A stretch of DNA of 64,000 nucleotides, from contig JAFQSS010000010.1 of assembly GCA_017409455.1 (NCBI GenBank), forward strand, positions 4,696 to 68,695, read 5' to 3'. The DNA comes from Clostridia bacterium. GTDB lineage: Bacteria > Bacillota > Clostridia > TANB77 > CAG-508. Both the position numbers and the translations under genes were made by a program. This document shows positions 1 through 64,000 of the stretch, piece after piece; positions within the stretch are counted from its first letter, which is position 1, and every line of letters starts with the position of its first letter. A model generated the notes under the pieces. That model was not told the origin of the DNA, did not search any database, and saw only the letters and a program-made list of their open reading frames with translations.

Positions 1-2
1 AA

Positions 3-527
3 TCATATTATGAAGAATATTTAAAAGAAAATAAAAAAGATATAACTATGGCTACATTAGAATATTATAAGTATCAAAAATATAAAGACTACAAGCAATA
101 TATATGTATAGATACAAATAAAAATTATTATATTTTTAATGAAACCTCAATAATGAATTATACTTTGATTTTAGATGAATACACAGTAGATTTACCAGAA
201 TTTATAGAACAATATACTATTGCAAGCAAAGAAGATAAAGTCGCAATGAATGTAGAAAAAGTTATTTCAGCAATTAATGATAGAGATTATAAATATATTT
301 ATAGCAAATTAGATAATGTATTTAAACAAAACAAATTTCCTACAGAAAATGATTTAAAAACATATATACAAAACAACCTTTTAGAAATGAATGGGGTGGA
401 AAATAGAGACTTTTCACAAGAAGGAGATATATTTATATATAAAATTGAAGTAAATGGGAAAAACTTTAACATTATAATGCAATTAGGAGAAGGAACAGAA
501 TTCACAATGTCTTTTAGTATAGAATAA
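3..527 (+). CDS. hypothetical protein, probably 5'-truncated by the window edge
   Basis: The frame of ORF 48..527 stays open back to nt 3 with no stop. A hairpin plus T-run terminator follows at 531-567. Confidence 0.5.
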   Translation, partial: SYYEEYLKENKKDITMATLEYYKYQKYKDYKQYICIDTNKNYYIFNETSIMNYTLILDEYTVDLPEFIEQYTIASKEDKVAMNVEKVISAINDRDYKYIYSKLDNVFKQNKFPTENDLKTYIQNNLLEMNGVENRDFSQEGDIFIYKIEVNGKNFNIIMQLGEGTEFTMSFSIE

Positions 528-617
528 TAAAAACAGAGAAGAAAAAATTTCTTCTCTGTTTTTTTGTTCTAAAATAAAAAATCAATAATAATATTCAATA
601 AAGACAAGGAGGTAAAG

Positions 618-1154
618 ATGAAAAAAAACAGAAAAAAAATAATTACAATAATAACATTAATTTTAATAGTTTTACTGGTGGTATTTATTTTTAATAATAT
701 TTCCATAGAAAATACTGAAGAAAAATATAAAGATTATACGCCGGAAGAAGAAATATCAGAAGAACAAATGAGGCAAACAAAAGTAATACTATTTTTTGCA
801 AATAACGAGACGGGAGAATTAGAAAGTGAAATAAAAGTGGTAGATGCAAACTTATTAATAAATGAGCCATACAAAGAAATAATGAATTGGTTAATAAAAG
901 GTCCTCAAAGCAGTACTCTAAAAAAATTAATTCCAGAAGGTACAGCTTTACATGATATTAAAGTTGAAAAATCTTGTGCAATTATTAATTTATCAAATGA
1001 ATTTTTAAATTATGAAACAGAAGAAAATAAATTAAAAATAATTAATAGTATTGTAAATACTTTAACAAATTTAAAAGAAATAGATTCTGTTAAATTTTTA
1101 ATTAATGGAGAAGAAAATGAAAAATTATCAGAAATTTATTTAAAAAATAATTAA
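618..1154 (+). CDS. GerMN-domain sporulation/germination protein (GerM-like), N-terminal membrane anchor
   Basis: AGGAGG RBS. One TM helix, then GerMN-like stretches (LFFAN..GELESE, LIKGP.., GTALHDIKVEKSCAIINLSNEF). Confidence 0.6.
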   Translation: MKKNRKKIITIITLILIVLLVVFIFNNISIENTEEKYKDYTPEEEISEEQMRQTKVILFFANNETGELESEIKVVDANLLINEPYKEIMNWLIKGPQSSTLKKLIPEGTALHDIKVEKSCAIINLSNEFLNYETEENKLKIINSIVNTLTNLKEIDSVKFLINGEENEKLSEIYLKNN

Positions 1155-1199
1155 ATAAAAATAAAAAAATAATAAATAATTAAAATATTTATTATTTTT

Positions 1200-1445
1200 T
1201 TATTTTAATAAATTAATTAATTTAATATATTTTAATGTATTAGTAAAATTATTTAAAAAATATTCAACATCATTTAAAGAAGTACAAGTATCTTTTTTAA
1301 ATGATTTAAAATCAAACTTCTTTTTTGGAGGTTTTGGTGGAGGCTTAGGTGCAATGGGGGGCAGTGGTGGTGGATTAGGAGGTAAAGCCTTGTCAGAACG
1401 ATTATATCGATAAGGATAATATCTATAATTATACATAACAATCAC
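1200..1445 (-). CDS. proline-rich small protein, YqfQ/VrrA-like
   Basis: N-terminal Y/R/P-rich segment, PPNPPPLPPIAPKPPPKPP tract and C-terminal FLNNFTNTL motif recall YqfQ/VrrA proteins. Assignment from memory only. Confidence 0.35.
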   Translation of the reverse strand: MIVMYNYRYYPYRYNRSDKALPPNPPPLPPIAPKPPPKPPKKKFDFKSFKKDTCTSLNDVEYFLNNFTNTLKYIKLINLLK

Positions 1446-1532
1446 TCTCGCTTAAAATGCTATTTTTATATAATATGTACAAAATCCAAAAAATGTGATA
1501 AAATAGAGTAGTAAAAAGAAAGGAAAAAGAAA

Positions 1533-2354
1533 ATGAGTGGGAAATTATATATTGTAGCAACACCAATAGGAAATTTAGAAGATATAACATTAAGAGCATT
1601 AAGAATATTAAAAGAAGTGGATTTAATTGCTGCAGAAGATACAAGGCAAACATTAAAATTATTAAATCATTTTGAAATAACAAAACCATTAATTAGTTAT
1701 CATAGGCATAATGAAGAAGTAAAAAGTCATATTTTGATTCAAAAATTAAAAAGTGAGGAAAATATTGCATTAGTATCTGATGCTGGAACTCCAGGAATAT
1801 GTGACCCAGGAGAAGAAGTAATAAAAAAAGCAATAGAAGAAAATATAGATGTTATTCCAATACCAGGAGCGTGTGCGATGATTAATGCATTAATAGCATC
1901 AGGCCTAAGTACAGCAGAATTTAATTTTTTGGGATTTTTACCATTAAATAAAAAATTAAGAAAAGAAAAATTAGAAGAAATAAAAGAATCAGAAAAAACA
2001 ATAATACTTTATGAGGCGCCACATAAAATGAAATCAACATTAGAAGATTTAAAAGATATTTTAGAAAATAGAAAAATTGTCTTAGCAAGAGAATTAACCA
2101 AAATACATGAAGAATTTATTAGAAAAAATATAGATGATTTATTAAATGAAATTGATAATCTAAAAGGTGAAATGATTTTAATTATTGAAGGTGCTACTAA
2201 AACAGAAGAAACTGAAAATGAATTAAATAGTTTAACTATAGAGGAACACTATAAATATTATGAAAAACAAGGATTTGATAAAAAAGAAATAATTAAAAAA
2301 ATTGCAAAAGATAGAAATGTAAATAAAAATGAAATTTATATGAAATTTATATAA
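1533..2354 (+). CDS. rsmI: 16S rRNA (cytidine1402-2'-O)-methyltransferase
   Basis: N-terminus GKLYIVATPIGNLEDITLRALRILKEVDLIAAEDTR is the RsmI signature. Length fits (273 aa). Confidence 0.9.
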   Translation: MSGKLYIVATPIGNLEDITLRALRILKEVDLIAAEDTRQTLKLLNHFEITKPLISYHRHNEEVKSHILIQKLKSEENIALVSDAGTPGICDPGEEVIKKAIEENIDVIPIPGACAMINALIASGLSTAEFNFLGFLPLNKKLRKEKLEEIKESEKTIILYEAPHKMKSTLEDLKDILENRKIVLARELTKIHEEFIRKNIDDLLNEIDNLKGEMILIIEGATKTEETENELNSLTIEEHYKYYEKQGFDKKEIIKKIAKDRNVNKNEIYMKFI

Positions 2355-2392
2355 AAAAGAGGACGCCTTCTTTGGAAGGAATCCTCTTTTAA

Positions 2393-2659
2393 TTATTCTT
2401 CATCTTCATTTTTTTCGCCTAAGTTAGCCATTTTTTGAGCGCATTTAGAACATACTAATCTATCTTTGTAAGTAATTAGGTTTTTTGTATTTCCGCAAAA
2501 AACACAATTAGGTTCATATTTTTTTAATACTATAGAAGATCCATCTACAAAAATTTCTATTGGATCTTTCTCCGCAATATCAAATTTATTTCTAAGCTCG
2601 ATTGGAATAACAACTCTGCCTAATTCGTCAACTTTTCTAATAATTCCTGTTGATTTCAT
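2393..2659 (-). CDS. abrB: AbrB/SpoVT-family transition-state regulator with C-terminal Cys4 ribbon
   Basis: MKSTGIIRKVDELGRVVIPIELR is a SpoVT-AbrB swapped-hairpin motif. The tail carries CVFCG..CSKC. Confidence 0.85.
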   Translation of the reverse strand: MKSTGIIRKVDELGRVVIPIELRNKFDIAEKDPIEIFVDGSSIVLKKYEPNCVFCGNTKNLITYKDRLVCSKCAQKMANLGEKNEDEE

Positions 2660-2803
2660 AACTTGTCCTCCTTAAACTATTTAATCAATTCACTAATATA
2701 ATAACATAAAAAATAAAATTGGTCAATCATAATTTCAAAATATTGTAAAAAAGATTGTTATAATTCGTTTGTTTGTAAAATATAAATATAAAAGGGGGAA
2801 GGA

Positions 2804-3379
2804 ATGTTAAATATATTATGGCCAATTTTTATAATAATATCCATTATTTATGCTATTTTTTCAGGCAATATAGAAAATATTAATAAAAGTATTTTTGAAT
2901 CTACTGAAAGTGCAGTAAATTTAACATTAACGTTATTAGGAACTACTTGTCTATGGAGTGGAATAATGGAAGTGGCTTCAAAAACACAAATTATTGAATA
3001 TTTATCTAAAGTTTTAAAACCGATTATTAAAAGACTTTTTTCTGGTTTAAACGAAAAATCTTCTGAAAATATAATAATGAATGTAATTGCAAATATTCTA
3101 GGGTTAGGGAATGCTGCTACACCATTAGGATTAAAAGCAATGAATGAATTGCAAAAACAAAATGGAAATAAAGAAGAATTAAGTGATAATATGATGATGT
3201 TAATTGTATTAAATACAGCCTCTTTACAAATTATTCCTACAACTATAATTGCTCTTAGAAGTTCATTAGGTTCAGAAAATCCCACAAAAATAATATTTCC
3301 TGTGTGGATTTCAACAATTTGCGCTGCGATTGTAGGAATTATTTTTACTAAAATTACTATAAAAGCAACTAGAAAGTGA
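2804..3379 (+). CDS. spmA: spore maturation protein A (nucleoside-recognition membrane protein)
   Basis: Polytopic membrane protein with an SpmA-like N-terminus (MLNILWP..). It is followed directly by an SpmB-like partner. Confidence 0.8.
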   Translation: MLNILWPIFIIISIIYAIFSGNIENINKSIFESTESAVNLTLTLLGTTCLWSGIMEVASKTQIIEYLSKVLKPIIKRLFSGLNEKSSENIIMNVIANILGLGNAATPLGLKAMNELQKQNGNKEELSDNMMMLIVLNTASLQIIPTTIIALRSSLGSENPTKIIFPVWISTICAAIVGIIFTKITIKATRK

Positions 3380-3390
3380 AAGATTAGTAT

Positions 3391-3918
3391 ATGGAAATAA
3401 TAAATTATATTTCAATAATAGCAATGCCTTTAGTCATATTAATTATTGTTTTTAAAGCTTTTGAAGAAAAGGTAAATGTTTTTGATGTGTTCTTAAAAGG
3501 TGCAACAGAGGGAATAGAAATAAGCTTGAAAATTTTTCCAACATTAATAGGATTGTTTGTGGCGATTGGAATGCTTAGAAATTCTGGAATTTTAGATTTT
3601 ATAACAAAAGTAATTTCTCCTGTTTTGTCATATATGAGATTTCCTAGTGAGATAGTTCCTCTTGCATTATTAAGACCTATTTCTGGAAGTGCTTCAATGG
3701 CCATTGCAACAGATATAATTACTCGAAATGGAGTAGATTCTTTTATTGGCATTTTAGCTTCTGTTATAATGGGAGCAACAGAGACAACATTGTATACAAT
3801 TGCTGTATACACAAGTTGTGTAAAAATTAAAAATACAAGAGGAATTTTAATTGCATCTCTTGCTGCTGATATAACAGGTATTATTGTTTCTTTATTAATT
3901 TGTAGAGTAATTTTCTAA
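3391..3918 (+). CDS. spmB: spore maturation protein B
   Basis: Membrane protein paired with spmA. Conserved LLRPISGSASMAIA motif. Confidence 0.8.
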   Translation: MEIINYISIIAMPLVILIIVFKAFEEKVNVFDVFLKGATEGIEISLKIFPTLIGLFVAIGMLRNSGILDFITKVISPVLSYMRFPSEIVPLALLRPISGSASMAIATDIITRNGVDSFIGILASVIMGATETTLYTIAVYTSCVKIKNTRGILIASLAADITGIIVSLLICRVIF

Positions 3919-3920
3919 AA

Positions 3921-3977
3921 ACGTAAAAAGGGACCGGGTCTCTTTTTGCGCAAAAACAGACCTGGTCCCTTTTTTTG
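3921..3977. repeat. palindromic REP-like element / bidirectional terminator (GGGACCGGGTC family)
   Basis: acgtAAAAAGGGACCGGGTCTCTTTTTGCG|CGCAAAAACAGACCTGGTCCCTTTTT gives ~26-nt arms with 2 mismatches, placed right after the spmB stop. Confidence 0.8.
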
Positions 3978-4004
3978 TCGTCGATTTTTGTCGAACGATT
4001 TTTC

Positions 4005-4033
4005 TTGACAAATGAAAAAAATGGGTGTAAGAT
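4005..4033 (+). promoter_or_regulatory. sigma-A-type promoter with no ORF downstream
   Basis: TTGACA (4005-4010), 17-nt spacer, TAAGAT (4028-4033). The next ~230 nt are non-coding. Confidence 0.5.
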
Positions 4034-4084
4034 AATAATAAATAAAATTTAAATTCAAAAATTTTAAAAAATAAGTTTTTTATC

Positions 4085-4248
4085 TTGTAAAGGGAATAAT
4101 TTCAATTCCCCAAAAATCGAACTATAAAAAATAAACCCCAAAATTAAATATTTTTGTAGATTATACTACACCCCCTAAACTTTAGGCCCCCTAAATCCTA
4201 ATGCTTATTTCCTATAAGATAATTAGTTCTAAATTATTCCCTTTACAA
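4085..4248. repeat. 164-bp segment bounded by a perfect 18-bp inverted repeat, containing four C-rich motifs
   Basis: TTGTAAAGGGAATAATTT (4085-4102) is the reverse complement of AAATTATTCCCTTTACAA (4231-4248). The interior holds CCCCAAAA twice and CCCCCTAAA twice. Confidence 0.7.
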
Positions 4249-4263
4249 TTAAATTATATAAAA

Positions 4264-5058
4264 TTACAATGTAATCAATTTGCTAGGACAATCTCTATTA
4301 GCTACAGATAAGTTAATGGAAGAATTATCAATTGAACTTGAAATTAGTTCATCAACAACTGTCTGATAAGCTAGTTCTGGAAAATTACTTTCTTTACTTA
4401 AATGCCCAAGCATAGCAGTATTTAATTTCCCATTTTTAGATAAATAGGAAATTGTTTTTCCTGCAATTGTATTAGATAAATGTCCAGTGTCACTAGCTAT
4501 ACGAGATTTTAAATTAAATGGATATGAACAACATTTTAAAACTTCAGTATCATAATTGGATTCTAGTAAAATAAATTCACTGCCTTCCAAATGATTAATA
4601 ATAGATTTTGTCATATGACCTATATCTGTTGCAATACTAATTTGATGTATTTTATCTTTTAGTATATTGAATCCGCAAGGATTTGCTGCATCATGTGGGA
4701 TACTGAATGGCAATATTTCTAAATCATCTATGTAAAATTTTTCTGAAGGATTAAAGAAATTAATATTTTTCTCAGATAATTTCTCTGTTTGTGATGGCAT
4801 GGCTTCAAATGTTTCTTTTGTAGCAAAAACAGGAATATCAAATTTCTTAGAAATTGTTGATATTCCTTTTACATGGTCGGAATGTTCATGTGTTACTAAA
4901 ATAGCATTAATTGAAGAGGGATCTACTTCAATAGAATGTAACGCCTCTTCAATTTTTTTACAACTCATTCCAGCATCAATTAAAATTTTAGTATTTTCAG
5001 TTCCTACAAATAAACTATTGCCACTACTGCCGCTATATAAGCTACGAAAATTTAACAT
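4264..5058 (-). CDS. MBL-fold metallo-hydrolase (YycJ/WalJ-like)
   Basis: SGSSGNS...ILIDAG and the THEHSDH metallo-beta-lactamase motif. Confidence 0.8.
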   Translation of the reverse strand: MLNFRSLYSGSSGNSLFVGTENTKILIDAGMSCKKIEEALHSIEVDPSSINAILVTHEHSDHVKGISTISKKFDIPVFATKETFEAMPSQTEKLSEKNINFFNPSEKFYIDDLEILPFSIPHDAANPCGFNILKDKIHQISIATDIGHMTKSIINHLEGSEFILLESNYDTEVLKCCSYPFNLKSRIASDTGHLSNTIAGKTISYLSKNGKLNTAMLGHLSKESNFPELAYQTVVDELISSSIDNSSINLSVANRDCPSKLITL

Positions 5059-5079
5059 ATGTATTTCTTCTTTCTAATG

Positions 5080-6339
5080 TTATTCTTTAACTCTTTCGAT
5101 TTTTGCACCTAGATTTCTGAATTTTTCTTCGATATTTTCATAACCTCTATCTATGTGCTCTAAATTATATATTTCTGTTTTTCCTTCTGCAATAATTCCT
5201 GCAATTATTAAAGCTGCACCTGCACGTAAGTCTGATGAATATACAGGAGAACCATATAATTTTTCTACACCTTCGAAAAATGCGGTTTTTCCATGAGCTG
5301 TAATGTTTGCTCCCATTTTGTTTAACTCATCAGTATATTGGAATCTAGATTCCCAAATATTTTCTATTATTCTACTCGTACCATTTGAAACTGCAAGAAC
5401 CACACCCATTTGAGGTTGCAAGTCTGTAGGAAAACCTGGATAAGGTTGAGTTTTTATTATTGCTTTTGATGGTCTATCATCAGCCCAAACTCTGATTTCA
5501 TCGCCAAAGTCATCTACATGTCCGCCTATTTCAAGAATTTTTGCAGTAATAGATTCTAAATGTTTTGTGATACAATTTTTAATTAATATATCACCTTTTG
5601 AAGCTACGGCTGCAAGCATAAAAGTCCCTGCTTCTATTTGGTCTGGAACAACAGAATATGTACTATTTCCAGCAAGTCTTTTAACACCATTAATTTTGAT
5701 AACATCTGTTCCAGCACCACGAATGTCTGCTCCCATTGTATTTAAAAAGTTTGCTACGTCAACTATATGAGGCTCTTTTGCGGCATTATCTATTATTGTT
5801 GTACCTTCTGCTAAAACTGCAGCTAACATTACATTTATAGTTGCACCAACAGATACAACATCCATATATATAGAATTACCTACTAATTTATCTGCTGAAG
5901 CTACTATTTTACCTTGTCCAACATCAACTTTTGCACCTAAAGCTTCAAAGCCTTTTATATGTTGGTCTATAGGTCTTGCGCCTAATTTACATCCGCCAGG
6001 CATTCCGACAGATATTTTTCCTTTTCTTCCAAGCATACTACCTATTATATAATATGAAGCCCTAAATTTACTTGTTAATTCTTCAGATGCTTCTGTTGTA
6101 TCTATATTTCTTGTATCTATTGTAACTTCGTTCGGATTATTCCATGTTATTTTTGCACCAAGGCCTTCTAATATTTCGCATGATTTTTTTACATCACTAA
6201 TATTAGGTACATTTTCAATTGTACAAATACCATCTATCAAAAGTGTTGCTGGTAAAATAGCTACAGCTGCATTTTTGGCACCACTTATTATTACTTCTCC
6301 TTTTAAAGGTGTGTTTCCTGTTATAACTAATTTTTCCAA
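5080..6339 (-). CDS. murA: UDP-N-acetylglucosamine 1-carboxyvinyltransferase
   Basis: Full-length EPSP-synthase fold: MEKLVITGN.PLKGEV.ISGAKNAAVAILPA, catalytic-loop GGCKLGARPID, 419 aa. Confidence 0.92.
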   Translation of the reverse strand: MEKLVITGNTPLKGEVIISGAKNAAVAILPATLLIDGICTIENVPNISDVKKSCEILEGLGAKITWNNPNEVTIDTRNIDTTEASEELTSKFRASYYIIGSMLGRKGKISVGMPGGCKLGARPIDQHIKGFEALGAKVDVGQGKIVASADKLVGNSIYMDVVSVGATINVMLAAVLAEGTTIIDNAAKEPHIVDVANFLNTMGADIRGAGTDVIKINGVKRLAGNSTYSVVPDQIEAGTFMLAAVASKGDILIKNCITKHLESITAKILEIGGHVDDFGDEIRVWADDRPSKAIIKTQPYPGFPTDLQPQMGVVLAVSNGTSRIIENIWESRFQYTDELNKMGANITAHGKTAFFEGVEKLYGSPVYSSDLRAGAALIIAGIIAEGKTEIYNLEHIDRGYENIEEKFRNLGAKIERVKE

Positions 6340-6406
6340 AAGTATTCCTCCTCAAATATTTCTTCTTTTGCAATATATCATAAAAACTTAAAGAATACAA
6401 CAGTTT

Positions 6407-7051
6407 TTACATATTTTTATTAGCTGTAAAAAGTCCTTTTTCAGCAAAAAATTCGATAAGTTTAAATTTGAATTTTATGTTGCTTTTCTTGTTATCAGAA
6501 ATTATGCTATATGACTCTTTTTCTAGATTATCTTCTAGATTTTCTTTTGCTTCATCATCAACAACTCCAGACGAAATATCAATAAAACATAATGATGGGA
6601 ACATTACACACCACCAATTTTGACCTTTTGCTTCGCCAATTTCTACTCTTAAAGCATCATATAATCCTGCAGGCAATGAAATATCACCATAATTTTTGGT
6701 AGGGAAATAGAAATTATTTATATTTATTTTTACAGAATAATTGAATCCGCTTTCAAGTATAGTTTTTTCAGCTATTTCTTGAAAATCTTTTTTATGTTCT
6801 TGTGCTAAAGTAATGGCTTCCTCTTTTGTATAACAATTTGAACATATTTCATTCATATAATCAAGTAATGAATCTCTGACTTTAATTTTTAAAGCTTGAT
6901 CTTCATCAGAATCACTATTTGCAATTACATGTAATCTAAAAACTGCATCTGACAAATTACTTGCTACAGCTGTAACGTAACTTTGAGCAGAAACAAATAC
7001 ATATAAAAATAATAAAAAGGTTAATAAACTTAAATTTAATATTTTTTTCAT
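6407..7051 (-). CDS. spoIIR: stage II sporulation protein R
   Basis: Signal peptide plus the FRLHVIANSDSDEDQALKIKVRD motif typical of SpoIIR. Confidence 0.85.
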   Translation of the reverse strand: MKKILNLSLLTFLLFLYVFVSAQSYVTAVASNLSDAVFRLHVIANSDSDEDQALKIKVRDSLLDYMNEICSNCYTKEEAITLAQEHKKDFQEIAEKTILESGFNYSVKININNFYFPTKNYGDISLPAGLYDALRVEIGEAKGQNWWCVMFPSLCFIDISSGVVDDEAKENLEDNLEKESYSIISDNKKSNIKFKFKLIEFFAEKGLFTANKNM

Positions 7052-7142
7052 AATAATCCTCCAAAAAACATAATTGTTAAAAAATATCTTTAAAATAATT
7101 ATTAACCAAAAAAAATAAATTATTCATTTAAAGGAAAAATGC

Positions 7143-7171
7143 TTGACAACACCAAAAATAAATGGTAAAAT
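7143..7171 (+). promoter_or_regulatory. sigma-A-type promoter (extended -10)
   Basis: TTGACA (7143-7148), 17-nt spacer ending in TGG, TAAAAT (7166-7171), upstream of CDS 7198. Confidence 0.55.
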
Positions 7172-7197
7172 TTACCAGTAAAGAATAATCGAAAGGA

Positions 7198-7623
7198 ATG
7201 AAAGAAATGGTTGTTCAAAACGAAGGAATTGAAAAAACATGTTGCTTTTATGTAAGTGATTTTCACTTAGAAATGATTTTAATGCCATATATAAATGAAA
7301 AAATAAATGAAAATATAACAATTTTATCACAAAAGAATTTAAGAGAAACATTAGAAATATTAACATCAAAAATGAATATAAAAGAAGAGAATAAACAGAA
7401 GATATTACAATTAAAATGGGAGGGAGAAGAGCCAAAAGGAAATTCGAATATAATTATAATAGGTTCAAAAGAATATATATCACAAAAAAATGAAGATATA
7501 AAAAATATAAATCCTATAAGTGTGCTTGATTGTTATAATTTTGAAGAAGAAAAAAATAATATAGAAGATATAATAAAAAATTACAAAAAAACTCTAAATA
7601 CCTTAGGAAAAAACAACTTTTAA
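7198..7623 (+). CDS. hypothetical protein
   Basis: 141-aa ORF behind a promoter. No family recognised. Confidence 0.5.
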   Translation: MKEMVVQNEGIEKTCCFYVSDFHLEMILMPYINEKINENITILSQKNLRETLEILTSKMNIKEENKQKILQLKWEGEEPKGNSNIIIIGSKEYISQKNEDIKNINPISVLDCYNFEEEKNNIEDIIKNYKKTLNTLGKNNF

Positions 7624-7700
7624 AAATTTTTAGTAAACTATTGAAAAAAATGTCAAAATAGTATATATATAAAATATGTAACAAGAAAGGAAGTATACAT

Positions 7701-8942
7701 ATGGAAGAAAATCTAGATAATATAAGGAAAACGCTGAGAAAATATTCGCAAGAACACTTATTAAATGGATATGAAAAATTAGATGAAGTAAAACAAAGAC
7801 AATTATTAGGGCAAATTGAAACTACAGATTTTGAACTAATAAATAGTTTATATCATAATACTAGAAAAGAACTAGAAAAATCACAAGATGTTATAACACC
7901 AATTGAATTTTTAGACAAAGACAATTTAAATGGATATTACAGAGGATTTATAGAAAAAGGTGAAAAAGCAATAAGAGCTGGACAACTTGCCGCAGTGACT
8001 ATGGCAGGAGGACAAGGAACAAGATTAGGGCATAATGGACCAAAAGGAACATATGACATTGGATTAGAATCACACAAATCATTATTTGAATTATTAAGTG
8101 ATTCATTAAAAGAACAAGGAAGAAAATATGATGTTATAATACCATGGTTTATAATGACAAGTGAAGAGAATAACAAAGATACAATAGAATTTTTCGCTAA
8201 ACATAGAAATTTCGGATATGAAAAAGACAAAAACCTATTTTTCTTCAAACAAGGTGAGTTACCAATGGTAGATACAGAAGGAAAAATATTAATTGGAGAA
8301 AATGGACTAATTAAATCAGCAGCTGATGGACATGGTGGTATATATGAATCTCTTGTAAAAAATGGAATGACAAAGAAAATGAGAGAATTAGGTGTTGAAT
8401 GGCTATTTATTGGAGGAGTAGACAATTGTTTAGTTAAGATGGTAGACCCACTATTAATGGGTATAGCTATAGAAAAACAAGTAACAGCGGCTGGAAAATC
8501 TGTTGTAAAAGCTAATCCACAAGAAAAAGTTGGTGTATTCTGCAAGAAAAATGGAAAACCATCAGTTGTAGAATATACAGAAATTCCAGAGGAAATGGCT
8601 CAAGCTACAGATGAAAATGGTGAATTAATATATGGTGAATCTCATATTTTATGCAACTTATTTAATATAAATGCAGTAGAAAGAATGGGAAGTAAGCCTT
8701 TACCTTATCATTCAGCATTTAAAAAAGCAACATATATAGATAAAGATGGAAATAAAGTTGTACCAGATGGTCCTAATGCATATAAATTTGAAGCGTTCTT
8801 ATTTGATGCATTTGGAGAATTAGATGATATGGCCATTTTAAGAGTAAAAAGAGAAGAAGAATTTGCTCCTGTAAAAAATGCTGCAGGTGTAGATAGCCCT
8901 GAAACAGCAAGAGAGCTATATAGAAAATTCTATCAATTATAA
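7701..8942 (+). CDS. UDP-sugar pyrophosphorylase (UDPGP family, UDP-N-acetylhexosamine pyrophosphorylase-like)
   Basis: AAVTMAGGQGTRLGHNGPKGTY nucleotide-binding loop, plus FKQGELP and ADGHGG motifs of the UDPGP family. Confidence 0.75.
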   Translation: MEENLDNIRKTLRKYSQEHLLNGYEKLDEVKQRQLLGQIETTDFELINSLYHNTRKELEKSQDVITPIEFLDKDNLNGYYRGFIEKGEKAIRAGQLAAVTMAGGQGTRLGHNGPKGTYDIGLESHKSLFELLSDSLKEQGRKYDVIIPWFIMTSEENNKDTIEFFAKHRNFGYEKDKNLFFFKQGELPMVDTEGKILIGENGLIKSAADGHGGIYESLVKNGMTKKMRELGVEWLFIGGVDNCLVKMVDPLLMGIAIEKQVTAAGKSVVKANPQEKVGVFCKKNGKPSVVEYTEIPEEMAQATDENGELIYGESHILCNLFNINAVERMGSKPLPYHSAFKKATYIDKDGNKVVPDGPNAYKFEAFLFDAFGELDDMAILRVKREEEFAPVKNAAGVDSPETARELYRKFYQL

Positions 8943-9018
8943 AAAAAGGGACCGGGTCTGTTTTTACGTAAAAAGAGATCCGGTCCCAAATTACGTAAAA
9001 AGGGACCAGGTCCCAAAT
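8943..9018. repeat. three copies (direct and inverted) of the GGGACCGGGTC repeat family
   Basis: AAAAAGGGACCGGGTCTG..GAGATCCGGTCCC..ACGTAAAAAGGGACCAGGTCCC lies between two convergently ending/starting core genes. Confidence 0.8.
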
Positions 9019-9032
9019 TAAGGAGGAAAAAT

Positions 9033-10763
9033 ATGGATTATTTAGAAGAGTATAAAAAATGGTGTGAAAACCCAATATTTGATGAAAAAACAAAAAAAGA
9101 ATTATTATCAATTAAAGATGATGAAAAAGAAATACAAGACAGATTTTACAAAGAATTAGAATTTGGAACAGCTGGATTACGTGGTGTAATTGGAATGGGA
9201 ACAAATAGAATGAACAAATATACTGTTGGAAAGGCAACACAAGGTCTTGCCAATTACATATTAGAGCAAGGGACACAAGATAAAGGTGTTGCAATTAGTT
9301 ATGATTCAAGAAGAATGTCTGATGAATTCAGTATTCAAACAGCATTAATATTAAATGCAAATGGAATACAAACATATTTGTTTGAAGAATTAAGACCTGT
9401 TCCAGAATTATCATTTGCTGTAAGAGAATTAGGATGTACAGCTGGAATAATGATAACAGCAAGTCATAATCCTCCTAAATACAATGGATACAAGGTTTAT
9501 TGGGATGATGGTTCACAAATAATTTCACCAAAAGATAAAGAAATAATAAACAAAGTAAGAAGCATAGCAGATTTTAGTGAAATAAAAACAATTAGCAAGG
9601 AAGAAGCAATAGAAAAGGGATTGTTCCATGTTATTGGAAAAGAGATGGATGATAAATATATAGAGGTATTAAAAAAACATGTGTTAAATCCTGAAATTGT
9701 AAAAGAACAAGGGAAAGATTTAAAAATTGTTTACACACCATTACATGGTACAGGAAATACAATAGTAGAGAGATTACTAGGGGAACTGGGATTTAATAAT
9801 GTTTATGTTGTTCCTGAACAAGCGGGGCCAGATGGAAACTTCCCAACAGTAGATTATCCAAATCCAGAAGATAAAAAAGCATTTAAATTAGCATTAGAAT
9901 TAGCAAAAAAAGTTGATGCTGATGTAGTTTTAGCAACAGACCCAGATGCAGATAGATTAGGAATTTATGCAAAAGACACTAAAACTGGTGAATATATGTC
10001 ATATACAGGAAATATGTCAGCATTATTAATAGCAGAATATAGAATTTCTCAAATGAAAGAAAAAAATATATTACCATCTGATGGGTTATTTATAACAACA
10101 ATAGTATCATCTGATTTAGCAAAAGCTATTGCTAAATATTATAACCTAGATGTTGCAGAAGTTTTAACAGGATTCAAAAACATTGGTGCAGTGATGAAAA
10201 GAGCAGAAGAGAATAAAGATAATACATATGTATTTGGTTTTGAAGAAAGTTATGGATGTCTAATTGGTGATTATGCTAGAGATAAAGATGGTATAGCAGC
10301 AGTTATGTCTTTATGTGAGGCAGCAGCATATTACAGATCTCACGGAATTACTTTATGGGATCAAATGAACAATATTTATGAAAAATATGGATATTATAAA
10401 GAAGATCAAGTTTCAATTGTTTTAGAAGGTGCTGATGGTGCAGAAAAAATTAAAGAAATGATGACAAGCATGAGAAATAAAGATATAAAACAAATAGGAA
10501 GTTACAAAGTTTTAACATTTAAAGATATTGATAGAGATTATGTTAAAGATATGACAACTGGTGAAGAAAGTAAAACAGGATTACCTAAATCTAATGTTTT
10601 ATATTATGATTTAGAAGGAAATAGCTGGTGTGCAGTTCGACCATCTGGAACAGAACCTAAAATTAAGCTTTATTTTGGGGTTAAAGGAAAAGATGAAGAA
10701 AATGCAATTGAAGCATTAGAAAATTTAAAAACAGAAATGGTTAAATTAGTTCGTGGAGAATAA
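9033..10763 (+). CDS. pgcA: phospho-sugar mutase (alpha-phosphoglucomutase, PgcA-like)
   Basis: Active-site TASHNPPKYNGYKVY, metal loop DPDADR, 576 aa. Confidence 0.85.
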   Translation: MDYLEEYKKWCENPIFDEKTKKELLSIKDDEKEIQDRFYKELEFGTAGLRGVIGMGTNRMNKYTVGKATQGLANYILEQGTQDKGVAISYDSRRMSDEFSIQTALILNANGIQTYLFEELRPVPELSFAVRELGCTAGIMITASHNPPKYNGYKVYWDDGSQIISPKDKEIINKVRSIADFSEIKTISKEEAIEKGLFHVIGKEMDDKYIEVLKKHVLNPEIVKEQGKDLKIVYTPLHGTGNTIVERLLGELGFNNVYVVPEQAGPDGNFPTVDYPNPEDKKAFKLALELAKKVDADVVLATDPDADRLGIYAKDTKTGEYMSYTGNMSALLIAEYRISQMKEKNILPSDGLFITTIVSSDLAKAIAKYYNLDVAEVLTGFKNIGAVMKRAEENKDNTYVFGFEESYGCLIGDYARDKDGIAAVMSLCEAAAYYRSHGITLWDQMNNIYEKYGYYKEDQVSIVLEGADGAEKIKEMMTSMRNKDIKQIGSYKVLTFKDIDRDYVKDMTTGEESKTGLPKSNVLYYDLEGNSWCAVRPSGTEPKIKLYFGVKGKDEENAIEALENLKTEMVKLVRGE

Positions 10764-10781
10764 TAAACAAGAAAGCAGAGA

Positions 10782-11498
10782 TTAATTCTCTGCTTTTTTC
10801 CATCCATCTAGATTTCTAGTTATTGCACCAAAAAGATTCGCACGAATCATAGGAATATCTTTTGACCATAAAAAGATTTGTTCTTTCATATCTTCTCTTT
10901 TTGTATGTTCATCCATAGGGCAAACCTTAGGCATAATTGTTTTATTATTTTTCTTAACATATCTATTCGCATCTTTTTCGCTTAATAAAATTAATGGACG
11001 AATTAATGTTATTTGGCTTCTATCCATATAGCTTTTGGGAGCAAAAGTAGATAAATTGCCTGTATATAGCATATTTAATAAAAATGTCTCTAAAACATCA
11101 TCCATATTATGACCAAGTGCAATTTTATTACATCCTTCGCGAATTGCTACACTATTGATTATTCCTCTACGCAAGTTTGCACATAGAGAACATGGATTTT
11201 TTTCTTTTCTAACATCAAAAACAATTTCTTTTATATCACTGTTTTCAATAATTAGAGGAACACCTATTTCATCACAGTTTTTTTGTAAAATTTCTGTATT
11301 GAAAAAATCGAAACCGGGATTTACTGATATTGCTATTAATTCAAAATGTTTTGGATAAAATCTTTGTAATGCTTTTAAGCCATTTAACATTGTTATTGAA
11401 TCTTTTCCTCCTGATAGGCATACTGCGATTTTGTCTCCTTCATCTATCATATTATATTCTTCTATTGCTTTTCTCATTTTACTTAATATTTGTTGCAT
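10782..11498 (-). CDS. ttcA: PP-loop ATPase, tRNA 2-thiocytidine biosynthesis TtcA family
   Basis: CLSGGKDS PP-loop plus CSLCANLRRG and VCPMD cysteine motifs. Confidence 0.7.
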   Translation of the reverse strand: MQQILSKMRKAIEEYNMIDEGDKIAVCLSGGKDSITMLNGLKALQRFYPKHFELIAISVNPGFDFFNTEILQKNCDEIGVPLIIENSDIKEIVFDVRKEKNPCSLCANLRRGIINSVAIREGCNKIALGHNMDDVLETFLLNMLYTGNLSTFAPKSYMDRSQITLIRPLILLSEKDANRYVKKNNKTIMPKVCPMDEHTKREDMKEQIFLWSKDIPMIRANLFGAITRNLDGWKKAEN

Positions 11499-11515
11499 AG
11501 TTTAGTCCTTTCTGA

Positions 11516-11564
11516 AAAAGGGACCGGGTCTCAAATTACGTAAAAAGGGACCGGGTCTTTTTTT
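11516..11564. repeat. two direct copies of the GGGACCGGGTC repeat family
   Basis: AAAAAGGGACCGGGTCTcaaattacgtAAAAAGGGACCGGGTCTTTTTTTT. Confidence 0.8.
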
Positions 11565-11600
11565 TCTCTTTTTATTATAACATACTTGTCAAGTATGTTA

Positions 11601-11629
11601 TTGCAAATAGAACGTAAGTATGCTATAAT
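11601..11629 (+). promoter_or_regulatory. sigma-A promoter of the interrupted tRNA-Arg gene
   Basis: TTGCAA (11601-11606), 17-nt spacer, TATAAT (11624-11629). It ends 16 nt before the tRNA 5' end. Confidence 0.65.
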
Positions 11630-11645
11630 TCATATTGTAAGATAT

Positions 11646-11685
<40 letters not shown>

Positions 11686-11764
11686 AATTTCCTAAACATT
11701 AGGTTGAGGACTAGCAAAATCCTTATGAAATAAGGGATGGACAACAATATTGTATAAAAAAATA

Positions 11765-11782
11765 TCGCAAAAATGTCGCGAA
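11765..11782. promoter_or_regulatory. TCGC(A/G)AAAATGTCGCGAA motif, left-arm copy
   Basis: Near-identical copies at 53526-53543 (right arm) and 48211-48227 (internal promoter). Confidence 0.5.
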
Positions 11783-11796
11783 AAACTGTCCCTGTC

Positions 11797-11816
11797 TTTA
11801 AAAAATTCAAACAGTA
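11797..11816. repeat. arm-type repeat TTTAAAAAATTCAAACAGTA (left arm)
   Basis: An identical 20-mer lies at 53589-53608. Shorter AAAAAWTCAAAC-like copies lie nearby at both ends. Confidence 0.65.
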
Positions 11817-11867
11817 TTTAAAAAAATCAAACTCATTTTAGCATTTATATGTTAAAATGAATTAAAT

Positions 11868-11944
11868 GTCCTCGTAGCATAATAGGAGAATGCAGTCGCC
11901 TCCTAAGCGACAGATTGGAGGTTCAAATCCTCTCGGGGACGCCA
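11868..11944 (+). tRNA. tRNA-Arg(CCT), ICE-borne
   Basis: Hand-folded 77-nt cloverleaf: acceptor GTCCTCG/CGGGGAC, anticodon stem GTCGC/GCGAC, loop CTCCTAA, T-arm GGAGG-TTCAAAT-CCTCT, encoded CCA. An extended -10 (TGTTAAAAT) lies at 11850-11858. Confidence 0.85.
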
Positions 11945-12021
11945 TTTTATAGTAATTCGCACAATTCTTTTTATCTATTTTATATAGTATAATGTAGATA
12001 GAAAAGGAGAGTGTATCATAT

Positions 12022-12168
12022 ATGAAAAAGATAAAACTAAAAGTTGATAGCACAGATTATAAAATTATCATAAATGCGTTAGTAGAATTTAGGAATAAGT
12101 TAATTTCAGAAAAAAGAGATACAACTCCTATTGATGATATACTATTGAATTTAGTTGATAAATTATAA
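12022..12168 (+). CDS. small ICE protein (48 aa), paralogue of 32488..32679
   Basis: GGAGAG RBS. MKKIKLKVDSTDYKIIINALVEFRNKLISEKRDTTPIDDILLNLVDKL. It shares the Y..I.INAL..FRN.LI.EKR.T.P.D..LL pattern with the other copy. A terminator follows at 12177-12203. Confidence 0.6.
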   Translation: MKKIKLKVDSTDYKIIINALVEFRNKLISEKRDTTPIDDILLNLVDKL

Positions 12169-12280
12169 ACATATTTGAACTGATTAAATGTCAGTTCTTT
12201 TTTTATGCCAGAAATGGAATACATAGCCATCTTATTTATTTAAGGTGGCTTAAATTGTGAAAGAAAGGAGATGAGAAAGA

Positions 12281-13111
12281 ATGTCACAATGTGAAGTAAT
12301 TGCTATTGCAAATCAAAAGGGTGGAGTAGGAAAAACTACTACTGCATTAAGTCTAGGTGTAGCACTTGCAAAAGAGGGAAAGAAAGTGTTATTGGTAGAT
12401 GCCGATCCACAAGCAAGTTTAACAACTTGTATGGGATGGCATAATCAAGATGAATTATCAATAACATTATCTACACTTTTATATCGCTATATGGAAGATA
12501 AAACACTTAATACAAAGGAGTGTATTTTACACCATAAAGAGAATATTGATTTAATCCCGTCTAGCATAGAACTTGCAACAACGGAAGTAGATTTAATGAG
12601 TGCAATGAGTAGGGAATATGCTTTAAAGAGTTGCTTATCAGAAATTAAGAATAATTATGATTATATTCTAATAGATAGTATGCCGAGTTTAGGTATGATG
12701 ACTATAAATTCATTAGCAAGTGCAGATAAAGTAATAATACCTGTTCAACCGCATTATCTTGCAGCAAAAGGAATGACTTATTTGTTTTCTACAATTTCAA
12801 AAATTAGAAAACAGATAAATCCAAAGTTAAAAATTGATGGAATATTATTAACAATAGTTGATAAAAGAACTAATCTATCAAAAGAAATAAGACAACAACT
12901 GCAAGAAAATTATGGTAGTGTAATAAAAATCTATGATACCCAGATACCACAAGCAATAAAGGTAGCTGAATCCACTACGAGAGGAAAAAGTATTTTATCT
13001 TATGATAAGAGTGGAAAGGTAGCAGAGGCTTATAATTCCATAGCAAAGGAGGTGTTAGAGAGTGGAAAAGAAAGAAACAAAAATACCTTTACCAAAGATG
13101 AATCTAGATGA
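12281..13111 (+). CDS. parA: ParA/Soj-family partition ATPase
   Basis: Deviant Walker A IANQKGGVGKTTT and VDADPQ. Confidence 0.88.
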   Translation: MSQCEVIAIANQKGGVGKTTTALSLGVALAKEGKKVLLVDADPQASLTTCMGWHNQDELSITLSTLLYRYMEDKTLNTKECILHHKENIDLIPSSIELATTEVDLMSAMSREYALKSCLSEIKNNYDYILIDSMPSLGMMTINSLASADKVIIPVQPHYLAAKGMTYLFSTISKIRKQINPKLKIDGILLTIVDKRTNLSKEIRQQLQENYGSVIKIYDTQIPQAIKVAESTTRGKSILSYDKSGKVAEAYNSIAKEVLESGKERNKNTFTKDESR

Positions 13112-14009
13112 TTTGTTTAGCACACAAGAAGAAAGAGATAATGCTAATTTAGAAAAAGTAGTTGAAGTTAAATTAACAGATATCACTGATTTTCCAAATC
13201 ACCCATTTAAAGTAAAAGATGATGATGAAATGGATAAAATGCGACAAAGCGTTGAGCAATATGGTGTAGTTCACCCAATATTAGTTAGACCAACAAAAGA
13301 TGGAAAATATGAAATGATTTCAGGACATAGAAGAAAAAGAGCAAGTGAACTAGCAAATAAAGAAACTATACCTTGTATTGTTAGAAACTTATCAGATGAT
13401 GAGGCTACAATAATAATGGTAGATAGTAATATGCAAAGGGAAGAAATATTACCTAGCGAAAAGGCTTTTGCTTATAAAATGAAATTGGACGCATTAAATC
13501 ATCAAGGAAAAAGGAATGATTTAACTTGTGGACAAGTTGGCCACAAGTTAGAAAATAATAAAAGTAGAGATATTATTGCAGAAAACTCAGAAGATAGTGC
13601 TAGACAAATTCAAAGATTTATAAGACTTACTGAATTGATACCAGAGTTATTAGAAATGGTAGATGATAAAAAGATAGCATTTAATCCAGCAGTAGAAATA
13701 TCATATCTTGATGAAGATAATCAGTATGCATTACTAGATTGCATAGAGTATTCAGATGCGACACCATCACACGCACAAGCAATAGTGATGAAAAAATTAT
13801 TTCAATCTGGCGAGTTAGACGCAGATAAAATTGATGATATTTTGTCAGAAGAAAAACCTAATCAAAAACAAAAGATTAAGTTTGATAATGACAGGATTAG
13901 AAATGTTCTACCAAAAAACATTGAAGAACCTAAAATTGAGGATTTTGTTGTTAAAGCAATAGAGCATTACAGCAAGTATTTAAGACAACGAGAAATGGGT
14001 GCAAGATAA
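13062..14009 (+). CDS. parB: ParB/Spo0J-family protein (ParB-like nuclease domain)
   Basis: HPILVRP...YEMISGHRRKRA ParB box. AAGGAGG lies 7 nt before the GTG. The gene overlaps parA. Confidence 0.85.
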   Translation: MEKKETKIPLPKMNLDDLFSTQEERDNANLEKVVEVKLTDITDFPNHPFKVKDDDEMDKMRQSVEQYGVVHPILVRPTKDGKYEMISGHRRKRASELANKETIPCIVRNLSDDEATIIMVDSNMQREEILPSEKAFAYKMKLDALNHQGKRNDLTCGQVGHKLENNKSRDIIAENSEDSARQIQRFIRLTELIPELLEMVDDKKIAFNPAVEISYLDEDNQYALLDCIEYSDATPSHAQAIVMKKLFQSGELDADKIDDILSEEKPNQKQKIKFDNDRIRNVLPKNIEEPKIEDFVVKAIEHYSKYLRQREMGAR

Positions 14010-14174
14010 CAGGAGTATGTTTTCCGTAATTCCCTCCTTACAATCCTCCCTAGTTATATTACTAACTATTATTTACTAACTGAAAAAAAGTTATAAATAA
14101 TAAACTAAATAAAACGCAGTAATGCAAAAAATTATTTTTGTAGATACAATGAAATCAAAGGGAAGGTGGTTTGT

Positions 14175-14825
14175 ATGAAGAAAATTGTTTTAATAACAGT
14201 TCTGGTAATTGTAATTGGTGGTAGTTCAGTAGTTGCAATTATGTTTGCTAAACAAAAAACTAGCAATTCTGGTGTTTACGAAGAAATACCAAAAAATGGA
14301 CAAAAAATTGAAGATAACATAGTTCCTGAAATTGTTGAGGAAAGTGTTGTTGAAGAAGAAAAGGTAGTTGAAAGCAAAAAAGAAACTACAAACACAAAGC
14401 GAGTAAAAGAAGATGTTGTAGTTCAAGAAGAAATAAAAAGTAACTCTACTAACAAAACTGAAAATGTTGAGAAGATACCAGAAGAAACGAAACAAAATGA
14501 AAATAAGCAGCAAGAGATTATTCAGCAAAATGATACTAAAAGCGAAATTGAGGAAAAACAAGAAGAAAATGCACCATTGGTTGAAGAATCTAAACAAGTT
14601 GAGAAAGTAGAACAAGAGAAAAAGCCAGAAGTTGATGAAGAATACGAAAGGCTAATGAAACAAGTTGAATATGCAACATACGAAGAATGTTTACAAGCAG
14701 GATTTGATATTGCTTTAACTGACACAGTTAATATTTTAGGCTTTGATCCAGTAGAAATTATCTACAAAGGTAAAGTAATTGGCTACAAACTAAAAATACG
14801 ATATACAAATCCAATGGAAAATTAA
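14175..14825 (+). CDS. membrane-anchored E/K-rich protein
   Basis: An ATG at 14175 behind GGGAAGG is preferred over the GTG at 14166. One TM helix, then low-complexity E/K/Q. Confidence 0.55.
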   Translation: MKKIVLITVLVIVIGGSSVVAIMFAKQKTSNSGVYEEIPKNGQKIEDNIVPEIVEESVVEEEKVVESKKETTNTKRVKEDVVVQEEIKSNSTNKTENVEKIPEETKQNENKQQEIIQQNDTKSEIEEKQEENAPLVEESKQVEKVEQEKKPEVDEEYERLMKQVEYATYEECLQAGFDIALTDTVNILGFDPVEIIYKGKVIGYKLKIRYTNPMEN

Positions 14826-14881
14826 ATATTTATAAGCAAAGGCAATCAGAGATGGTTGCTTTTTTATTTTAGAAAGGAAAG

Positions 14882-17800
14882 ATGAAAAGTATGAAAAAGA
14901 GAAAAATATTATCTATGTTTCTGCTTATTTTTACTTTATTTGGAGTTTTTAATTTTTTTAATCCATCAGAAGTAAAAGCAGCAACATATAATGAAACATT
15001 ATCACATCCTAAAACTCCAAATGTCTATTATACTAGACGAGGTGGAGGAAAACCTTATTTATCAGCACAATATGAGCAATATACAATGAATGGAAAAGTT
15101 GTTTATTGTATTGAGCCGGGTGTAGATATAACAAATACGGCATATTTAGGATATGATGGATTACAAGTGTCACCTTATGATGATGCAACAAATAAAAAAA
15201 TAGAGTTAATAGGACACTATGGATATGATTATCCGGGACACCAAACATTAAGATATAGAATGGCAACACAAGCATTGATTTGGGAAACAACAGGAGGTCA
15301 AATAATTGAATTTTGGACAGAACAATATGGTTATGGCGACCCAATTAATGTTAGTGCAGAAAGAAATGAAATAATGAGATTAGTAAATGCTCATTATAGT
15401 AAACCAAGTTTTAATGGTAGTTCTATGGAAGTTATAATAGGTAAAGAATATAAAATTACTGATAATAATGGTTTAATGAGTGAATATGAATTATATAAAG
15501 CAGATAATCTAAAAGTAAGAATAGAGGGTAATGATATATATGTTACGCCACTAGCAACAGGAAACCTTACTTTAAGTGTTGTAAGAAAGCATTATGATAA
15601 TCATACAACCATCGTTTATCACGGAGAAGATGCTACTTCACAAAAAATGGGATTTTTTAGATTTTCAGACCCAGTTGTTGCATCAGTAAATTTTAATGTT
15701 TTAGGTGGTAAAATCCAAATCAAAAAAGTAGATTCAGAAACAAATTCTACAACACCACAGGGACAAGCAACATTAGTAGGTGCTAAATATAATGTAATGA
15801 ATTCAAGTGGAAGTGTTGTATCTACGTTAACTATTGGTGATGATATGACTGCTACTACAAGCAATTTACCATTAGGCACTTATACAATAAAAGAGGTGTC
15901 AGCACCAAAGGGTTATGAATTAGATAATACAACTTATACAGTAACAGTTAATTCAGGTGATACAGTTAATATAACAGTTAAAGATAATGTTATTAAAAAC
16001 TATATCAGTATTCTAAAACAATATGACTATGTTAATGGAAATACAACATTCTTAAATGCAGAGGCAAATATTACTTTTGAAATATTCTATCCAGATGGAA
16101 CAAAATATAGTGAGATCAAAACTGATAAAAATGGTTATGCTACTATTGAAATTCCTTACGGAGTATGGAAATTCCATCAAGTAAATAGCAACACAGGATT
16201 TGAAAAAATTTATGATTTCTATATTACAGTAGATGAGAATAGTGAGAAAGAACAATATTATAATATTTTAAATAATAAAATATCTGCATATCTTCAAGTA
16301 TTTAAGAAAGATAGTGAAACAGGTAAAACAATAGCAATAGCAAATACAAAATTCAAAATATTAAATACTGACACTAATCAATATGTTAGCCAATATGTAG
16401 GTGGAAAAGTATATGATAATTTCTTAACAGATGAAAATGGTACTTTTACAACATATTTAAGATTAGAGGCAGGTAATTATAAGTTGGTTGAAATTGAAAG
16501 TCCAAAAGGTTATTTGATTTCAAAGGATGGATTAAAGTTTACTATTGGGGAAGATACAGAATATAACTACACAACTTATGGTGCTATTGTAGTTGTAGAA
16601 TTTAAAAATACACCAATAAAAGGACAAGTAGAGATATTTAAAACTGGCGAAAAGTTTGTAGCAGAAGATGGAACTTTTAAATATCAAGATATTAAATTAA
16701 ATGGAATAAAGTTTAATTTATATGCAGATGAAGATATTAAATCAGCTGATGGTAATTATTTATATTACAACAAAGGGGATTTAGTAGAAACACTTATAAC
16801 TAATGAAGATGGTTATATTAAAAGTAAGAAACATCCACTAGGAAAATATTATTTAGTAGAAGTAGAAACAAAAGATAATTTTGTTTTAGATACAAAAGAA
16901 TATCATTTTGAACTAACTGAAAAAGATAATAAAACTGCTATTGTATATGATACTTACAAAGCATTTAATTATTTGAAAAAAGGAACGCTAGAATTTACTA
17001 AAATAGATTATTCTACAAGTGAGCCAATACCAAATGTAGAATTTAAAATATATACTGAAAAAGATGAGTTAATTTATTCTGGTAAAACTGATGAAAACGG
17101 AAAAATTATAATTAAAGATTTAGCCGTTGGAAAATACTATATAGTTGAAGTAAATCCTATTGAGGGTTATGTATCTTCTGATGAAAAGGTATTATTTGAA
17201 ATAAAAGAAAATGGCGAAATAGTAAAAGCAGAAATGACTAACAAAAAAATATCTTCAACATTAAAGATTACAAAAGATGATGAAGAAGGATCATTATTAT
17301 CTGGTGTTAAGTTTGGAGTTTATAATTTAGAAGATAAACTAATAAGCGAACACACAACAGATGAAAATGGATATTTTGAAGTTGTTTTAGAATATGGAAA
17401 ATATTATTTCAAAGAAATATCTACACTAGACTCTTATGTTTTAAATGATGAGAAAATCTATTTTGAGGTAGTTGAAGAAGGTGCAGTAATTGAAAAAACT
17501 ATTACAAATAAATTTAGAACAGGAACGCTAGAATTTACTAAAACTGATTTAGCAAATGGCGAAGTTATTCCAAATACTCTAATTGAAATTTATAATTCAA
17601 AAGATGAACTTGTTTTCTCTGGTAAGACTGATGAAAAAGGAAAAGTAATCATTGAAGAATTAAGATATGGAAAATACTATATCATTGAAAAAGAAGCTGC
17701 AACAGGTTTTGTAATTACAGATGAGAAAGTATATTTTGAAATATTAGAGAATGGAAAAATAGTAAAAGCAGAAATGAAAAACAGACCTATTTATGGAACG

Positions 17801-18184
17801 CTAGAATTTATTAAAACTGATATTTCTACAAGTGAGCCACTTCCTAATACTGTTATAGAAATATATACAGAAAATGATGAACTTGTTTTTTCTGGTAAAA
17901 CTGATGAGAACGGAAAAGTAATCATTGAAGAATTAAGATATGGAAAATACTATATTTTAGAAAAGGAAGCACCAGAGGGGTATATTTTAACAGAAGAAAA
18001 AATGGCATTTGAAATATTAGAAGATGGCGAAATCGTTAAGGCAACAATGGTTAATGAAAAGGTAGTAATTGAAGTACCTAATACAGGATTAAATGATTAT
18101 TTTGTATTAGAAATAATATCTGGATTGTTAATGTTAAGTGGAATAGGAGTGATTATTTATGCTAAAAAGAAAAACAAAAAATAA
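14882..18184 (+). CDS. cell-wall-anchored adhesin: thioester (TQXA) domain plus multiple Cna-B/SpaA-type repeats, VPNTG sorting signal
   Basis: Signal peptide. VVYCIEPG (candidate thioester Cys) and ATQALIWE (TQxA-type Gln). Many ~90-aa GTLEFTKTD..GKYY..E repeats. C-terminal VPNTG plus TM plus KKKNKK. Confidence 0.8.
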   Translation: MKSMKKRKILSMFLLIFTLFGVFNFFNPSEVKAATYNETLSHPKTPNVYYTRRGGGKPYLSAQYEQYTMNGKVVYCIEPGVDITNTAYLGYDGLQVSPYDDATNKKIELIGHYGYDYPGHQTLRYRMATQALIWETTGGQIIEFWTEQYGYGDPINVSAERNEIMRLVNAHYSKPSFNGSSMEVIIGKEYKITDNNGLMSEYELYKADNLKVRIEGNDIYVTPLATGNLTLSVVRKHYDNHTTIVYHGEDATSQKMGFFRFSDPVVASVNFNVLGGKIQIKKVDSETNSTTPQGQATLVGAKYNVMNSSGSVVSTLTIGDDMTATTSNLPLGTYTIKEVSAPKGYELDNTTYTVTVNSGDTVNITVKDNVIKNYISILKQYDYVNGNTTFLNAEANITFEIFYPDGTKYSEIKTDKNGYATIEIPYGVWKFHQVNSNTGFEKIYDFYITVDENSEKEQYYNILNNKISAYLQVFKKDSETGKTIAIANTKFKILNTDTNQYVSQYVGGKVYDNFLTDENGTFTTYLRLEAGNYKLVEIESPKGYLISKDGLKFTIGEDTEYNYTTYGAIVVVEFKNTPIKGQVEIFKTGEKFVAEDGTFKYQDIKLNGIKFNLYADEDIKSADGNYLYYNKGDLVETLITNEDGYIKSKKHPLGKYYLVEVETKDNFVLDTKEYHFELTEKDNKTAIVYDTYKAFNYLKKGTLEFTKIDYSTSEPIPNVEFKIYTEKDELIYSGKTDENGKIIIKDLAVGKYYIVEVNPIEGYVSSDEKVLFEIKENGEIVKAEMTNKKISSTLKITKDDEEGSLLSGVKFGVYNLEDKLISEHTTDENGYFEVVLEYGKYYFKEISTLDSYVLNDEKIYFEVVEEGAVIEKTITNKFRTGTLEFTKTDLANGEVIPNTLIEIYNSKDELVFSGKTDEKGKVIIEELRYGKYYIIEKEAATGFVITDEKVYFEILENGKIVKAEMKNRPIYGTLEFIKTDISTSEPLPNTVIEIYTENDELVFSGKTDENGKVIIEELRYGKYYILEKEAPEGYILTEEKMAFEILEDGEIVKATMVNEKVVIEVPNTGLNDYFVLEIISGLLMLSGIGVIIYAKKKNKK

Positions 18185-18824
18185 TAATCAAAGAAAGGGT
18201 CAACTTTTTATAGTTGGCTCTTTTCTTATAATTATAGGAATAGGAATTTTAGGTGGAAAGATAGTGAATAATTATTTAGATAAAAAGCAAGAACAAGACT
18301 TAATAAATGATTTTTATGAACAACAAGAAGAATATGTTGTAGATGTTCCTGTAATGGAAGAAGAATTAGTAAAAGAAGAAGTTGCAGAGCAAGAAGAAAA
18401 GAAAGAAAAAACTACTCCGACTATAAACTATATTGCAGTTATTAAAATACCTAAAATTGGTTTAGAAAAAGGATTAGCAAGTAAAGGTAGTTATTGGAAC
18501 AATGTGAATAGAAATATTGAAATATTATCTGAATCAGATATGCCAGATGTAGATAAAGGCAATGTTATATTAGCAAGTCATAGTGGTAATAGTAGCATAT
18601 CTTATTTTAGAAAACTAAATAAACTACAAAATGATGACATTGTAAGTATTGTTTACAATGGAAAAGAGTATAAATACAAAATGGTTAATTCTTATGAAAT
18701 AGAAAAAAATGGTTATGCTCATATAGTTAGAAATGCAGAAAAAAGCACTTTAACTTTAATAACTTGTAAGCATAATACAGATAAACAAATTGTTGTTATT
18801 TGTGAATTAGTAGAAGTTATATAG
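18159..18824 (+). CDS. sortase (dedicated to the adjacent adhesin)
   Basis: N-terminal TM helix, ILASHSG and the LTLITC catalytic-Cys motif. Overlaps the adhesin 3' end. Confidence 0.8.
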   Translation: MLKRKTKNNNQRKGQLFIVGSFLIIIGIGILGGKIVNNYLDKKQEQDLINDFYEQQEEYVVDVPVMEEELVKEEVAEQEEKKEKTTPTINYIAVIKIPKIGLEKGLASKGSYWNNVNRNIEILSESDMPDVDKGNVILASHSGNSSISYFRKLNKLQNDDIVSIVYNGKEYKYKMVNSYEIEKNGYAHIVRNAEKSTLTLITCKHNTDKQIVVICELVEVI

Positions 18825-18835
18825 GAGGGATTTAA

Positions 18836-28870: not shown

Positions 28871-28979
28871 ATCCCCTATAAAAATACAAAGAAAAAATAG
28901 GAATAATTAAGGTTAGTAAATTTAAAATATTTACTAGCCTTTTTTTGTTGCCAAAAAAAGAAAGAGAGGAAAGAAAATT

Positions 28980-29162
28980 ATGAGTGAATTATTATTTTTT
29001 ATATTAGGTTTAATTATTGGAGGATTAGTGATGACAACTTTAATGTGTTGCTTACAAATTAACAGACTAAATGAATATGAAAGATTACTTTTAATGAGAG
29101 ATAAAAACGAAGATGAAGAAGAACAGGGAACGGAGGTGGTGCAATGTCAAATCGTGGAATAA
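28980..29162 (+). CDS. small membrane protein
   Basis: 60 aa, one TM helix, GAGAGGAAAG RBS. Confidence 0.45.
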   Translation: MSELLFFILGLIIGGLVMTTLMCCLQINRLNEYERLLLMRDKNEDEEEQGTEVVQCQIVE

Positions 29163-29485
29163 GAAAACAGATTTGGTTAAATCGTGATGAAGATTTAATG
29201 CTAAAAAGAAAAGCAGAACTTGCTAATATGAATGCATCAGAATTGATACGAAGTTTAATTATGGGATATGAGCCACAAGCTAAACCTCCGATAGAATTTT
29301 ATGAGATGATAAAACAATTAAGAAAGTTAGGAAGTAATCTAAACCAAATTGCTATGAAAGCACACGGATTAGGATTTATAGATGAACTCGCTTACAAAAA
29401 GGAAGTAGAAAAAATAGATAATCTTATATTAGAAATTAAAAAACAATTTTTATTACCAAAAAAAGTAGAAGAAGAAGATTTTTAA
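29144..29485 (+). CDS. mobC: MobC-family relaxosome accessory protein
   Basis: GSNLNQIAMKAHGLG matches the MobC NLNQIA motif. Lies directly upstream of the relaxase. Confidence 0.75.
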   Translation: MSNRGIRKQIWLNRDEDLMLKRKAELANMNASELIRSLIMGYEPQAKPPIEFYEMIKQLRKLGSNLNQIAMKAHGLGFIDELAYKKEVEKIDNLILEIKKQFLLPKKVEEEDF

Positions 29486-29508
29486 AATATTTATATGGGA
29501 GGTATGAA

Positions 29509-30849
29509 ATGGCAACAACAGGAATATGGAAAATTGAAAAGAGATTAGATAATGTATTGAATTATACAACTAATGCAGAAAAGACAATGAGTGATGAAAG
29601 TTATAGAGAATTACACAATGTTATTGAATACATTGAGTCAGATTATAAAACAGAAGAACAACACTATGTTACTGGAATAAATTGTTCGCCATCTACTGCA
29701 CTTGAAGAAATGACTATAACAAAAAAAGAATATAACAAAACTGGTGGTATTTTAGCATATCACGCTTTTCAATCTTTTGCAGAGGGAGAAGTAACACCAG
29801 AACAAGCACACGAAATAGGAATTAAATTAGCAGAAGAAATGTGGGGCAATAGATTTGAAGTTGTTGTTTCTACTCACTTAAATTCAAAACATTTTCATAA
29901 TCACTTTGTTATAAACTCTGTATCATTTGCAGATGGGAAAAGGTATTACAATAAAAGAGAAACTTATGCAGAAATTCGCAGAATATCTGATGCACTTTGT
30001 GAAGAATATGGATTAAGTGTAATACAAGAAAAGCCGTGTAGAAATAGTAAAGTGAATTATCTTAAATATCAAAAAGAGTATGTAGAAAAGAATAATTACT
30101 ATACAACTGCAAAACAAGATTTAGATCGTGCGATAGCAATGGCATACAATTATGAAGATTTTGAAAAGTTAATGAAAGCAATGGACTATGAACTTATTTA
30201 TAGAGCAAATAAATTAAGTATAAAAAGGAGTCCATATAAAAAGAATATTCGCATACAAAGATACTTTGGCGAAGAATATAGTATAGATAATATTACAGAT
30301 AGAATTTCAAAAACTTATGCACCAAGAGTTCCATTTATGGAGGCTTATGGAATAAATACAAAATATTATCCTATTAACTTAAAGAAAAGACCACCTAGCA
30401 CAGGAATATATGGATTATATTTGCATTATTGTTATTTATTAAAGGTATTTCCACAAAAACATAAATATCAAAAATTACCTCCATCAATTCGTGCAGATGT
30501 TAGAAAAATGGATATGATAGCAGAAGAAGTAAGACTGCTCGTTAGTAAAGAAATAAATACTAATGAGCAGTTTTTTTCATATAAAAAAGAAATTGTAGAT
30601 AAGTATGAAGATTTAATGACTAAAAGAAGTAGGTTGTGGAATCAGCATAAGAAATCTAAAAGCAAAAATGAAAAAGAGTCAATTCATCTTCAAATTGAAG
30701 AAATAAATAAAGAATTGAATCCACTACGAAAGGAGGTGGGACTATGTGATGATATAGAAAAAAGAATACCTACTATAAGGAAAAACCTAGATAAATTTTA
30801 TTCAGAAAATGAAAGAAAGGAAGTGAGTAAAGATGAGCACATCAGGTGA
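29509..30849 (+). CDS. relaxase / mobilisation nuclease (MobA/VirD2 family)
   Basis: AYHAFQSF, VVSTHLNSKHFHNHFVINS histidine triad, 446 aa. Confidence 0.85.
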   Translation: MATTGIWKIEKRLDNVLNYTTNAEKTMSDESYRELHNVIEYIESDYKTEEQHYVTGINCSPSTALEEMTITKKEYNKTGGILAYHAFQSFAEGEVTPEQAHEIGIKLAEEMWGNRFEVVVSTHLNSKHFHNHFVINSVSFADGKRYYNKRETYAEIRRISDALCEEYGLSVIQEKPCRNSKVNYLKYQKEYVEKNNYYTTAKQDLDRAIAMAYNYEDFEKLMKAMDYELIYRANKLSIKRSPYKKNIRIQRYFGEEYSIDNITDRISKTYAPRVPFMEAYGINTKYYPINLKKRPPSTGIYGLYLHYCYLLKVFPQKHKYQKLPPSIRADVRKMDMIAEEVRLLVSKEINTNEQFFSYKKEIVDKYEDLMTKRSRLWNQHKKSKSKNEKESIHLQIEEINKELNPLRKEVGLCDDIEKRIPTIRKNLDKFYSENERKEVSKDEHIR

Positions 30850-31594
30850 TGCAGCAGAATCAATTATTAGAATGAGTTTACAAGGAATAGAAGTTGCAGC
30901 AAGAATATCTGGAAGTGGTGCAAAAAATGTTGCAGTTTTACTTTGTGCTATGCTAAAAGAACAAGAAAAAGTAAAAGGAAAAACTAAACTTGTAAATATG
31001 CTTAAATCTGGAAAAGAATTAAAAGTATTTTCAGTTAAGTATGATGATTTGAAAAAATTTACAGAAGAAGCTAAAAGATATGGGGTTTTGTTTAGTGTTT
31101 TAATTGATAAAAAACAAAAAAATCAAGATGGTATGGTAGATATTATGGTTAAGGCAGAAGATGCCGGTAAGATCAATCGTATAGTTGAAAGATTTAATTT
31201 AGCAACTATTGATACAGCAAGTATTAAAAGTGATATTCAAAAATCAAAAGAAAGCAAAGATAAAGGCATTGAAATCAAGAGTGTTGAAGAAAAACTTGTT
31301 GATGATATTTTATCAAAGCCAATAAGTAAGGAGGAAAATGAAATATCAAACCCCCAAGTGGCAAAGACAGAAAAAAGCCCTCTGTCAGAGCCTTTATTAG
31401 AGAACAAAAGAAAGTTAGAGGAGGGTGCTAAAATGGAAAAGCCTTCTGTTAGAGAAAAAATAAAAGAAATCAAAAAAGAAAGAATGGCAAAACCAGAATT
31501 AGATAAATCTAGCAAAGAAAAAGAAAAGAAATCTAAAAATAAAACTACAAAGCACAAAAATAAAAACAAAAAGAAAAAGGAAAGAGGTAGATAA
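30833..31594 (+). CDS. PcfB-family protein (DUF3801)
   Basis: N-terminal IRMSLQGIEVAARISGSGAKNVAVLL. K/E-rich tail. Confidence 0.65.
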   Translation: MSTSGDAAESIIRMSLQGIEVAARISGSGAKNVAVLLCAMLKEQEKVKGKTKLVNMLKSGKELKVFSVKYDDLKKFTEEAKRYGVLFSVLIDKKQKNQDGMVDIMVKAEDAGKINRIVERFNLATIDTASIKSDIQKSKESKDKGIEIKSVEEKLVDDILSKPISKEENEISNPQVAKTEKSPLSEPLLENKRKLEEGAKMEKPSVREKIKEIKKERMAKPELDKSSKEKEKKSKNKTTKHKNKNKKKKERGR

Positions 31595-31597
31595 TAA

Positions 31598-32476
31598 ATG
31601 AATAATATTGATGAAATTATTAAAAGTAATAACTCAAATAGTAAATCATTTGATAGAGATAGTTGGGTAAAGAAAAAACAAGAAGAAAGAACAATGGCAT
31701 ATAAGTTAATGGACGCAACTGCTGATACAATTAGTAAAGATGATAGTTTATTTAAAATGTATTTAGATATACAAGGTAGTTTCGATAAATATTCAGTTGG
31801 GAATTGTCTATTGATAACTTCACAAATGCCAAATGCTACACAAATTAAAGATTTTGAAGGTTGGAAAGAGGCAGGAACATTTATTAAGAAAAACGCAAAA
31901 AGTATAACTATATTAGAGCCGGGCGACCAATATACAAGAGCAGATGGAACAGTATCAACTTCATATAATCCTAAAAAAGTATTTGATATATCACAAACAA
32001 ATATGAAATCTAAAACTAGAAATGTGTCTATGGCAGATAAAACAAAATTAACTGCAATATTAAATGAATGCCCTGTTGATGTAAAAGTTGTTGATGATAT
32101 ATCTGGAACAACTAGACTTGCTGAATGGAATAAAGAGGATAATGTGTTATATGTTAGAAAAAATGAAGATATACACTCAACATTTGTTCAATTAGCACAA
32201 GAACTTTCAAGAGCAGGATTAGAAACAACTGGTAATACTGAATTAGATGATTTTAAATCTTCTTGTATTGCTTATATGGTATGTAAAAAACATAGTGTAG
32301 ATGTTGCTAATTATGAACTAAAAACAATACCAAACTCAATGAAAAATATGACACCATCAGAAGTTAGAAACGAATTAAGTTCTATGAGAAGTACAATGGA
32401 AGATATAAATGGTAGAATAAGTCAGCATTATGAGAAAATGGCGAAAACACAAAAAAATAAAGATTACGAAAGATAG
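31598..32476 (+). CDS. ArdC-N-like ssDNA-binding domain protein
   Basis: YSVGNCLLITSQMPNATQIKDFEGWKEAGTFIKKNAKSITILEP parallels the N-domain of the polyvalent protein (NDQILIYAQRPTATSCAEIETWNKSVGRWVNKGAKGIALI). Confidence 0.5.
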   Translation: MNNIDEIIKSNNSNSKSFDRDSWVKKKQEERTMAYKLMDATADTISKDDSLFKMYLDIQGSFDKYSVGNCLLITSQMPNATQIKDFEGWKEAGTFIKKNAKSITILEPGDQYTRADGTVSTSYNPKKVFDISQTNMKSKTRNVSMADKTKLTAILNECPVDVKVVDDISGTTRLAEWNKEDNVLYVRKNEDIHSTFVQLAQELSRAGLETTGNTELDDFKSSCIAYMVCKKHSVDVANYELKTIPNSMKNMTPSEVRNELSSMRSTMEDINGRISQHYEKMAKTQKNKDYER

Positions 32477-32487
32477 GAGGTTATTAA

Positions 32488-32679
32488 GTGATGGAAGATG
32501 AAAAAGTATTAGTTCTTGATAAATACGAATTAGGTATAGTTATAAATGCTTTAAATCAGTTTAGAAATCAACTTATACGCGAAAAGAGAATAACAGAGCC
32601 AGTTGATGAAGTATTACTGAAAGCAATTGATGCCCCAGATAAGAAAAAAGGATTTAGCAAGAAGAAAGAAGAAAGATGA
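32488..32679 (+). CDS. small ICE protein, paralogue of 12022..12168
   Basis: AGGAGG RBS. Contains KYELGIVINALNQFRNQLIREKRITEPVDEVLL. Confidence 0.6.
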   Translation: MMEDEKVLVLDKYELGIVINALNQFRNQLIREKRITEPVDEVLLKAIDAPDKKKGFSKKKEER

Positions 32680-34478
32680 ACGAAGAAGTTAATCAAATCC
32701 CGAAATGGGTATATGCCATAGGTTTGATTCCTACGATATGGTTAGCACTTTTAATTGCTCCATCTATAAGTGGTGGATTACCACAGATTATTAAGGATTT
32801 TCCTACTATAATGGAGAATCCTTTTAATATATCTTTTTGTTCAGATAGTATAAAAGTTATTTTAATATTTATTGTAATGTATGTAATGGCAATAAGTATA
32901 TATTTAGGAACAAGAAAGAATTATCGTAGGAGAGAAGAACACGGCTCTGCAAAATGGGGCAGTGCAAGTAGTGTTAATAAAAAGTATTGTCAAAATCCCA
33001 TTTCAGATAATAAGTTATTAACTCAATATGTTTCATTAGGGTTAAATGGAAAAATACACAGAAGAAATTTGAACGTATTGGTATGTGGCGGAAGTGGTTC
33101 CGGCAAAACGAGATTCTATTGTAAACCTAATATAATGCAAGCTAACACTTCTTTTGTTGTATTAGACCCAAAAGGTGAAATAGTAAGAGATACAGGACAT
33201 TTATTAGAAAAAAAAGGTTATGAAGTAAGAGTTTTAGATTTAATAAATATGGAAAAAAGTCATTGCTATAATCCGTTTGTTTATCTTAAAACTGATAATG
33301 ATGTTCAAAAATTAGTAACTAATTTATTTAAAGCAACAACACCAAAAGGGTCATCTAGCAATGATCCTTTTTGGGATACTGCTGCATCAATGTTATTATT
33401 AGCATTGATTTTTTATTTGAAGTATGAAGCACCAGAAGAAGAACAAAACTTTCCAATGGTTATGGAATTGTTAAGAGTAGGCGAAGTTCACGAAGATGAA
33501 GAAAACTATATTAGTCCATTAGATGTATTGTTTAATGAATTAGAAACAAAAGAGCCAGAGCATATAGCAGTTAAATATTATAGAGATTATCATAGTGGCT
33601 CTGCTAAAACATTAAAATCTATTCAGATAACATTAGCCTCACGATTAGAAAAGTTTAATCTTCAAACACTTGCTTCATTAACTGCTACTGATGAATTAGA
33701 CTTGCCATCATTAGGAGAAAAGAAAGTTGCTTTATTTGCACTTATTCCAGATAATGATACAAGTTTTAATTTTTTAGTAAGTATTTTATATACACAACTG
33801 TTTCAGCAGTTGTTTTTTTTAGCCGACCATAAATATGGTGGTAGCCTACCAGTTCACGTTCATTTTGTAATGGACGAATTTGCGAATGTATCATTACCAG
33901 ATGACTTTGACAAGATTTTATCTGTAATGAGGTCAAGGTCAGTATCAGTAAGCATAATATTACAAAATCTAGCCCAATTAAAAGCACTATTTGAAAAACA
34001 ATGGGAAAGTATTGTAGGAAATTGTGATGAGTTTTTATATTTAGGGGGAAATGAACAATCCACTCATAAATATGTAAGTGAACTTTTAGGGAAAGAAACT
34101 ATTGATACTAATACTTATGGAAAAAGTACAGGGCATAGTGGTAGTTATTCTACTAATTATCAAATTAGTGGTAGAGAGTTAATGACTCCTGATGAAGTAC
34201 GATTACTTGATAATAGATATGCACTTTTATTTATAAGAGGCGAAAGACCAATAATGGATTTTAAGTATGATATTTTGAAACATCCTAATGTAGCAATGAC
34301 TACTGATGGTAAGGAAAAACCTTATAAACACGGAGAAACAGAAAATGCTATTGCATCAATAGTATTTGATGAAAATATTGATAACTATGATTTCTCAAAT
34401 ATTGAAGAAATTGTAGGCGATTTTGAAATTATATCTTCAGAAGATATAGAAGAATATTTAAAAGGAAAAGGAGAATAG
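32676..34478 (+). CDS. type IV coupling protein (VirD4/TraG family)
   Basis: Two N-terminal TM helices, Walker A VCGGSGSGKT, Walker B-like FVMDEFAN. Confidence 0.88.
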   Translation: MNEEVNQIPKWVYAIGLIPTIWLALLIAPSISGGLPQIIKDFPTIMENPFNISFCSDSIKVILIFIVMYVMAISIYLGTRKNYRRREEHGSAKWGSASSVNKKYCQNPISDNKLLTQYVSLGLNGKIHRRNLNVLVCGGSGSGKTRFYCKPNIMQANTSFVVLDPKGEIVRDTGHLLEKKGYEVRVLDLINMEKSHCYNPFVYLKTDNDVQKLVTNLFKATTPKGSSSNDPFWDTAASMLLLALIFYLKYEAPEEEQNFPMVMELLRVGEVHEDEENYISPLDVLFNELETKEPEHIAVKYYRDYHSGSAKTLKSIQITLASRLEKFNLQTLASLTATDELDLPSLGEKKVALFALIPDNDTSFNFLVSILYTQLFQQLFFLADHKYGGSLPVHVHFVMDEFANVSLPDDFDKILSVMRSRSVSVSIILQNLAQLKALFEKQWESIVGNCDEFLYLGGNEQSTHKYVSELLGKETIDTNTYGKSTGHSGSYSTNYQISGRELMTPDEVRLLDNRYALLFIRGERPIMDFKYDILKHPNVAMTTDGKEKPYKHGETENAIASIVFDENIDNYDFSNIEEIVGDFEIISSEDIEEYLKGKGE

Positions 34479-34482
34479 GAAT

Positions 34483-34818
34483 ATGAAAAAAGAAACTAAA
34501 AAATTACAATTAAGTAAGAGAGGAAAAAAATTATTTAAAATGTATGCAATGGCAATTTGTATAGGTGCTTTAACAGTTGGAACAAGTATGAATGTTCTAG
34601 CTGCAGATGACCCTATGACAGTTGTAAATAATTTATCTGATTTTATCTTTGGTTTAATCAGAGCAGTAGGTATGATTATACTAGGATTTGGTATAGTTCA
34701 AGTGGGATTATCATTAAAGAGCCACGATCCTAGCCAAAGAGCAAATGGATTCTTAACATTAGCAGGTGGAATTGTAATAACATTTGCAAAAGAAATTCTT
34801 AATATGATTACAGGGTAA
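34483..34818 (+). CDS. Maff2-family membrane protein
   Basis: Signal/TM helix, then LSLKSHDPSQRANG, which is typical of Maff2 (from memory). Confidence 0.65.
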   Translation: MKKETKKLQLSKRGKKLFKMYAMAICIGALTVGTSMNVLAADDPMTVVNNLSDFIFGLIRAVGMIILGFGIVQVGLSLKSHDPSQRANGFLTLAGGIVITFAKEILNMITG

Positions 34819-34878
34819 TTATCAATGGGCAAGAATAAAAACTTGCCCTAATTTTTATTATACAAGGAGGTGTTAATA

Positions 34879-35715
34879 TTGAGTGATAATTGGGTAGTGC
34901 AGAACTTACAAAATGCACTAGATACTTGGAATTCAAAATTAAGTGAAATATGGACTTTAATAACACAAACACCAGAAACATTTAAAGGTGGTGCGATATG
35001 GAATACAATTCTTAATATTCACGGGGCAGTTCAAGCAATAGGACTTGCTTTATTAGTTTTGTTTTTTGTAGTTGGTGTAATGAAAACTTGTGGCTCGTTT
35101 GCAGAAGTTAAAAAGCCAGAACACGCATTAAAACTCTTTATTAGATTTGCGATAGCAAAAATAGTAGTAACCTATGGATTAGATTTATTGCTATCTTTAT
35201 TTAAAATAGTTCAGGGAGTTATAGGAACGATAATGAATGCATCTGGATTTGGTAGTGCAACACAGACAGTAATGCCACAAGAAATTATTACAGCAGTAGA
35301 AAGTTGTGGATTTTTTGAAAGCATACCATTATGGGCAGTAACTTTAATTGGTGGATTATTAGTAACAGTATTATCTTTTATTATGATAATGACAGTATAT
35401 GGTAGATTCTTCAAATTATACTTATATACTGCAATATCACCAATTCCATTATCTACTTTTGCAGGAGAGCCTACACAACAAGTAGGAAAGAGTTTTATTA
35501 AATCATATTGTGCAGTTTGTTTAGAGGGTGCAATAATTGTGTTGGCTTGTATTATATTTTCATTATTTGCATCTAGTCCACCAGTTGTAGATACAAGTGC
35601 AGCAGCAGTAACGCAAGTATGGAAATATATAGGCGAATTAGTATTTAATATGCTTGTATTAGTTGGAACTGTGAAAATGTCAGATAGAGTTGTAAGAGAA
35701 ATGATGGGATTATAG
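34879..35715 (+). CDS. polytopic conjugation membrane protein (CD1112/VirB6-like)
   Basis: The TTG at 34879 lies 8 nt after AAGGAGG. The GTG at 34870 overlaps the SD. Multiple TM helices. Confidence 0.6.
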   Translation: MSDNWVVQNLQNALDTWNSKLSEIWTLITQTPETFKGGAIWNTILNIHGAVQAIGLALLVLFFVVGVMKTCGSFAEVKKPEHALKLFIRFAIAKIVVTYGLDLLLSLFKIVQGVIGTIMNASGFGSATQTVMPQEIITAVESCGFFESIPLWAVTLIGGLLVTVLSFIMIMTVYGRFFKLYLYTAISPIPLSTFAGEPTQQVGKSFIKSYCAVCLEGAIIVLACIIFSLFASSPPVVDTSAAAVTQVWKYIGELVFNMLVLVGTVKMSDRVVREMMGL

Positions 35716-35732
35716 GAAAGGAATGAATTATT

Positions 35733-36947
35733 ATGTTAGATTTTATAGAAAAAGAAAAATTAAGAATAGAAGATTTTTTAAAAAATAGTGAAGAACATCA
35801 AGATAAAAAAATACAATATATTTTGTATAAGGAAGATACGAAAGAAACAAATATTTTGGCTATTAATGAAGAGGGAACATTAGCGATAGAATTTACCCCA
35901 ATTACAAAAGAGAGCAAAGAAGGATATTGGGATGTTCCGGGATGGGACTTTAATTATGATTATTATATGTATAATCTTTTAGAAGAAAATTGGGAAATTG
36001 CTTATATTACACCAAATATTCATTATGATATTTGGAATTCAATAAATGAATTATATCCAGAAGATATAGATTATAAAGATGGAGTTCAAAAGTATTTAAA
36101 ATATTGCAAAGAAAATAATATTACAAAAGAATATTTAGATAAAGAAATGGAGAGTGTAATTCCAAATGCTAATACACCAGATATTATGAAATATTTAGAT
36201 GATTTAGAAGTTAGTGATACTTTTGAATATAAAGGTTATTTTATACAAGTAGATGATTATAATCTTGATAATGAAGATGAGAATATAATTCAAATATATG
36301 AAAATGAGCAAAGTTATATAGATGGCGAAAATATTGAAAGTGTTTCATTAAGTAAGTATGGATTAAGACAAAATATAAAAGATTATATAGATGAAACTTA
36401 TTTTCAACCAGAAATAGAACAAAGGCATAATGAATGTAAGGTGTATATGCCAAGTGAAAAAGCATATTTATGTTTTATTTTAGGTTATGATTTCTTACAA
36501 GATATGTTAAAAAAATCTGGCACACCAGAGTGTGATATAAATTATGATTTTTGTAATTATTTATCAGAACAATTTTTACAAAGCGAAGAATATAAAGATC
36601 CTAGACATTCAACTTATGAAATGTTGGAACAATGGATTACTGAAAACAAAGAACAAATAAAAGAAGATTATATTCAGTTCATTGAAAAAGGAATTGATGG
36701 TATAGAAGAACAACAAGAAGTTTTAAAAGTAAAAATTATAGGTATTGATAATTGGGATAGACCTGTATATCAAGATGAAAAAGGTAAATTATACAAAGAT
36801 GTTAACTTAGGAACAGGTTGTTTATCGTTATGTACTGCAACTAATAATCAATTTTATGGAGAGCCAGATATTCCAATAGCAGATAATATAAAAGTAGAAG
36901 TTGTTAAGAATTTTAGTAAAAATAAGAATAAAGATATGGAAAGGTAG
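35733..36947 (+). CDS. hypothetical acidic ICE protein
   Basis: 404 aa, D/E/Y-rich, no TM helix. No family recognised. Confidence 0.5.
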   Translation: MLDFIEKEKLRIEDFLKNSEEHQDKKIQYILYKEDTKETNILAINEEGTLAIEFTPITKESKEGYWDVPGWDFNYDYYMYNLLEENWEIAYITPNIHYDIWNSINELYPEDIDYKDGVQKYLKYCKENNITKEYLDKEMESVIPNANTPDIMKYLDDLEVSDTFEYKGYFIQVDDYNLDNEDENIIQIYENEQSYIDGENIESVSLSKYGLRQNIKDYIDETYFQPEIEQRHNECKVYMPSEKAYLCFILGYDFLQDMLKKSGTPECDINYDFCNYLSEQFLQSEEYKDPRHSTYEMLEQWITENKEQIKEDYIQFIEKGIDGIEEQQEVLKVKIIGIDNWDRPVYQDEKGKLYKDVNLGTGCLSLCTATNNQFYGEPDIPIADNIKVEVVKNFSKNKNKDMER

Positions 36948-36955
36948 TGATTTAA

Positions 36956-37177
36956 TTGGAAGAAAAAGAAAGCGTAAAGGCTTTATTTAATACAAAAATT
37001 GCTAGTGATATGCAATACAATGGTAAAATTGTTACTATTCTTGATTATATAAAAGGTAAGGATATTTATTGTGATAGATATGTTGTTAAATTTCCAGATG
37101 GAACTATAAAAGATAATATTATGAGTTGTGAACTCAATTTTAATTATAAACAAAAAAATAGAGAAAGGAGTAGATAA
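36956..37177 (+). CDS. hypothetical small protein
   Basis: TTG start coupled to the upstream stop, 73 aa. Confidence 0.45.
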   Translation: MEEKESVKALFNTKIASDMQYNGKIVTILDYIKGKDIYCDRYVVKFPDGTIKDNIMSCELNFNYKQKNRERSR

Positions 37178-37179
37178 AA

Positions 37180-37551
37180 ATGGAAGTCAAGATAAATAGA
37201 GAAATAAGAGATTATACAGAAAGTATATTTTTTGGACTGTCAATGCGACAGTTCTTTTTTTCTGTAATGGCTTGTGGAGTAGCAGTGCTACTCTATTTTT
37301 TATTAAAAGGAAAGTTTGGAATTGAAACATTATCTTGGGTATGTATTTTAGGTGCTGCACCTTTTGCTGCACTTGGATTTATAACATACAACGGAATGAC
37401 TGCTGAAAAGTTTATTTATGCTTGGATTAAATCAGAGTTTTTAATTCCTAAACATTTAACTTTTAAACCAACAAATTATTACTATGAATTATTAAAAGAC
37501 AAAATTGAAAAGGAGGATTTAAAGAATGAAAACATTGAAAATGTTGTTTAA
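37180..37551 (+). CDS. PrgI-family T4SS membrane protein (VirB3-like)
   Basis: Two TM helices. Lies directly upstream of, and overlapping, the VirB4 ATPase. Confidence 0.65.
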   Translation: MEVKINREIRDYTESIFFGLSMRQFFFSVMACGVAVLLYFLLKGKFGIETLSWVCILGAAPFAALGFITYNGMTAEKFIYAWIKSEFLIPKHLTFKPTNYYYELLKDKIEKEDLKNENIENVV

Positions 37552-39859
37552 ACAAGATAAAGAAGTATTTGTAGTTCCGAAAGGATTACAAGATATAATT
37601 CCTGTAAATAGAATATGGCAAGATGGTATATTTCAAGTAGGAAAAAATAAGTTTTCCAAATGTTTTAGATTTACAGATATAAATTATGCAGTTGCAAGTA
37701 GAGCAGATAAAGAGGCTATGTTTTTAGAATATAGTGAATTATTAAATTCTTTTGATACTGGTGCAACTACAAAAATAACTATATTAAATAGAAGATTGAA
37801 CAAAGTTGATTTTGAAAAAAATATATTATTACCATTAGCAGAAGATAACCTTGATGAATATAGAAAAGAATATAATAAAATGCTTTTAGATAAAGGGACA
37901 GGTGCTAATGGAATAACACAAGAAAAGTTTATAACTATTTCAGTTAATAAAAAAAGTATTGAAGAAGCAAGAAATTATTTTGCTAGAATAGGTGCTGACT
38001 TAACAAATCACTTTTCACAATTAGGCTCAAAATGTATAGAACTTGATGCAGTTGATAGATTAAGAATGTTTCACGATTTTTATAGAGCAGGAGAAGAAAA
38101 TTCATTTACTTTTGACTTTATTCAAAATATGAGAAAAGGACATAGTTTTAAAGATTTTATATGTCCAGATACAATGGAATTTGAAAAAGACTATTTTAAA
38201 ATGGGAAATAAGTATGGTAGAGTTATCTTTTTAAAAGAATATGCAAGTTATATTAAAGATAATATGGTAGCAGAATTAACAGACTTAAATAGAAATATGA
38301 TGATGAGTGTTGATGTTATACCAGTTCCTATGGATGAGGCAGTAAGAGAAGTAGAAAATAGAAGATTAGGAGTAGAAACAAATATAACGAATTGGCAAAG
38401 GCGACAAAATTCAAATAATAATTTTAGTGCTGTAATTCCTTATGATATGGAACAACAAAGGAATGAGTCAAAAGAGTTTTTAGATGATTTAACCACTCGT
38501 GACCAAAGAATGTTTTTATCTGTTCTCACAATGGTGCATACTGCTGATACCAAAGACCAATTAGATAATGATACAGAAAGTTTATTAACTACTGCAAGAA
38601 AACATTTATGCCAGTTTGCTATATTAAAGTGGCAACAAATTGATGGACTTAATACTGCAATGCCTTTTGGGGTTAGAAAGATAGACGCTTTAAGAACATT
38701 AACAACAGAATCACTTGCAGTTTTTATTCCATTTAGAGTTCAAGAAATAAATCACGAAAATGGAATATATTATGGACAAAATGTTATAAGCAAAAATATG
38801 ATAATTGCAGATAGAAGAAAACTATTAAATGGTAATAGTTTCATATTAGGTGTATCTGGTAGTGGTAAATCATTTACAGGAAAAAATGAAATAGTTTCTG
38901 TAATACTTCGCGATCCAAATGCAGATGTAATAATTATTGACCCAGAACGCGAGTATTCACAACTTATAAACGCATTAGGTGGCGAAGTTATACACATTTC
39001 TGCAACAAGTAATAATCATATAAATGCTATGGACTTAAATAGCGAATATGGTGATGGTGCAAATCCTGTTATATTAAAATCAGAGTTTATATTATCACTA
39101 TGTGAACAGTTAATAGGTGGTAGCAATTTAGGTCCAAAGCAAAAGAGTATAATTGATAGATGTACTGCACAAGTATATAGACATTATCAACAAGGAAACT
39201 ATCAAGGAACTCCACCAACATTACAAGATTTTAGGGAAGAATTATTAAAACAAAGTGAGCCAGAGGCAAAAGAAATAGCACTTGCTATTGAATTGTTTAC
39301 AGATGGAAGTTTGAATACTTTTGCTAAAAATACTAATGTTGATACAAGTAATAGACTAATTTGTTATGATATATTAGATTTAGGTAAACAATTACTTCCT
39401 ATTGGTATGTTGGTAGTGTTAGATAGTATTTTAAATAGAATAACAATGAATAGAGCAAAAGGTAGAAATACCTTTATTTTTATTGATGAAATATATTTGT
39501 TATTCCAACACGAATATTCAGCAAATTTCTTATTTACTTTATGGAAAAGAGTAAGAAAATATGGTGCTTATTGCACAGGTATTACACAAAATGTTGATGA
39601 CTTATTACAAAGTCATACTGCAAGAACAATGTTAGCAAATTCAGAGTTTATAGTAATGCTTAATCAAGCAAGTACAGATAGATTAGAACTTGCTAAATTA
39701 TTAAATATTTCTGATTTACAAATGAGTTATATAACAAATGTAGGTGCAGGACAGGGATTATTAAAAGTTGGTAGTTCATTAGTTCCATTTATAAATAAAT
39801 TCCCAACTAATACAAAATTATATAAACTTATGACTACAAAACCGGGAGAAGGAAACTAA
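37526..39859 (+). CDS. VirB4-family conjugation ATPase
   Basis: Walker A GVSGSGKSFTGKNE, Walker B FIFIDEIY, 777 aa. Confidence 0.88.
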   Translation: MKTLKMLFKQDKEVFVVPKGLQDIIPVNRIWQDGIFQVGKNKFSKCFRFTDINYAVASRADKEAMFLEYSELLNSFDTGATTKITILNRRLNKVDFEKNILLPLAEDNLDEYRKEYNKMLLDKGTGANGITQEKFITISVNKKSIEEARNYFARIGADLTNHFSQLGSKCIELDAVDRLRMFHDFYRAGEENSFTFDFIQNMRKGHSFKDFICPDTMEFEKDYFKMGNKYGRVIFLKEYASYIKDNMVAELTDLNRNMMMSVDVIPVPMDEAVREVENRRLGVETNITNWQRRQNSNNNFSAVIPYDMEQQRNESKEFLDDLTTRDQRMFLSVLTMVHTADTKDQLDNDTESLLTTARKHLCQFAILKWQQIDGLNTAMPFGVRKIDALRTLTTESLAVFIPFRVQEINHENGIYYGQNVISKNMIIADRRKLLNGNSFILGVSGSGKSFTGKNEIVSVILRDPNADVIIIDPEREYSQLINALGGEVIHISATSNNHINAMDLNSEYGDGANPVILKSEFILSLCEQLIGGSNLGPKQKSIIDRCTAQVYRHYQQGNYQGTPPTLQDFREELLKQSEPEAKEIALAIELFTDGSLNTFAKNTNVDTSNRLICYDILDLGKQLLPIGMLVVLDSILNRITMNRAKGRNTFIFIDEIYLLFQHEYSANFLFTLWKRVRKYGAYCTGITQNVDDLLQSHTARTMLANSEFIVMLNQASTDRLELAKLLNISDLQMSYITNVGAGQGLLKVGSSLVPFINKFPTNTKLYKLMTTKPGEGN

Positions 39860-39874
39860 TAGGAGGTGTAGAAA

Positions 39875-41419
39875 ATGGCAGATATCAAAGTAAAAGATAT
39901 TGCTAAAAAAAGTATAAAAGCAATAGATAAATCTGCTATTGCAACAGAACGATTTAAAGATACTATTGTTCATACAAAACAAAAGGCAGAGAACACTTAT
40001 AGTGATAATGGAAATGTTTATCAAGATGGTAGTGATAAAATACAATTTATAACAAATAGGGCAGTTGATGAAACTGCCCATAATTTTAATAAGTATGGAA
40101 AAAAAGCATTTGTTGAAACAAAGAAGAATATTAAAAAATCTACTTTAAAGATAAAAGCATTTAAAGAAAACAAACTAGCTGAAAAAAGTATAAAGGGTGC
40201 AAAAGGTGTAAAAGGTGTTGTGAAAAATACCAAAACAACAATTAAAACAAGTAAGGAAGTAGCAAAAAATGCAAAGAAAGTAGCACAACAATCAGTTAAA
40301 GCAAGTCAAAGAGCAGTAAGATTAGCAAGAGAAACTGCAAGAAGAACTGCACAAGGAGTTAAAGTGGCAGTAAAAGCAACAGTTTCTGCAATTAAAGGAA
40401 TAATAGCAGGAACAAAAGCACTAATTGCTGCACTTGTTGCAGGTGGTTGGGTAGCAGTAGTCGTTATTATGGTTATTTGTTTAATAGCATTATTATGCAG
40501 TTCTATATTTGGTATTTTCTTTTCTAGTGAAGATACTGGTGGAACTAAAACAATGAACACAGTAGTTAATGAAATAAATCAAGAAATGGCAAATAAGATT
40601 ACTAATATTCAAAATAATAATACTTATGATGATTATACGATAGATTCAGATCGTGCAGAATGGAAAGAAGTATTAGCAATATATACAGTAAGAATTTCAA
40701 AAGGAATAAATGAAACAGATGTAATAACACTTGACGATAATAAAATAGCAATATTAAAAGAAGTATTTTGGGATATGAATTCTATTTCTTCAGAAGTAAA
40801 AACAGAGAAAATAAAAAATGATGATGGAGTAGAGGAAGAAAAGAAAATATTGCATATAAAAATATCTTCCAAAAGTATTGAAGATATGTCAAAAGAATAT
40901 TCATTTAATACTGCACAGAAAAATCAATTAAATGAATTGATGAGTGAAGAATATGCAAATTTATGGTCATCTGCAATATATGGTAGTCCATTGGGAAGTC
41001 CTAATATTGTTCAGATAGCATTGTCACAAGTAGGCAATGTTGGAGGACAACCTTATTGGAGTTGGTATGGATTTAATTCTCGTGTAGAATGGTGCGCTTG
41101 TTTTGTATCTTGGGTAGCAAATCAAGCCGGATATATAGAGTCAAATATTATTCCAAAATTTGCAGGATGTCAAAATGGTATTGATTGGTTTAAGGCAATG
41201 GGACAATGGAAAGAAAAAGGGTATATTCCAAGAGAGGGTGATATAATATTCTTTGACTGGGAAGTTGATGGAAATGTAAATCACGTTGGTATTGTTGAAA
41301 GAGTAGAAAATGGTAAAGTTTATACAGTAGAGGGAAATTCTACTGATGATATGTGCAGACAAAAAGAATATGATGTTAATAGTAAATATATCTTTGGTTA
41401 TGGCACACCTGCTTATTAA
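39875..41419 (+). CDS. T4SS-associated peptidoglycan hydrolase (TM helix plus C-terminal CHAP/NlpC-P60 domain)
   Basis: Central TM helix. C-terminus has WCACFVSW (catalytic Cys) and NHVGIVE (His). A terminator follows at 41426-41466. Confidence 0.8.
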
Positions 41420-41466
41420 GACAAAAAAAGTAATAAAGTTAGTTGATTCTAATTTTATTACTTTTT

Positions 41467-41492
41467 ATTTTTATATAAAGTTTGACACTTTA
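41467..41492. repeat. 26-bp inverted repeat, left copy (IR-L)
   Basis: ATTTTTATATAAAGTTTGACACTTTA is the perfect reverse complement of 42850-42875. Confidence 0.9.
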
Positions 41493-41688
41493 TTTATACA
41501 AGGTTTTCACTTCTAGCTTTTACAATTATACCATATTTTGTCGAATTTGACATTAATTTAGTGAAAATTTTTTAAATTTTTGAATTTTATATTACAAAAA
41601 ACGATAAATACCGCATTTTGCAAGAGAAAATTAAATATTTTTCAGTCAAAATTCTGGTAATAAATTTTATTAATTAGGAAGGAGAATT

Positions 41689-42780
41689 ATGATGGCAAGA
41701 AAAGGAGAAAACATTTTTAAGAGAAAAGATGGAAGATGGGAAGCGAGATATGCAAAAGAGAGAGATTTAAAAGGAAAAGTTATTAAATATGGATATGTAT
41801 ATGGAAAGAGTTATATAGAAGTAAAAAGAAAAAAGGAGGAGGCGATTGAAAATTTAAAATTTACACAATTGCAAAAGCCAAATATAGATAACACTATTTT
41901 CTCTACGGCTATAATAAGTTGGCTTAATAATAAAACTTCAATAAAAGACTCTACTTTTTATAATTATATTTCAATAATTACTGGAAAGTTAATTCCATAT
42001 TTTAATGAAACAAAGATAACATCTATAAATAAACAACATATATCAGATTTTATAAAAACACTAAAAAGTGAAGAATTAAGCCCTAAAAGAATAAAAGATA
42101 TTTTACTTTTATTAAATCAATTTCTTGAAGATAATGAAATTCATATAAAATTTGATTATCCATCTTTAAGTAAAAACAATATATCAACTTTTAATAACAA
42201 CGAGATTCATATCATTGAAAGTAATGCTTTAAATACAGAAGATATAAAAAAATTTGCAATATTATTAACATTATTTACAGGAATGAGAATTGGTGAATTA
42301 TGTGCATTGCAATGGAAGGATATTGATTTAGAAAACAAGGTAATTCATATAACAAAAAATATAATAAGAACGAAGTCAAAACTTAATGCTAATTCAAAAA
42401 CAATTACAAAAATAGATGTGCCAAAAACAGCAAGTTCTATAAGAGATATTCCAATTAACGATGTATTAGTATCTTTTTTAGAAAAGTTTAAACAAGAAGA
42501 TAACAAATTCTTACTAACTGAAAGAGAATATTATATGACACCTAATCAATATTATTATTTTTATAGAAAATATATAAAAAGTTTAAGATTAACTGATTAT
42601 AATTTTCACGCAATTAGACATACTTTTGCAACTCGTTCATTATCTTTTGGGATGGATGTAAAAACATTAAGTGTTATTTTAGGGCATACAAGTATAAAAA
42701 TAACACTAGATTTATATGTTCATATTACAGAAGAAGAAAAAAGAAAACAAATAAATAAGATTCCTTTGTTATCTGCATAA
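41689..42780 (+). CDS. tyrosine recombinase (phage-integrase family) with an AP2-like N-terminal DNA-binding domain
   Basis: N-terminus FKRKDGRWEARY. Catalytic region GMRIGELCAL, HAIRHTFAT, LGHTSIKITLDLYVH. Confidence 0.85.
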   Translation: MMARKGENIFKRKDGRWEARYAKERDLKGKVIKYGYVYGKSYIEVKRKKEEAIENLKFTQLQKPNIDNTIFSTAIISWLNNKTSIKDSTFYNYISIITGKLIPYFNETKITSINKQHISDFIKTLKSEELSPKRIKDILLLLNQFLEDNEIHIKFDYPSLSKNNISTFNNNEIHIIESNALNTEDIKKFAILLTLFTGMRIGELCALQWKDIDLENKVIHITKNIIRTKSKLNANSKTITKIDVPKTASSIRDIPINDVLVSFLEKFKQEDNKFLLTEREYYMTPNQYYYFYRKYIKSLRLTDYNFHAIRHTFATRSLSFGMDVKTLSVILGHTSIKITLDLYVHITEEEKRKQINKIPLLSA

Positions 42781-42849
42781 TTAGTAGTCAAATTTTTAGT
42801 ATGAAATTAGAAAAAAACGCAGAAATAAAAGGATTTTTCAAAAAATATT

Positions 42850-42875
42850 TAAAGTGTCAAACTTTATATAAAAAT
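42850..42875. repeat. 26-bp inverted repeat, right copy (IR-R)
   Basis: TAAAGTGTCAAACTTTATATAAAAAT is the reverse complement of IR-L. Confidence 0.9.
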
Positions 42876-42959
42876 TATTATTACTATTAGTATGTACGGA
42901 ATAGAAAGGATTAATACACTTATAGCTCTTTTAGTCAAAAGAAAAGGAGGAGGTTATAT

Positions 42960-44276
42960 ATGGCTAAAAACAAGAAAATCCTACTTATGGTGGGCGCTAT
43001 TGCGTTAGTTGTCGTAGTTGCTTTGATTTGTCTATTCGCATCTAAAGAAGATGAAAAAGCAATTTATACAGTAACGTTTAATAGTAATGGTGGTAATGTA
43101 ATTTCTGAGCAAAGTGTAGAAGAAGGAATGACTGCCACAAAACCACAAGATCCCACTAAAGAAGGTTATATTTTTATTGAATGGCTGTTAGATGGAAAAA
43201 GTTATGATTTTAGCAGTCCAGTAAATAAAAATATAATTTTAAGAGCAAGTTGGCAAGAGGAAACTCCTGAAAAAGAACTTGTTACAATTAAGTTCAATAC
43301 TGATGGAGGAACAACAATTGCAAATGCTGTTATCGAAAAAGGTGGTAAGGTAGAGAAACCATCTGACCCAACAAAAGATGGATATACTTTTGTTGAATGG
43401 CAATTATCTGGTTCAAAATATGATTTTGATAAAGAAGTTACCGAAGATTTAGAATTAGTTGCAAAATGGGAAAAAAACAAAACAGAAAATAAACCAAGCA
43501 CAAATAAACCAACTACAAATAAACCAAGCAACAACAATTCTGGAAACAACAATTCTGGAAATAATAATTCTGGAAATAATAATTCTGGTGGTAGTACTAC
43601 ACCTACAACACCAACAACTCCTACAACACCTACTGTAAAAAAATATACAGTATCATTTGACACAAAAGGTGGTAGTAGTGTAGCTAGTCAAACAGTTGAA
43701 GAAGGTAAAAAAGCAAGTAAACCATCTGACCCAACAAGAACTGGATATACATTTGCTGGTTGGACATTAAATGGAAGTGCTTATGACTTCAACTCAGCAG
43801 TAAAAGGCAATATTACATTAGTTGCTAAATGGACTGAGAATCCAAAAGCAAAATATACAGTATCATTTGACACAAAAGGTGGTAGTAGTGTAGCAAATCA
43901 AACAGTTGAAGAAGGTAAAAAAGCAAGTAAACCATCAGATCCAACAAGAAGTGGATATACATTTGGCGGTTGGACATTAAATGGAAGTGCTTATGACTTC
44001 AATGCAGCAGTAAATGGAAACATTACATTAGTTGCTAAATGGAATGCAAAATCTTATACAGTAAAAGTAAGTGCAGTAGATGATTATTCACCTGCAAGAA
44101 TATTAAGTGTTTATGAAAATGGCAGTAAAATAAGTGTAAAAGAAATTAGATATAGCGATGGAACTTATTTATGTTCAGGTGCAAATCCTAATGTTAATAA
44201 GAATGCTATTGCTGGTGAAACAAGTTTAATAGTTGTTTTAAGTGATGGAACACAAATGACTGCAAGTATTAATTAA
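42960..44276 (+). CDS. membrane-anchored surface protein with four Listeria-Bacteroides-type (Flg_new) repeats
   Basis: N-terminal signal anchor. Four copies of YTV.F...GG......V.EG....P.DPT..GY.F..W.L.G..YDF. NNSGN and TPT low-complexity linker. Confidence 0.75.
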   Translation: MAKNKKILLMVGAIALVVVVALICLFASKEDEKAIYTVTFNSNGGNVISEQSVEEGMTATKPQDPTKEGYIFIEWLLDGKSYDFSSPVNKNIILRASWQEETPEKELVTIKFNTDGGTTIANAVIEKGGKVEKPSDPTKDGYTFVEWQLSGSKYDFDKEVTEDLELVAKWEKNKTENKPSTNKPTTNKPSNNNSGNNNSGNNNSGNNNSGGSTTPTTPTTPTTPTVKKYTVSFDTKGGSSVASQTVEEGKKASKPSDPTRTGYTFAGWTLNGSAYDFNSAVKGNITLVAKWTENPKAKYTVSFDTKGGSSVANQTVEEGKKASKPSDPTRSGYTFGGWTLNGSAYDFNAAVNGNITLVAKWNAKSYTVKVSAVDDYSPARILSVYENGSKISVKEIRYSDGTYLCSGANPNVNKNAIAGETSLIVVLSDGTQMTASIN

Positions 44277-44292
44277 GGAGGAAAAGTTAAAT

Positions 44293-46401
44293 ATGAAGAA
44301 AAGTTTAAAATGTTTATTTGCATTTGGAGTTCTCTTTTTAATGAACTCCGCTGTTGTAAATGCAAAGAGTATAGAACCATCTGACATTCCTAACAATTCA
44401 TATGTTATTGGTAATTATGTGTTTTCTGAAGAAACAGTTTTAACAACAAAACACATTATGCTTGCCTCTAAAACAATTGAGGGAGATAGTTTAGATGATA
44501 TGATTATTTATTATAAAACTCCAAGAGGACAATGGATAGATGGTCTTTCAGGAGAAACACAAGAAGTTCCAGAAGATTTTGAAATTGACAAAATAGATGG
44601 CGAAAGAGTGTTAGAAGATGTAAAAATCACTAGCAAAGAATTCGATGGAACATCAGAAGATAATGAAGTAGTTTATAAATTATTAACTGATAAGGAAATA
44701 GGAGATGGTATTGAAATATATTCATCTGACTCAATTGATGGAGATTATACTTTAATCAATACTACTGATGGATATGAAAATATCAGAGTTAGTGTATTAG
44801 ATAATACTAAAAAGTATATTAAAATTAGAGCTTATGAAGGAACACCAGAAGATAGAGCATATGGAATGCTTTCAGAGGCAATAGAAATTGACCAAACTAA
44901 TATGAGTGAAAATACTAAAATTTCAAATATTGAATTTGGAGCAGTTGATGAAAATATAATTACATTAACTATAAACGAAGAAGTTGGAGATGGATTCATT
45001 ATTTATAGTTCTGATACAAAAGACGGAGAATATAAATATGAATATGAATTTGATTATACATCTGAACAATTTACAAACGGAAAAGTAAATTTTGATTTAA
45101 GAAATACTACTGATGGAACAAAAAAATACTTTAAAGTAAAAGCATATAAAGATACTGATTCAACAAGAGTATTTAGTGCTTTATCTGAAGCTTATGGTAT
45201 TTTATTAGATGATATAGAAATTACTAGTAAAGAATTTGATGGAACATCAGCAGATAACGAAGTAGTTTATAAATTATTAACTGACAAAAAAGTAGGAGAT
45301 GGAGTTGAAATATATTCATCTGATACAAAAGACGGAGAATATACTTTAATTAACACTACAACAGGTTATGACTTTATCAGAGTTAGCGTATTAGATAATG
45401 CTAAAAAGTATATCAAGATTAGAGGATATGAAGGAACACCAGAAGATAGAGTGGGTAGTGGTTTTTCAGAGGTTATAGAAATTGACCAAACTAATATGAG
45501 TGAAAAAGCAAAAATTTCTAATATTGAATTTGGAGCAGTTGATGAAAATATAATTACATTAACTATAAGTGAAGAAGTTGGAGATGGATTCACTATTTAT
45601 AGTTCTGATACAAAAGACGGAGAATATAAATATGAATATGACTTTGAATATAGTTCAGAACAATTCTCAAACGGAAAAGTAAACTTTACTTTAAGAAATG
45701 AAGCAACAGGAACAACAAAATATTTCAAAATAAAAGCATTTAAAGATAATGATACAACAAGAGTATTTAGCGAATTATCAAGTGCTTATGGAATAATATT
45801 ACAAGACATAGAAGTAACAGGAAAAACATTTGATGGGACATCAGCAGATAACGAAGTAGTTTATAAATTATTAACTGATAAAGAAGTTGGAGATGGAGTT
45901 GAAATATATTCATCTGACTCAAAAGATGGAGAATATACTTTAATCAATACTACATCAGGTTATGACTTTATCAGAGTTAGTGTATTAGATAACACAACAA
46001 AATACATCAAAATTAGAGGATATCAAGGTTCAACATCAGAAGATAGAGTATATGGTGGTTTTTCTACACCAATAGAAATCGACCAAACTAATATAAGTGA
46101 AAACATTGAAATATCTAATATAGAATATGGTGTAGTTGATGAAAATATAATTACATTAACTATAAACGAAGAAGTTGGAGATGGATTCATTATTTATAGT
46201 TCTGATACAATTGATGGGGAATATAAATATGAATATGATTTTGAATATAGTTCAGAACAATTCTCAAATAATAAAGTAAACTTTACTTTAAGAAATGAAG
46301 CAACAGGAACAACAAAATATTTCAAAGTAAAAGCATTTAAAGATAATGATACAACAAGAGTATATAGTGCGTTATCAAGTGCTAGTGAATTAAGTTTATA
46401 A
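44293..46401 (+). CDS. secreted protein with three 198-aa tandem repeats (each made of two Fn3/Ig-like modules)
   Basis: Signal peptide ending VNAKS. Exact 594-bp DNA periodicity (marker GAAGTAGTTTATAAATTATTAACTGA at 44665, 45259 and 45853). Confidence 0.75.
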   Translation: MKKSLKCLFAFGVLFLMNSAVVNAKSIEPSDIPNNSYVIGNYVFSEETVLTTKHIMLASKTIEGDSLDDMIIYYKTPRGQWIDGLSGETQEVPEDFEIDKIDGERVLEDVKITSKEFDGTSEDNEVVYKLLTDKEIGDGIEIYSSDSIDGDYTLINTTDGYENIRVSVLDNTKKYIKIRAYEGTPEDRAYGMLSEAIEIDQTNMSENTKISNIEFGAVDENIITLTINEEVGDGFIIYSSDTKDGEYKYEYEFDYTSEQFTNGKVNFDLRNTTDGTKKYFKVKAYKDTDSTRVFSALSEAYGILLDDIEITSKEFDGTSADNEVVYKLLTDKKVGDGVEIYSSDTKDGEYTLINTTTGYDFIRVSVLDNAKKYIKIRGYEGTPEDRVGSGFSEVIEIDQTNMSEKAKISNIEFGAVDENIITLTISEEVGDGFTIYSSDTKDGEYKYEYDFEYSSEQFSNGKVNFTLRNEATGTTKYFKIKAFKDNDTTRVFSELSSAYGIILQDIEVTGKTFDGTSADNEVVYKLLTDKEVGDGVEIYSSDSKDGEYTLINTTSGYDFIRVSVLDNTTKYIKIRGYQGSTSEDRVYGGFSTPIEIDQTNISENIEISNIEYGVVDENIITLTINEEVGDGFIIYSSDTIDGEYKYEYDFEYSSEQFSNNKVNFTLRNEATGTTKYFKVKAFKDNDTTRVYSALSSASELSL

Positions 46402-46454
46402 ATTGTACAAGCATTAAATGTAATATAAAAAAAGCTATCCGTTTTGGGTAGCTT

Positions 46455-46703
46455 TTAATCATCTATATTTTCTGGTAAGAATAAATCACTATCAAAAAAG
46501 TCTTTCTCTGAAATCTTGACTGTTTTGCATATTTGATGAATTACATAAGAACTAGGATTAGAAACTTTTAATGATAGCATATCTTGCAATGTAGATGGAG
46601 CAACGGCAGAGAGTTCTGCTAATTTGTTAGGAGTAATTTTATTTTTATCACATAATTCATAGATTCTTTTACTAATTGCTTCTTTAAATAACAAAATACA
46701 CAC
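46455..46703 (-). CDS. XRE-family HTH regulator
   Basis: ISKRIYELCDKNKITPNKLAELSAVAPSTLQDM HTH. The start may be the TTG at 46694 (GAGG is 8 nt upstream) rather than the GTG at 46703. Confidence 0.7.
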   Translation of the reverse strand: MCILLFKEAISKRIYELCDKNKITPNKLAELSAVAPSTLQDMLSLKVSNPSSYVIHQICKTVKISEKDFFDSDLFLPENIDD

Positions 46704-46723
46704 CTCATTTCTTATAATATTTT

Positions 46724-46787
46724 AACGGAAATCCGCATAAATTATTCACGGATATCCGTTGACTTTGAGATGAAGTGATGTTATAAT
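46724..46787 (+). promoter_or_regulatory. 12-bp inverted-repeat operator overlapping a consensus sigma-A promoter
   Basis: AACGGAAATCCG (46724-46735) pairs with CGGATATCCGTT (46749-46760). TTGACT (46759-46764), 17-nt spacer, TATAAT (46782-46787). Confidence 0.6.
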
Positions 46788-46802
46788 AATAATATCAATT
46801 AA

Positions 46803-46841
46803 GCAGTACATTTTTTTATATAGGTGTACTGTCTTTTTTTT
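46803..46841 (+). terminator. intrinsic terminator ~15-55 nt downstream of the 46782 promoter
   Basis: CAGTACA..TGTACTG stem followed by a T-run of eight. Confidence 0.55.
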
Positions 46842-46932
46842 CAAAAAATACTTGGGGAAATAGATTGAAAAATATAATAGTATTACTGACTGAAAAGAAG
46901 TTGATATTTTAAATAGATAGTGAGGAATAAGA

Positions 46933-47655
46933 ATGGAAGAAATAATAATGTTAGGTATGATTTTAGTGTTTATCTTAATAATTATAATAATCTGGATTAA
47001 AGAAGATAAAAACTATCATAAAGAAATGGAAAAAAGAGATTCAGAGTTTGACCAACACAAATTATGGTTAGAAAAACAAAAGAAAAGACACGATCGTATG
47101 GTTTTAGAGGGGTATGCTTATTATGAGGATGATATTTATAACTATAATGATATAGAACTTAATGATGAATATGATAAAGAAATAAAAGAATATAAATTCA
47201 TAATACAAAAAAATCTTCCTAGATTTGAGTCAAGTAAGAAGATTAAAGTATTAGTAGGAGATTATGATTTGATGTCTATATCTAACACCATAACCGTTTT
47301 AAAGAGTATGGGAATTACAACAAAAGCAGCTAGAAGTGGTAGAGAAATAATAAAAAGAATTATGACAGGGGAAAAATATGATTTAATAATAACCAATAAT
47401 GTATATACAAAAGGTAATTGTGATGGACCGGAAACATTAGATGAATTAAGAAAAATAGAGGGTTTTAATACTCCTGTTGTAGTTTTAACTGTTTCGAGTG
47501 GAAAAAGACATTTATTTATGGGAGAGTATGGATTTGATGAATATATGTGCAAATTATTAACACAGGAACAAGTTATAGAAACATTACCAAAGGTTATTAA
47601 GGATTTAAAATTTACAAAAGTAGAAGAACAAAAAAAAGAAAGCAATAAGTCATAA
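46933..47655 (+). CDS. membrane-tethered receiver-like (pseudo-REC) domain protein
   Basis: N-terminal TM helix. CheY-like beta-alpha pattern (KVLVGDYD, YDLIITNN, PVVVLTVS, DEYMCKLL) with Asn at the phospho-acceptor position. Confidence 0.6.
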   Translation: MEEIIMLGMILVFILIIIIIWIKEDKNYHKEMEKRDSEFDQHKLWLEKQKKRHDRMVLEGYAYYEDDIYNYNDIELNDEYDKEIKEYKFIIQKNLPRFESSKKIKVLVGDYDLMSISNTITVLKSMGITTKAARSGREIIKRIMTGEKYDLIITNNVYTKGNCDGPETLDELRKIEGFNTPVVVLTVSSGKRHLFMGEYGFDEYMCKLLTQEQVIETLPKVIKDLKFTKVEEQKKESNKS

Positions 47656-47658
47656 GAT

Positions 47659-48108
47659 TTATTGCTTTTTTCTGCCTAATAATTCATCAATAGAAAAGTG
47701 TTTATATATTCGTGTTAGATTATACAGAAATGCAGTAGGGATTAAATTGACTGCATTTTCATAATGAGCATAAGATGCTTGTGTAGTATTTATTTTTTCT
47801 GCAACTTCTGTTTGAGTCATTTTGTTGTGTTTTCTTAATAAACGCAAGTTTTTTGCGATTAATTCCAAATCTATAATTAAATGCTCATATTTTATATTAA
47901 ATCTTGTTATTCCAAATAAATAATCTAAACTATAACCGAAGTTATTTGAATATTCAATTAGCCTTTCTAATGGTATTGTATCTTTACCGGTTTCCCATCC
48001 TGAAACAGTAGAGAAGTGAACTGAAAAATAATCAGCAATATCCTTTTGTTTTAAATCTAATAATTCTCTACTTTCTTTAAAGTTTTTAACAATCATTTTA
48101 TTCATCAC
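47659..48108 (-). CDS. tandem-HTH XRE-family repressor (Tn916 orf9-like position)
   Basis: Two HTH_3-like units (QKDIADYFSVHFSTVSGWETG and QTEVAEKINTTQASYAHYENA). Divergent from the sigma-like gene. Confidence 0.75.
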   Translation of the reverse strand: MMNKMIVKNFKESRELLDLKQKDIADYFSVHFSTVSGWETGKDTIPLERLIEYSNNFGYSLDYLFGITRFNIKYEHLIIDLELIAKNLRLLRKHNKMTQTEVAEKINTTQASYAHYENAVNLIPTAFLYNLTRIYKHFSIDELLGRKKQ

Positions 48109-48200
48109 CTATAATAATTATTCCACTAACTTGTGGTAATATTATATTTCTAGGGGAAATAGACTATAAAAACATCATTTTTTCTTTTTTATTCCATTTT

Positions 48201-48233
48201 TTGACAAAATTCGCGAAAAAATTGTCGTATAAT
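48201..48233 (+). promoter_or_regulatory. promoter-like element with embedded TCGCGAAAAAATTGTCG motif
   Basis: TTGACA (48201-48206) and TATAAT (48228-48233) are separated by 21 nt. The spacer carries the motif shared with both ICE arms. Confidence 0.4.
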
Positions 48234-48314
48234 ATTGCTAGAAATCAATGCCAGAAATAAGGTGGAAAAATAAAATGAAATAACAAAATATTCTAAATTA
48301 AATAGATGAATAGT

Positions 48315-48360
48315 AGCAGTAAAATTTTCTATTAAAGATAGATTTTTTACTGCTATTTTT
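48315..48360 (+). terminator. intrinsic terminator 1 in the leader of the sigma-like gene
   Basis: AGCAGTAAAA...TTTTACTGCT long stem followed by ATTTTT. Confidence 0.6.
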
Positions 48361-48523
48361 AGAATAAGAATAAGTACAGATTTTGTGTAGTATTTTGATT
48401 TGTACTAACTCACATAAATTGTAGGCATTGGCTTGAAATGAGGTTTGCCTATGATTGTTTTAAAATACTACCGAGCGATACAAAGAAAAATAAGAATAAG
48501 AAAAGAAATTGTTTATGCAATAA

Positions 48524-48567
48524 GCGTACATAATTCTCTGAATAAGGGACTTATGTGCGCTTTTTTT
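48524..48567 (+). terminator. intrinsic terminator 2 in the leader of the sigma-like gene
   Basis: GCGTACATAA..TTATGTGCGC stem followed by TTTTTTT. Confidence 0.65.
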
Positions 48568-48654
48568 GTTGCACCAATTGGACAAATAAAGTGCCGTAGC
48601 CCACCTTTTATCAATTTGTTTTAAAAAAATTCAAATTGATAGGAGGAAATAAAA

Positions 48655-49122
48655 ATGGGTAAAAGACCAATAGGATGGTTTATACAAGAATTCCCTTATG
48701 AGTTTTTAGGAGAAAATGAAAAGGGAAACAAAATTATAAGAATTAAATTAACAAAGGAAATAGTAGAAGTTGCTGATGATGTTTATATGGGACTAATTAA
48801 AGAAAAGAATAGTGCTAAAAAAATACAGAATGAAATTGACAGACATCAAGAACACAGTGAGTTAAGTGAAAATAGTTTATATGAACGAGCAGTTATAAAA
48901 CAAGAGGCGTTAGAGGAAGAAGTAGAAAAGAGAGTTTTAGTTGAAACTTCATTTGAAGAATTAAGTACATTACCATTAGTTCAAAGAAGAAGAATTATAA
49001 AATACTATCTTCAAAAAAAGACATACGAAGAAATCGCAAAGGAAGAAAAGTGTTCAAAAGTCGCTGTAAAATATAGCATTGATTTAGGAATTAAAAAAAT
49101 TTCTAAAAAAATGAAATTTTAG
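48655..49122 (+). CDS. sigma-70 region-4-type HTH protein (Tn916 orf7-like)
   Basis: C-terminal LPLVQRRRIIKYYLQKKTYEEIAKEEKCSKVAVKYSI is a region-4 HTH. AGGAGG RBS. Terminator at 49148-49196. Confidence 0.7.
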   Translation: MGKRPIGWFIQEFPYEFLGENEKGNKIIRIKLTKEIVEVADDVYMGLIKEKNSAKKIQNEIDRHQEHSELSENSLYERAVIKQEALEEEVEKRVLVETSFEELSTLPLVQRRRIIKYYLQKKTYEEIAKEEKCSKVAVKYSIDLGIKKISKKMKF

Positions 49123-49196
49123 ACTTAACTTTTTCCGTTTAAGTGAGGAAACAGGTGAAGGGGTAAGAAATTACTCATTCATCTGTTTCTCTTTTT

Positions 49197-49554
49197 AGAA
49201 ACAGGACTGTTCTTTGACAATTGGATATACATTCATCAGATACGTTCCTATTGTTGTCTGGAAAGACAAGCACGTTAGCAAGTACGCTTGACGATAAATA
49301 CTTGGCTATAAAATTAGGTTGCTCCTAATATTGCAATAACAAACAATAGGCATAATGATACTCCTGCCTAGCCACAGATTCAAGCAATGGGGGCAGTCTT
49401 GTGAGAACCACAAGAGAGTGAAATTCTCGTGGAATTGATTAGCAATCAATCGTTTGATGACTTCCCAATGTTGAGGGGTTTCGAGGAGAAATATCAACAA
49501 ATAAAAAATGTAGAAATAATTTAACAAAGCCAGAGTTTTATTACTTTGGCTTTT
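49197..49554 (+). ncRNA. candidate structured non-coding RNA or long 5' leader (unclassified)
   Basis: No credible ORF. G+C is locally about double the surroundings. Several hairpins (e.g. ATTGATT-agc-AATCAAT, CTTGTG-agaac-CACAAG). It ends in the hairpin 49526-49553 followed by T residues. Confidence 0.35.
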
Positions 49555-49580
49555 ATACATAAAAAGGGAGGAAAATTAAA

Positions 49581-49781
49581 ATGAAAAGATATAGAGTTAA
49601 AGTTAAATTAGTTTTTGAAACAACTATGGATCATTCTCAAACAAGTATGAAAAAAGCACAAGAAGATGTAAATAGATTAGTAAATGATTATTTGAATAAT
49701 GAAAAACTTAATATAACCAAATTATTTGATGAAAAGCCACGAGTTATTTACAAAGTAGAAAAGAAAAATGGAAAACTATGA
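49581..49781 (+). CDS. small DpnD/PcfM-like protein, candidate MazF partner
   Basis: GGGAGG RBS. MKRYRVKVKL...AQEDVNRLVNDYL. Its 3' end overlaps the mazF start by 14 nt. Confidence 0.6.
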   Translation: MKRYRVKVKLVFETTMDHSQTSMKKAQEDVNRLVNDYLNNEKLNITKLFDEKPRVIYKVEKKNGKL

Positions 49782-50139
49782 AATCAAAAAGGGAGATGTT
49801 TATTTTGCATCACTTAATCCTATTGTTGGGAGTGAACAAGATGGCGAACGTCCTGTGGTAGTAGTTCAAAATAACTTGGCTAATAAACATAGTCCTACAA
49901 TTATAGTTGTTCCTATTACAACAGTATTAAAAAGAATGGAATTGCCTACGCATATTCCTATAAGTAAAAATAGATTTTTAAAAAAAGATTCAATGATTCT
50001 TGTTGAACAAATAAGAGCAATTGATAAAAAAAGATTAAAAGCATATCTAGGACATTTAAAACCAGAACAAATGAAATTAGTTGATAATGCTATTGTTAAT
50101 GTATTTGAATTGAAAGTTAAATTGGAGGAAAAATTATGA
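49768..50139 (+). CDS. mazF: PemK/MazF-family endoribonuclease toxin
   Basis: KKGDVYFASLNPIVGSEQDGERPVVVVQNN...PTIIVVPITT is the canonical MazF/PemK N-terminal core. Confidence 0.88.
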   Translation: MENYEIKKGDVYFASLNPIVGSEQDGERPVVVVQNNLANKHSPTIIVVPITTVLKRMELPTHIPISKNRFLKKDSMILVEQIRAIDKKRLKAYLGHLKPEQMKLVDNAIVNVFELKVKLEEKL

Positions 50140-50390
50140 AGAAATATTTAGTATATGTTCAAAGAAGTAAAGTTAATGAATTTGAAGTTGAGGCAGAAAG
50201 TAAAGCAGCTGCAGAAGATACTGTAAGAGATTTATTAAACAAAACTTCTATTTTAAATTGTAAAGTTATAAATTTAGTGCCTACTGAAATTACTATTACA
50301 TCAAAGAAAATGAGAAATGAAAAACACCTAAATCGGGTTGTTAAATATTATTTTCAGGAGGTAAAAAGTGTTTCGCAGAAAAAGAAATAA
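50136..50390 (+). CDS. DpnD/PcfM-like small protein
   Basis: ATGA overlap with the mazF stop. MKKYLVYVQRSKVNEFEVEAESKAAAEDTVRDLL closely parallels 19066..19260. Confidence 0.6.
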   Translation: MKKYLVYVQRSKVNEFEVEAESKAAAEDTVRDLLNKTSILNCKVINLVPTEITITSKKMRNEKHLNRVVKYYFQEVKSVSQKKK

Positions 50391-50571
50391 AACATATCTA
50401 GTTACTCTTATTACAAAAGATAAGGTAGAAGATATGTATGTTACTGGTAAGAGTAAAAGAGATGTTAAAAAATTAGTTAGTGGAGTTCTAATAAATTGTA
50501 GTTTGTTTGCATTTAAAACTAAACAAGATTTTAAGTTAAAAGTCAAATCTGCAAAATTAGAAAAACAGTAA
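50368..50571 (+). CDS. small basic protein, distant DpnD/PcfM-like paralogue
   Basis: GTG lies 6 nt after AGGAGG. KTYLVTLITKDKVEDMYVTGKSKRDVKKLVSGVL. Overlaps the previous gene by 23 nt. Confidence 0.5.
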   Translation: MFRRKRNKTYLVTLITKDKVEDMYVTGKSKRDVKKLVSGVLINCSLFAFKTKQDFKLKVKSAKLEKQ

Positions 50572-50690
50572 AATTCACACAATCGTAAAAAGTTAAAGGA
50601 ATTAGTATTATTGGGGTGTAATACGATTCCTTTTATTTATGAAGATATTAAATCTTTTTAAATATTTTCTGGAATTGGAGTGATAAGGAG

Positions 50691-51281
50691 ATGGAAAATA
50701 TGGAAAAAAGAGAAATTGAAGTAATGTGGAGTTATTACTTTGGAATGAGCAAAGTGACTATGATTTGGGAAGAAGATATGGAAAAACTACACAAATCAAA
50801 AGTAATTAAAAAAATATATGAAGTTATAGATAGTGATTTTGATGAAATATGGTATTTGATACGAGATGAGAAAGAAAAGAGTTATATCATCAAATCAAAA
50901 TGTGGCAATTTTTATGCCAAAGACATTATGAAAAAATATGAATCAGAATATGTATTTTTCAAAGTTAGCACGGAAGTAATAAAAATATTTGATAAAGGTT
51001 TATATCCAGTTGTTTTTAAAGTGTTAGAAAAAGAATATAGCAGTTTTTATAACGATAAGAAAAATATAAATAATGCTTTCTTTAATAACTATTATTGGCA
51101 ATCTGGGAACGAATATAAGGCAGTTAGAGAATATAGAAACAAAGTTGAATTTGAAGTCTTTAACAGAGAAGATGACGCCATATATTGGTGTTCAAATTAT
51201 GAAAAGACAAAAGCAAATATTATGAAAAATAATATAAGACCATTGAACTTAAATGAAATGGTATTTGAATATAAAACGTGA
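50691..51281 (+). CDS. hypothetical protein
   Basis: 196-aa ORF with AAGGAG RBS. No family recognised. Confidence 0.5.
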   Translation: MENMEKREIEVMWSYYFGMSKVTMIWEEDMEKLHKSKVIKKIYEVIDSDFDEIWYLIRDEKEKSYIIKSKCGNFYAKDIMKKYESEYVFFKVSTEVIKIFDKGLYPVVFKVLEKEYSSFYNDKKNINNAFFNNYYWQSGNEYKAVREYRNKVEFEVFNREDDAIYWCSNYEKTKANIMKNNIRPLNLNEMVFEYKT

Positions 51282-51296
51282 AAGGGTGAGTGATAA

Positions 51297-51617
51297 GTGG
51301 GGAGAGATGATGTTTATAAAACAATTAAAAATATGACCTTAGAAGAACTTATTTCAATGTTTTGTACCAACAAAGTTGAGGTTGTAGAGAAAATAGAAAA
51401 AGTAGAAATAGAAGATAGTAAAGTCTTTTATACGATAAATGAGTTAATAGAAAAGTATCCATTTTTTACTAGATACAACATAAATAAGGCAATTCAAAAT
51501 GGTGGATTACCTTATTGTTTTATAGGAAGAAAAAGAATGTTTAGCAAAGAAGAAGTAGAAAATTGGTTAGAAAAAGAAACTAAACCTAAAAAAGAAAAAA
51601 TTAAATACGATATTTGA
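51297..51617 (+). CDS. xis: excisionase-type helix-turn-helix protein
   Basis: FYTINELIEKYPFFTRYNINKAIQNGGLPYCFIGRKRMFSKEEVENWL is an excisionase/MerR-type HTH. Lies immediately upstream of int. Confidence 0.75.
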   Translation: MGRDDVYKTIKNMTLEELISMFCTNKVEVVEKIEKVEIEDSKVFYTINELIEKYPFFTRYNINKAIQNGGLPYCFIGRKRMFSKEEVENWLEKETKPKKEKIKYDI

Positions 51618-51631
51618 TTGGAGGAATTAAA

Positions 51632-53386
51632 GTGCAAGAAAAAGTTGAAAAATATATTTATTTTGTTTCAGAGAATAGATACAGAGTTAAATTTTTAAAA
51701 GTAGATAAAGCAAAAAATAAAAGAATAAATTTTAATCAATATATAAATGGTAGTTTAGAAGATGCAATAAAATTAAGAGATGAAAAACTAAAAGAAAATG
51801 GTATTTCATTAAATGATGAAAAAAAGTCAGATGATATATTTGAAGAAAAAGCCCCAACCAAGAAGAAAGAAACAAAACCTAAAAAGGAAAGAAAACCTGC
51901 TGTAAATCAAGCAACTAATAAAGTTGATAAATATATATATGAAATAGAAAAAGGAAAGAAATATAGAATATTTATTAGAAAAGGTGGCTCAAATGGGCAA
52001 AAAGGAGATTATTATTCAGCAGTTTATGAGGGAACATTAGCACAAGCAAGAAAGGAAAGAGATAAAAAACTTGCAGAATTAAAATTAAAAAATGGTAAAG
52101 GCGATAAAGGTAATATAAGATTTGTAGAGTTTGCCAGAATATATTATAAGGAATATGCAGAAAAAGAATTAAGTCCTACTACTGTTACAGGTGGTAAAAC
52201 TACATTAAAAAACTATGTGCTACCAGAAATCGCCAATATGCCATTAAATAAAATAGATGCTTTAACTATACAAAGAATAATAAATAATTTAAAAGAAAGA
52301 GATAAAGAAAGATTAGACAAAAATGGAAATGTAGTTAAGTTATCACCAACAAGTGTGAATAATGTGTATAGATTACTACGAAAAATACTAAATAAGGCGA
52401 TAGCTTGGGATTATATAGAAACTAATCCTGTATTAAAAGTAAAAGCACCGGGAGTAGCAAAAATAGAAAAAGCATCATACAACAGAGATGAGTTAATAGA
52501 GATATTAGATATATTAAAGAAAGAAGATCCTTTAACAGAAACTTTATTTACTATATCTATATGCACAGGAGTTAGACGAGGAGAGTTAGTAGGATTACAT
52601 TTAGAAGATATTGATTTTGAAAATAATATGATAAATGTAAAAAGAGCAGTAGTATGGGACAAAGGAAATCAAAGAATATTAGAAAAAGCAACAAAAACAA
52701 AAGGTAGTGTCAGAGAAGTACCTGTTCCATTATTCTGTATGGAAGTTATTAAAGAATATTTAAAGTTAAGAGAAAGAGTGATATATAATTTTAAAAGAAG
52801 AAATAGAAATTATATACCACCAAGAAACTTATTTTTAAGTAAAACAGGTGGAATAATGTTTCCAGATACACCATCTAGCAAATGGTTAGATTTTAGAAAG
52901 AGAAATCCACAAATTAAAGATGTATCACTACACGGATTAAGACATAGTTATTGTTCAATGCAAATGAATGAGAATCCAAATTTATCACCAGCAGATGTTA
53001 AAAAGTTAATGGGACACTCTCAATTATCTACAACATTTATATATACACACTCAAATGATGATAAGACAGAGGAGGCAATATCAGTATTTGAAAAATATTA
53101 TAATTTCAATGGCGAAAAGAAAGTTAATTTTAATGAAATGTTATCATTATATACAAGAGTAAAATTTACTACCACAACTATAATAGAAGAATTATTAGAT
53201 TTTGTAGTTGATACAGATGATAGTGATGAAAGCAAATATGATGTAATAAAAGATTATATAGATAAAAGATACCCTATATTTAAAAAGATAAATGTATCAG
53301 ATGTTAATATAGAAAATGTATGGGACTGGTTAGAAATGAAAAAGAAACAATATGGTGATGAATTCTTATTATGTCCTATAAAATAA
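51632..53386 (+). CDS. int: tyrosine integrase (Int-Tn916-like) with duplicated N-terminal arm-binding domain and C-terminal extension
   Basis: The GTG at 51632 lies 7 nt after GGAGG. The TTG at 51614 is less likely. Catalytic GVRRGELVGL, HGLRHSYCS, MGHSQLSTTFIYTH. Confidence 0.88.
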   Translation: MQEKVEKYIYFVSENRYRVKFLKVDKAKNKRINFNQYINGSLEDAIKLRDEKLKENGISLNDEKKSDDIFEEKAPTKKKETKPKKERKPAVNQATNKVDKYIYEIEKGKKYRIFIRKGGSNGQKGDYYSAVYEGTLAQARKERDKKLAELKLKNGKGDKGNIRFVEFARIYYKEYAEKELSPTTVTGGKTTLKNYVLPEIANMPLNKIDALTIQRIINNLKERDKERLDKNGNVVKLSPTSVNNVYRLLRKILNKAIAWDYIETNPVLKVKAPGVAKIEKASYNRDELIEILDILKKEDPLTETLFTISICTGVRRGELVGLHLEDIDFENNMINVKRAVVWDKGNQRILEKATKTKGSVREVPVPLFCMEVIKEYLKLRERVIYNFKRRNRNYIPPRNLFLSKTGGIMFPDTPSSKWLDFRKRNPQIKDVSLHGLRHSYCSMQMNENPNLSPADVKKLMGHSQLSTTFIYTHSNDDKTEEAISVFEKYYNFNGEKKVNFNEMLSLYTRVKFTTTTIIEELLDFVVDTDDSDESKYDVIKDYIDKRYPIFKKINVSDVNIENVWDWLEMKKKQYGDEFLLCPIK

Positions 53387-53525
53387 TATTATTAAATTAT
53401 GGTAATTATATTGTAAAAAATAGGAATTATTGCTATAATAAATAACAGATATTTAGTGTTTAGATGGTGGCTCGAACAGTGGGAAAATAGCGAGAAAATC
53501 GTGGACAGAAAAAACAGATAGCAGG

Positions 53526-53543
53526 TCGCGAAAATGTCGCGAA
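53526..53543. promoter_or_regulatory. TCGCGAAAATGTCGCGAA motif, right-arm copy
   Basis: Matches 11765-11782 and 48211-48227. Confidence 0.5.
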
Positions 53544-53588
53544 CTTTATGAAATTTTATTTGAAATAATAAAAAATGTTCAAATTCTA

Positions 53589-53608
53589 TTTAAAAAATTC
53601 AAACAGTA
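53589..53608. repeat. arm-type repeat TTTAAAAAATTCAAACAGTA (right arm)
   Basis: Identical to 11797-11816. Related copies lie at about 53570 and 53645. Confidence 0.65.
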
Positions 53609-53681
53609 AAATCTGCTGAATTTGAAATAAACAAAGGCATTTTTAAAAATTCAAACGCTATTTGAAATTAAACCCGAGTTT

Positions 53682-53725
<44 letters not shown>

Positions 53726-53803
53726 ATTTATATCTGTCTAGAACGGACTCGAAAAGGAGGAACAGAAAATGGTCTAGTAGACCATTTTCCCGACGCGGCT
53801 TGC

Positions 53804-53826
53804 CGAGTCCGCCTGGGCACACCAAT
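53804..53826. repeat. second copy of the tRNA 3' end (23-bp direct repeat of 53705-53727)
   Basis: CGAGTCCGCCTGGGCACACCAAT occurs twice, 99 bp apart. Confidence 0.8.
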
Positions 53827-53842
53827 AAGTACAAAAGAAAGG

Positions 53843-54400
53843 ATGAAACAAATGAAACTAAAAAATGTATTAATATTATTAATAATAAGTATAATTTTAA
53901 TAAGCATACCAGTTGAAATATTTGCTTGGACAACAAAAGACGCAACATATGAAGTTTGTAATATAATAAACGTATGTATATCAGGAACAATAAAAATAGT
54001 AGCTTGGACGATAGCTATTATTTATGTAGTACAAGCAACGAAATATATGAAGTTATCAAAAGAAGAACCAAGTAAAAAAATAAAAAATATACAACTATCA
54101 CTAATAATAACTATAATACAGGTTGTACTATTAATATTTGGGGCATCATGGGTAATAAAAATTGGTATGGAAACATATACCAATGGTGAAATATATCAAT
54201 TATTTGATGTAAATACGCTAATACCAAATTTTATTAGAATAATTGCTTTTGTTTTAATTATTTTCTATATAATAAAATCTATTATATACTTTATTAGTGA
54301 AGAGAAAAGTATTAAACAAAAAGTTATAAATTTAATAAAATGGGAACTTATCACAGCAATTATAGTTGTGATACTACTAATTTTAGCTAATTATTTATAA
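53843..54400 (+). CDS. polytopic membrane protein, hypothetical
   Basis: The real start is the ATG at 53843 or 53852 (after AAAGAAAGGA). The track ORF start at 53696 runs through the tRNA remnant. Confidence 0.55.
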   Translation: MKQMKLKNVLILLIISIILISIPVEIFAWTTKDATYEVCNIINVCISGTIKIVAWTIAIIYVVQATKYMKLSKEEPSKKIKNIQLSLIITIIQVVLLIFGASWVIKIGMETYTNGEIYQLFDVNTLIPNFIRIIAFVLIIFYIIKSIIYFISEEKSIKQKVINLIKWELITAIIVVILLILANYL

Positions 54401-54497
54401 AATGAAGAAGTCTTGCGGTTTTGCAAGGCTTCTTTTAAAAAACTCTTGCTAAAAATCATAAAAAGCCATATAATTAAAAAGAAAAGAGAGTGATATA

Positions 54498-54968
54498 ATG
54501 AAAGAATATTTCATGAAACAAGCTTTAAAAGAAGCGGAAAAAGCATATAAAAAGTTAGAAGTTCCCGTAGGGGCTATAATAGTAAAAGATGGAAAAATAA
54601 TAGCAAGAGCACATAATCAAAAAGAAACAAAAACAGATACAACAAAACATGCAGAAATATTAGCAATACAAAAAGCAAGTAAAAAACTAAAATCGTGGAG
54701 ACTAATAGACTGTGAAATGTATGTGACATTAGAGCCATGTACAATGTGTGCAGGAGCCATAATAAATTCAAGAATAAAAAAAGTGTATGTAGGCGCATTA
54801 GATGAAAAAACTGGGGCAGTAGGCTCTGTGCTTAATTTATTTGATGATTATACTTTTAATCATAAAGTAGAAAGTGAAACAGGAGTATTAAAAAAAGAAT
54901 GTGAAGATATTTTAAAAACGTTTTTTAAAGATTTGCGTAAGATGAAGAACGGAGGAAAAAATGTATAG
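54498..54968 (+). CDS. tadA: tRNA-specific adenosine deaminase
   Basis: HAEILAI and TLEPCTMCAGAI zinc-binding motifs. Conserved position before ffs-dnaX. Confidence 0.9.
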   Translation: MKEYFMKQALKEAEKAYKKLEVPVGAIIVKDGKIIARAHNQKETKTDTTKHAEILAIQKASKKLKSWRLIDCEMYVTLEPCTMCAGAIINSRIKKVYVGALDEKTGAVGSVLNLFDDYTFNHKVESETGVLKKECEDILKTFFKDLRKMKNGGKNV

Positions 54969-55704
54969 GAGCTTAAATAAAAAAATTTTTCATGTAGTTT
55001 TAATAATTGTAATAGTATTTTCAATATTATGTTTTGGTGGAATATTAATTCTAAAATATCAAGTTGAAGGAGAAGCAAATATGCCATTCAAGATTACAAA
55101 AATTTCTATAATAGAAAGTGTAGAAGGACTGGAAAATCAAGGCGCTGCTGAAAAGTGGAATCTTAATGTAAATCAAAATAATGATATTTATGTTTATATT
55201 GAAAAAAATTCAAATTATGGTAAAACAGAAATAATAGAAGAAGTAGAAATAAACAATATAGTAGCAGAAAGACAAAGCCAAAAAGGAGAGACAAAACTAT
55301 ACAAACCTGTTGTAGATGAAAAGAGAATGTTTATAAACTCTGAAGAAAACCAGATATCAAATATTATTTATAAAGGTGAATTAGTATCCAATATAAAAGA
55401 ACAAAAAATATCTAATCAAGGCGGAATTGTAGCATTTAGATATGCAATAAACAATATTTCACAATATATATCACAAACAGATGAACAAATTGACCATAGT
55501 CAATTACTAAAATTAACAAATCTAACACAAGAAGATTTAAAAACAAATTTGTCGTTTGATATAATCATCAAATTAGTAGGTGGTAAAAAGTATCAAGCAA
55601 CAATTAATCTAGATATTCCTACAGATAAAATTATAGAAAAAGGAACAGTTGGAACAGACGTTACAGAACTTGATAATATAGTTTTTAAAAGAATTGGAAA
55701 TTAA
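54961..55704 (+). CDS. membrane-anchored hypothetical protein
   Basis: N-terminal TM helix, 247 aa. No family recognised. Confidence 0.5.
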   Translation: MYRSLNKKIFHVVLIIVIVFSILCFGGILILKYQVEGEANMPFKITKISIIESVEGLENQGAAEKWNLNVNQNNDIYVYIEKNSNYGKTEIIEEVEINNIVAERQSQKGETKLYKPVVDEKRMFINSEENQISNIIYKGELVSNIKEQKISNQGGIVAFRYAINNISQYISQTDEQIDHSQLLKLTNLTQEDLKTNLSFDIIIKLVGGKKYQATINLDIPTDKIIEKGTVGTDVTELDNIVFKRIGN

Positions 55705-55759
55705 TTTACCATTAGGACGGAGTTAATGGTAAAAACAACAGTTATTTAATAAAAAATAC

Positions 55760-64000: not shown

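What the first reader, a model, noticed from the sequence alone, without database searches (positions are those of the whole stretch)
11868..11944. ICE carries a replacement tRNA-Arg(CCT) 180 bp inside attL, with an anticodon stem-loop identical to the gene it disrupts
A complete 77-nt tRNA-Arg(CCT) with its own extended -10 (TGTTAAAAT at 11850-11858) sits just inside the left end. Its acceptor, D and T arms differ from the host gene, so it is not a duplication of the target. However, the 19 nt CAGTCGCCTCCTAAGCGAC (anticodon stem-loop) are identical to the host tRNA. Two consequences follow. (a) The element appears to compensate for the AGG decoder it inactivates, a self-complementing integration strategy rather than the usual 3'-end regeneration. 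(b) The element itself carries a perfect copy of its own attB core, which could serve as a landing pad for tandem accretion or for intramolecular recombination.
Basis: partly seen in the sequence, partly recalled or inferred. Interest (0 to 1): 0.7.

Follow-up and report, generated by a model that had tools for sequence, protein, structure and literature searches.

The report
ICE that splits tRNA-Arg, carries spare
A 42-kb conjugative element has cut the host's tRNA-Arg(CCU) gene in two at the anticodon loop and brings its own complete copy of that tRNA beside its attachment site, a "split-and-replace" trick so far described only for some phages.

Summary
A complete tRNA-Arg(CCT) lies at 11868-11944, 182 bp inside the left end of a 42-kb ICE (11686-53681). 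The ICE has split the host tRNA-Arg(CCT) into a 5' half (11646-11685) and a 3' half (53682-53725). The two junctions share only 8 bp, CTCCTAAG (anticodon loop plus G39), so nothing is regenerated.

The integrase is a 584-aa tyrosine recombinase with an excisionase next to it. Nearly the same ICE left end sits in at least 7 different host tRNA-Arg(CCT) genes, always with the intact ICE tRNA. More distant elements share the arm and tRNA but carry other cargo. Backbone relatives that use other recombinases have no such tRNA.

The tRNA is far better conserved than its flanks and keeps its cloverleaf through compensatory changes. A decayed mini-element still retains it. The tRNA therefore belongs to a portable integration module.

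The 19-nt identity is specific to this host; only the 8-bp core is general. This is the ICE counterpart of phage "tRNA-dependent lysogeny" (mBio 2024). Expression, host dependence and the tRNA-Arg(CCG)-targeting sister clade's cargo were not tested. A sister element inserted into another element's tRNA supports the landing-pad idea.

The parts
11601..11629 (+). Promoter of the host tRNA-Arg(CCT) gene (TTGCAA, 17-nt spacer, TG-TATAAT). It still points into the truncated 5' half and onward towards the ICE tRNA.
   Evidence: sequence
11646..11685 (+). 5' half of the split host tRNA-Arg(CCT) (acceptor 5' strand, D arm, anticodon stem 5' strand, loop plus G39). This is the host side of attL.
11678..11685 (+). 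Core copy CTCCTAAG at attL (anticodon loop C32-A38 plus G39)
11686..11867 (+). Left (P') arm of the attachment site. It holds the arm-type repeats AAAAWTCAAAC at 11802-11812 and 11822-11832, a TCGCAAAAATGTCGCGA motif at 11765-11781, and a second loop-like TTCCTAAAC at 11689-11697.
   Evidence: conserved at 66-72% in L082-L084
11850..11858 (+). Extended -10 (TGTTAAAAT), ending 9 nt upstream of the ICE tRNA. It resembles the native promoters of host tRNA-Arg(CCT) genes.
   Evidence: for example the L139 host: TGTTAAAAT, then 9 nt, then GTCCTCG
11868..11944 (+). ICE-borne complete tRNA-Arg(CCT) with encoded CCA, A20 and discriminator G
12022..12168 (+). 48-aa ORF, the first gene of the ICE backbone, followed by a hairpin terminator at 12177-12197
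12281..51281 (+). ICE body: ParA, ParB, thioester/SpaA adhesin with sortase, 2389-aa SNF2 helicase, NikA and MobA/VirD2-type relaxase (Pfam PF03432), T4CP, PrgI, VirB4-like ATPase, CHAP hydrolase, a second tyrosine recombinase, surface repeat proteins, regulators and PemK
51297..51617 (+). Excisionase (HTH_17 / TIGR01764)
51632..53386 (+). Tyrosine integrase, 584 aa (SAM-like domain at about 170-230, catalytic domain at 292-482)
53387..53681 (+). Right (P) arm of the attachment site: GTCGCGAAAATGTCGCGA at 53525-53542 and arm-type repeats at 53594-53604 and 53646-53656
53682..53725 (+). Core copy CTCCTAAG (53682-53689) plus the displaced 3' half of the host tRNA-Arg(CCT) (attR)

Best explanation
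The tRNA-Arg(CCT) at 11868-11944 is the replacement part of a portable "split-and-replace" integration module. The module consists of Xis, a 584-aa tyrosine integrase, a bipartite attP with arm-type sites, and a complete tRNA gene placed directly after the P' arm. The integrase recombines an 8-bp core (CTCCTAAG, anticodon loop plus G39) in attP with the same 8 bp in any tRNA-Arg(CCT) gene. Nothing beyond the core is shared, so the host gene is left as two dead halves at attL and attR. The ICE's own tRNA then supplies the AGG decoder. It is transcribed from its own extended -10 and possibly also by read-through from the surviving host tRNA promoter 240 bp upstream. Using only the isoacceptor-invariant loop as attB, and not having to build a chimeric tRNA, lets the same element enter many hosts whose tRNA-Arg(CCT) stems differ. 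Shown here: the junctions, the 8-bp core, the integrase type, the co-travel of arm and tRNA, and purifying selection on the cloverleaf. Inferred: expression, charging, and any fitness need for the replacement.
For: Junction anatomy. Rejoined halves pair 100% in the cloverleaf. An integrase copy with a 99% identical protein (P0001) and the same right arm apart from a few base differences abuts two further tRNA-Arg(CCT) 3' halves (L075/76, L077). An integrase identical to the window's abuts a fourth 3' half (L148). The ICE left end occurs in at least 7 hosts with different 5' halves. Each ends at CTCCTAAG and is followed by the same 181-182-bp arm and the intact tRNA. Four more divergent attL junctions (L082-L085) have the same layout but different downstream cargo. 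tRNA identity to the window copy is 91-100%, against 66-72% for the arm in L082-L084 and 50-60% downstream. T-stem and acceptor changes are compensatory, with 168 of 168 cells paired. The decayed 1.3-kb mini-element in L085 has lost its integrase but keeps the tRNA intact. Relatives of the conjugation backbone that use serine or other recombinases lack the tRNA. Arm-type repeats AAAAWTCAAAC occur 4 times in the window, only in the two ICE ends, against 0.68 expected. The phage precedent has the same logic (PMC10865867).
Against: There are no expression or aminoacylation data. The host is a metagenomic scaffold, so another intact tRNA-Arg(CCT) elsewhere in the genome cannot be excluded. tRNA-Arg(UCU) may read AGG weakly (general knowledge), so loss of the host gene may be tolerable. 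The promoter is an extended -10 only. The decisive covariation test could not be run: does the tRNA-Arg(CCG)-targeting sister clade, core CTCCGAAG, L096-L103, carry a tRNA-Arg(CCG)? Its left ends were out of reach. In L085 the attL loop reads CTTCTAAG, so that target may have been tRNA-Arg(TCT), which a CCT tRNA would not fully replace.
Confidence: 0.8

Rival explanations
1. The tRNA is ordinary cargo. It either boosts translation of AGG-rich ICE genes or acts as a spare that resists host or phage anticodon nucleases, as proposed for many phage tRNAs. Its match to the target gene is secondary.
For: Phage tRNAs are known to serve such roles (discussion in PMC10865867; PMC11555353 listed). The ICE tRNA differs from host tRNAs in the D arm, which could alter recognition by a nuclease.
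Against: AGG use is the same in ICE genes (7.8% of Arg codons, 2.9 per 1000 codons) and host genes (9.0%, 2.5 per 1000); Fisher p = 0.6. The tRNA is always the isoacceptor that the element destroys. It always sits against the P' arm. It follows the integrase module, not the cargo or the backbone.
Confidence: 0.08
2. The tRNA gene matters as DNA, not as RNA. It is a built-in second attB (a landing pad or decoy) that captures incoming related elements or permits alternative intramolecular recombination.
For: It contains the full 8-bp core. Once the chromosomal gene is split, it is the only intact attB in the cell. In L119 a sister element (P0046 integrase, 71% identical) lies against the 3' half of a tRNA that is followed by the same hairpin and Rep-like gene unit found after the complete element-borne tRNA of L083. 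No P' arm intervenes. The simplest reading is insertion into another element's tRNA. L121, L124, L125 and L127 have a homologous flank.
Against: A DNA-only role needs just the loop. Yet the whole cloverleaf is preserved by compensatory substitutions, and the gene is much better conserved than the arm. None of the attR 3' halves next to the window-type, P0001 or P0022 integrases (window, L075-L077, L086-L092, L148), nor the L085 attR, is the 3' half of this ICE-type tRNA. This role can also coexist with the replacement function as a by-product.
Confidence: 0.07
3. The tRNA is a neutral passenger: a chromosomal tRNA-Arg(CCT) locus picked up once by imprecise excision and not yet lost.
For: Its upstream -10 and spacing look like native host tRNA-Arg(CCT) promoters, and its acceptor 5' strand GTCCTCG equals that of several hosts. 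Capture from a chromosome is therefore the likely origin.
Against: It persists unchanged or with compensatory changes across elements whose arms have diverged to about 70% and whose cargo is unrelated. It also survives in a decayed element. A neutral gene would have decayed like the split host halves; the L085 5' half now reads CTTCTAAG.
Confidence: 0.05

Closest known systems
tRNA-dependent lysogeny of actinobacteriophages (Fionnbharth K4, LeBron L1, Gaia X, BrutonGaster, Mollymur; Guerrero-Bustamante & Hatfull, mBio 2024, PMC10865867). The L. johnsonii prophage Lj965 is cited there as a possible case.
   Same: A tyrosine integrase acts on an attB inside a host tRNA gene. The common core is only 8-17 bp, so no functional tRNA is rebuilt. 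The element encodes a tRNA with the same anticodon as the disrupted gene. Arm-type sites flank the core.
   Different: Here the element is a conjugative ICE of low-GC Bacillota, not a phage. The integrase family is unrelated at the sequence level to anything in the phage and plasmid collections (at most 31% identity). The core is exactly the anticodon loop plus one base. The target is tRNA-Arg(CCT) (or CCG in a sister clade) rather than Lys, Ile2 or Leu. The tRNA gene is fused to the P' arm as one portable module. The same element is seen in many host species. Essentiality of the host tRNA is unknown here, whereas it was shown in M. smegmatis.
Canonical tRNA-regenerating islands and prophages with the crossover in the anticodon loop (Williams 2002 sublocation class, cited from memory and; for example the Anabaena 37-kb element in tRNA-Cys, bioRxiv 10.64898/2025.12.09.693284)
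   Same: A tyrosine integrase is used. The crossover lies in the 7-nt anticodon loop. The integrase gene sits at one end and there are direct repeats at both ends.
   Different: Those elements carry the 3' part of the tRNA contiguous with the core, so a full, partly foreign tRNA is rebuilt at one junction. Here the sequence after the core is arm DNA (AATTTCCTAAAC...) and the replacement is a separate, complete gene 182 bp away.
Site-specific ICEs of Bacillota that integrate at tRNA 3' ends (for example ICEBs1 in trnS-leu2, PMC3715440; TnSmu1, PMC10098952; streptococcal ICEs, PMC4701971). These papers were listed and their details are from my own knowledge.
   Same: These are conjugative elements with a Xis/Int module at one end, inserted in a tRNA gene. 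The Gram-positive conjugation gene set is similar (relaxase, T4CP, VirB4-like ATPase, CHAP hydrolase).
   Different: They preserve the target tRNA by duplicating its 3' end and do not need a tRNA of their own.

Membership tests
tRNA-dependent lysogeny / integration (PMC10865867) | A tyrosine-family integrase recombines attP with an attB overlapping a host tRNA gene | tested here: met
   Pfam Phage_integrase plus SAM-like domains. Junctions lie inside tRNA-Arg(CCT) in the window and in more than 20 related loci.
tRNA-dependent lysogeny / integration (PMC10865867) | The short common core (about 8-17 bp) means no functional tRNA is reconstructed at either junction | tested here: met
   The core is the 8-bp CTCCTAAG. 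ARAGORN finds no tRNA at attL or attR. The sequence after the core at attL is arm DNA.
tRNA-dependent lysogeny / integration (PMC10865867) | [quoted passage not shown] | tested here: met
   tRNA-Arg(cct) at 11868-11944. Present in all 8 close contexts and 4 distant ones.
tRNA-dependent lysogeny / integration (PMC10865867) | The element tRNA is required because the host tRNA is essential or single-copy | not testable with these tools
   The host is a metagenomic scaffold, so there is no whole genome and no genetics. The only indirect hint is that the tRNA is retained in the decayed element L085.
tRNA-dependent lysogeny / integration (PMC10865867) | The element is a temperate phage (lysogeny) | tested here: not met
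   The element encodes a relaxase, T4CP, VirB4-like ATPase, PrgI and CHAP hydrolase. No phage structural family was hit among the ORFs scanned. It works like the phage system but is an ICE.
Canonical tRNA-regenerating integrative elements (anticodon-loop class) | The crossover lies within the anticodon loop of the target tRNA | tested here: met
   The direct repeat CTCCTAAG equals positions 32-39.
Canonical tRNA-regenerating integrative elements (anticodon-loop class) | attP carries the tRNA 3' segment contiguous with the core, so an intact tRNA is restored at one junction | tested here: not met
   At attL the core is followed by AATTTCCTAAACATTAGG..., with no tRNA call.
Integrative and conjugative element (Gram-positive type IV secretion type) | Relaxase, coupling protein, VirB4-family ATPase, an integration/excision module, and bounding direct repeats in a chromosomal site | tested here: met
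   The ends are at 11686 and 53681, with the 8-bp repeat at both. Host repeats and genes resume outside.
tRNA (Rfam RF00005) | Covariance-model score above gathering, a cloverleaf with a 7-nt anticodon loop, and Arg identity elements | tested here: met
   64.9 bits against 29. All 21 pairs are standard in 5 variants. A20, C35, U36 and an encoded CCA are read from the sequence. The identity rules themselves are general knowledge and were not tested.

The most novel reading that the evidence does not exclude
This integrase family defines a host-independent "split-and-replace" module for conjugative elements. It uses only the isoacceptor-invariant anticodon loop as attB and supplies a whole tRNA, so it escapes the need to match each host's tRNA stems and gains a very broad host range. 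The element-borne tRNA then becomes the next attB, so related elements leapfrog into each other's tRNAs and build tandem arrays. As the split host halves decay (L085), the host becomes dependent on the element's tRNA, a form of tRNA addiction that stabilises the element. Sister clades retarget simply by changing core and tRNA together (CCT to CCG).
Probability: 0.35. Interest if true: 0.72.

Novelty: new variant of a known kind. Interest (0 to 1): 0.58.

Why it matters
Integration into tRNA genes is usually explained by the element rebuilding the gene it cuts. Genomic-island finders such as Islander rely on that regenerated gene plus a displaced fragment (PMC4383910). An ICE family that leaves two dead halves and carries a whole spare gene would be missed or mis-delimited by such tools.

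It extends tRNA-dependent integration from actinobacteriophages to conjugative elements of gut Bacillota. It also offers an explanation for broad host range: an 8-bp, isoacceptor-invariant attB. In addition it suggests simple routes to tandem accretion and to host dependence on an element-borne tRNA. Practically, the int-xis-attP-tRNA cassette could be a compact integration tool for hard-to-engineer low-GC anaerobes, as the phage versions are for mycobacteria.

Tried and rejected
1. I first expected a large serine recombinase because the core is so short. Pfam shows a tyrosine integrase plus an excisionase.

2. I looked for the tRNA in relatives of the conjugation backbone.
- ParA relatives in 66 genome loci carry no tRNA-Arg.
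- The closest (L006, L008) carry two ORFs of 571 and 528 aa upstream of ParA, read by eye as large serine recombinases and not scanned.
- ParA homologues at 76-77% identity (L107-L117) also lack it.
- Rep-like P0245 elements sit in a dacA-like gene without any tRNA.
The tRNA is therefore not a backbone trait.

3. IMG/VR scans found no relatives, whether for the ICE tRNA, the arm motif, the L121 3' half or the integrase. The phage and plasmid collections hold no integrase above 31% identity.

4. Codon-supply idea: AGG use is equal in ICE and host genes.

5. L148 comes from the same sample as L004 and looked like a tandem array. However, its 3' half matches the L142-type host 5' half, so it is simply another host.

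6. Reading L119 as a circular attP was rejected because no P' arm motifs follow the core.

L026 (tRNA-Cys near ParA) is just a host tRNA cluster.

Full report
**What is in the window**

ARAGORN finds a single tRNA gene in the 64 kb, tRNA-Arg(cct) at 11868-11944 on the + strand. Rfam's tRNA model scores it 64.9 bits against a gathering score of 29.

- At 11646-11685 lies the 5' part of a different tRNA, GTGCTCATAGCTCAGCAGGATAGAGCAGTCGCCTCCTAAG. It stops after the anticodon loop plus one base and runs into unrelated DNA.
- The missing part, CTCCTAAGCGACCGATGGTGGTTCGAGTCCGCCTGGGCACACCA, is at 53682-53725.
- Rejoined, the two pieces give a perfect cloverleaf.
- An uninterrupted gene differing by one base exists in an unrelated contig (L073).
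- The only sequence repeated at both junctions is CTCCTAAG, that is positions 32-39 of the tRNA.
- The 15-mer CAGTCGCCTCCTAAG occurs exactly twice in the window, where none is expected.

**The element**

The DNA between the junctions (11686-53681, 42 kb) encodes:
- ParA and ParB;
- a thioester/SpaA adhesin with its sortase;
- a 2389-aa SNF2 helicase;
- NikA plus a MobA/VirD2-type relaxase (Pfam PF03432);
- a VirD4-type coupling protein, PrgI and a VirB4-like ATPase;
- a CHAP hydrolase and regulators;
- a PemK toxin preceded by the pemK RNA motif;
- at the right end, an excisionase and a 584-aa tyrosine integrase.

It is an ICE. Outside it are ordinary chromosomal genes. To the left are a PP-loop ATPase and phosphoglucomutase. 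To the right are tadA, SRP RNA, dnaX, ybaB, recR and ypeB.

The motif AAAAWTCAAAC occurs four times in the window, twice in each ICE end and nowhere else, against 0.68 expected. Both ends also carry a GTCGCG...TGTCGCGA motif. These look like the arm-type sites of a lambda-like attP. The tRNA gene begins 35 bp after the last of them.

**Is the tRNA part of the element's way of life?**

Relatives of the conjugation backbone do not have it.
- About 50 genome loci with ParA relatives carry no tRNA-Arg.
- The nearest of these (L006, L008) have two ORFs of 571 and 528 aa upstream of ParA, which I read by eye as large serine recombinases and did not scan.
- ParA homologues at 76-77% identity also lack it.

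The integrase module behaves differently.
- An exact-protein look-up of the 48-aa ORF that follows the tRNA found almost the same ICE left end in at least seven different chromosomal contexts.
- Each context has a different truncated host tRNA-Arg(CCT) 5' half ending in CTCCTAAG, the same 181-182-bp arm, and the intact ICE tRNA.
- An integrase copy with a 99% identical protein, and the same right arm apart from a few base differences, abuts two further 3' halves. An identical integrase abuts a fourth.
- A metagenome scan for the ICE-type D arm gave four more junctions (L082-L085). All have the layout host 5' half, core, arm, complete tRNA, followed by unrelated cargo: a NUDIX gene, a Rep-like gene, or other sequence.

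Across these elements the tRNA is 91-100% identical. The arm is 66-72% identical in L082-L084, and the downstream DNA is unrelated.

- The T-stem differences (GGAGG/CCTCT versus GGGTG/CACCT) and an acceptor change (U5-G to C5-G) are compensatory.
- All 168 pair cells are standard pairs, and no shuffle reaches the observed covariation.
- L085 is a decayed 1.3-kb remnant with a truncated integrase, yet it keeps the tRNA intact.

The tRNA thus travels with int-xis-attP and is under selection as an RNA.

**What the core is, and what the 19-nt identity means**

The data contain 11 distinct host 5' halves and 13 distinct 3' halves. Their anticodon stems vary widely, for example AAGCT, AGTGC, ATCGC, ATTGC and ATCCC on the 5' side, and GTCTG, GGGAG and GGCGA on the 3' side. 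Only the window host and one close relative share the ICE tRNA's GTCGC/GCGAC stem.

The exact 19-mer also occurs in unrelated tRNA-Arg(CCT) genes, including one in a phage tRNA array. The 19-nt identity is therefore incidental. The sequence read by the recombinase is the loop plus G39.

This fits a simple rationale, which is inference. The loop of an isoacceptor is the one part that is the same in every host. An element that does not have to make a chimeric tRNA is freed from matching host stems.

**Rivals**

- Codon supply for ICE genes is not supported. AGG is 7.8% of Arg codons in the ICE and 9.0% in the host flanks (p = 0.6).
- A DNA-only role as a landing pad does not explain conservation of the whole cloverleaf.
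- A neutral captured fragment does not explain persistence across diverged modules and in a decayed element.
- The origin was probably a capture. The -10 and its spacing, and the acceptor strand GTCCTCG, look like native tRNA-Arg(CCT) loci of some hosts.

**The landing-pad idea**

Nothing in this window shows it, but a sister element does. The P0046 integrase (71% identical) with its right arm is joined at CTCCTAAG to tRNA 3' halves that are followed by element DNA.

- In L119 the order is 3' half, hairpin, Rep-like gene. This is homologous to the unit that follows the complete element-borne tRNA in L083, and no P' arm motifs intervene.
- The simplest reading is one element inserted into the tRNA of another. 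That is expected once the chromosomal attB has been destroyed.
- Several contigs end exactly at the core, as they would if the assembly graph branches there.

**Other family facts**

- The 78% clade (P0022) sits in at least six different tRNA-Arg(CCT) genes.
- The 67% clade (P0078) has the core CTCCGAAG, which is tRNA-Arg(CCG). Whether it carries a tRNA-Arg(CCG) is the decisive covariation test.

**Comparison with what is known**

The same logic was described in 2024 for actinobacteriophages as tRNA-dependent lysogeny. Its features are a tyrosine integrase, an 8-17-bp core, a host tRNA that is not rebuilt, and a cognate phage tRNA required for lysogeny. Closely related phages either regenerate the tRNA or replace it (PMC10865867). 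Prophage Lj965 is cited there as a possible earlier case.

Canonical anticodon-loop integrators rebuild the gene (for example). Four literature searches found no report of this strategy in a conjugative element. The integrase has no close relative in the phage, plasmid or IMG/VR collections.

I therefore file it as a new variant of a known kind. It works like tRNA-dependent lysogeny, but the element is an ICE of low-GC Bacillota. The tRNA is fused to the P' arm as a portable module, and the element is seen in many hosts.

**Limits**

There are no expression, charging or fitness data. The host genome is incomplete, so a second tRNA-Arg(CCT) cannot be excluded. tRNA-Arg(UCU) may partly cover AGG (general knowledge). 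The own promoter is an extended -10 only, although the host tRNA promoter at 11601-11629 still points at the ICE tRNA.

Noticed in passing
window 53706-53727 and 53805-53826: The last 22 nt of the host tRNA (GAGTCCGCCTGGGCACACCAAT) are repeated 99 bp downstream, start to start, and bracket 77 bp. This looks like the scar of an older element that used the T-loop/3' end of the same tRNA in the canonical regenerating way. IMG/VR contigs L072 and L073 carry intact host-type tRNA-Arg(CCT) genes.
   Followed up: partly
L004:1-600 (same host species, sample ERZ28019037): A different element abuts the same position of the same tRNA 3' half (...AATAGTGCC|CTCCTAAGCGACC). Its end has TTTCCCCA(A/G)TTTG and TTTAAAC repeats. 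The anticodon loop of this tRNA is therefore a hot spot for at least two element families. Whether that element also carries a tRNA is unknown.
   Followed up: partly
L096-L103 (downstream of the P0078 integrase): A sister integrase clade (67% identity) has the core CTCCGAAG and lies against 3' halves of tRNA-Arg(CCG) in at least three hosts. The target has switched within the family.
   Followed up: partly
L119:3280-4449; L121, L124, L125, L127: The right end of the P0046-type element is joined at the core to the 3' half of a tRNA that is followed by element DNA (a hairpin plus a Rep-like HTH_36 gene, as after the complete tRNA of L083). This is probably insertion of one element into another element's tRNA.
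   Followed up: partly
L093 and L094, about 340-400 nt after the integrase stop: An odd junction reads CTCCTAAGAGTTTCCTAAAC and then runs directly into the rest of a tRNA 3' part. The first 12 nt of the P' arm contain a second loop-like TTCCTAA (also at window 11689-11697). Either this second motif was used as the crossover with hosts whose loop is UUCCUAA, or it is a scar.
   Followed up: no
L085 (3.2-kb contig): A decayed mini-element with the order host murI, tRNA 5' half, 88-bp arm, intact element tRNA, NUDIX gene, guanylate-kinase fragment fused to an integrase C-terminal remnant, right arm, tRNA 3' half. The attL loop reads CTTCTAAG (anticodon TCT) while attR reads CTCCTAAG.
   Followed up: partly
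window 3916-3977, 8934-9022, 11506-11567, 61439-61473: Tandem 27-nt palindromic units (AAAAAGGGACCGGGTC...) occur in host intergenic regions. They are found only in the chromosomal flanks and never inside the ICE.
   Followed up: no
window 54498-54968; L077, L091, L092, L094, L095: tadA (tRNA adenosine deaminase family) lies just downstream of the target tRNA-Arg(CCT) in several different hosts, which suggests a conserved tRNA-Arg(CCT)-tadA neighbourhood.
   Followed up: no
window 41689-42780 and 42960-46401: A second, 363-aa tyrosine recombinase inside the ICE sits directly upstream of two repeat-rich surface proteins (Listeria-Bacteroides repeats; 594-nt DNA repeats). This could be a nested element or an inversion/variation system.
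   Followed up: no
window 49352-49432: The Rfam pemK RNA motif (61 bits) lies upstream of the PemK/MazF toxin gene at 49768-50139 in the ICE.
   Followed up: no
L006:6191-9449; L128-L136: The same conjugation backbones are combined with other integration modules. In L006, two ORFs of 571 and 528 aa lie upstream of ParA; I read them by eye as large serine recombinases and did not scan them. The Rep-like P0245 elements are inserted in a dacA-like carboxypeptidase gene. Integration modules are evidently swapped between backbones.
   Followed up: partly

Follow-up and report, generated by a model that had tools for sequence, protein, structure and literature searches.

Within the 64,000-nt stretch of DNA that was analysed (the window), a pair of perfect inverted repeats encloses a segment of 1,409 bp (41467-42875, repeats included), in which a tyrosine recombinase gene is the sole substantial open reading frame (ORF). 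This segment, in the following called the cassette, lies between the end of a conjugation operon and two genes for surface or secreted proteins (Table 1). A preliminary description of this DNA had proposed a Hin-like invertible switch at this place; the perfect repeats, the restriction of the content to one tyrosine recombinase and the nature of the neighbouring genes were all confirmed.

Table 1 Positions of the features in and around the cassette (numbering of the window; a dot stands for no strand)
Feature	Position	Strand	Remarks
Terminator-like bidirectional hairpin	41425-41466	.	18-bp A+T stem, U-runs on both strands; ends the conjugation operon, abuts IR-L
IR-L	41467-41492	.	Complete core recombination site; exact repeat; inversion breakpoint inside
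Conserved block TTTCACTTCTAGC	41505-41517	-	Predicted first transcribed bases of the outward transcript; kept in relatives with recombinases 70-98% identical
P_out, outward-facing promoter	41525-41553	-	Opposite strand to the recombinase gene; predicted from motif and conservation
Candidate arm-type/operator site 1, AGTCAAAATTCTGGTA	41644-41659	+	Conserved block; precedes the ribosome-binding site of the recombinase gene by about 20 nt
Tyrosine recombinase gene	41692-42780	+	362 aa; 363 aa from an in-frame ATG at 41689
Candidate arm-type/operator site 2, AGTCAAATTTTTAGTA	42786-42801	+	Direct repeat of site 1; starts 6 nt past the stop codon
IR-R	42850-42875	.	Core recombination site in inverted orientation, TAAAGT-GTCAA-ACTTTA
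Spacer/5' UTR of the surface-protein operon	42876-42959	+	Gene-proximal part including the ribosome-binding site conserved
Target gene 1	42960-44276	+	Membrane-anchored protein with four Flg_new (Listeria-Bacteroides) repeats
Target gene 2	44293-46401	+	Secreted/surface protein; signal peptide, three repeats of ~200 aa, no Pfam match

Repeats, flanking signals and recombinase

The 26-nt repeat ATTTTTATATAAAGTTTGACACTTTA is found in IR-L on the + strand and its exact reverse complement in IR-R; further copies were not detected in the window when up to three mismatches were allowed (0.00 expected from 100 shuffles). The similarity of both ends extends imperfectly over 42 nt (83%; 41456-41497 and 42845-42886), and no target-site duplication was evident at the repeat borders. 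In IR-L, the inner 17 nt (41476-41492) form the palindrome TAAAGT-TTGAC-ACTTTA, i.e. TATATAAAGT/TTGAC/ACTTTATTTA, beyond which the half-site symmetry is weaker, reaching about 10 nt per arm. Across the cassette family the repeat arms are each a palindrome in itself, and thus each repeat corresponds to a full core site. The repeat length of 26 bp had been likened to that of hix, which is coincidental given family repeat lengths of about 15 to 33 nt. The string TTTGACA (41546-41552), considered earlier as a partial third half-site, is present but was rejected as such, being not conserved in relatives.

In agreement with the earlier claim that IR-L directly follows the terminator of the conjugation operon, the region abutting this repeat folded into a hairpin with energies of -18.4 kcal/mol for the + strand (z = -4.4) and -12.8 kcal/mol for the - strand. 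A simple terminator scanner gave no match at this hairpin because its stem contains no G-C pairs. On the other side, 84 nt separate the end of IR-R from the ATG at 42960. Neither the scanner nor folding detected a terminator-like structure in 42775-42965, that is, between the recombinase stop codon (42780) and the first surface gene, and a canonical promoter was absent from 42876-42959, where only a 9/12 match straddling IR-R was found; both absences had been noted before. A search of the spacer for a fixed promoter likewise gave no canonical one, the conserved TAATACACTTATAGC block lacking the terminal T of the -10 element.

The recombinase ORF matched the Pfam families Phage_integrase (9e-25) and Phage_int_SAM_3, and since only tyrosine-recombinase families were matched, its assignment to the tyrosine and not the serine recombinases was upheld. 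Public gene calls use the second ATG (41692) as start; the resulting 362-aa form is on record, and an exact look-up of the 363-aa form returned nothing. The catalytic residues R199, H306-x-x-R309, H332 and Y342 were invariant across 25 relatives. Tn1549 Int (6EMY) was the closest solved structure in a phmmer search against the PDB (1e-19) and likewise the top Foldseek match of the recombinase model (3.5e-12). AlphaFold predicts an N-terminal domain of three strands (8-10, 16-24, 30-38) plus a helix (41-59), with block-mean pLDDT values of 66-86 over residues 1-60, and the catalytic domain contains a beta-hairpin insertion with modelled strands 223-227 and 238-242. No domain was called by Pfam on the N-terminal 80 aa. 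Such a failure to call the arm-binding domain has been reported for some members of the IntTn916 subgroup (PMC8138268), which comprises arm-binding tyrosine recombinases (PMC8138268; PDB 6EMY/6EMZ/6EN0). The Tn916/Tn1549-like catalytic and core-binding domains, the beta-hairpin insertion and the predicted arm-binding-type N-terminal domain are features of this subgroup, and according to the structural model the enzyme is IntTn916-like with an N-terminal fold of the arm-binding type. The ICE's own integrase is a different protein (590 aa, 51614-53386; 22.6% identical over the catalytic part), as had been stated.

A direct repeat nGTCAAA was observed in leader and trailer of at least 25 cassettes, with copies at 41645 and 42787 in the window, where further copies of the GTCAAA hexamer lie within the core sites and, in one case, upstream of the target gene. 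It is a guess from these positions that the direct repeats bracketing the gene might serve as a pair of arm sites.

Cassette orientation and the cassette family

Ten contigs of the P0001 lineage, from JGI and ENA samples, were checked; this lineage carries, in the opposite orientation, a cassette 98.0% identical over exactly 1,409 nt, between flanks that are 94.8% and 90.1% identical to those of the window. The junctions of the blastn segments fall within the repeats, where the segments overlap at 41467-41492 and 42850-42875. A third lineage (L180-L185, 6 contigs) carries a cassette of 92% identity, which is also inverted with the same breakpoints. Samples in which the conjugative element occurs include SRR12529056, SRR12529391 and ERZ27248314. 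Since two sister lineages have the cassette flipped while the flanks stay the same, the inversion of the segment 41467-42875 is real, as the preliminary description had claimed; it had also proposed to look for both orientations, and both exist among the assembled contigs of sister lineages. Distant relatives occur in both orientations as well (L124, L128 and L131 versus L126, L129 and L136; L009 versus L007; L014 and L017 versus L012), and differing orientations were found repeatedly, in four or more unrelated lineages of the cassette. The enzyme and the repeats are co-conserved, from which we infer that the cassette recombinase catalyses inversion at 41467-41492 and 42850-42875.

Within each lineage, the contigs checked (4, 10 and 6) all showed one and the same orientation, and switching could be rare. 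Two contigs have an unusual shape: L176 (MEGAHIT k141) has the 5' UTR of the surface gene at either end of the cassette, with a terminal inverted duplication of 119 nt, and L062 carries the same outside flank on both ends, with one of 99 nt. Such palindromic duplication at contig ends points, indirectly by contig shape, to both orientations within one sample. Cassette-only contigs (L178, L179) end 0-9 nt from the repeats, and an isolate contig (L051) ends exactly in them.

The cassette is not a one-off locus but belongs to a large family found beside many gene kinds. Flanking inverted repeats with a score of at least 15 (median 22) were present in 87 of 105 non-redundant relatives (83%) compared with 6 of 400 non-cognate control pairs, in a census based on a single-protein metagenome scan that returned distant relatives only (at most 43% identity) and no close ones. 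These relatives, 31-43% identical, come from Oscillospiraceae, Lachnospiraceae and Enterococcus. The cassettes sit next to genes for surface adhesins, erm, SNF2 and HA-domain helicases, LytTR regulators and others, frequently within accessory parts of mobile elements and in the neighbourhood of large serine recombinases; an erm methyltransferase is located behind the same type of switch in Butyricicoccus pullicaecorum DSM 23266 and Clostridium sp. AF27-2AA. A related cassette is also present in the cultured Clostridium aminobutyricum DSM 2634. In the relatives L175, L177 and L180 the cassette stays linked to Flg_new genes. Divergent gene contexts outnumbered convergent ones (25 vs 3), so that the 5' end of a gene almost always faces the cassette. 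A megablast search of 41300-43100 against a plasmid collection gave no match, and a published description of the family was not found in the openly accessible literature, which is absence of evidence only.

Predicted output promoter and alternative explanations

The best promoter match in the cassette (10/12 plus TG) is P_out, composed of an extended -10 element TGgTATAAT (41533-41525), a conserved upstream block TTCGACAAA (41545-41537) and a -35-like ATGTCA (41553-41548). The motif TGnTATAAT was kept in 5/5 relatives with recombinases 70-98% identical, and only n varied. A scan of the region gave 13 promoter-like matches versus 14.0 expected in this DNA of 28% G+C; because A+T-rich DNA yields many promoter-like matches, the case for P_out is built on conservation and not on the match itself. 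By a strict criterion P_out was found in only 41 of 78 cassettes, which together contained 45 outward extended -10 motifs compared with 10.2 +/- 3.0 (maximum 21) in shuffles, a roughly 4.4-fold excess. Thirty of the 45 motifs lie 20-50 nt from IR-L, and cassette trailers contained no extended -10 element on the outward strand. Presence of P_out showed no clear association with flank context across the family, and the family census is therefore silent on ON versus OFF. Among lineages of the same ICE family, 4/6 were assembled with P_out towards the surface genes.

We consider it fairly probable (about 0.6) that the segment 41467-42875 is a self-contained, ICE-borne phase-variation switch with P_out as its output and the window in the low or OFF state. 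The IntTn916-type recombinase would bind the two terminal core sites, each made of two half-sites of about 10 nt around an asymmetric centre (TTGAC and GTCAA, respectively) and inverted relative to each other, while its N-terminal arm-binding-type domain would probably contact the nGTCAAA direct repeats around the gene. Recombination between the core sites would flip the entire 1,409-bp cassette. P_out, located about 30 nt inside IR-L, would be directed out of the cassette and away from the recombinase gene. In the orientation of the window it would run into the terminator at 41425-41466, and read-through from the recombinase gene, weak at best, would be all that reaches the operon 42960-46401; in the flipped orientation P_out would lie about 50 nt inside the repeat next to this operon and would transcribe through that repeat and the 84-nt spacer into the surface genes. 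We infer the assignment of ON and OFF to the two orientations from promoter motifs alone. The window more likely represents the low or OFF state, because the only strong, footprint-conserved promoter points out through IR-L.

The reverse assignment had been made in the preliminary description, in which read-through from the recombinase gene makes the present orientation ON. According to this explanation the cassette inverts as well, the terminator at 41425-41466 would silence the flipped state, and P_out would be irrelevant or produce an antisense or autoregulatory RNA. Read-through is physically possible since no terminator follows the recombinase gene, and it could provide a real ON state or a second expression level. 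Other observations in the family also fit: 64/84 genes on the 3' side are co-directional with the recombinase gene ((+,+) 35 vs (-,-) 13 contexts), some relatives have extended -10 motifs that face inward and are concentrated 39-51 nt ahead of the start codon, and in a short-leader LytTR sub-group (L098, L100-L102, L105, L113), which lacks P_out, the target is always downstream of the recombinase gene, so that read-through logic exists somewhere in the family. At the locus studied here, however, the + strand of the leader (41493-41688) contains no promoter of at least 9/12, a recombinase promoter was not found in the window, and in close relatives the leader is poorly conserved apart from the GTCAAA block, whereas the strongly footprinted promoter points the opposite way. 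Recombinase genes are usually weakly expressed, and such a gene would be a poor driver for two large surface-protein genes. We regard read-through as the less likely output mode, and the earlier logic is probably to be reversed.

Very improbable is the explanation that the cassette represents a minimal tyrosine transposon of the Tn916/Tn1549 type, whose excision as a circle and re-insertion would generate the two orientations, with incidental effects on neighbours. The closest solved relative of the recombinase is indeed a transposase-integrase, multi-copy elements would also yield cassette-length contigs, and the unrelated genes beside which the family is found, frequently within accessory parts of mobile elements, show that cassettes have changed places in the course of evolution. 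Against this explanation, all 24 inspected contigs with cassettes at least 92% identical had the cassette in the same position, between the CHAP hydrolase and Flg_new genes, with breakpoints inside the repeats and flanks unchanged, and IR-bounded copies elsewhere with target-site duplications, which had been named as a sign of a transposable unit, were not seen among these contigs. Each end is a complete palindrome of two half-sites, whereas an integrated Tn916-type element should have just one inner arm at each end, and inverted sites with an asymmetric centre lead to inversion, not excision. The cassette contains neither a second ORF nor an Xis gene, and the avoidance of convergent contexts would be unexpected for neutral insertion. 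An empty site, i.e. the element without the cassette, was sought via surface-protein homologues; one context was opened (P0122), and the cassette was present again. Still less credible is that the repeats are a fossil of a few ancient inversions by chance or homologous recombination, with a degenerate recombinase and no programmed switching today, for which the single assembled orientation per lineage could be cited: the repeats are perfect between flanks diverged by 5-10%, the cassette (98%) is better conserved than its flanks, the catalytic residues are invariant, the architecture is kept in 83% of relatives across bacterial families, orientation differences recur in unrelated lineages, contig ends imply both states in one sample, and repeats of 26 bp are too short for efficient RecA-dependent inversion.

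Relation to known systems and significance

Like the H-segment of Salmonella Hin/hix and the related Gin, Cin and Pin systems, the cassette carries its recombinase inside a segment with short terminal inverted repeats, and a segment-borne promoter, here predicted from motifs, would drive the adjacent surface-antigen operon in one orientation. The claimed match to the hin/hix geometry thus holds for the internal recombinase, the terminal repeats and the adjacent surface genes. It fails for the promoter: in Hin the output promoter is downstream of hin and points the same way, whereas in the cassette it would lie upstream and point away from the recombinase gene. Furthermore, Hin is a serine recombinase and requires a Fis-bound enhancer, whereas the cassette enzyme is of the IntTn916-type tyrosine recombinases; the cassette is not a member of the Hin/Gin/Cin/Pin serine invertases and is Hin-like in outline only.

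In E. coli fimS with FimB/FimE and in the C. difficile RecV switches (cwpV, flgB, cmrRST), ON/OFF surface phenotypes arise when a tyrosine recombinase flips an element that bears a promoter or is regulatory (PMC5903667, PMC2784873, PMC5386303). The cassette shares with these switches the type of enzyme and the short inverted repeats that bound an invertible element. Unlike in the cassettes, each of which is equipped with an enzyme and sites of its own plus candidate arm sites, those recombinases are encoded outside switches of 150-300 bp, and RecV serves many sites. We know of no arm-binding domain reported for FimB/FimE or RecV. The recombinase scored far below the cut-offs of the NCBIfam models for tyrosine-type DNA invertases, NF007370 (23 bits vs 221) and NF007371 (20.6 vs 222), and is not an invertase of the FimB/FimE type.

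With the integrases of Tn916 and Tn1549, the cassette enzyme has in common the three-domain layout, the N-terminal three-strand plus helix fold, the catalytic beta-hairpin insertion and the occurrence on Firmicutes conjugative elements. Those integrases, however, move large elements by excision and integration with the use of Xis, and the ends at which they act have one inner arm each, whereas the cassette consists of two complete, inverted palindromic core sites around the recombinase gene only, and the observed product is an inversion. Embedded tyrosine recombinases are also known from hsdS shufflons of type I restriction-modification systems such as creX/psrA of S. pneumoniae SpnD39III (PMC4948785, PMC7672463). 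There too, inverted repeats enclose the gene, which moves with the segment when it flips, but the recombinase is of another type, the repeats are inside genes, and coding sequence for target-recognition domains is recombined, with no promoter moved. A putative fimbrial switch of Providencia stuartii, predicted from read data, is an 844-bp segment with 14-bp repeats that encloses a recombinase ORF (PMC5903667) and, like the cassette, is located beside genes for surface structures. Unlike the cassette family, this is a single proteobacterial locus in an unrelated sequence context, compared in the same paper with fimbrial switches of E. coli and Photorhabdus and without a family-level description.

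According to the prevailing view, tyrosine recombinases with an arm-binding domain serve phages and conjugative elements as integrases, whereas inversion is carried out by 'simple' tyrosine recombinases (PMC8138268). We see about an even chance that the cassettes form a widespread, undescribed class of autonomous single-gene flip-switches, in which a heterobivalent (arm-binding) IntTn916-type integrase would have become the invertase of its own gene. Each such unit would combine a private pair of palindromic core sites with arm sites flanking the ORF and a promoter that faces outward, and would act as a portable phase-variation module; the units are spread over mobile elements of numerous Clostridia species and of Enterococcus. 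If true, this class would contradict the view limiting arm-binding enzymes to integrases, and the cassette would be a test case for the re-use of an integrase with an arm-binding domain in inversion.

Units of 1.2-1.7 kb with an internal recombinase may escape inverton surveys tuned to short intergenic promoter flips, and cassettes break assemblies, the longest contig being 1.3-1.5 kb in 19 of the 120 relative clusters listed. Because each cassette combines a one-gene recombinase with a private pair of sites, the family constitutes a natural library of potentially orthogonal inversion tools. Placed before erm, possibly defence-related helicases or regulators, such a switch would give rise to heterogeneous resistance or defence phenotypes that are hidden in consensus assemblies. 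If the proposed mechanism is correct, conjugative elements in Clostridia of the gut and rumen subject their own surface proteins to phase variation; these proteins are probably adhesins or serve in mating contact, and their variation would affect host range, exposure to the immune system or phages, and transfer.

Inversion of the recombinase cassette

The 1,409-bp segment at 41467-42875 (the cassette) is a real invertible switch, and the observation made in the preliminary description was correct. Its factual points on repeats, sole gene and flanks all held. The two 26-bp inverted repeats, IR-L and IR-R, are exact, with an imperfect extension to 42 nt; no extra copy with up to three mismatches was present in the window, nor was one expected by chance (100 shuffles). 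The only real ORF in the cassette encodes 362 aa from 41692 (another in-frame ATG lies at 41689); its product matches Pfam Phage_integrase and Phage_int_SAM_3 and is distinct from the separate integrase of the conjugative element. Directly to the left of IR-L, folding confirmed the terminator of the conjugation operon. This hairpin has an A+T stem of 18 bp, U-runs on either strand and folding energies of -18.4 kcal/mol (z = -4.4) for the plus and -12.8 kcal/mol for the minus strand; the last gene of this operon encodes a 514-aa CHAP hydrolase. As had been described, no canonical promoter was found in the 84-nt spacer at 42876-42959, nor any terminator-like structure downstream of the recombinase stop codon as far as the surface operon (42960-46401).

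Features of the cassette and its surroundings
Feature	Position	Description
IR-L	41467-41492	ATTTTTATATAAAGTTTGACACTTTA
Conserved block AGTCAAAATTCTGGTA	41644-41659	nGTCAAA copy before the recombinase gene, in window and close relatives
Conserved block AGTCAAATTTTTAGTA	42786-42801	nGTCAAA copy after the recombinase stop, in window and close relatives
IR-R	42850-42875	exact reverse complement of ATTTTTATATAAAGTTTGACACTTTA
First surface gene	42960-44276	membrane-anchored protein with four Flg_new repeats; ATG 84 nt from IR-R
Second surface gene	44293-46401	702-aa signal-peptide protein with three ~200-aa repeats; next after the Flg_new gene
Integrase of the conjugative element	51614-53386	590 aa

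The exact recombinase was found on 8 metagenome contigs, with the window's arrangement in all four inspected. Several samples from JGI and ENA yielded 14 contigs with a 98%-identical recombinase, the P0001 lineage, and here the cassette was flipped between the same neighbours in 10 of 10 contigs inspected. In blastn comparisons P0001 aligned with the window in reverse over 39864-41492 (94.8% identity), forward over exactly the 1,409 nt of the cassette (98.0%) and again in reverse over 42850-44188 (90.1%), so that the inversion junctions fall exactly in the repeats. In L180-L185, the third lineage of this element, the cassette was 92% identical and again flipped with the same junctions. Among more distant relatives, L175 (79%) and L176 (78%) were in the flipped state and L177 (70%) in the window state; a Flg_new gene adjoins the cassette in L175 and L177, and the L176 neighbour has no Pfam match on record.

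Contig shapes point to mixtures of orientations inside single samples. The left flank and repeat of L176 (a MEGAHIT k141 contig) recur at its end as an exact inverted copy of 119 nt, which puts the 5' UTR of the surface gene at either end of the cassette; L062 likewise has a terminal inverted copy, of 99 nt. Two Logan contigs, L178 and L179, consist of the cassette alone and end within 0-9 nt of the repeats, a 1,424-bp contig from the isolate Clostridium aminobutyricum DSM 2634 (L051) ends exactly in its own repeats, and the longest contig measured 1.3-1.5 kb in 19 of 120 of the best protein clusters. Altogether, the segment is inverted in nature, and we put the probability of programmed inversion by the encoded enzyme at about 0.9.

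Other variation was seen around the cassette. The second surface gene encodes 350, 506, 702 or 966 aa across sister elements (L085:1310-2362, L087:842-2362, L180:3338-6238), in ~200-aa repeat units; its repeat number varies and thus adds variation on top of the orientation switch. Downstream of the surface genes (window 46455-48108), all three lineages of the element carry a small HTH_26 gene on the minus strand, a gene for an orphan response regulator (46933-47655) and one of the HTH_3 type; these may act as regulators of the switch or of the element. In L175:1-1492, dockerin domains accompany the Flg_new repeats in the second gene beside the cassette and suggest a cellulosome-producing (rumen-type) host for this branch.

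The recombinase and its sites

Across the family, nearly every repeat arm is a palindrome, in which two half-sites of ~9-12 nt flank a centre of 3-7 nt (TATATAAAGT-TTGAC-ACTTTATTTA in the window). An arm is therefore a full core site, with room for two recombinase monomers. Its asymmetric centre determines the inverted orientation; for tyrosine recombinases, inverted sites of this kind are the substrate geometry for inversion, not excision.

The residues R199, H306-x-x-R309, H332 and Y342 were invariant in 25 relatives, as was much of the first 45 residues. Tn1549 integrase structures were the best solved relatives (1e-19 by sequence, 3.5e-12 by fold), and full-length lambda Int came next. The AlphaFold model (mean pLDDT 85) predicts a three-strand plus helix N-terminal domain at residues 8-59, for which there was no Pfam call, and, within the catalytic domain, a beta-hairpin insertion; these two features characterise the IntTn916 arm-binding subgroup (PMC8138268). 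No NCBIfam model reached its cut-off on the recombinase, tyrosine-invertase models scoring ~20 bits against cut-offs of ~220.

In keeping with the conserved N-terminus, a conserved DNA motif, nGTCAAA, forms a direct repeat in at least 25 cassettes, one copy 25-95 nt upstream of the start codon and the second no more than ~20 nt past the stop. AGTCAAAATTCTGGTA and AGTCAAATTTTTAGTA are candidate arm-type sites. GTCAAA/TTTGAC occurs 7 times in 1.8 kb around the cassette versus 0.56 per kb in the window, including one copy per core-site centre (41481-41486, 42856-42861) and one at 41546-41551; a copy outside the cassette (42934-42939), just upstream of the surface gene's ribosome-binding site, is kept in 4 of 5 relatives.

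Orientation and expression of the surface operon

The best promoter match of the whole cassette (P_out) lies on the minus strand at 41553-41525 (ATGTCA, 17-nt spacer, TATAAT with upstream TG) and points outward through IR-L. Among relatives with 70-98% identical recombinases the leader, i.e. the cassette DNA before the recombinase gene, is poorly conserved except for four blocks, one of which, AATTATAnCATAnTTTGTCGAA, is TGnTATAAT on the minus strand; the sole varying base of the nine is the free n (G, T, T, A). By a strict criterion, which detected P_out in only about half of cassettes, 45 outward extended -10 motifs were found in 41 of 78 cassettes, versus 10.2 +/- 3.0 (maximum 21) in shuffles, at a density of 2.9 per kb, compared with 0.25-0.44 per kb for gene bodies. 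Of these motifs, 30 sit 20-50 nt inside IR-L, and none occurred on the outward strand of the trailers behind the recombinase genes. Flanking genes were divergent in 25 cases versus convergent in 3; among 48 co-directional flanks the recombinase gene was parallel in 35 and antiparallel in 13. These contexts agree with a cassette that feeds transcription outward.

In the window orientation P_out would meet the bidirectional terminator one base past IR-L; in the flipped lineages its transcript would cross the repeat and the 84-nt spacer before entering the surface operon, with a 5' UTR of ~135 nt. Judged from these promoter predictions, the flipped state is somewhat favoured as the high-expression state. 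The preliminary description had instead taken the window orientation as ON, by read-through from the recombinase gene. Such read-through can occur since no terminator follows that gene, and P_out went undetected in about half of the cassettes; however, the leader at 41493-41688 holds no plus-strand promoter match of at least 9/12, and the strongest promoter is outward, conserved and enriched family-wide. That logic is thus unlikely and probably reversed in sign. A low/high switch using both P_out and read-through is possible. In a sub-group with short leaders of 76-85 nt and no outward promoter (L098, L100-L102, L105, L113), the gene after that for the recombinase encodes a LytTR response regulator in every case, a point in favour of read-through; this sub-group may be a read-through variant of the switch.

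A family of related cassettes

Scans of species-representative genomes and metagenomes gave ~160 loci encoding 31-43%-identical relatives, in Oscillospiraceae, Lachnospiraceae, Ruminococcus, Butyricicoccus, Lacrimispora and three Enterococcus species. Inverted repeats scoring at least 15 were present in 87 of the 105 non-redundant loci with enough flank (median 22), compared with 6 of 400 non-cognate left/right pairs. Segments are 1.2-1.7 kb long, the left arm mostly 150-280 nt before the start codon and the right arm 40-120 nt after the stop. The repeat sequence varies by cassette, TTTCGCAGAGT-n5-ACTCTGCGAAA being a common type, and three more cassette lineages, unrelated to this one, likewise show differences in orientation.

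The family is scattered beside unrelated genes, which means that cassettes have spread somehow, a point in favour of a Tn916-like mini-transposon. Such a transposon is nevertheless unlikely here: cassettes of at least 92% identity occupied one position in 24 of 24 inspected contigs, each end is a full palindromic site, the cassette lacks a Xis gene, no target-site duplication was seen, and convergent gene contexts are avoided. A fossil inversion is also unlikely, given perfect repeats between flanks diverged by 5-10%, a cassette better conserved than its flanks, invariant catalytic residues and recurrent orientation polymorphism.

The cassette resembles several known systems in part. Its outline, with enzyme and promoter inside and surface genes outside, is that of Hin/hix, in line with the Hin-like switch built on a tyrosine recombinase of the preliminary description; the enzyme is not a serine recombinase, so the cassette is not a Hin member, and the promoter is placed differently. 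FimB/E-fimS and RecV switches have chemistry and purpose in common with it, but the cassette has its enzyme inside the segment, private sites per cassette and a three-domain integrase type. Type I R-M shufflons also hold a tyrosine recombinase inside the invertible segment, but rearrange coding sequence. Hin and one predicted Providencia segment enclosing a recombinase are mentioned in PMC5903667. Our literature search, whose coverage excluded many subscription papers, found no published description of the Firmicutes family.

The neighbours of the relatives are diverse. Butyricicoccus pullicaecorum DSM 23266 (L047:4803-7400) and Clostridium sp. AF27-2AA (L055) share an identical cassette with the repeat TTCGTAGAGTACATTACTCCACGAA. 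In both, a gene for an Erm-type rRNA adenine methyltransferase (RrnaAD in Pfam, at 1.9e-82) follows 350-450 nt downstream, possibly a phase-variable macrolide-resistance gene common to two genera. In L014:2380-6769, L017 and L012 (38% identity; L012 flipped) the cassette directly follows the NlpC/P60-CHAP hydrolase gene of a conjugation module and precedes a YpsA/SLOG gene; these cassettes seem to settle repeatedly where a conjugation operon ends. Six contigs (L124, L126, L128, L129, L131, L136), three in each orientation, link a cassette with repeat TTTTCGCAAAATTATTGATTTGACGA to a 1,092-aa SNF2/ResIII helicase gene whose longest ORF begins 8 nt inside the repeat. Four loci (L016:3549-5069, L018:4607-4728, L022:6193-6310, L029:3015-3126) carry a third or tandem core-site copy 39-105 bp from one end, which would permit shufflon-like alternative inversions or small deletions. 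The element belongs to a large family of recombinase/promoter cassettes that invert themselves on mobile elements of Clostridia, a family that is apparently uncharacterised.
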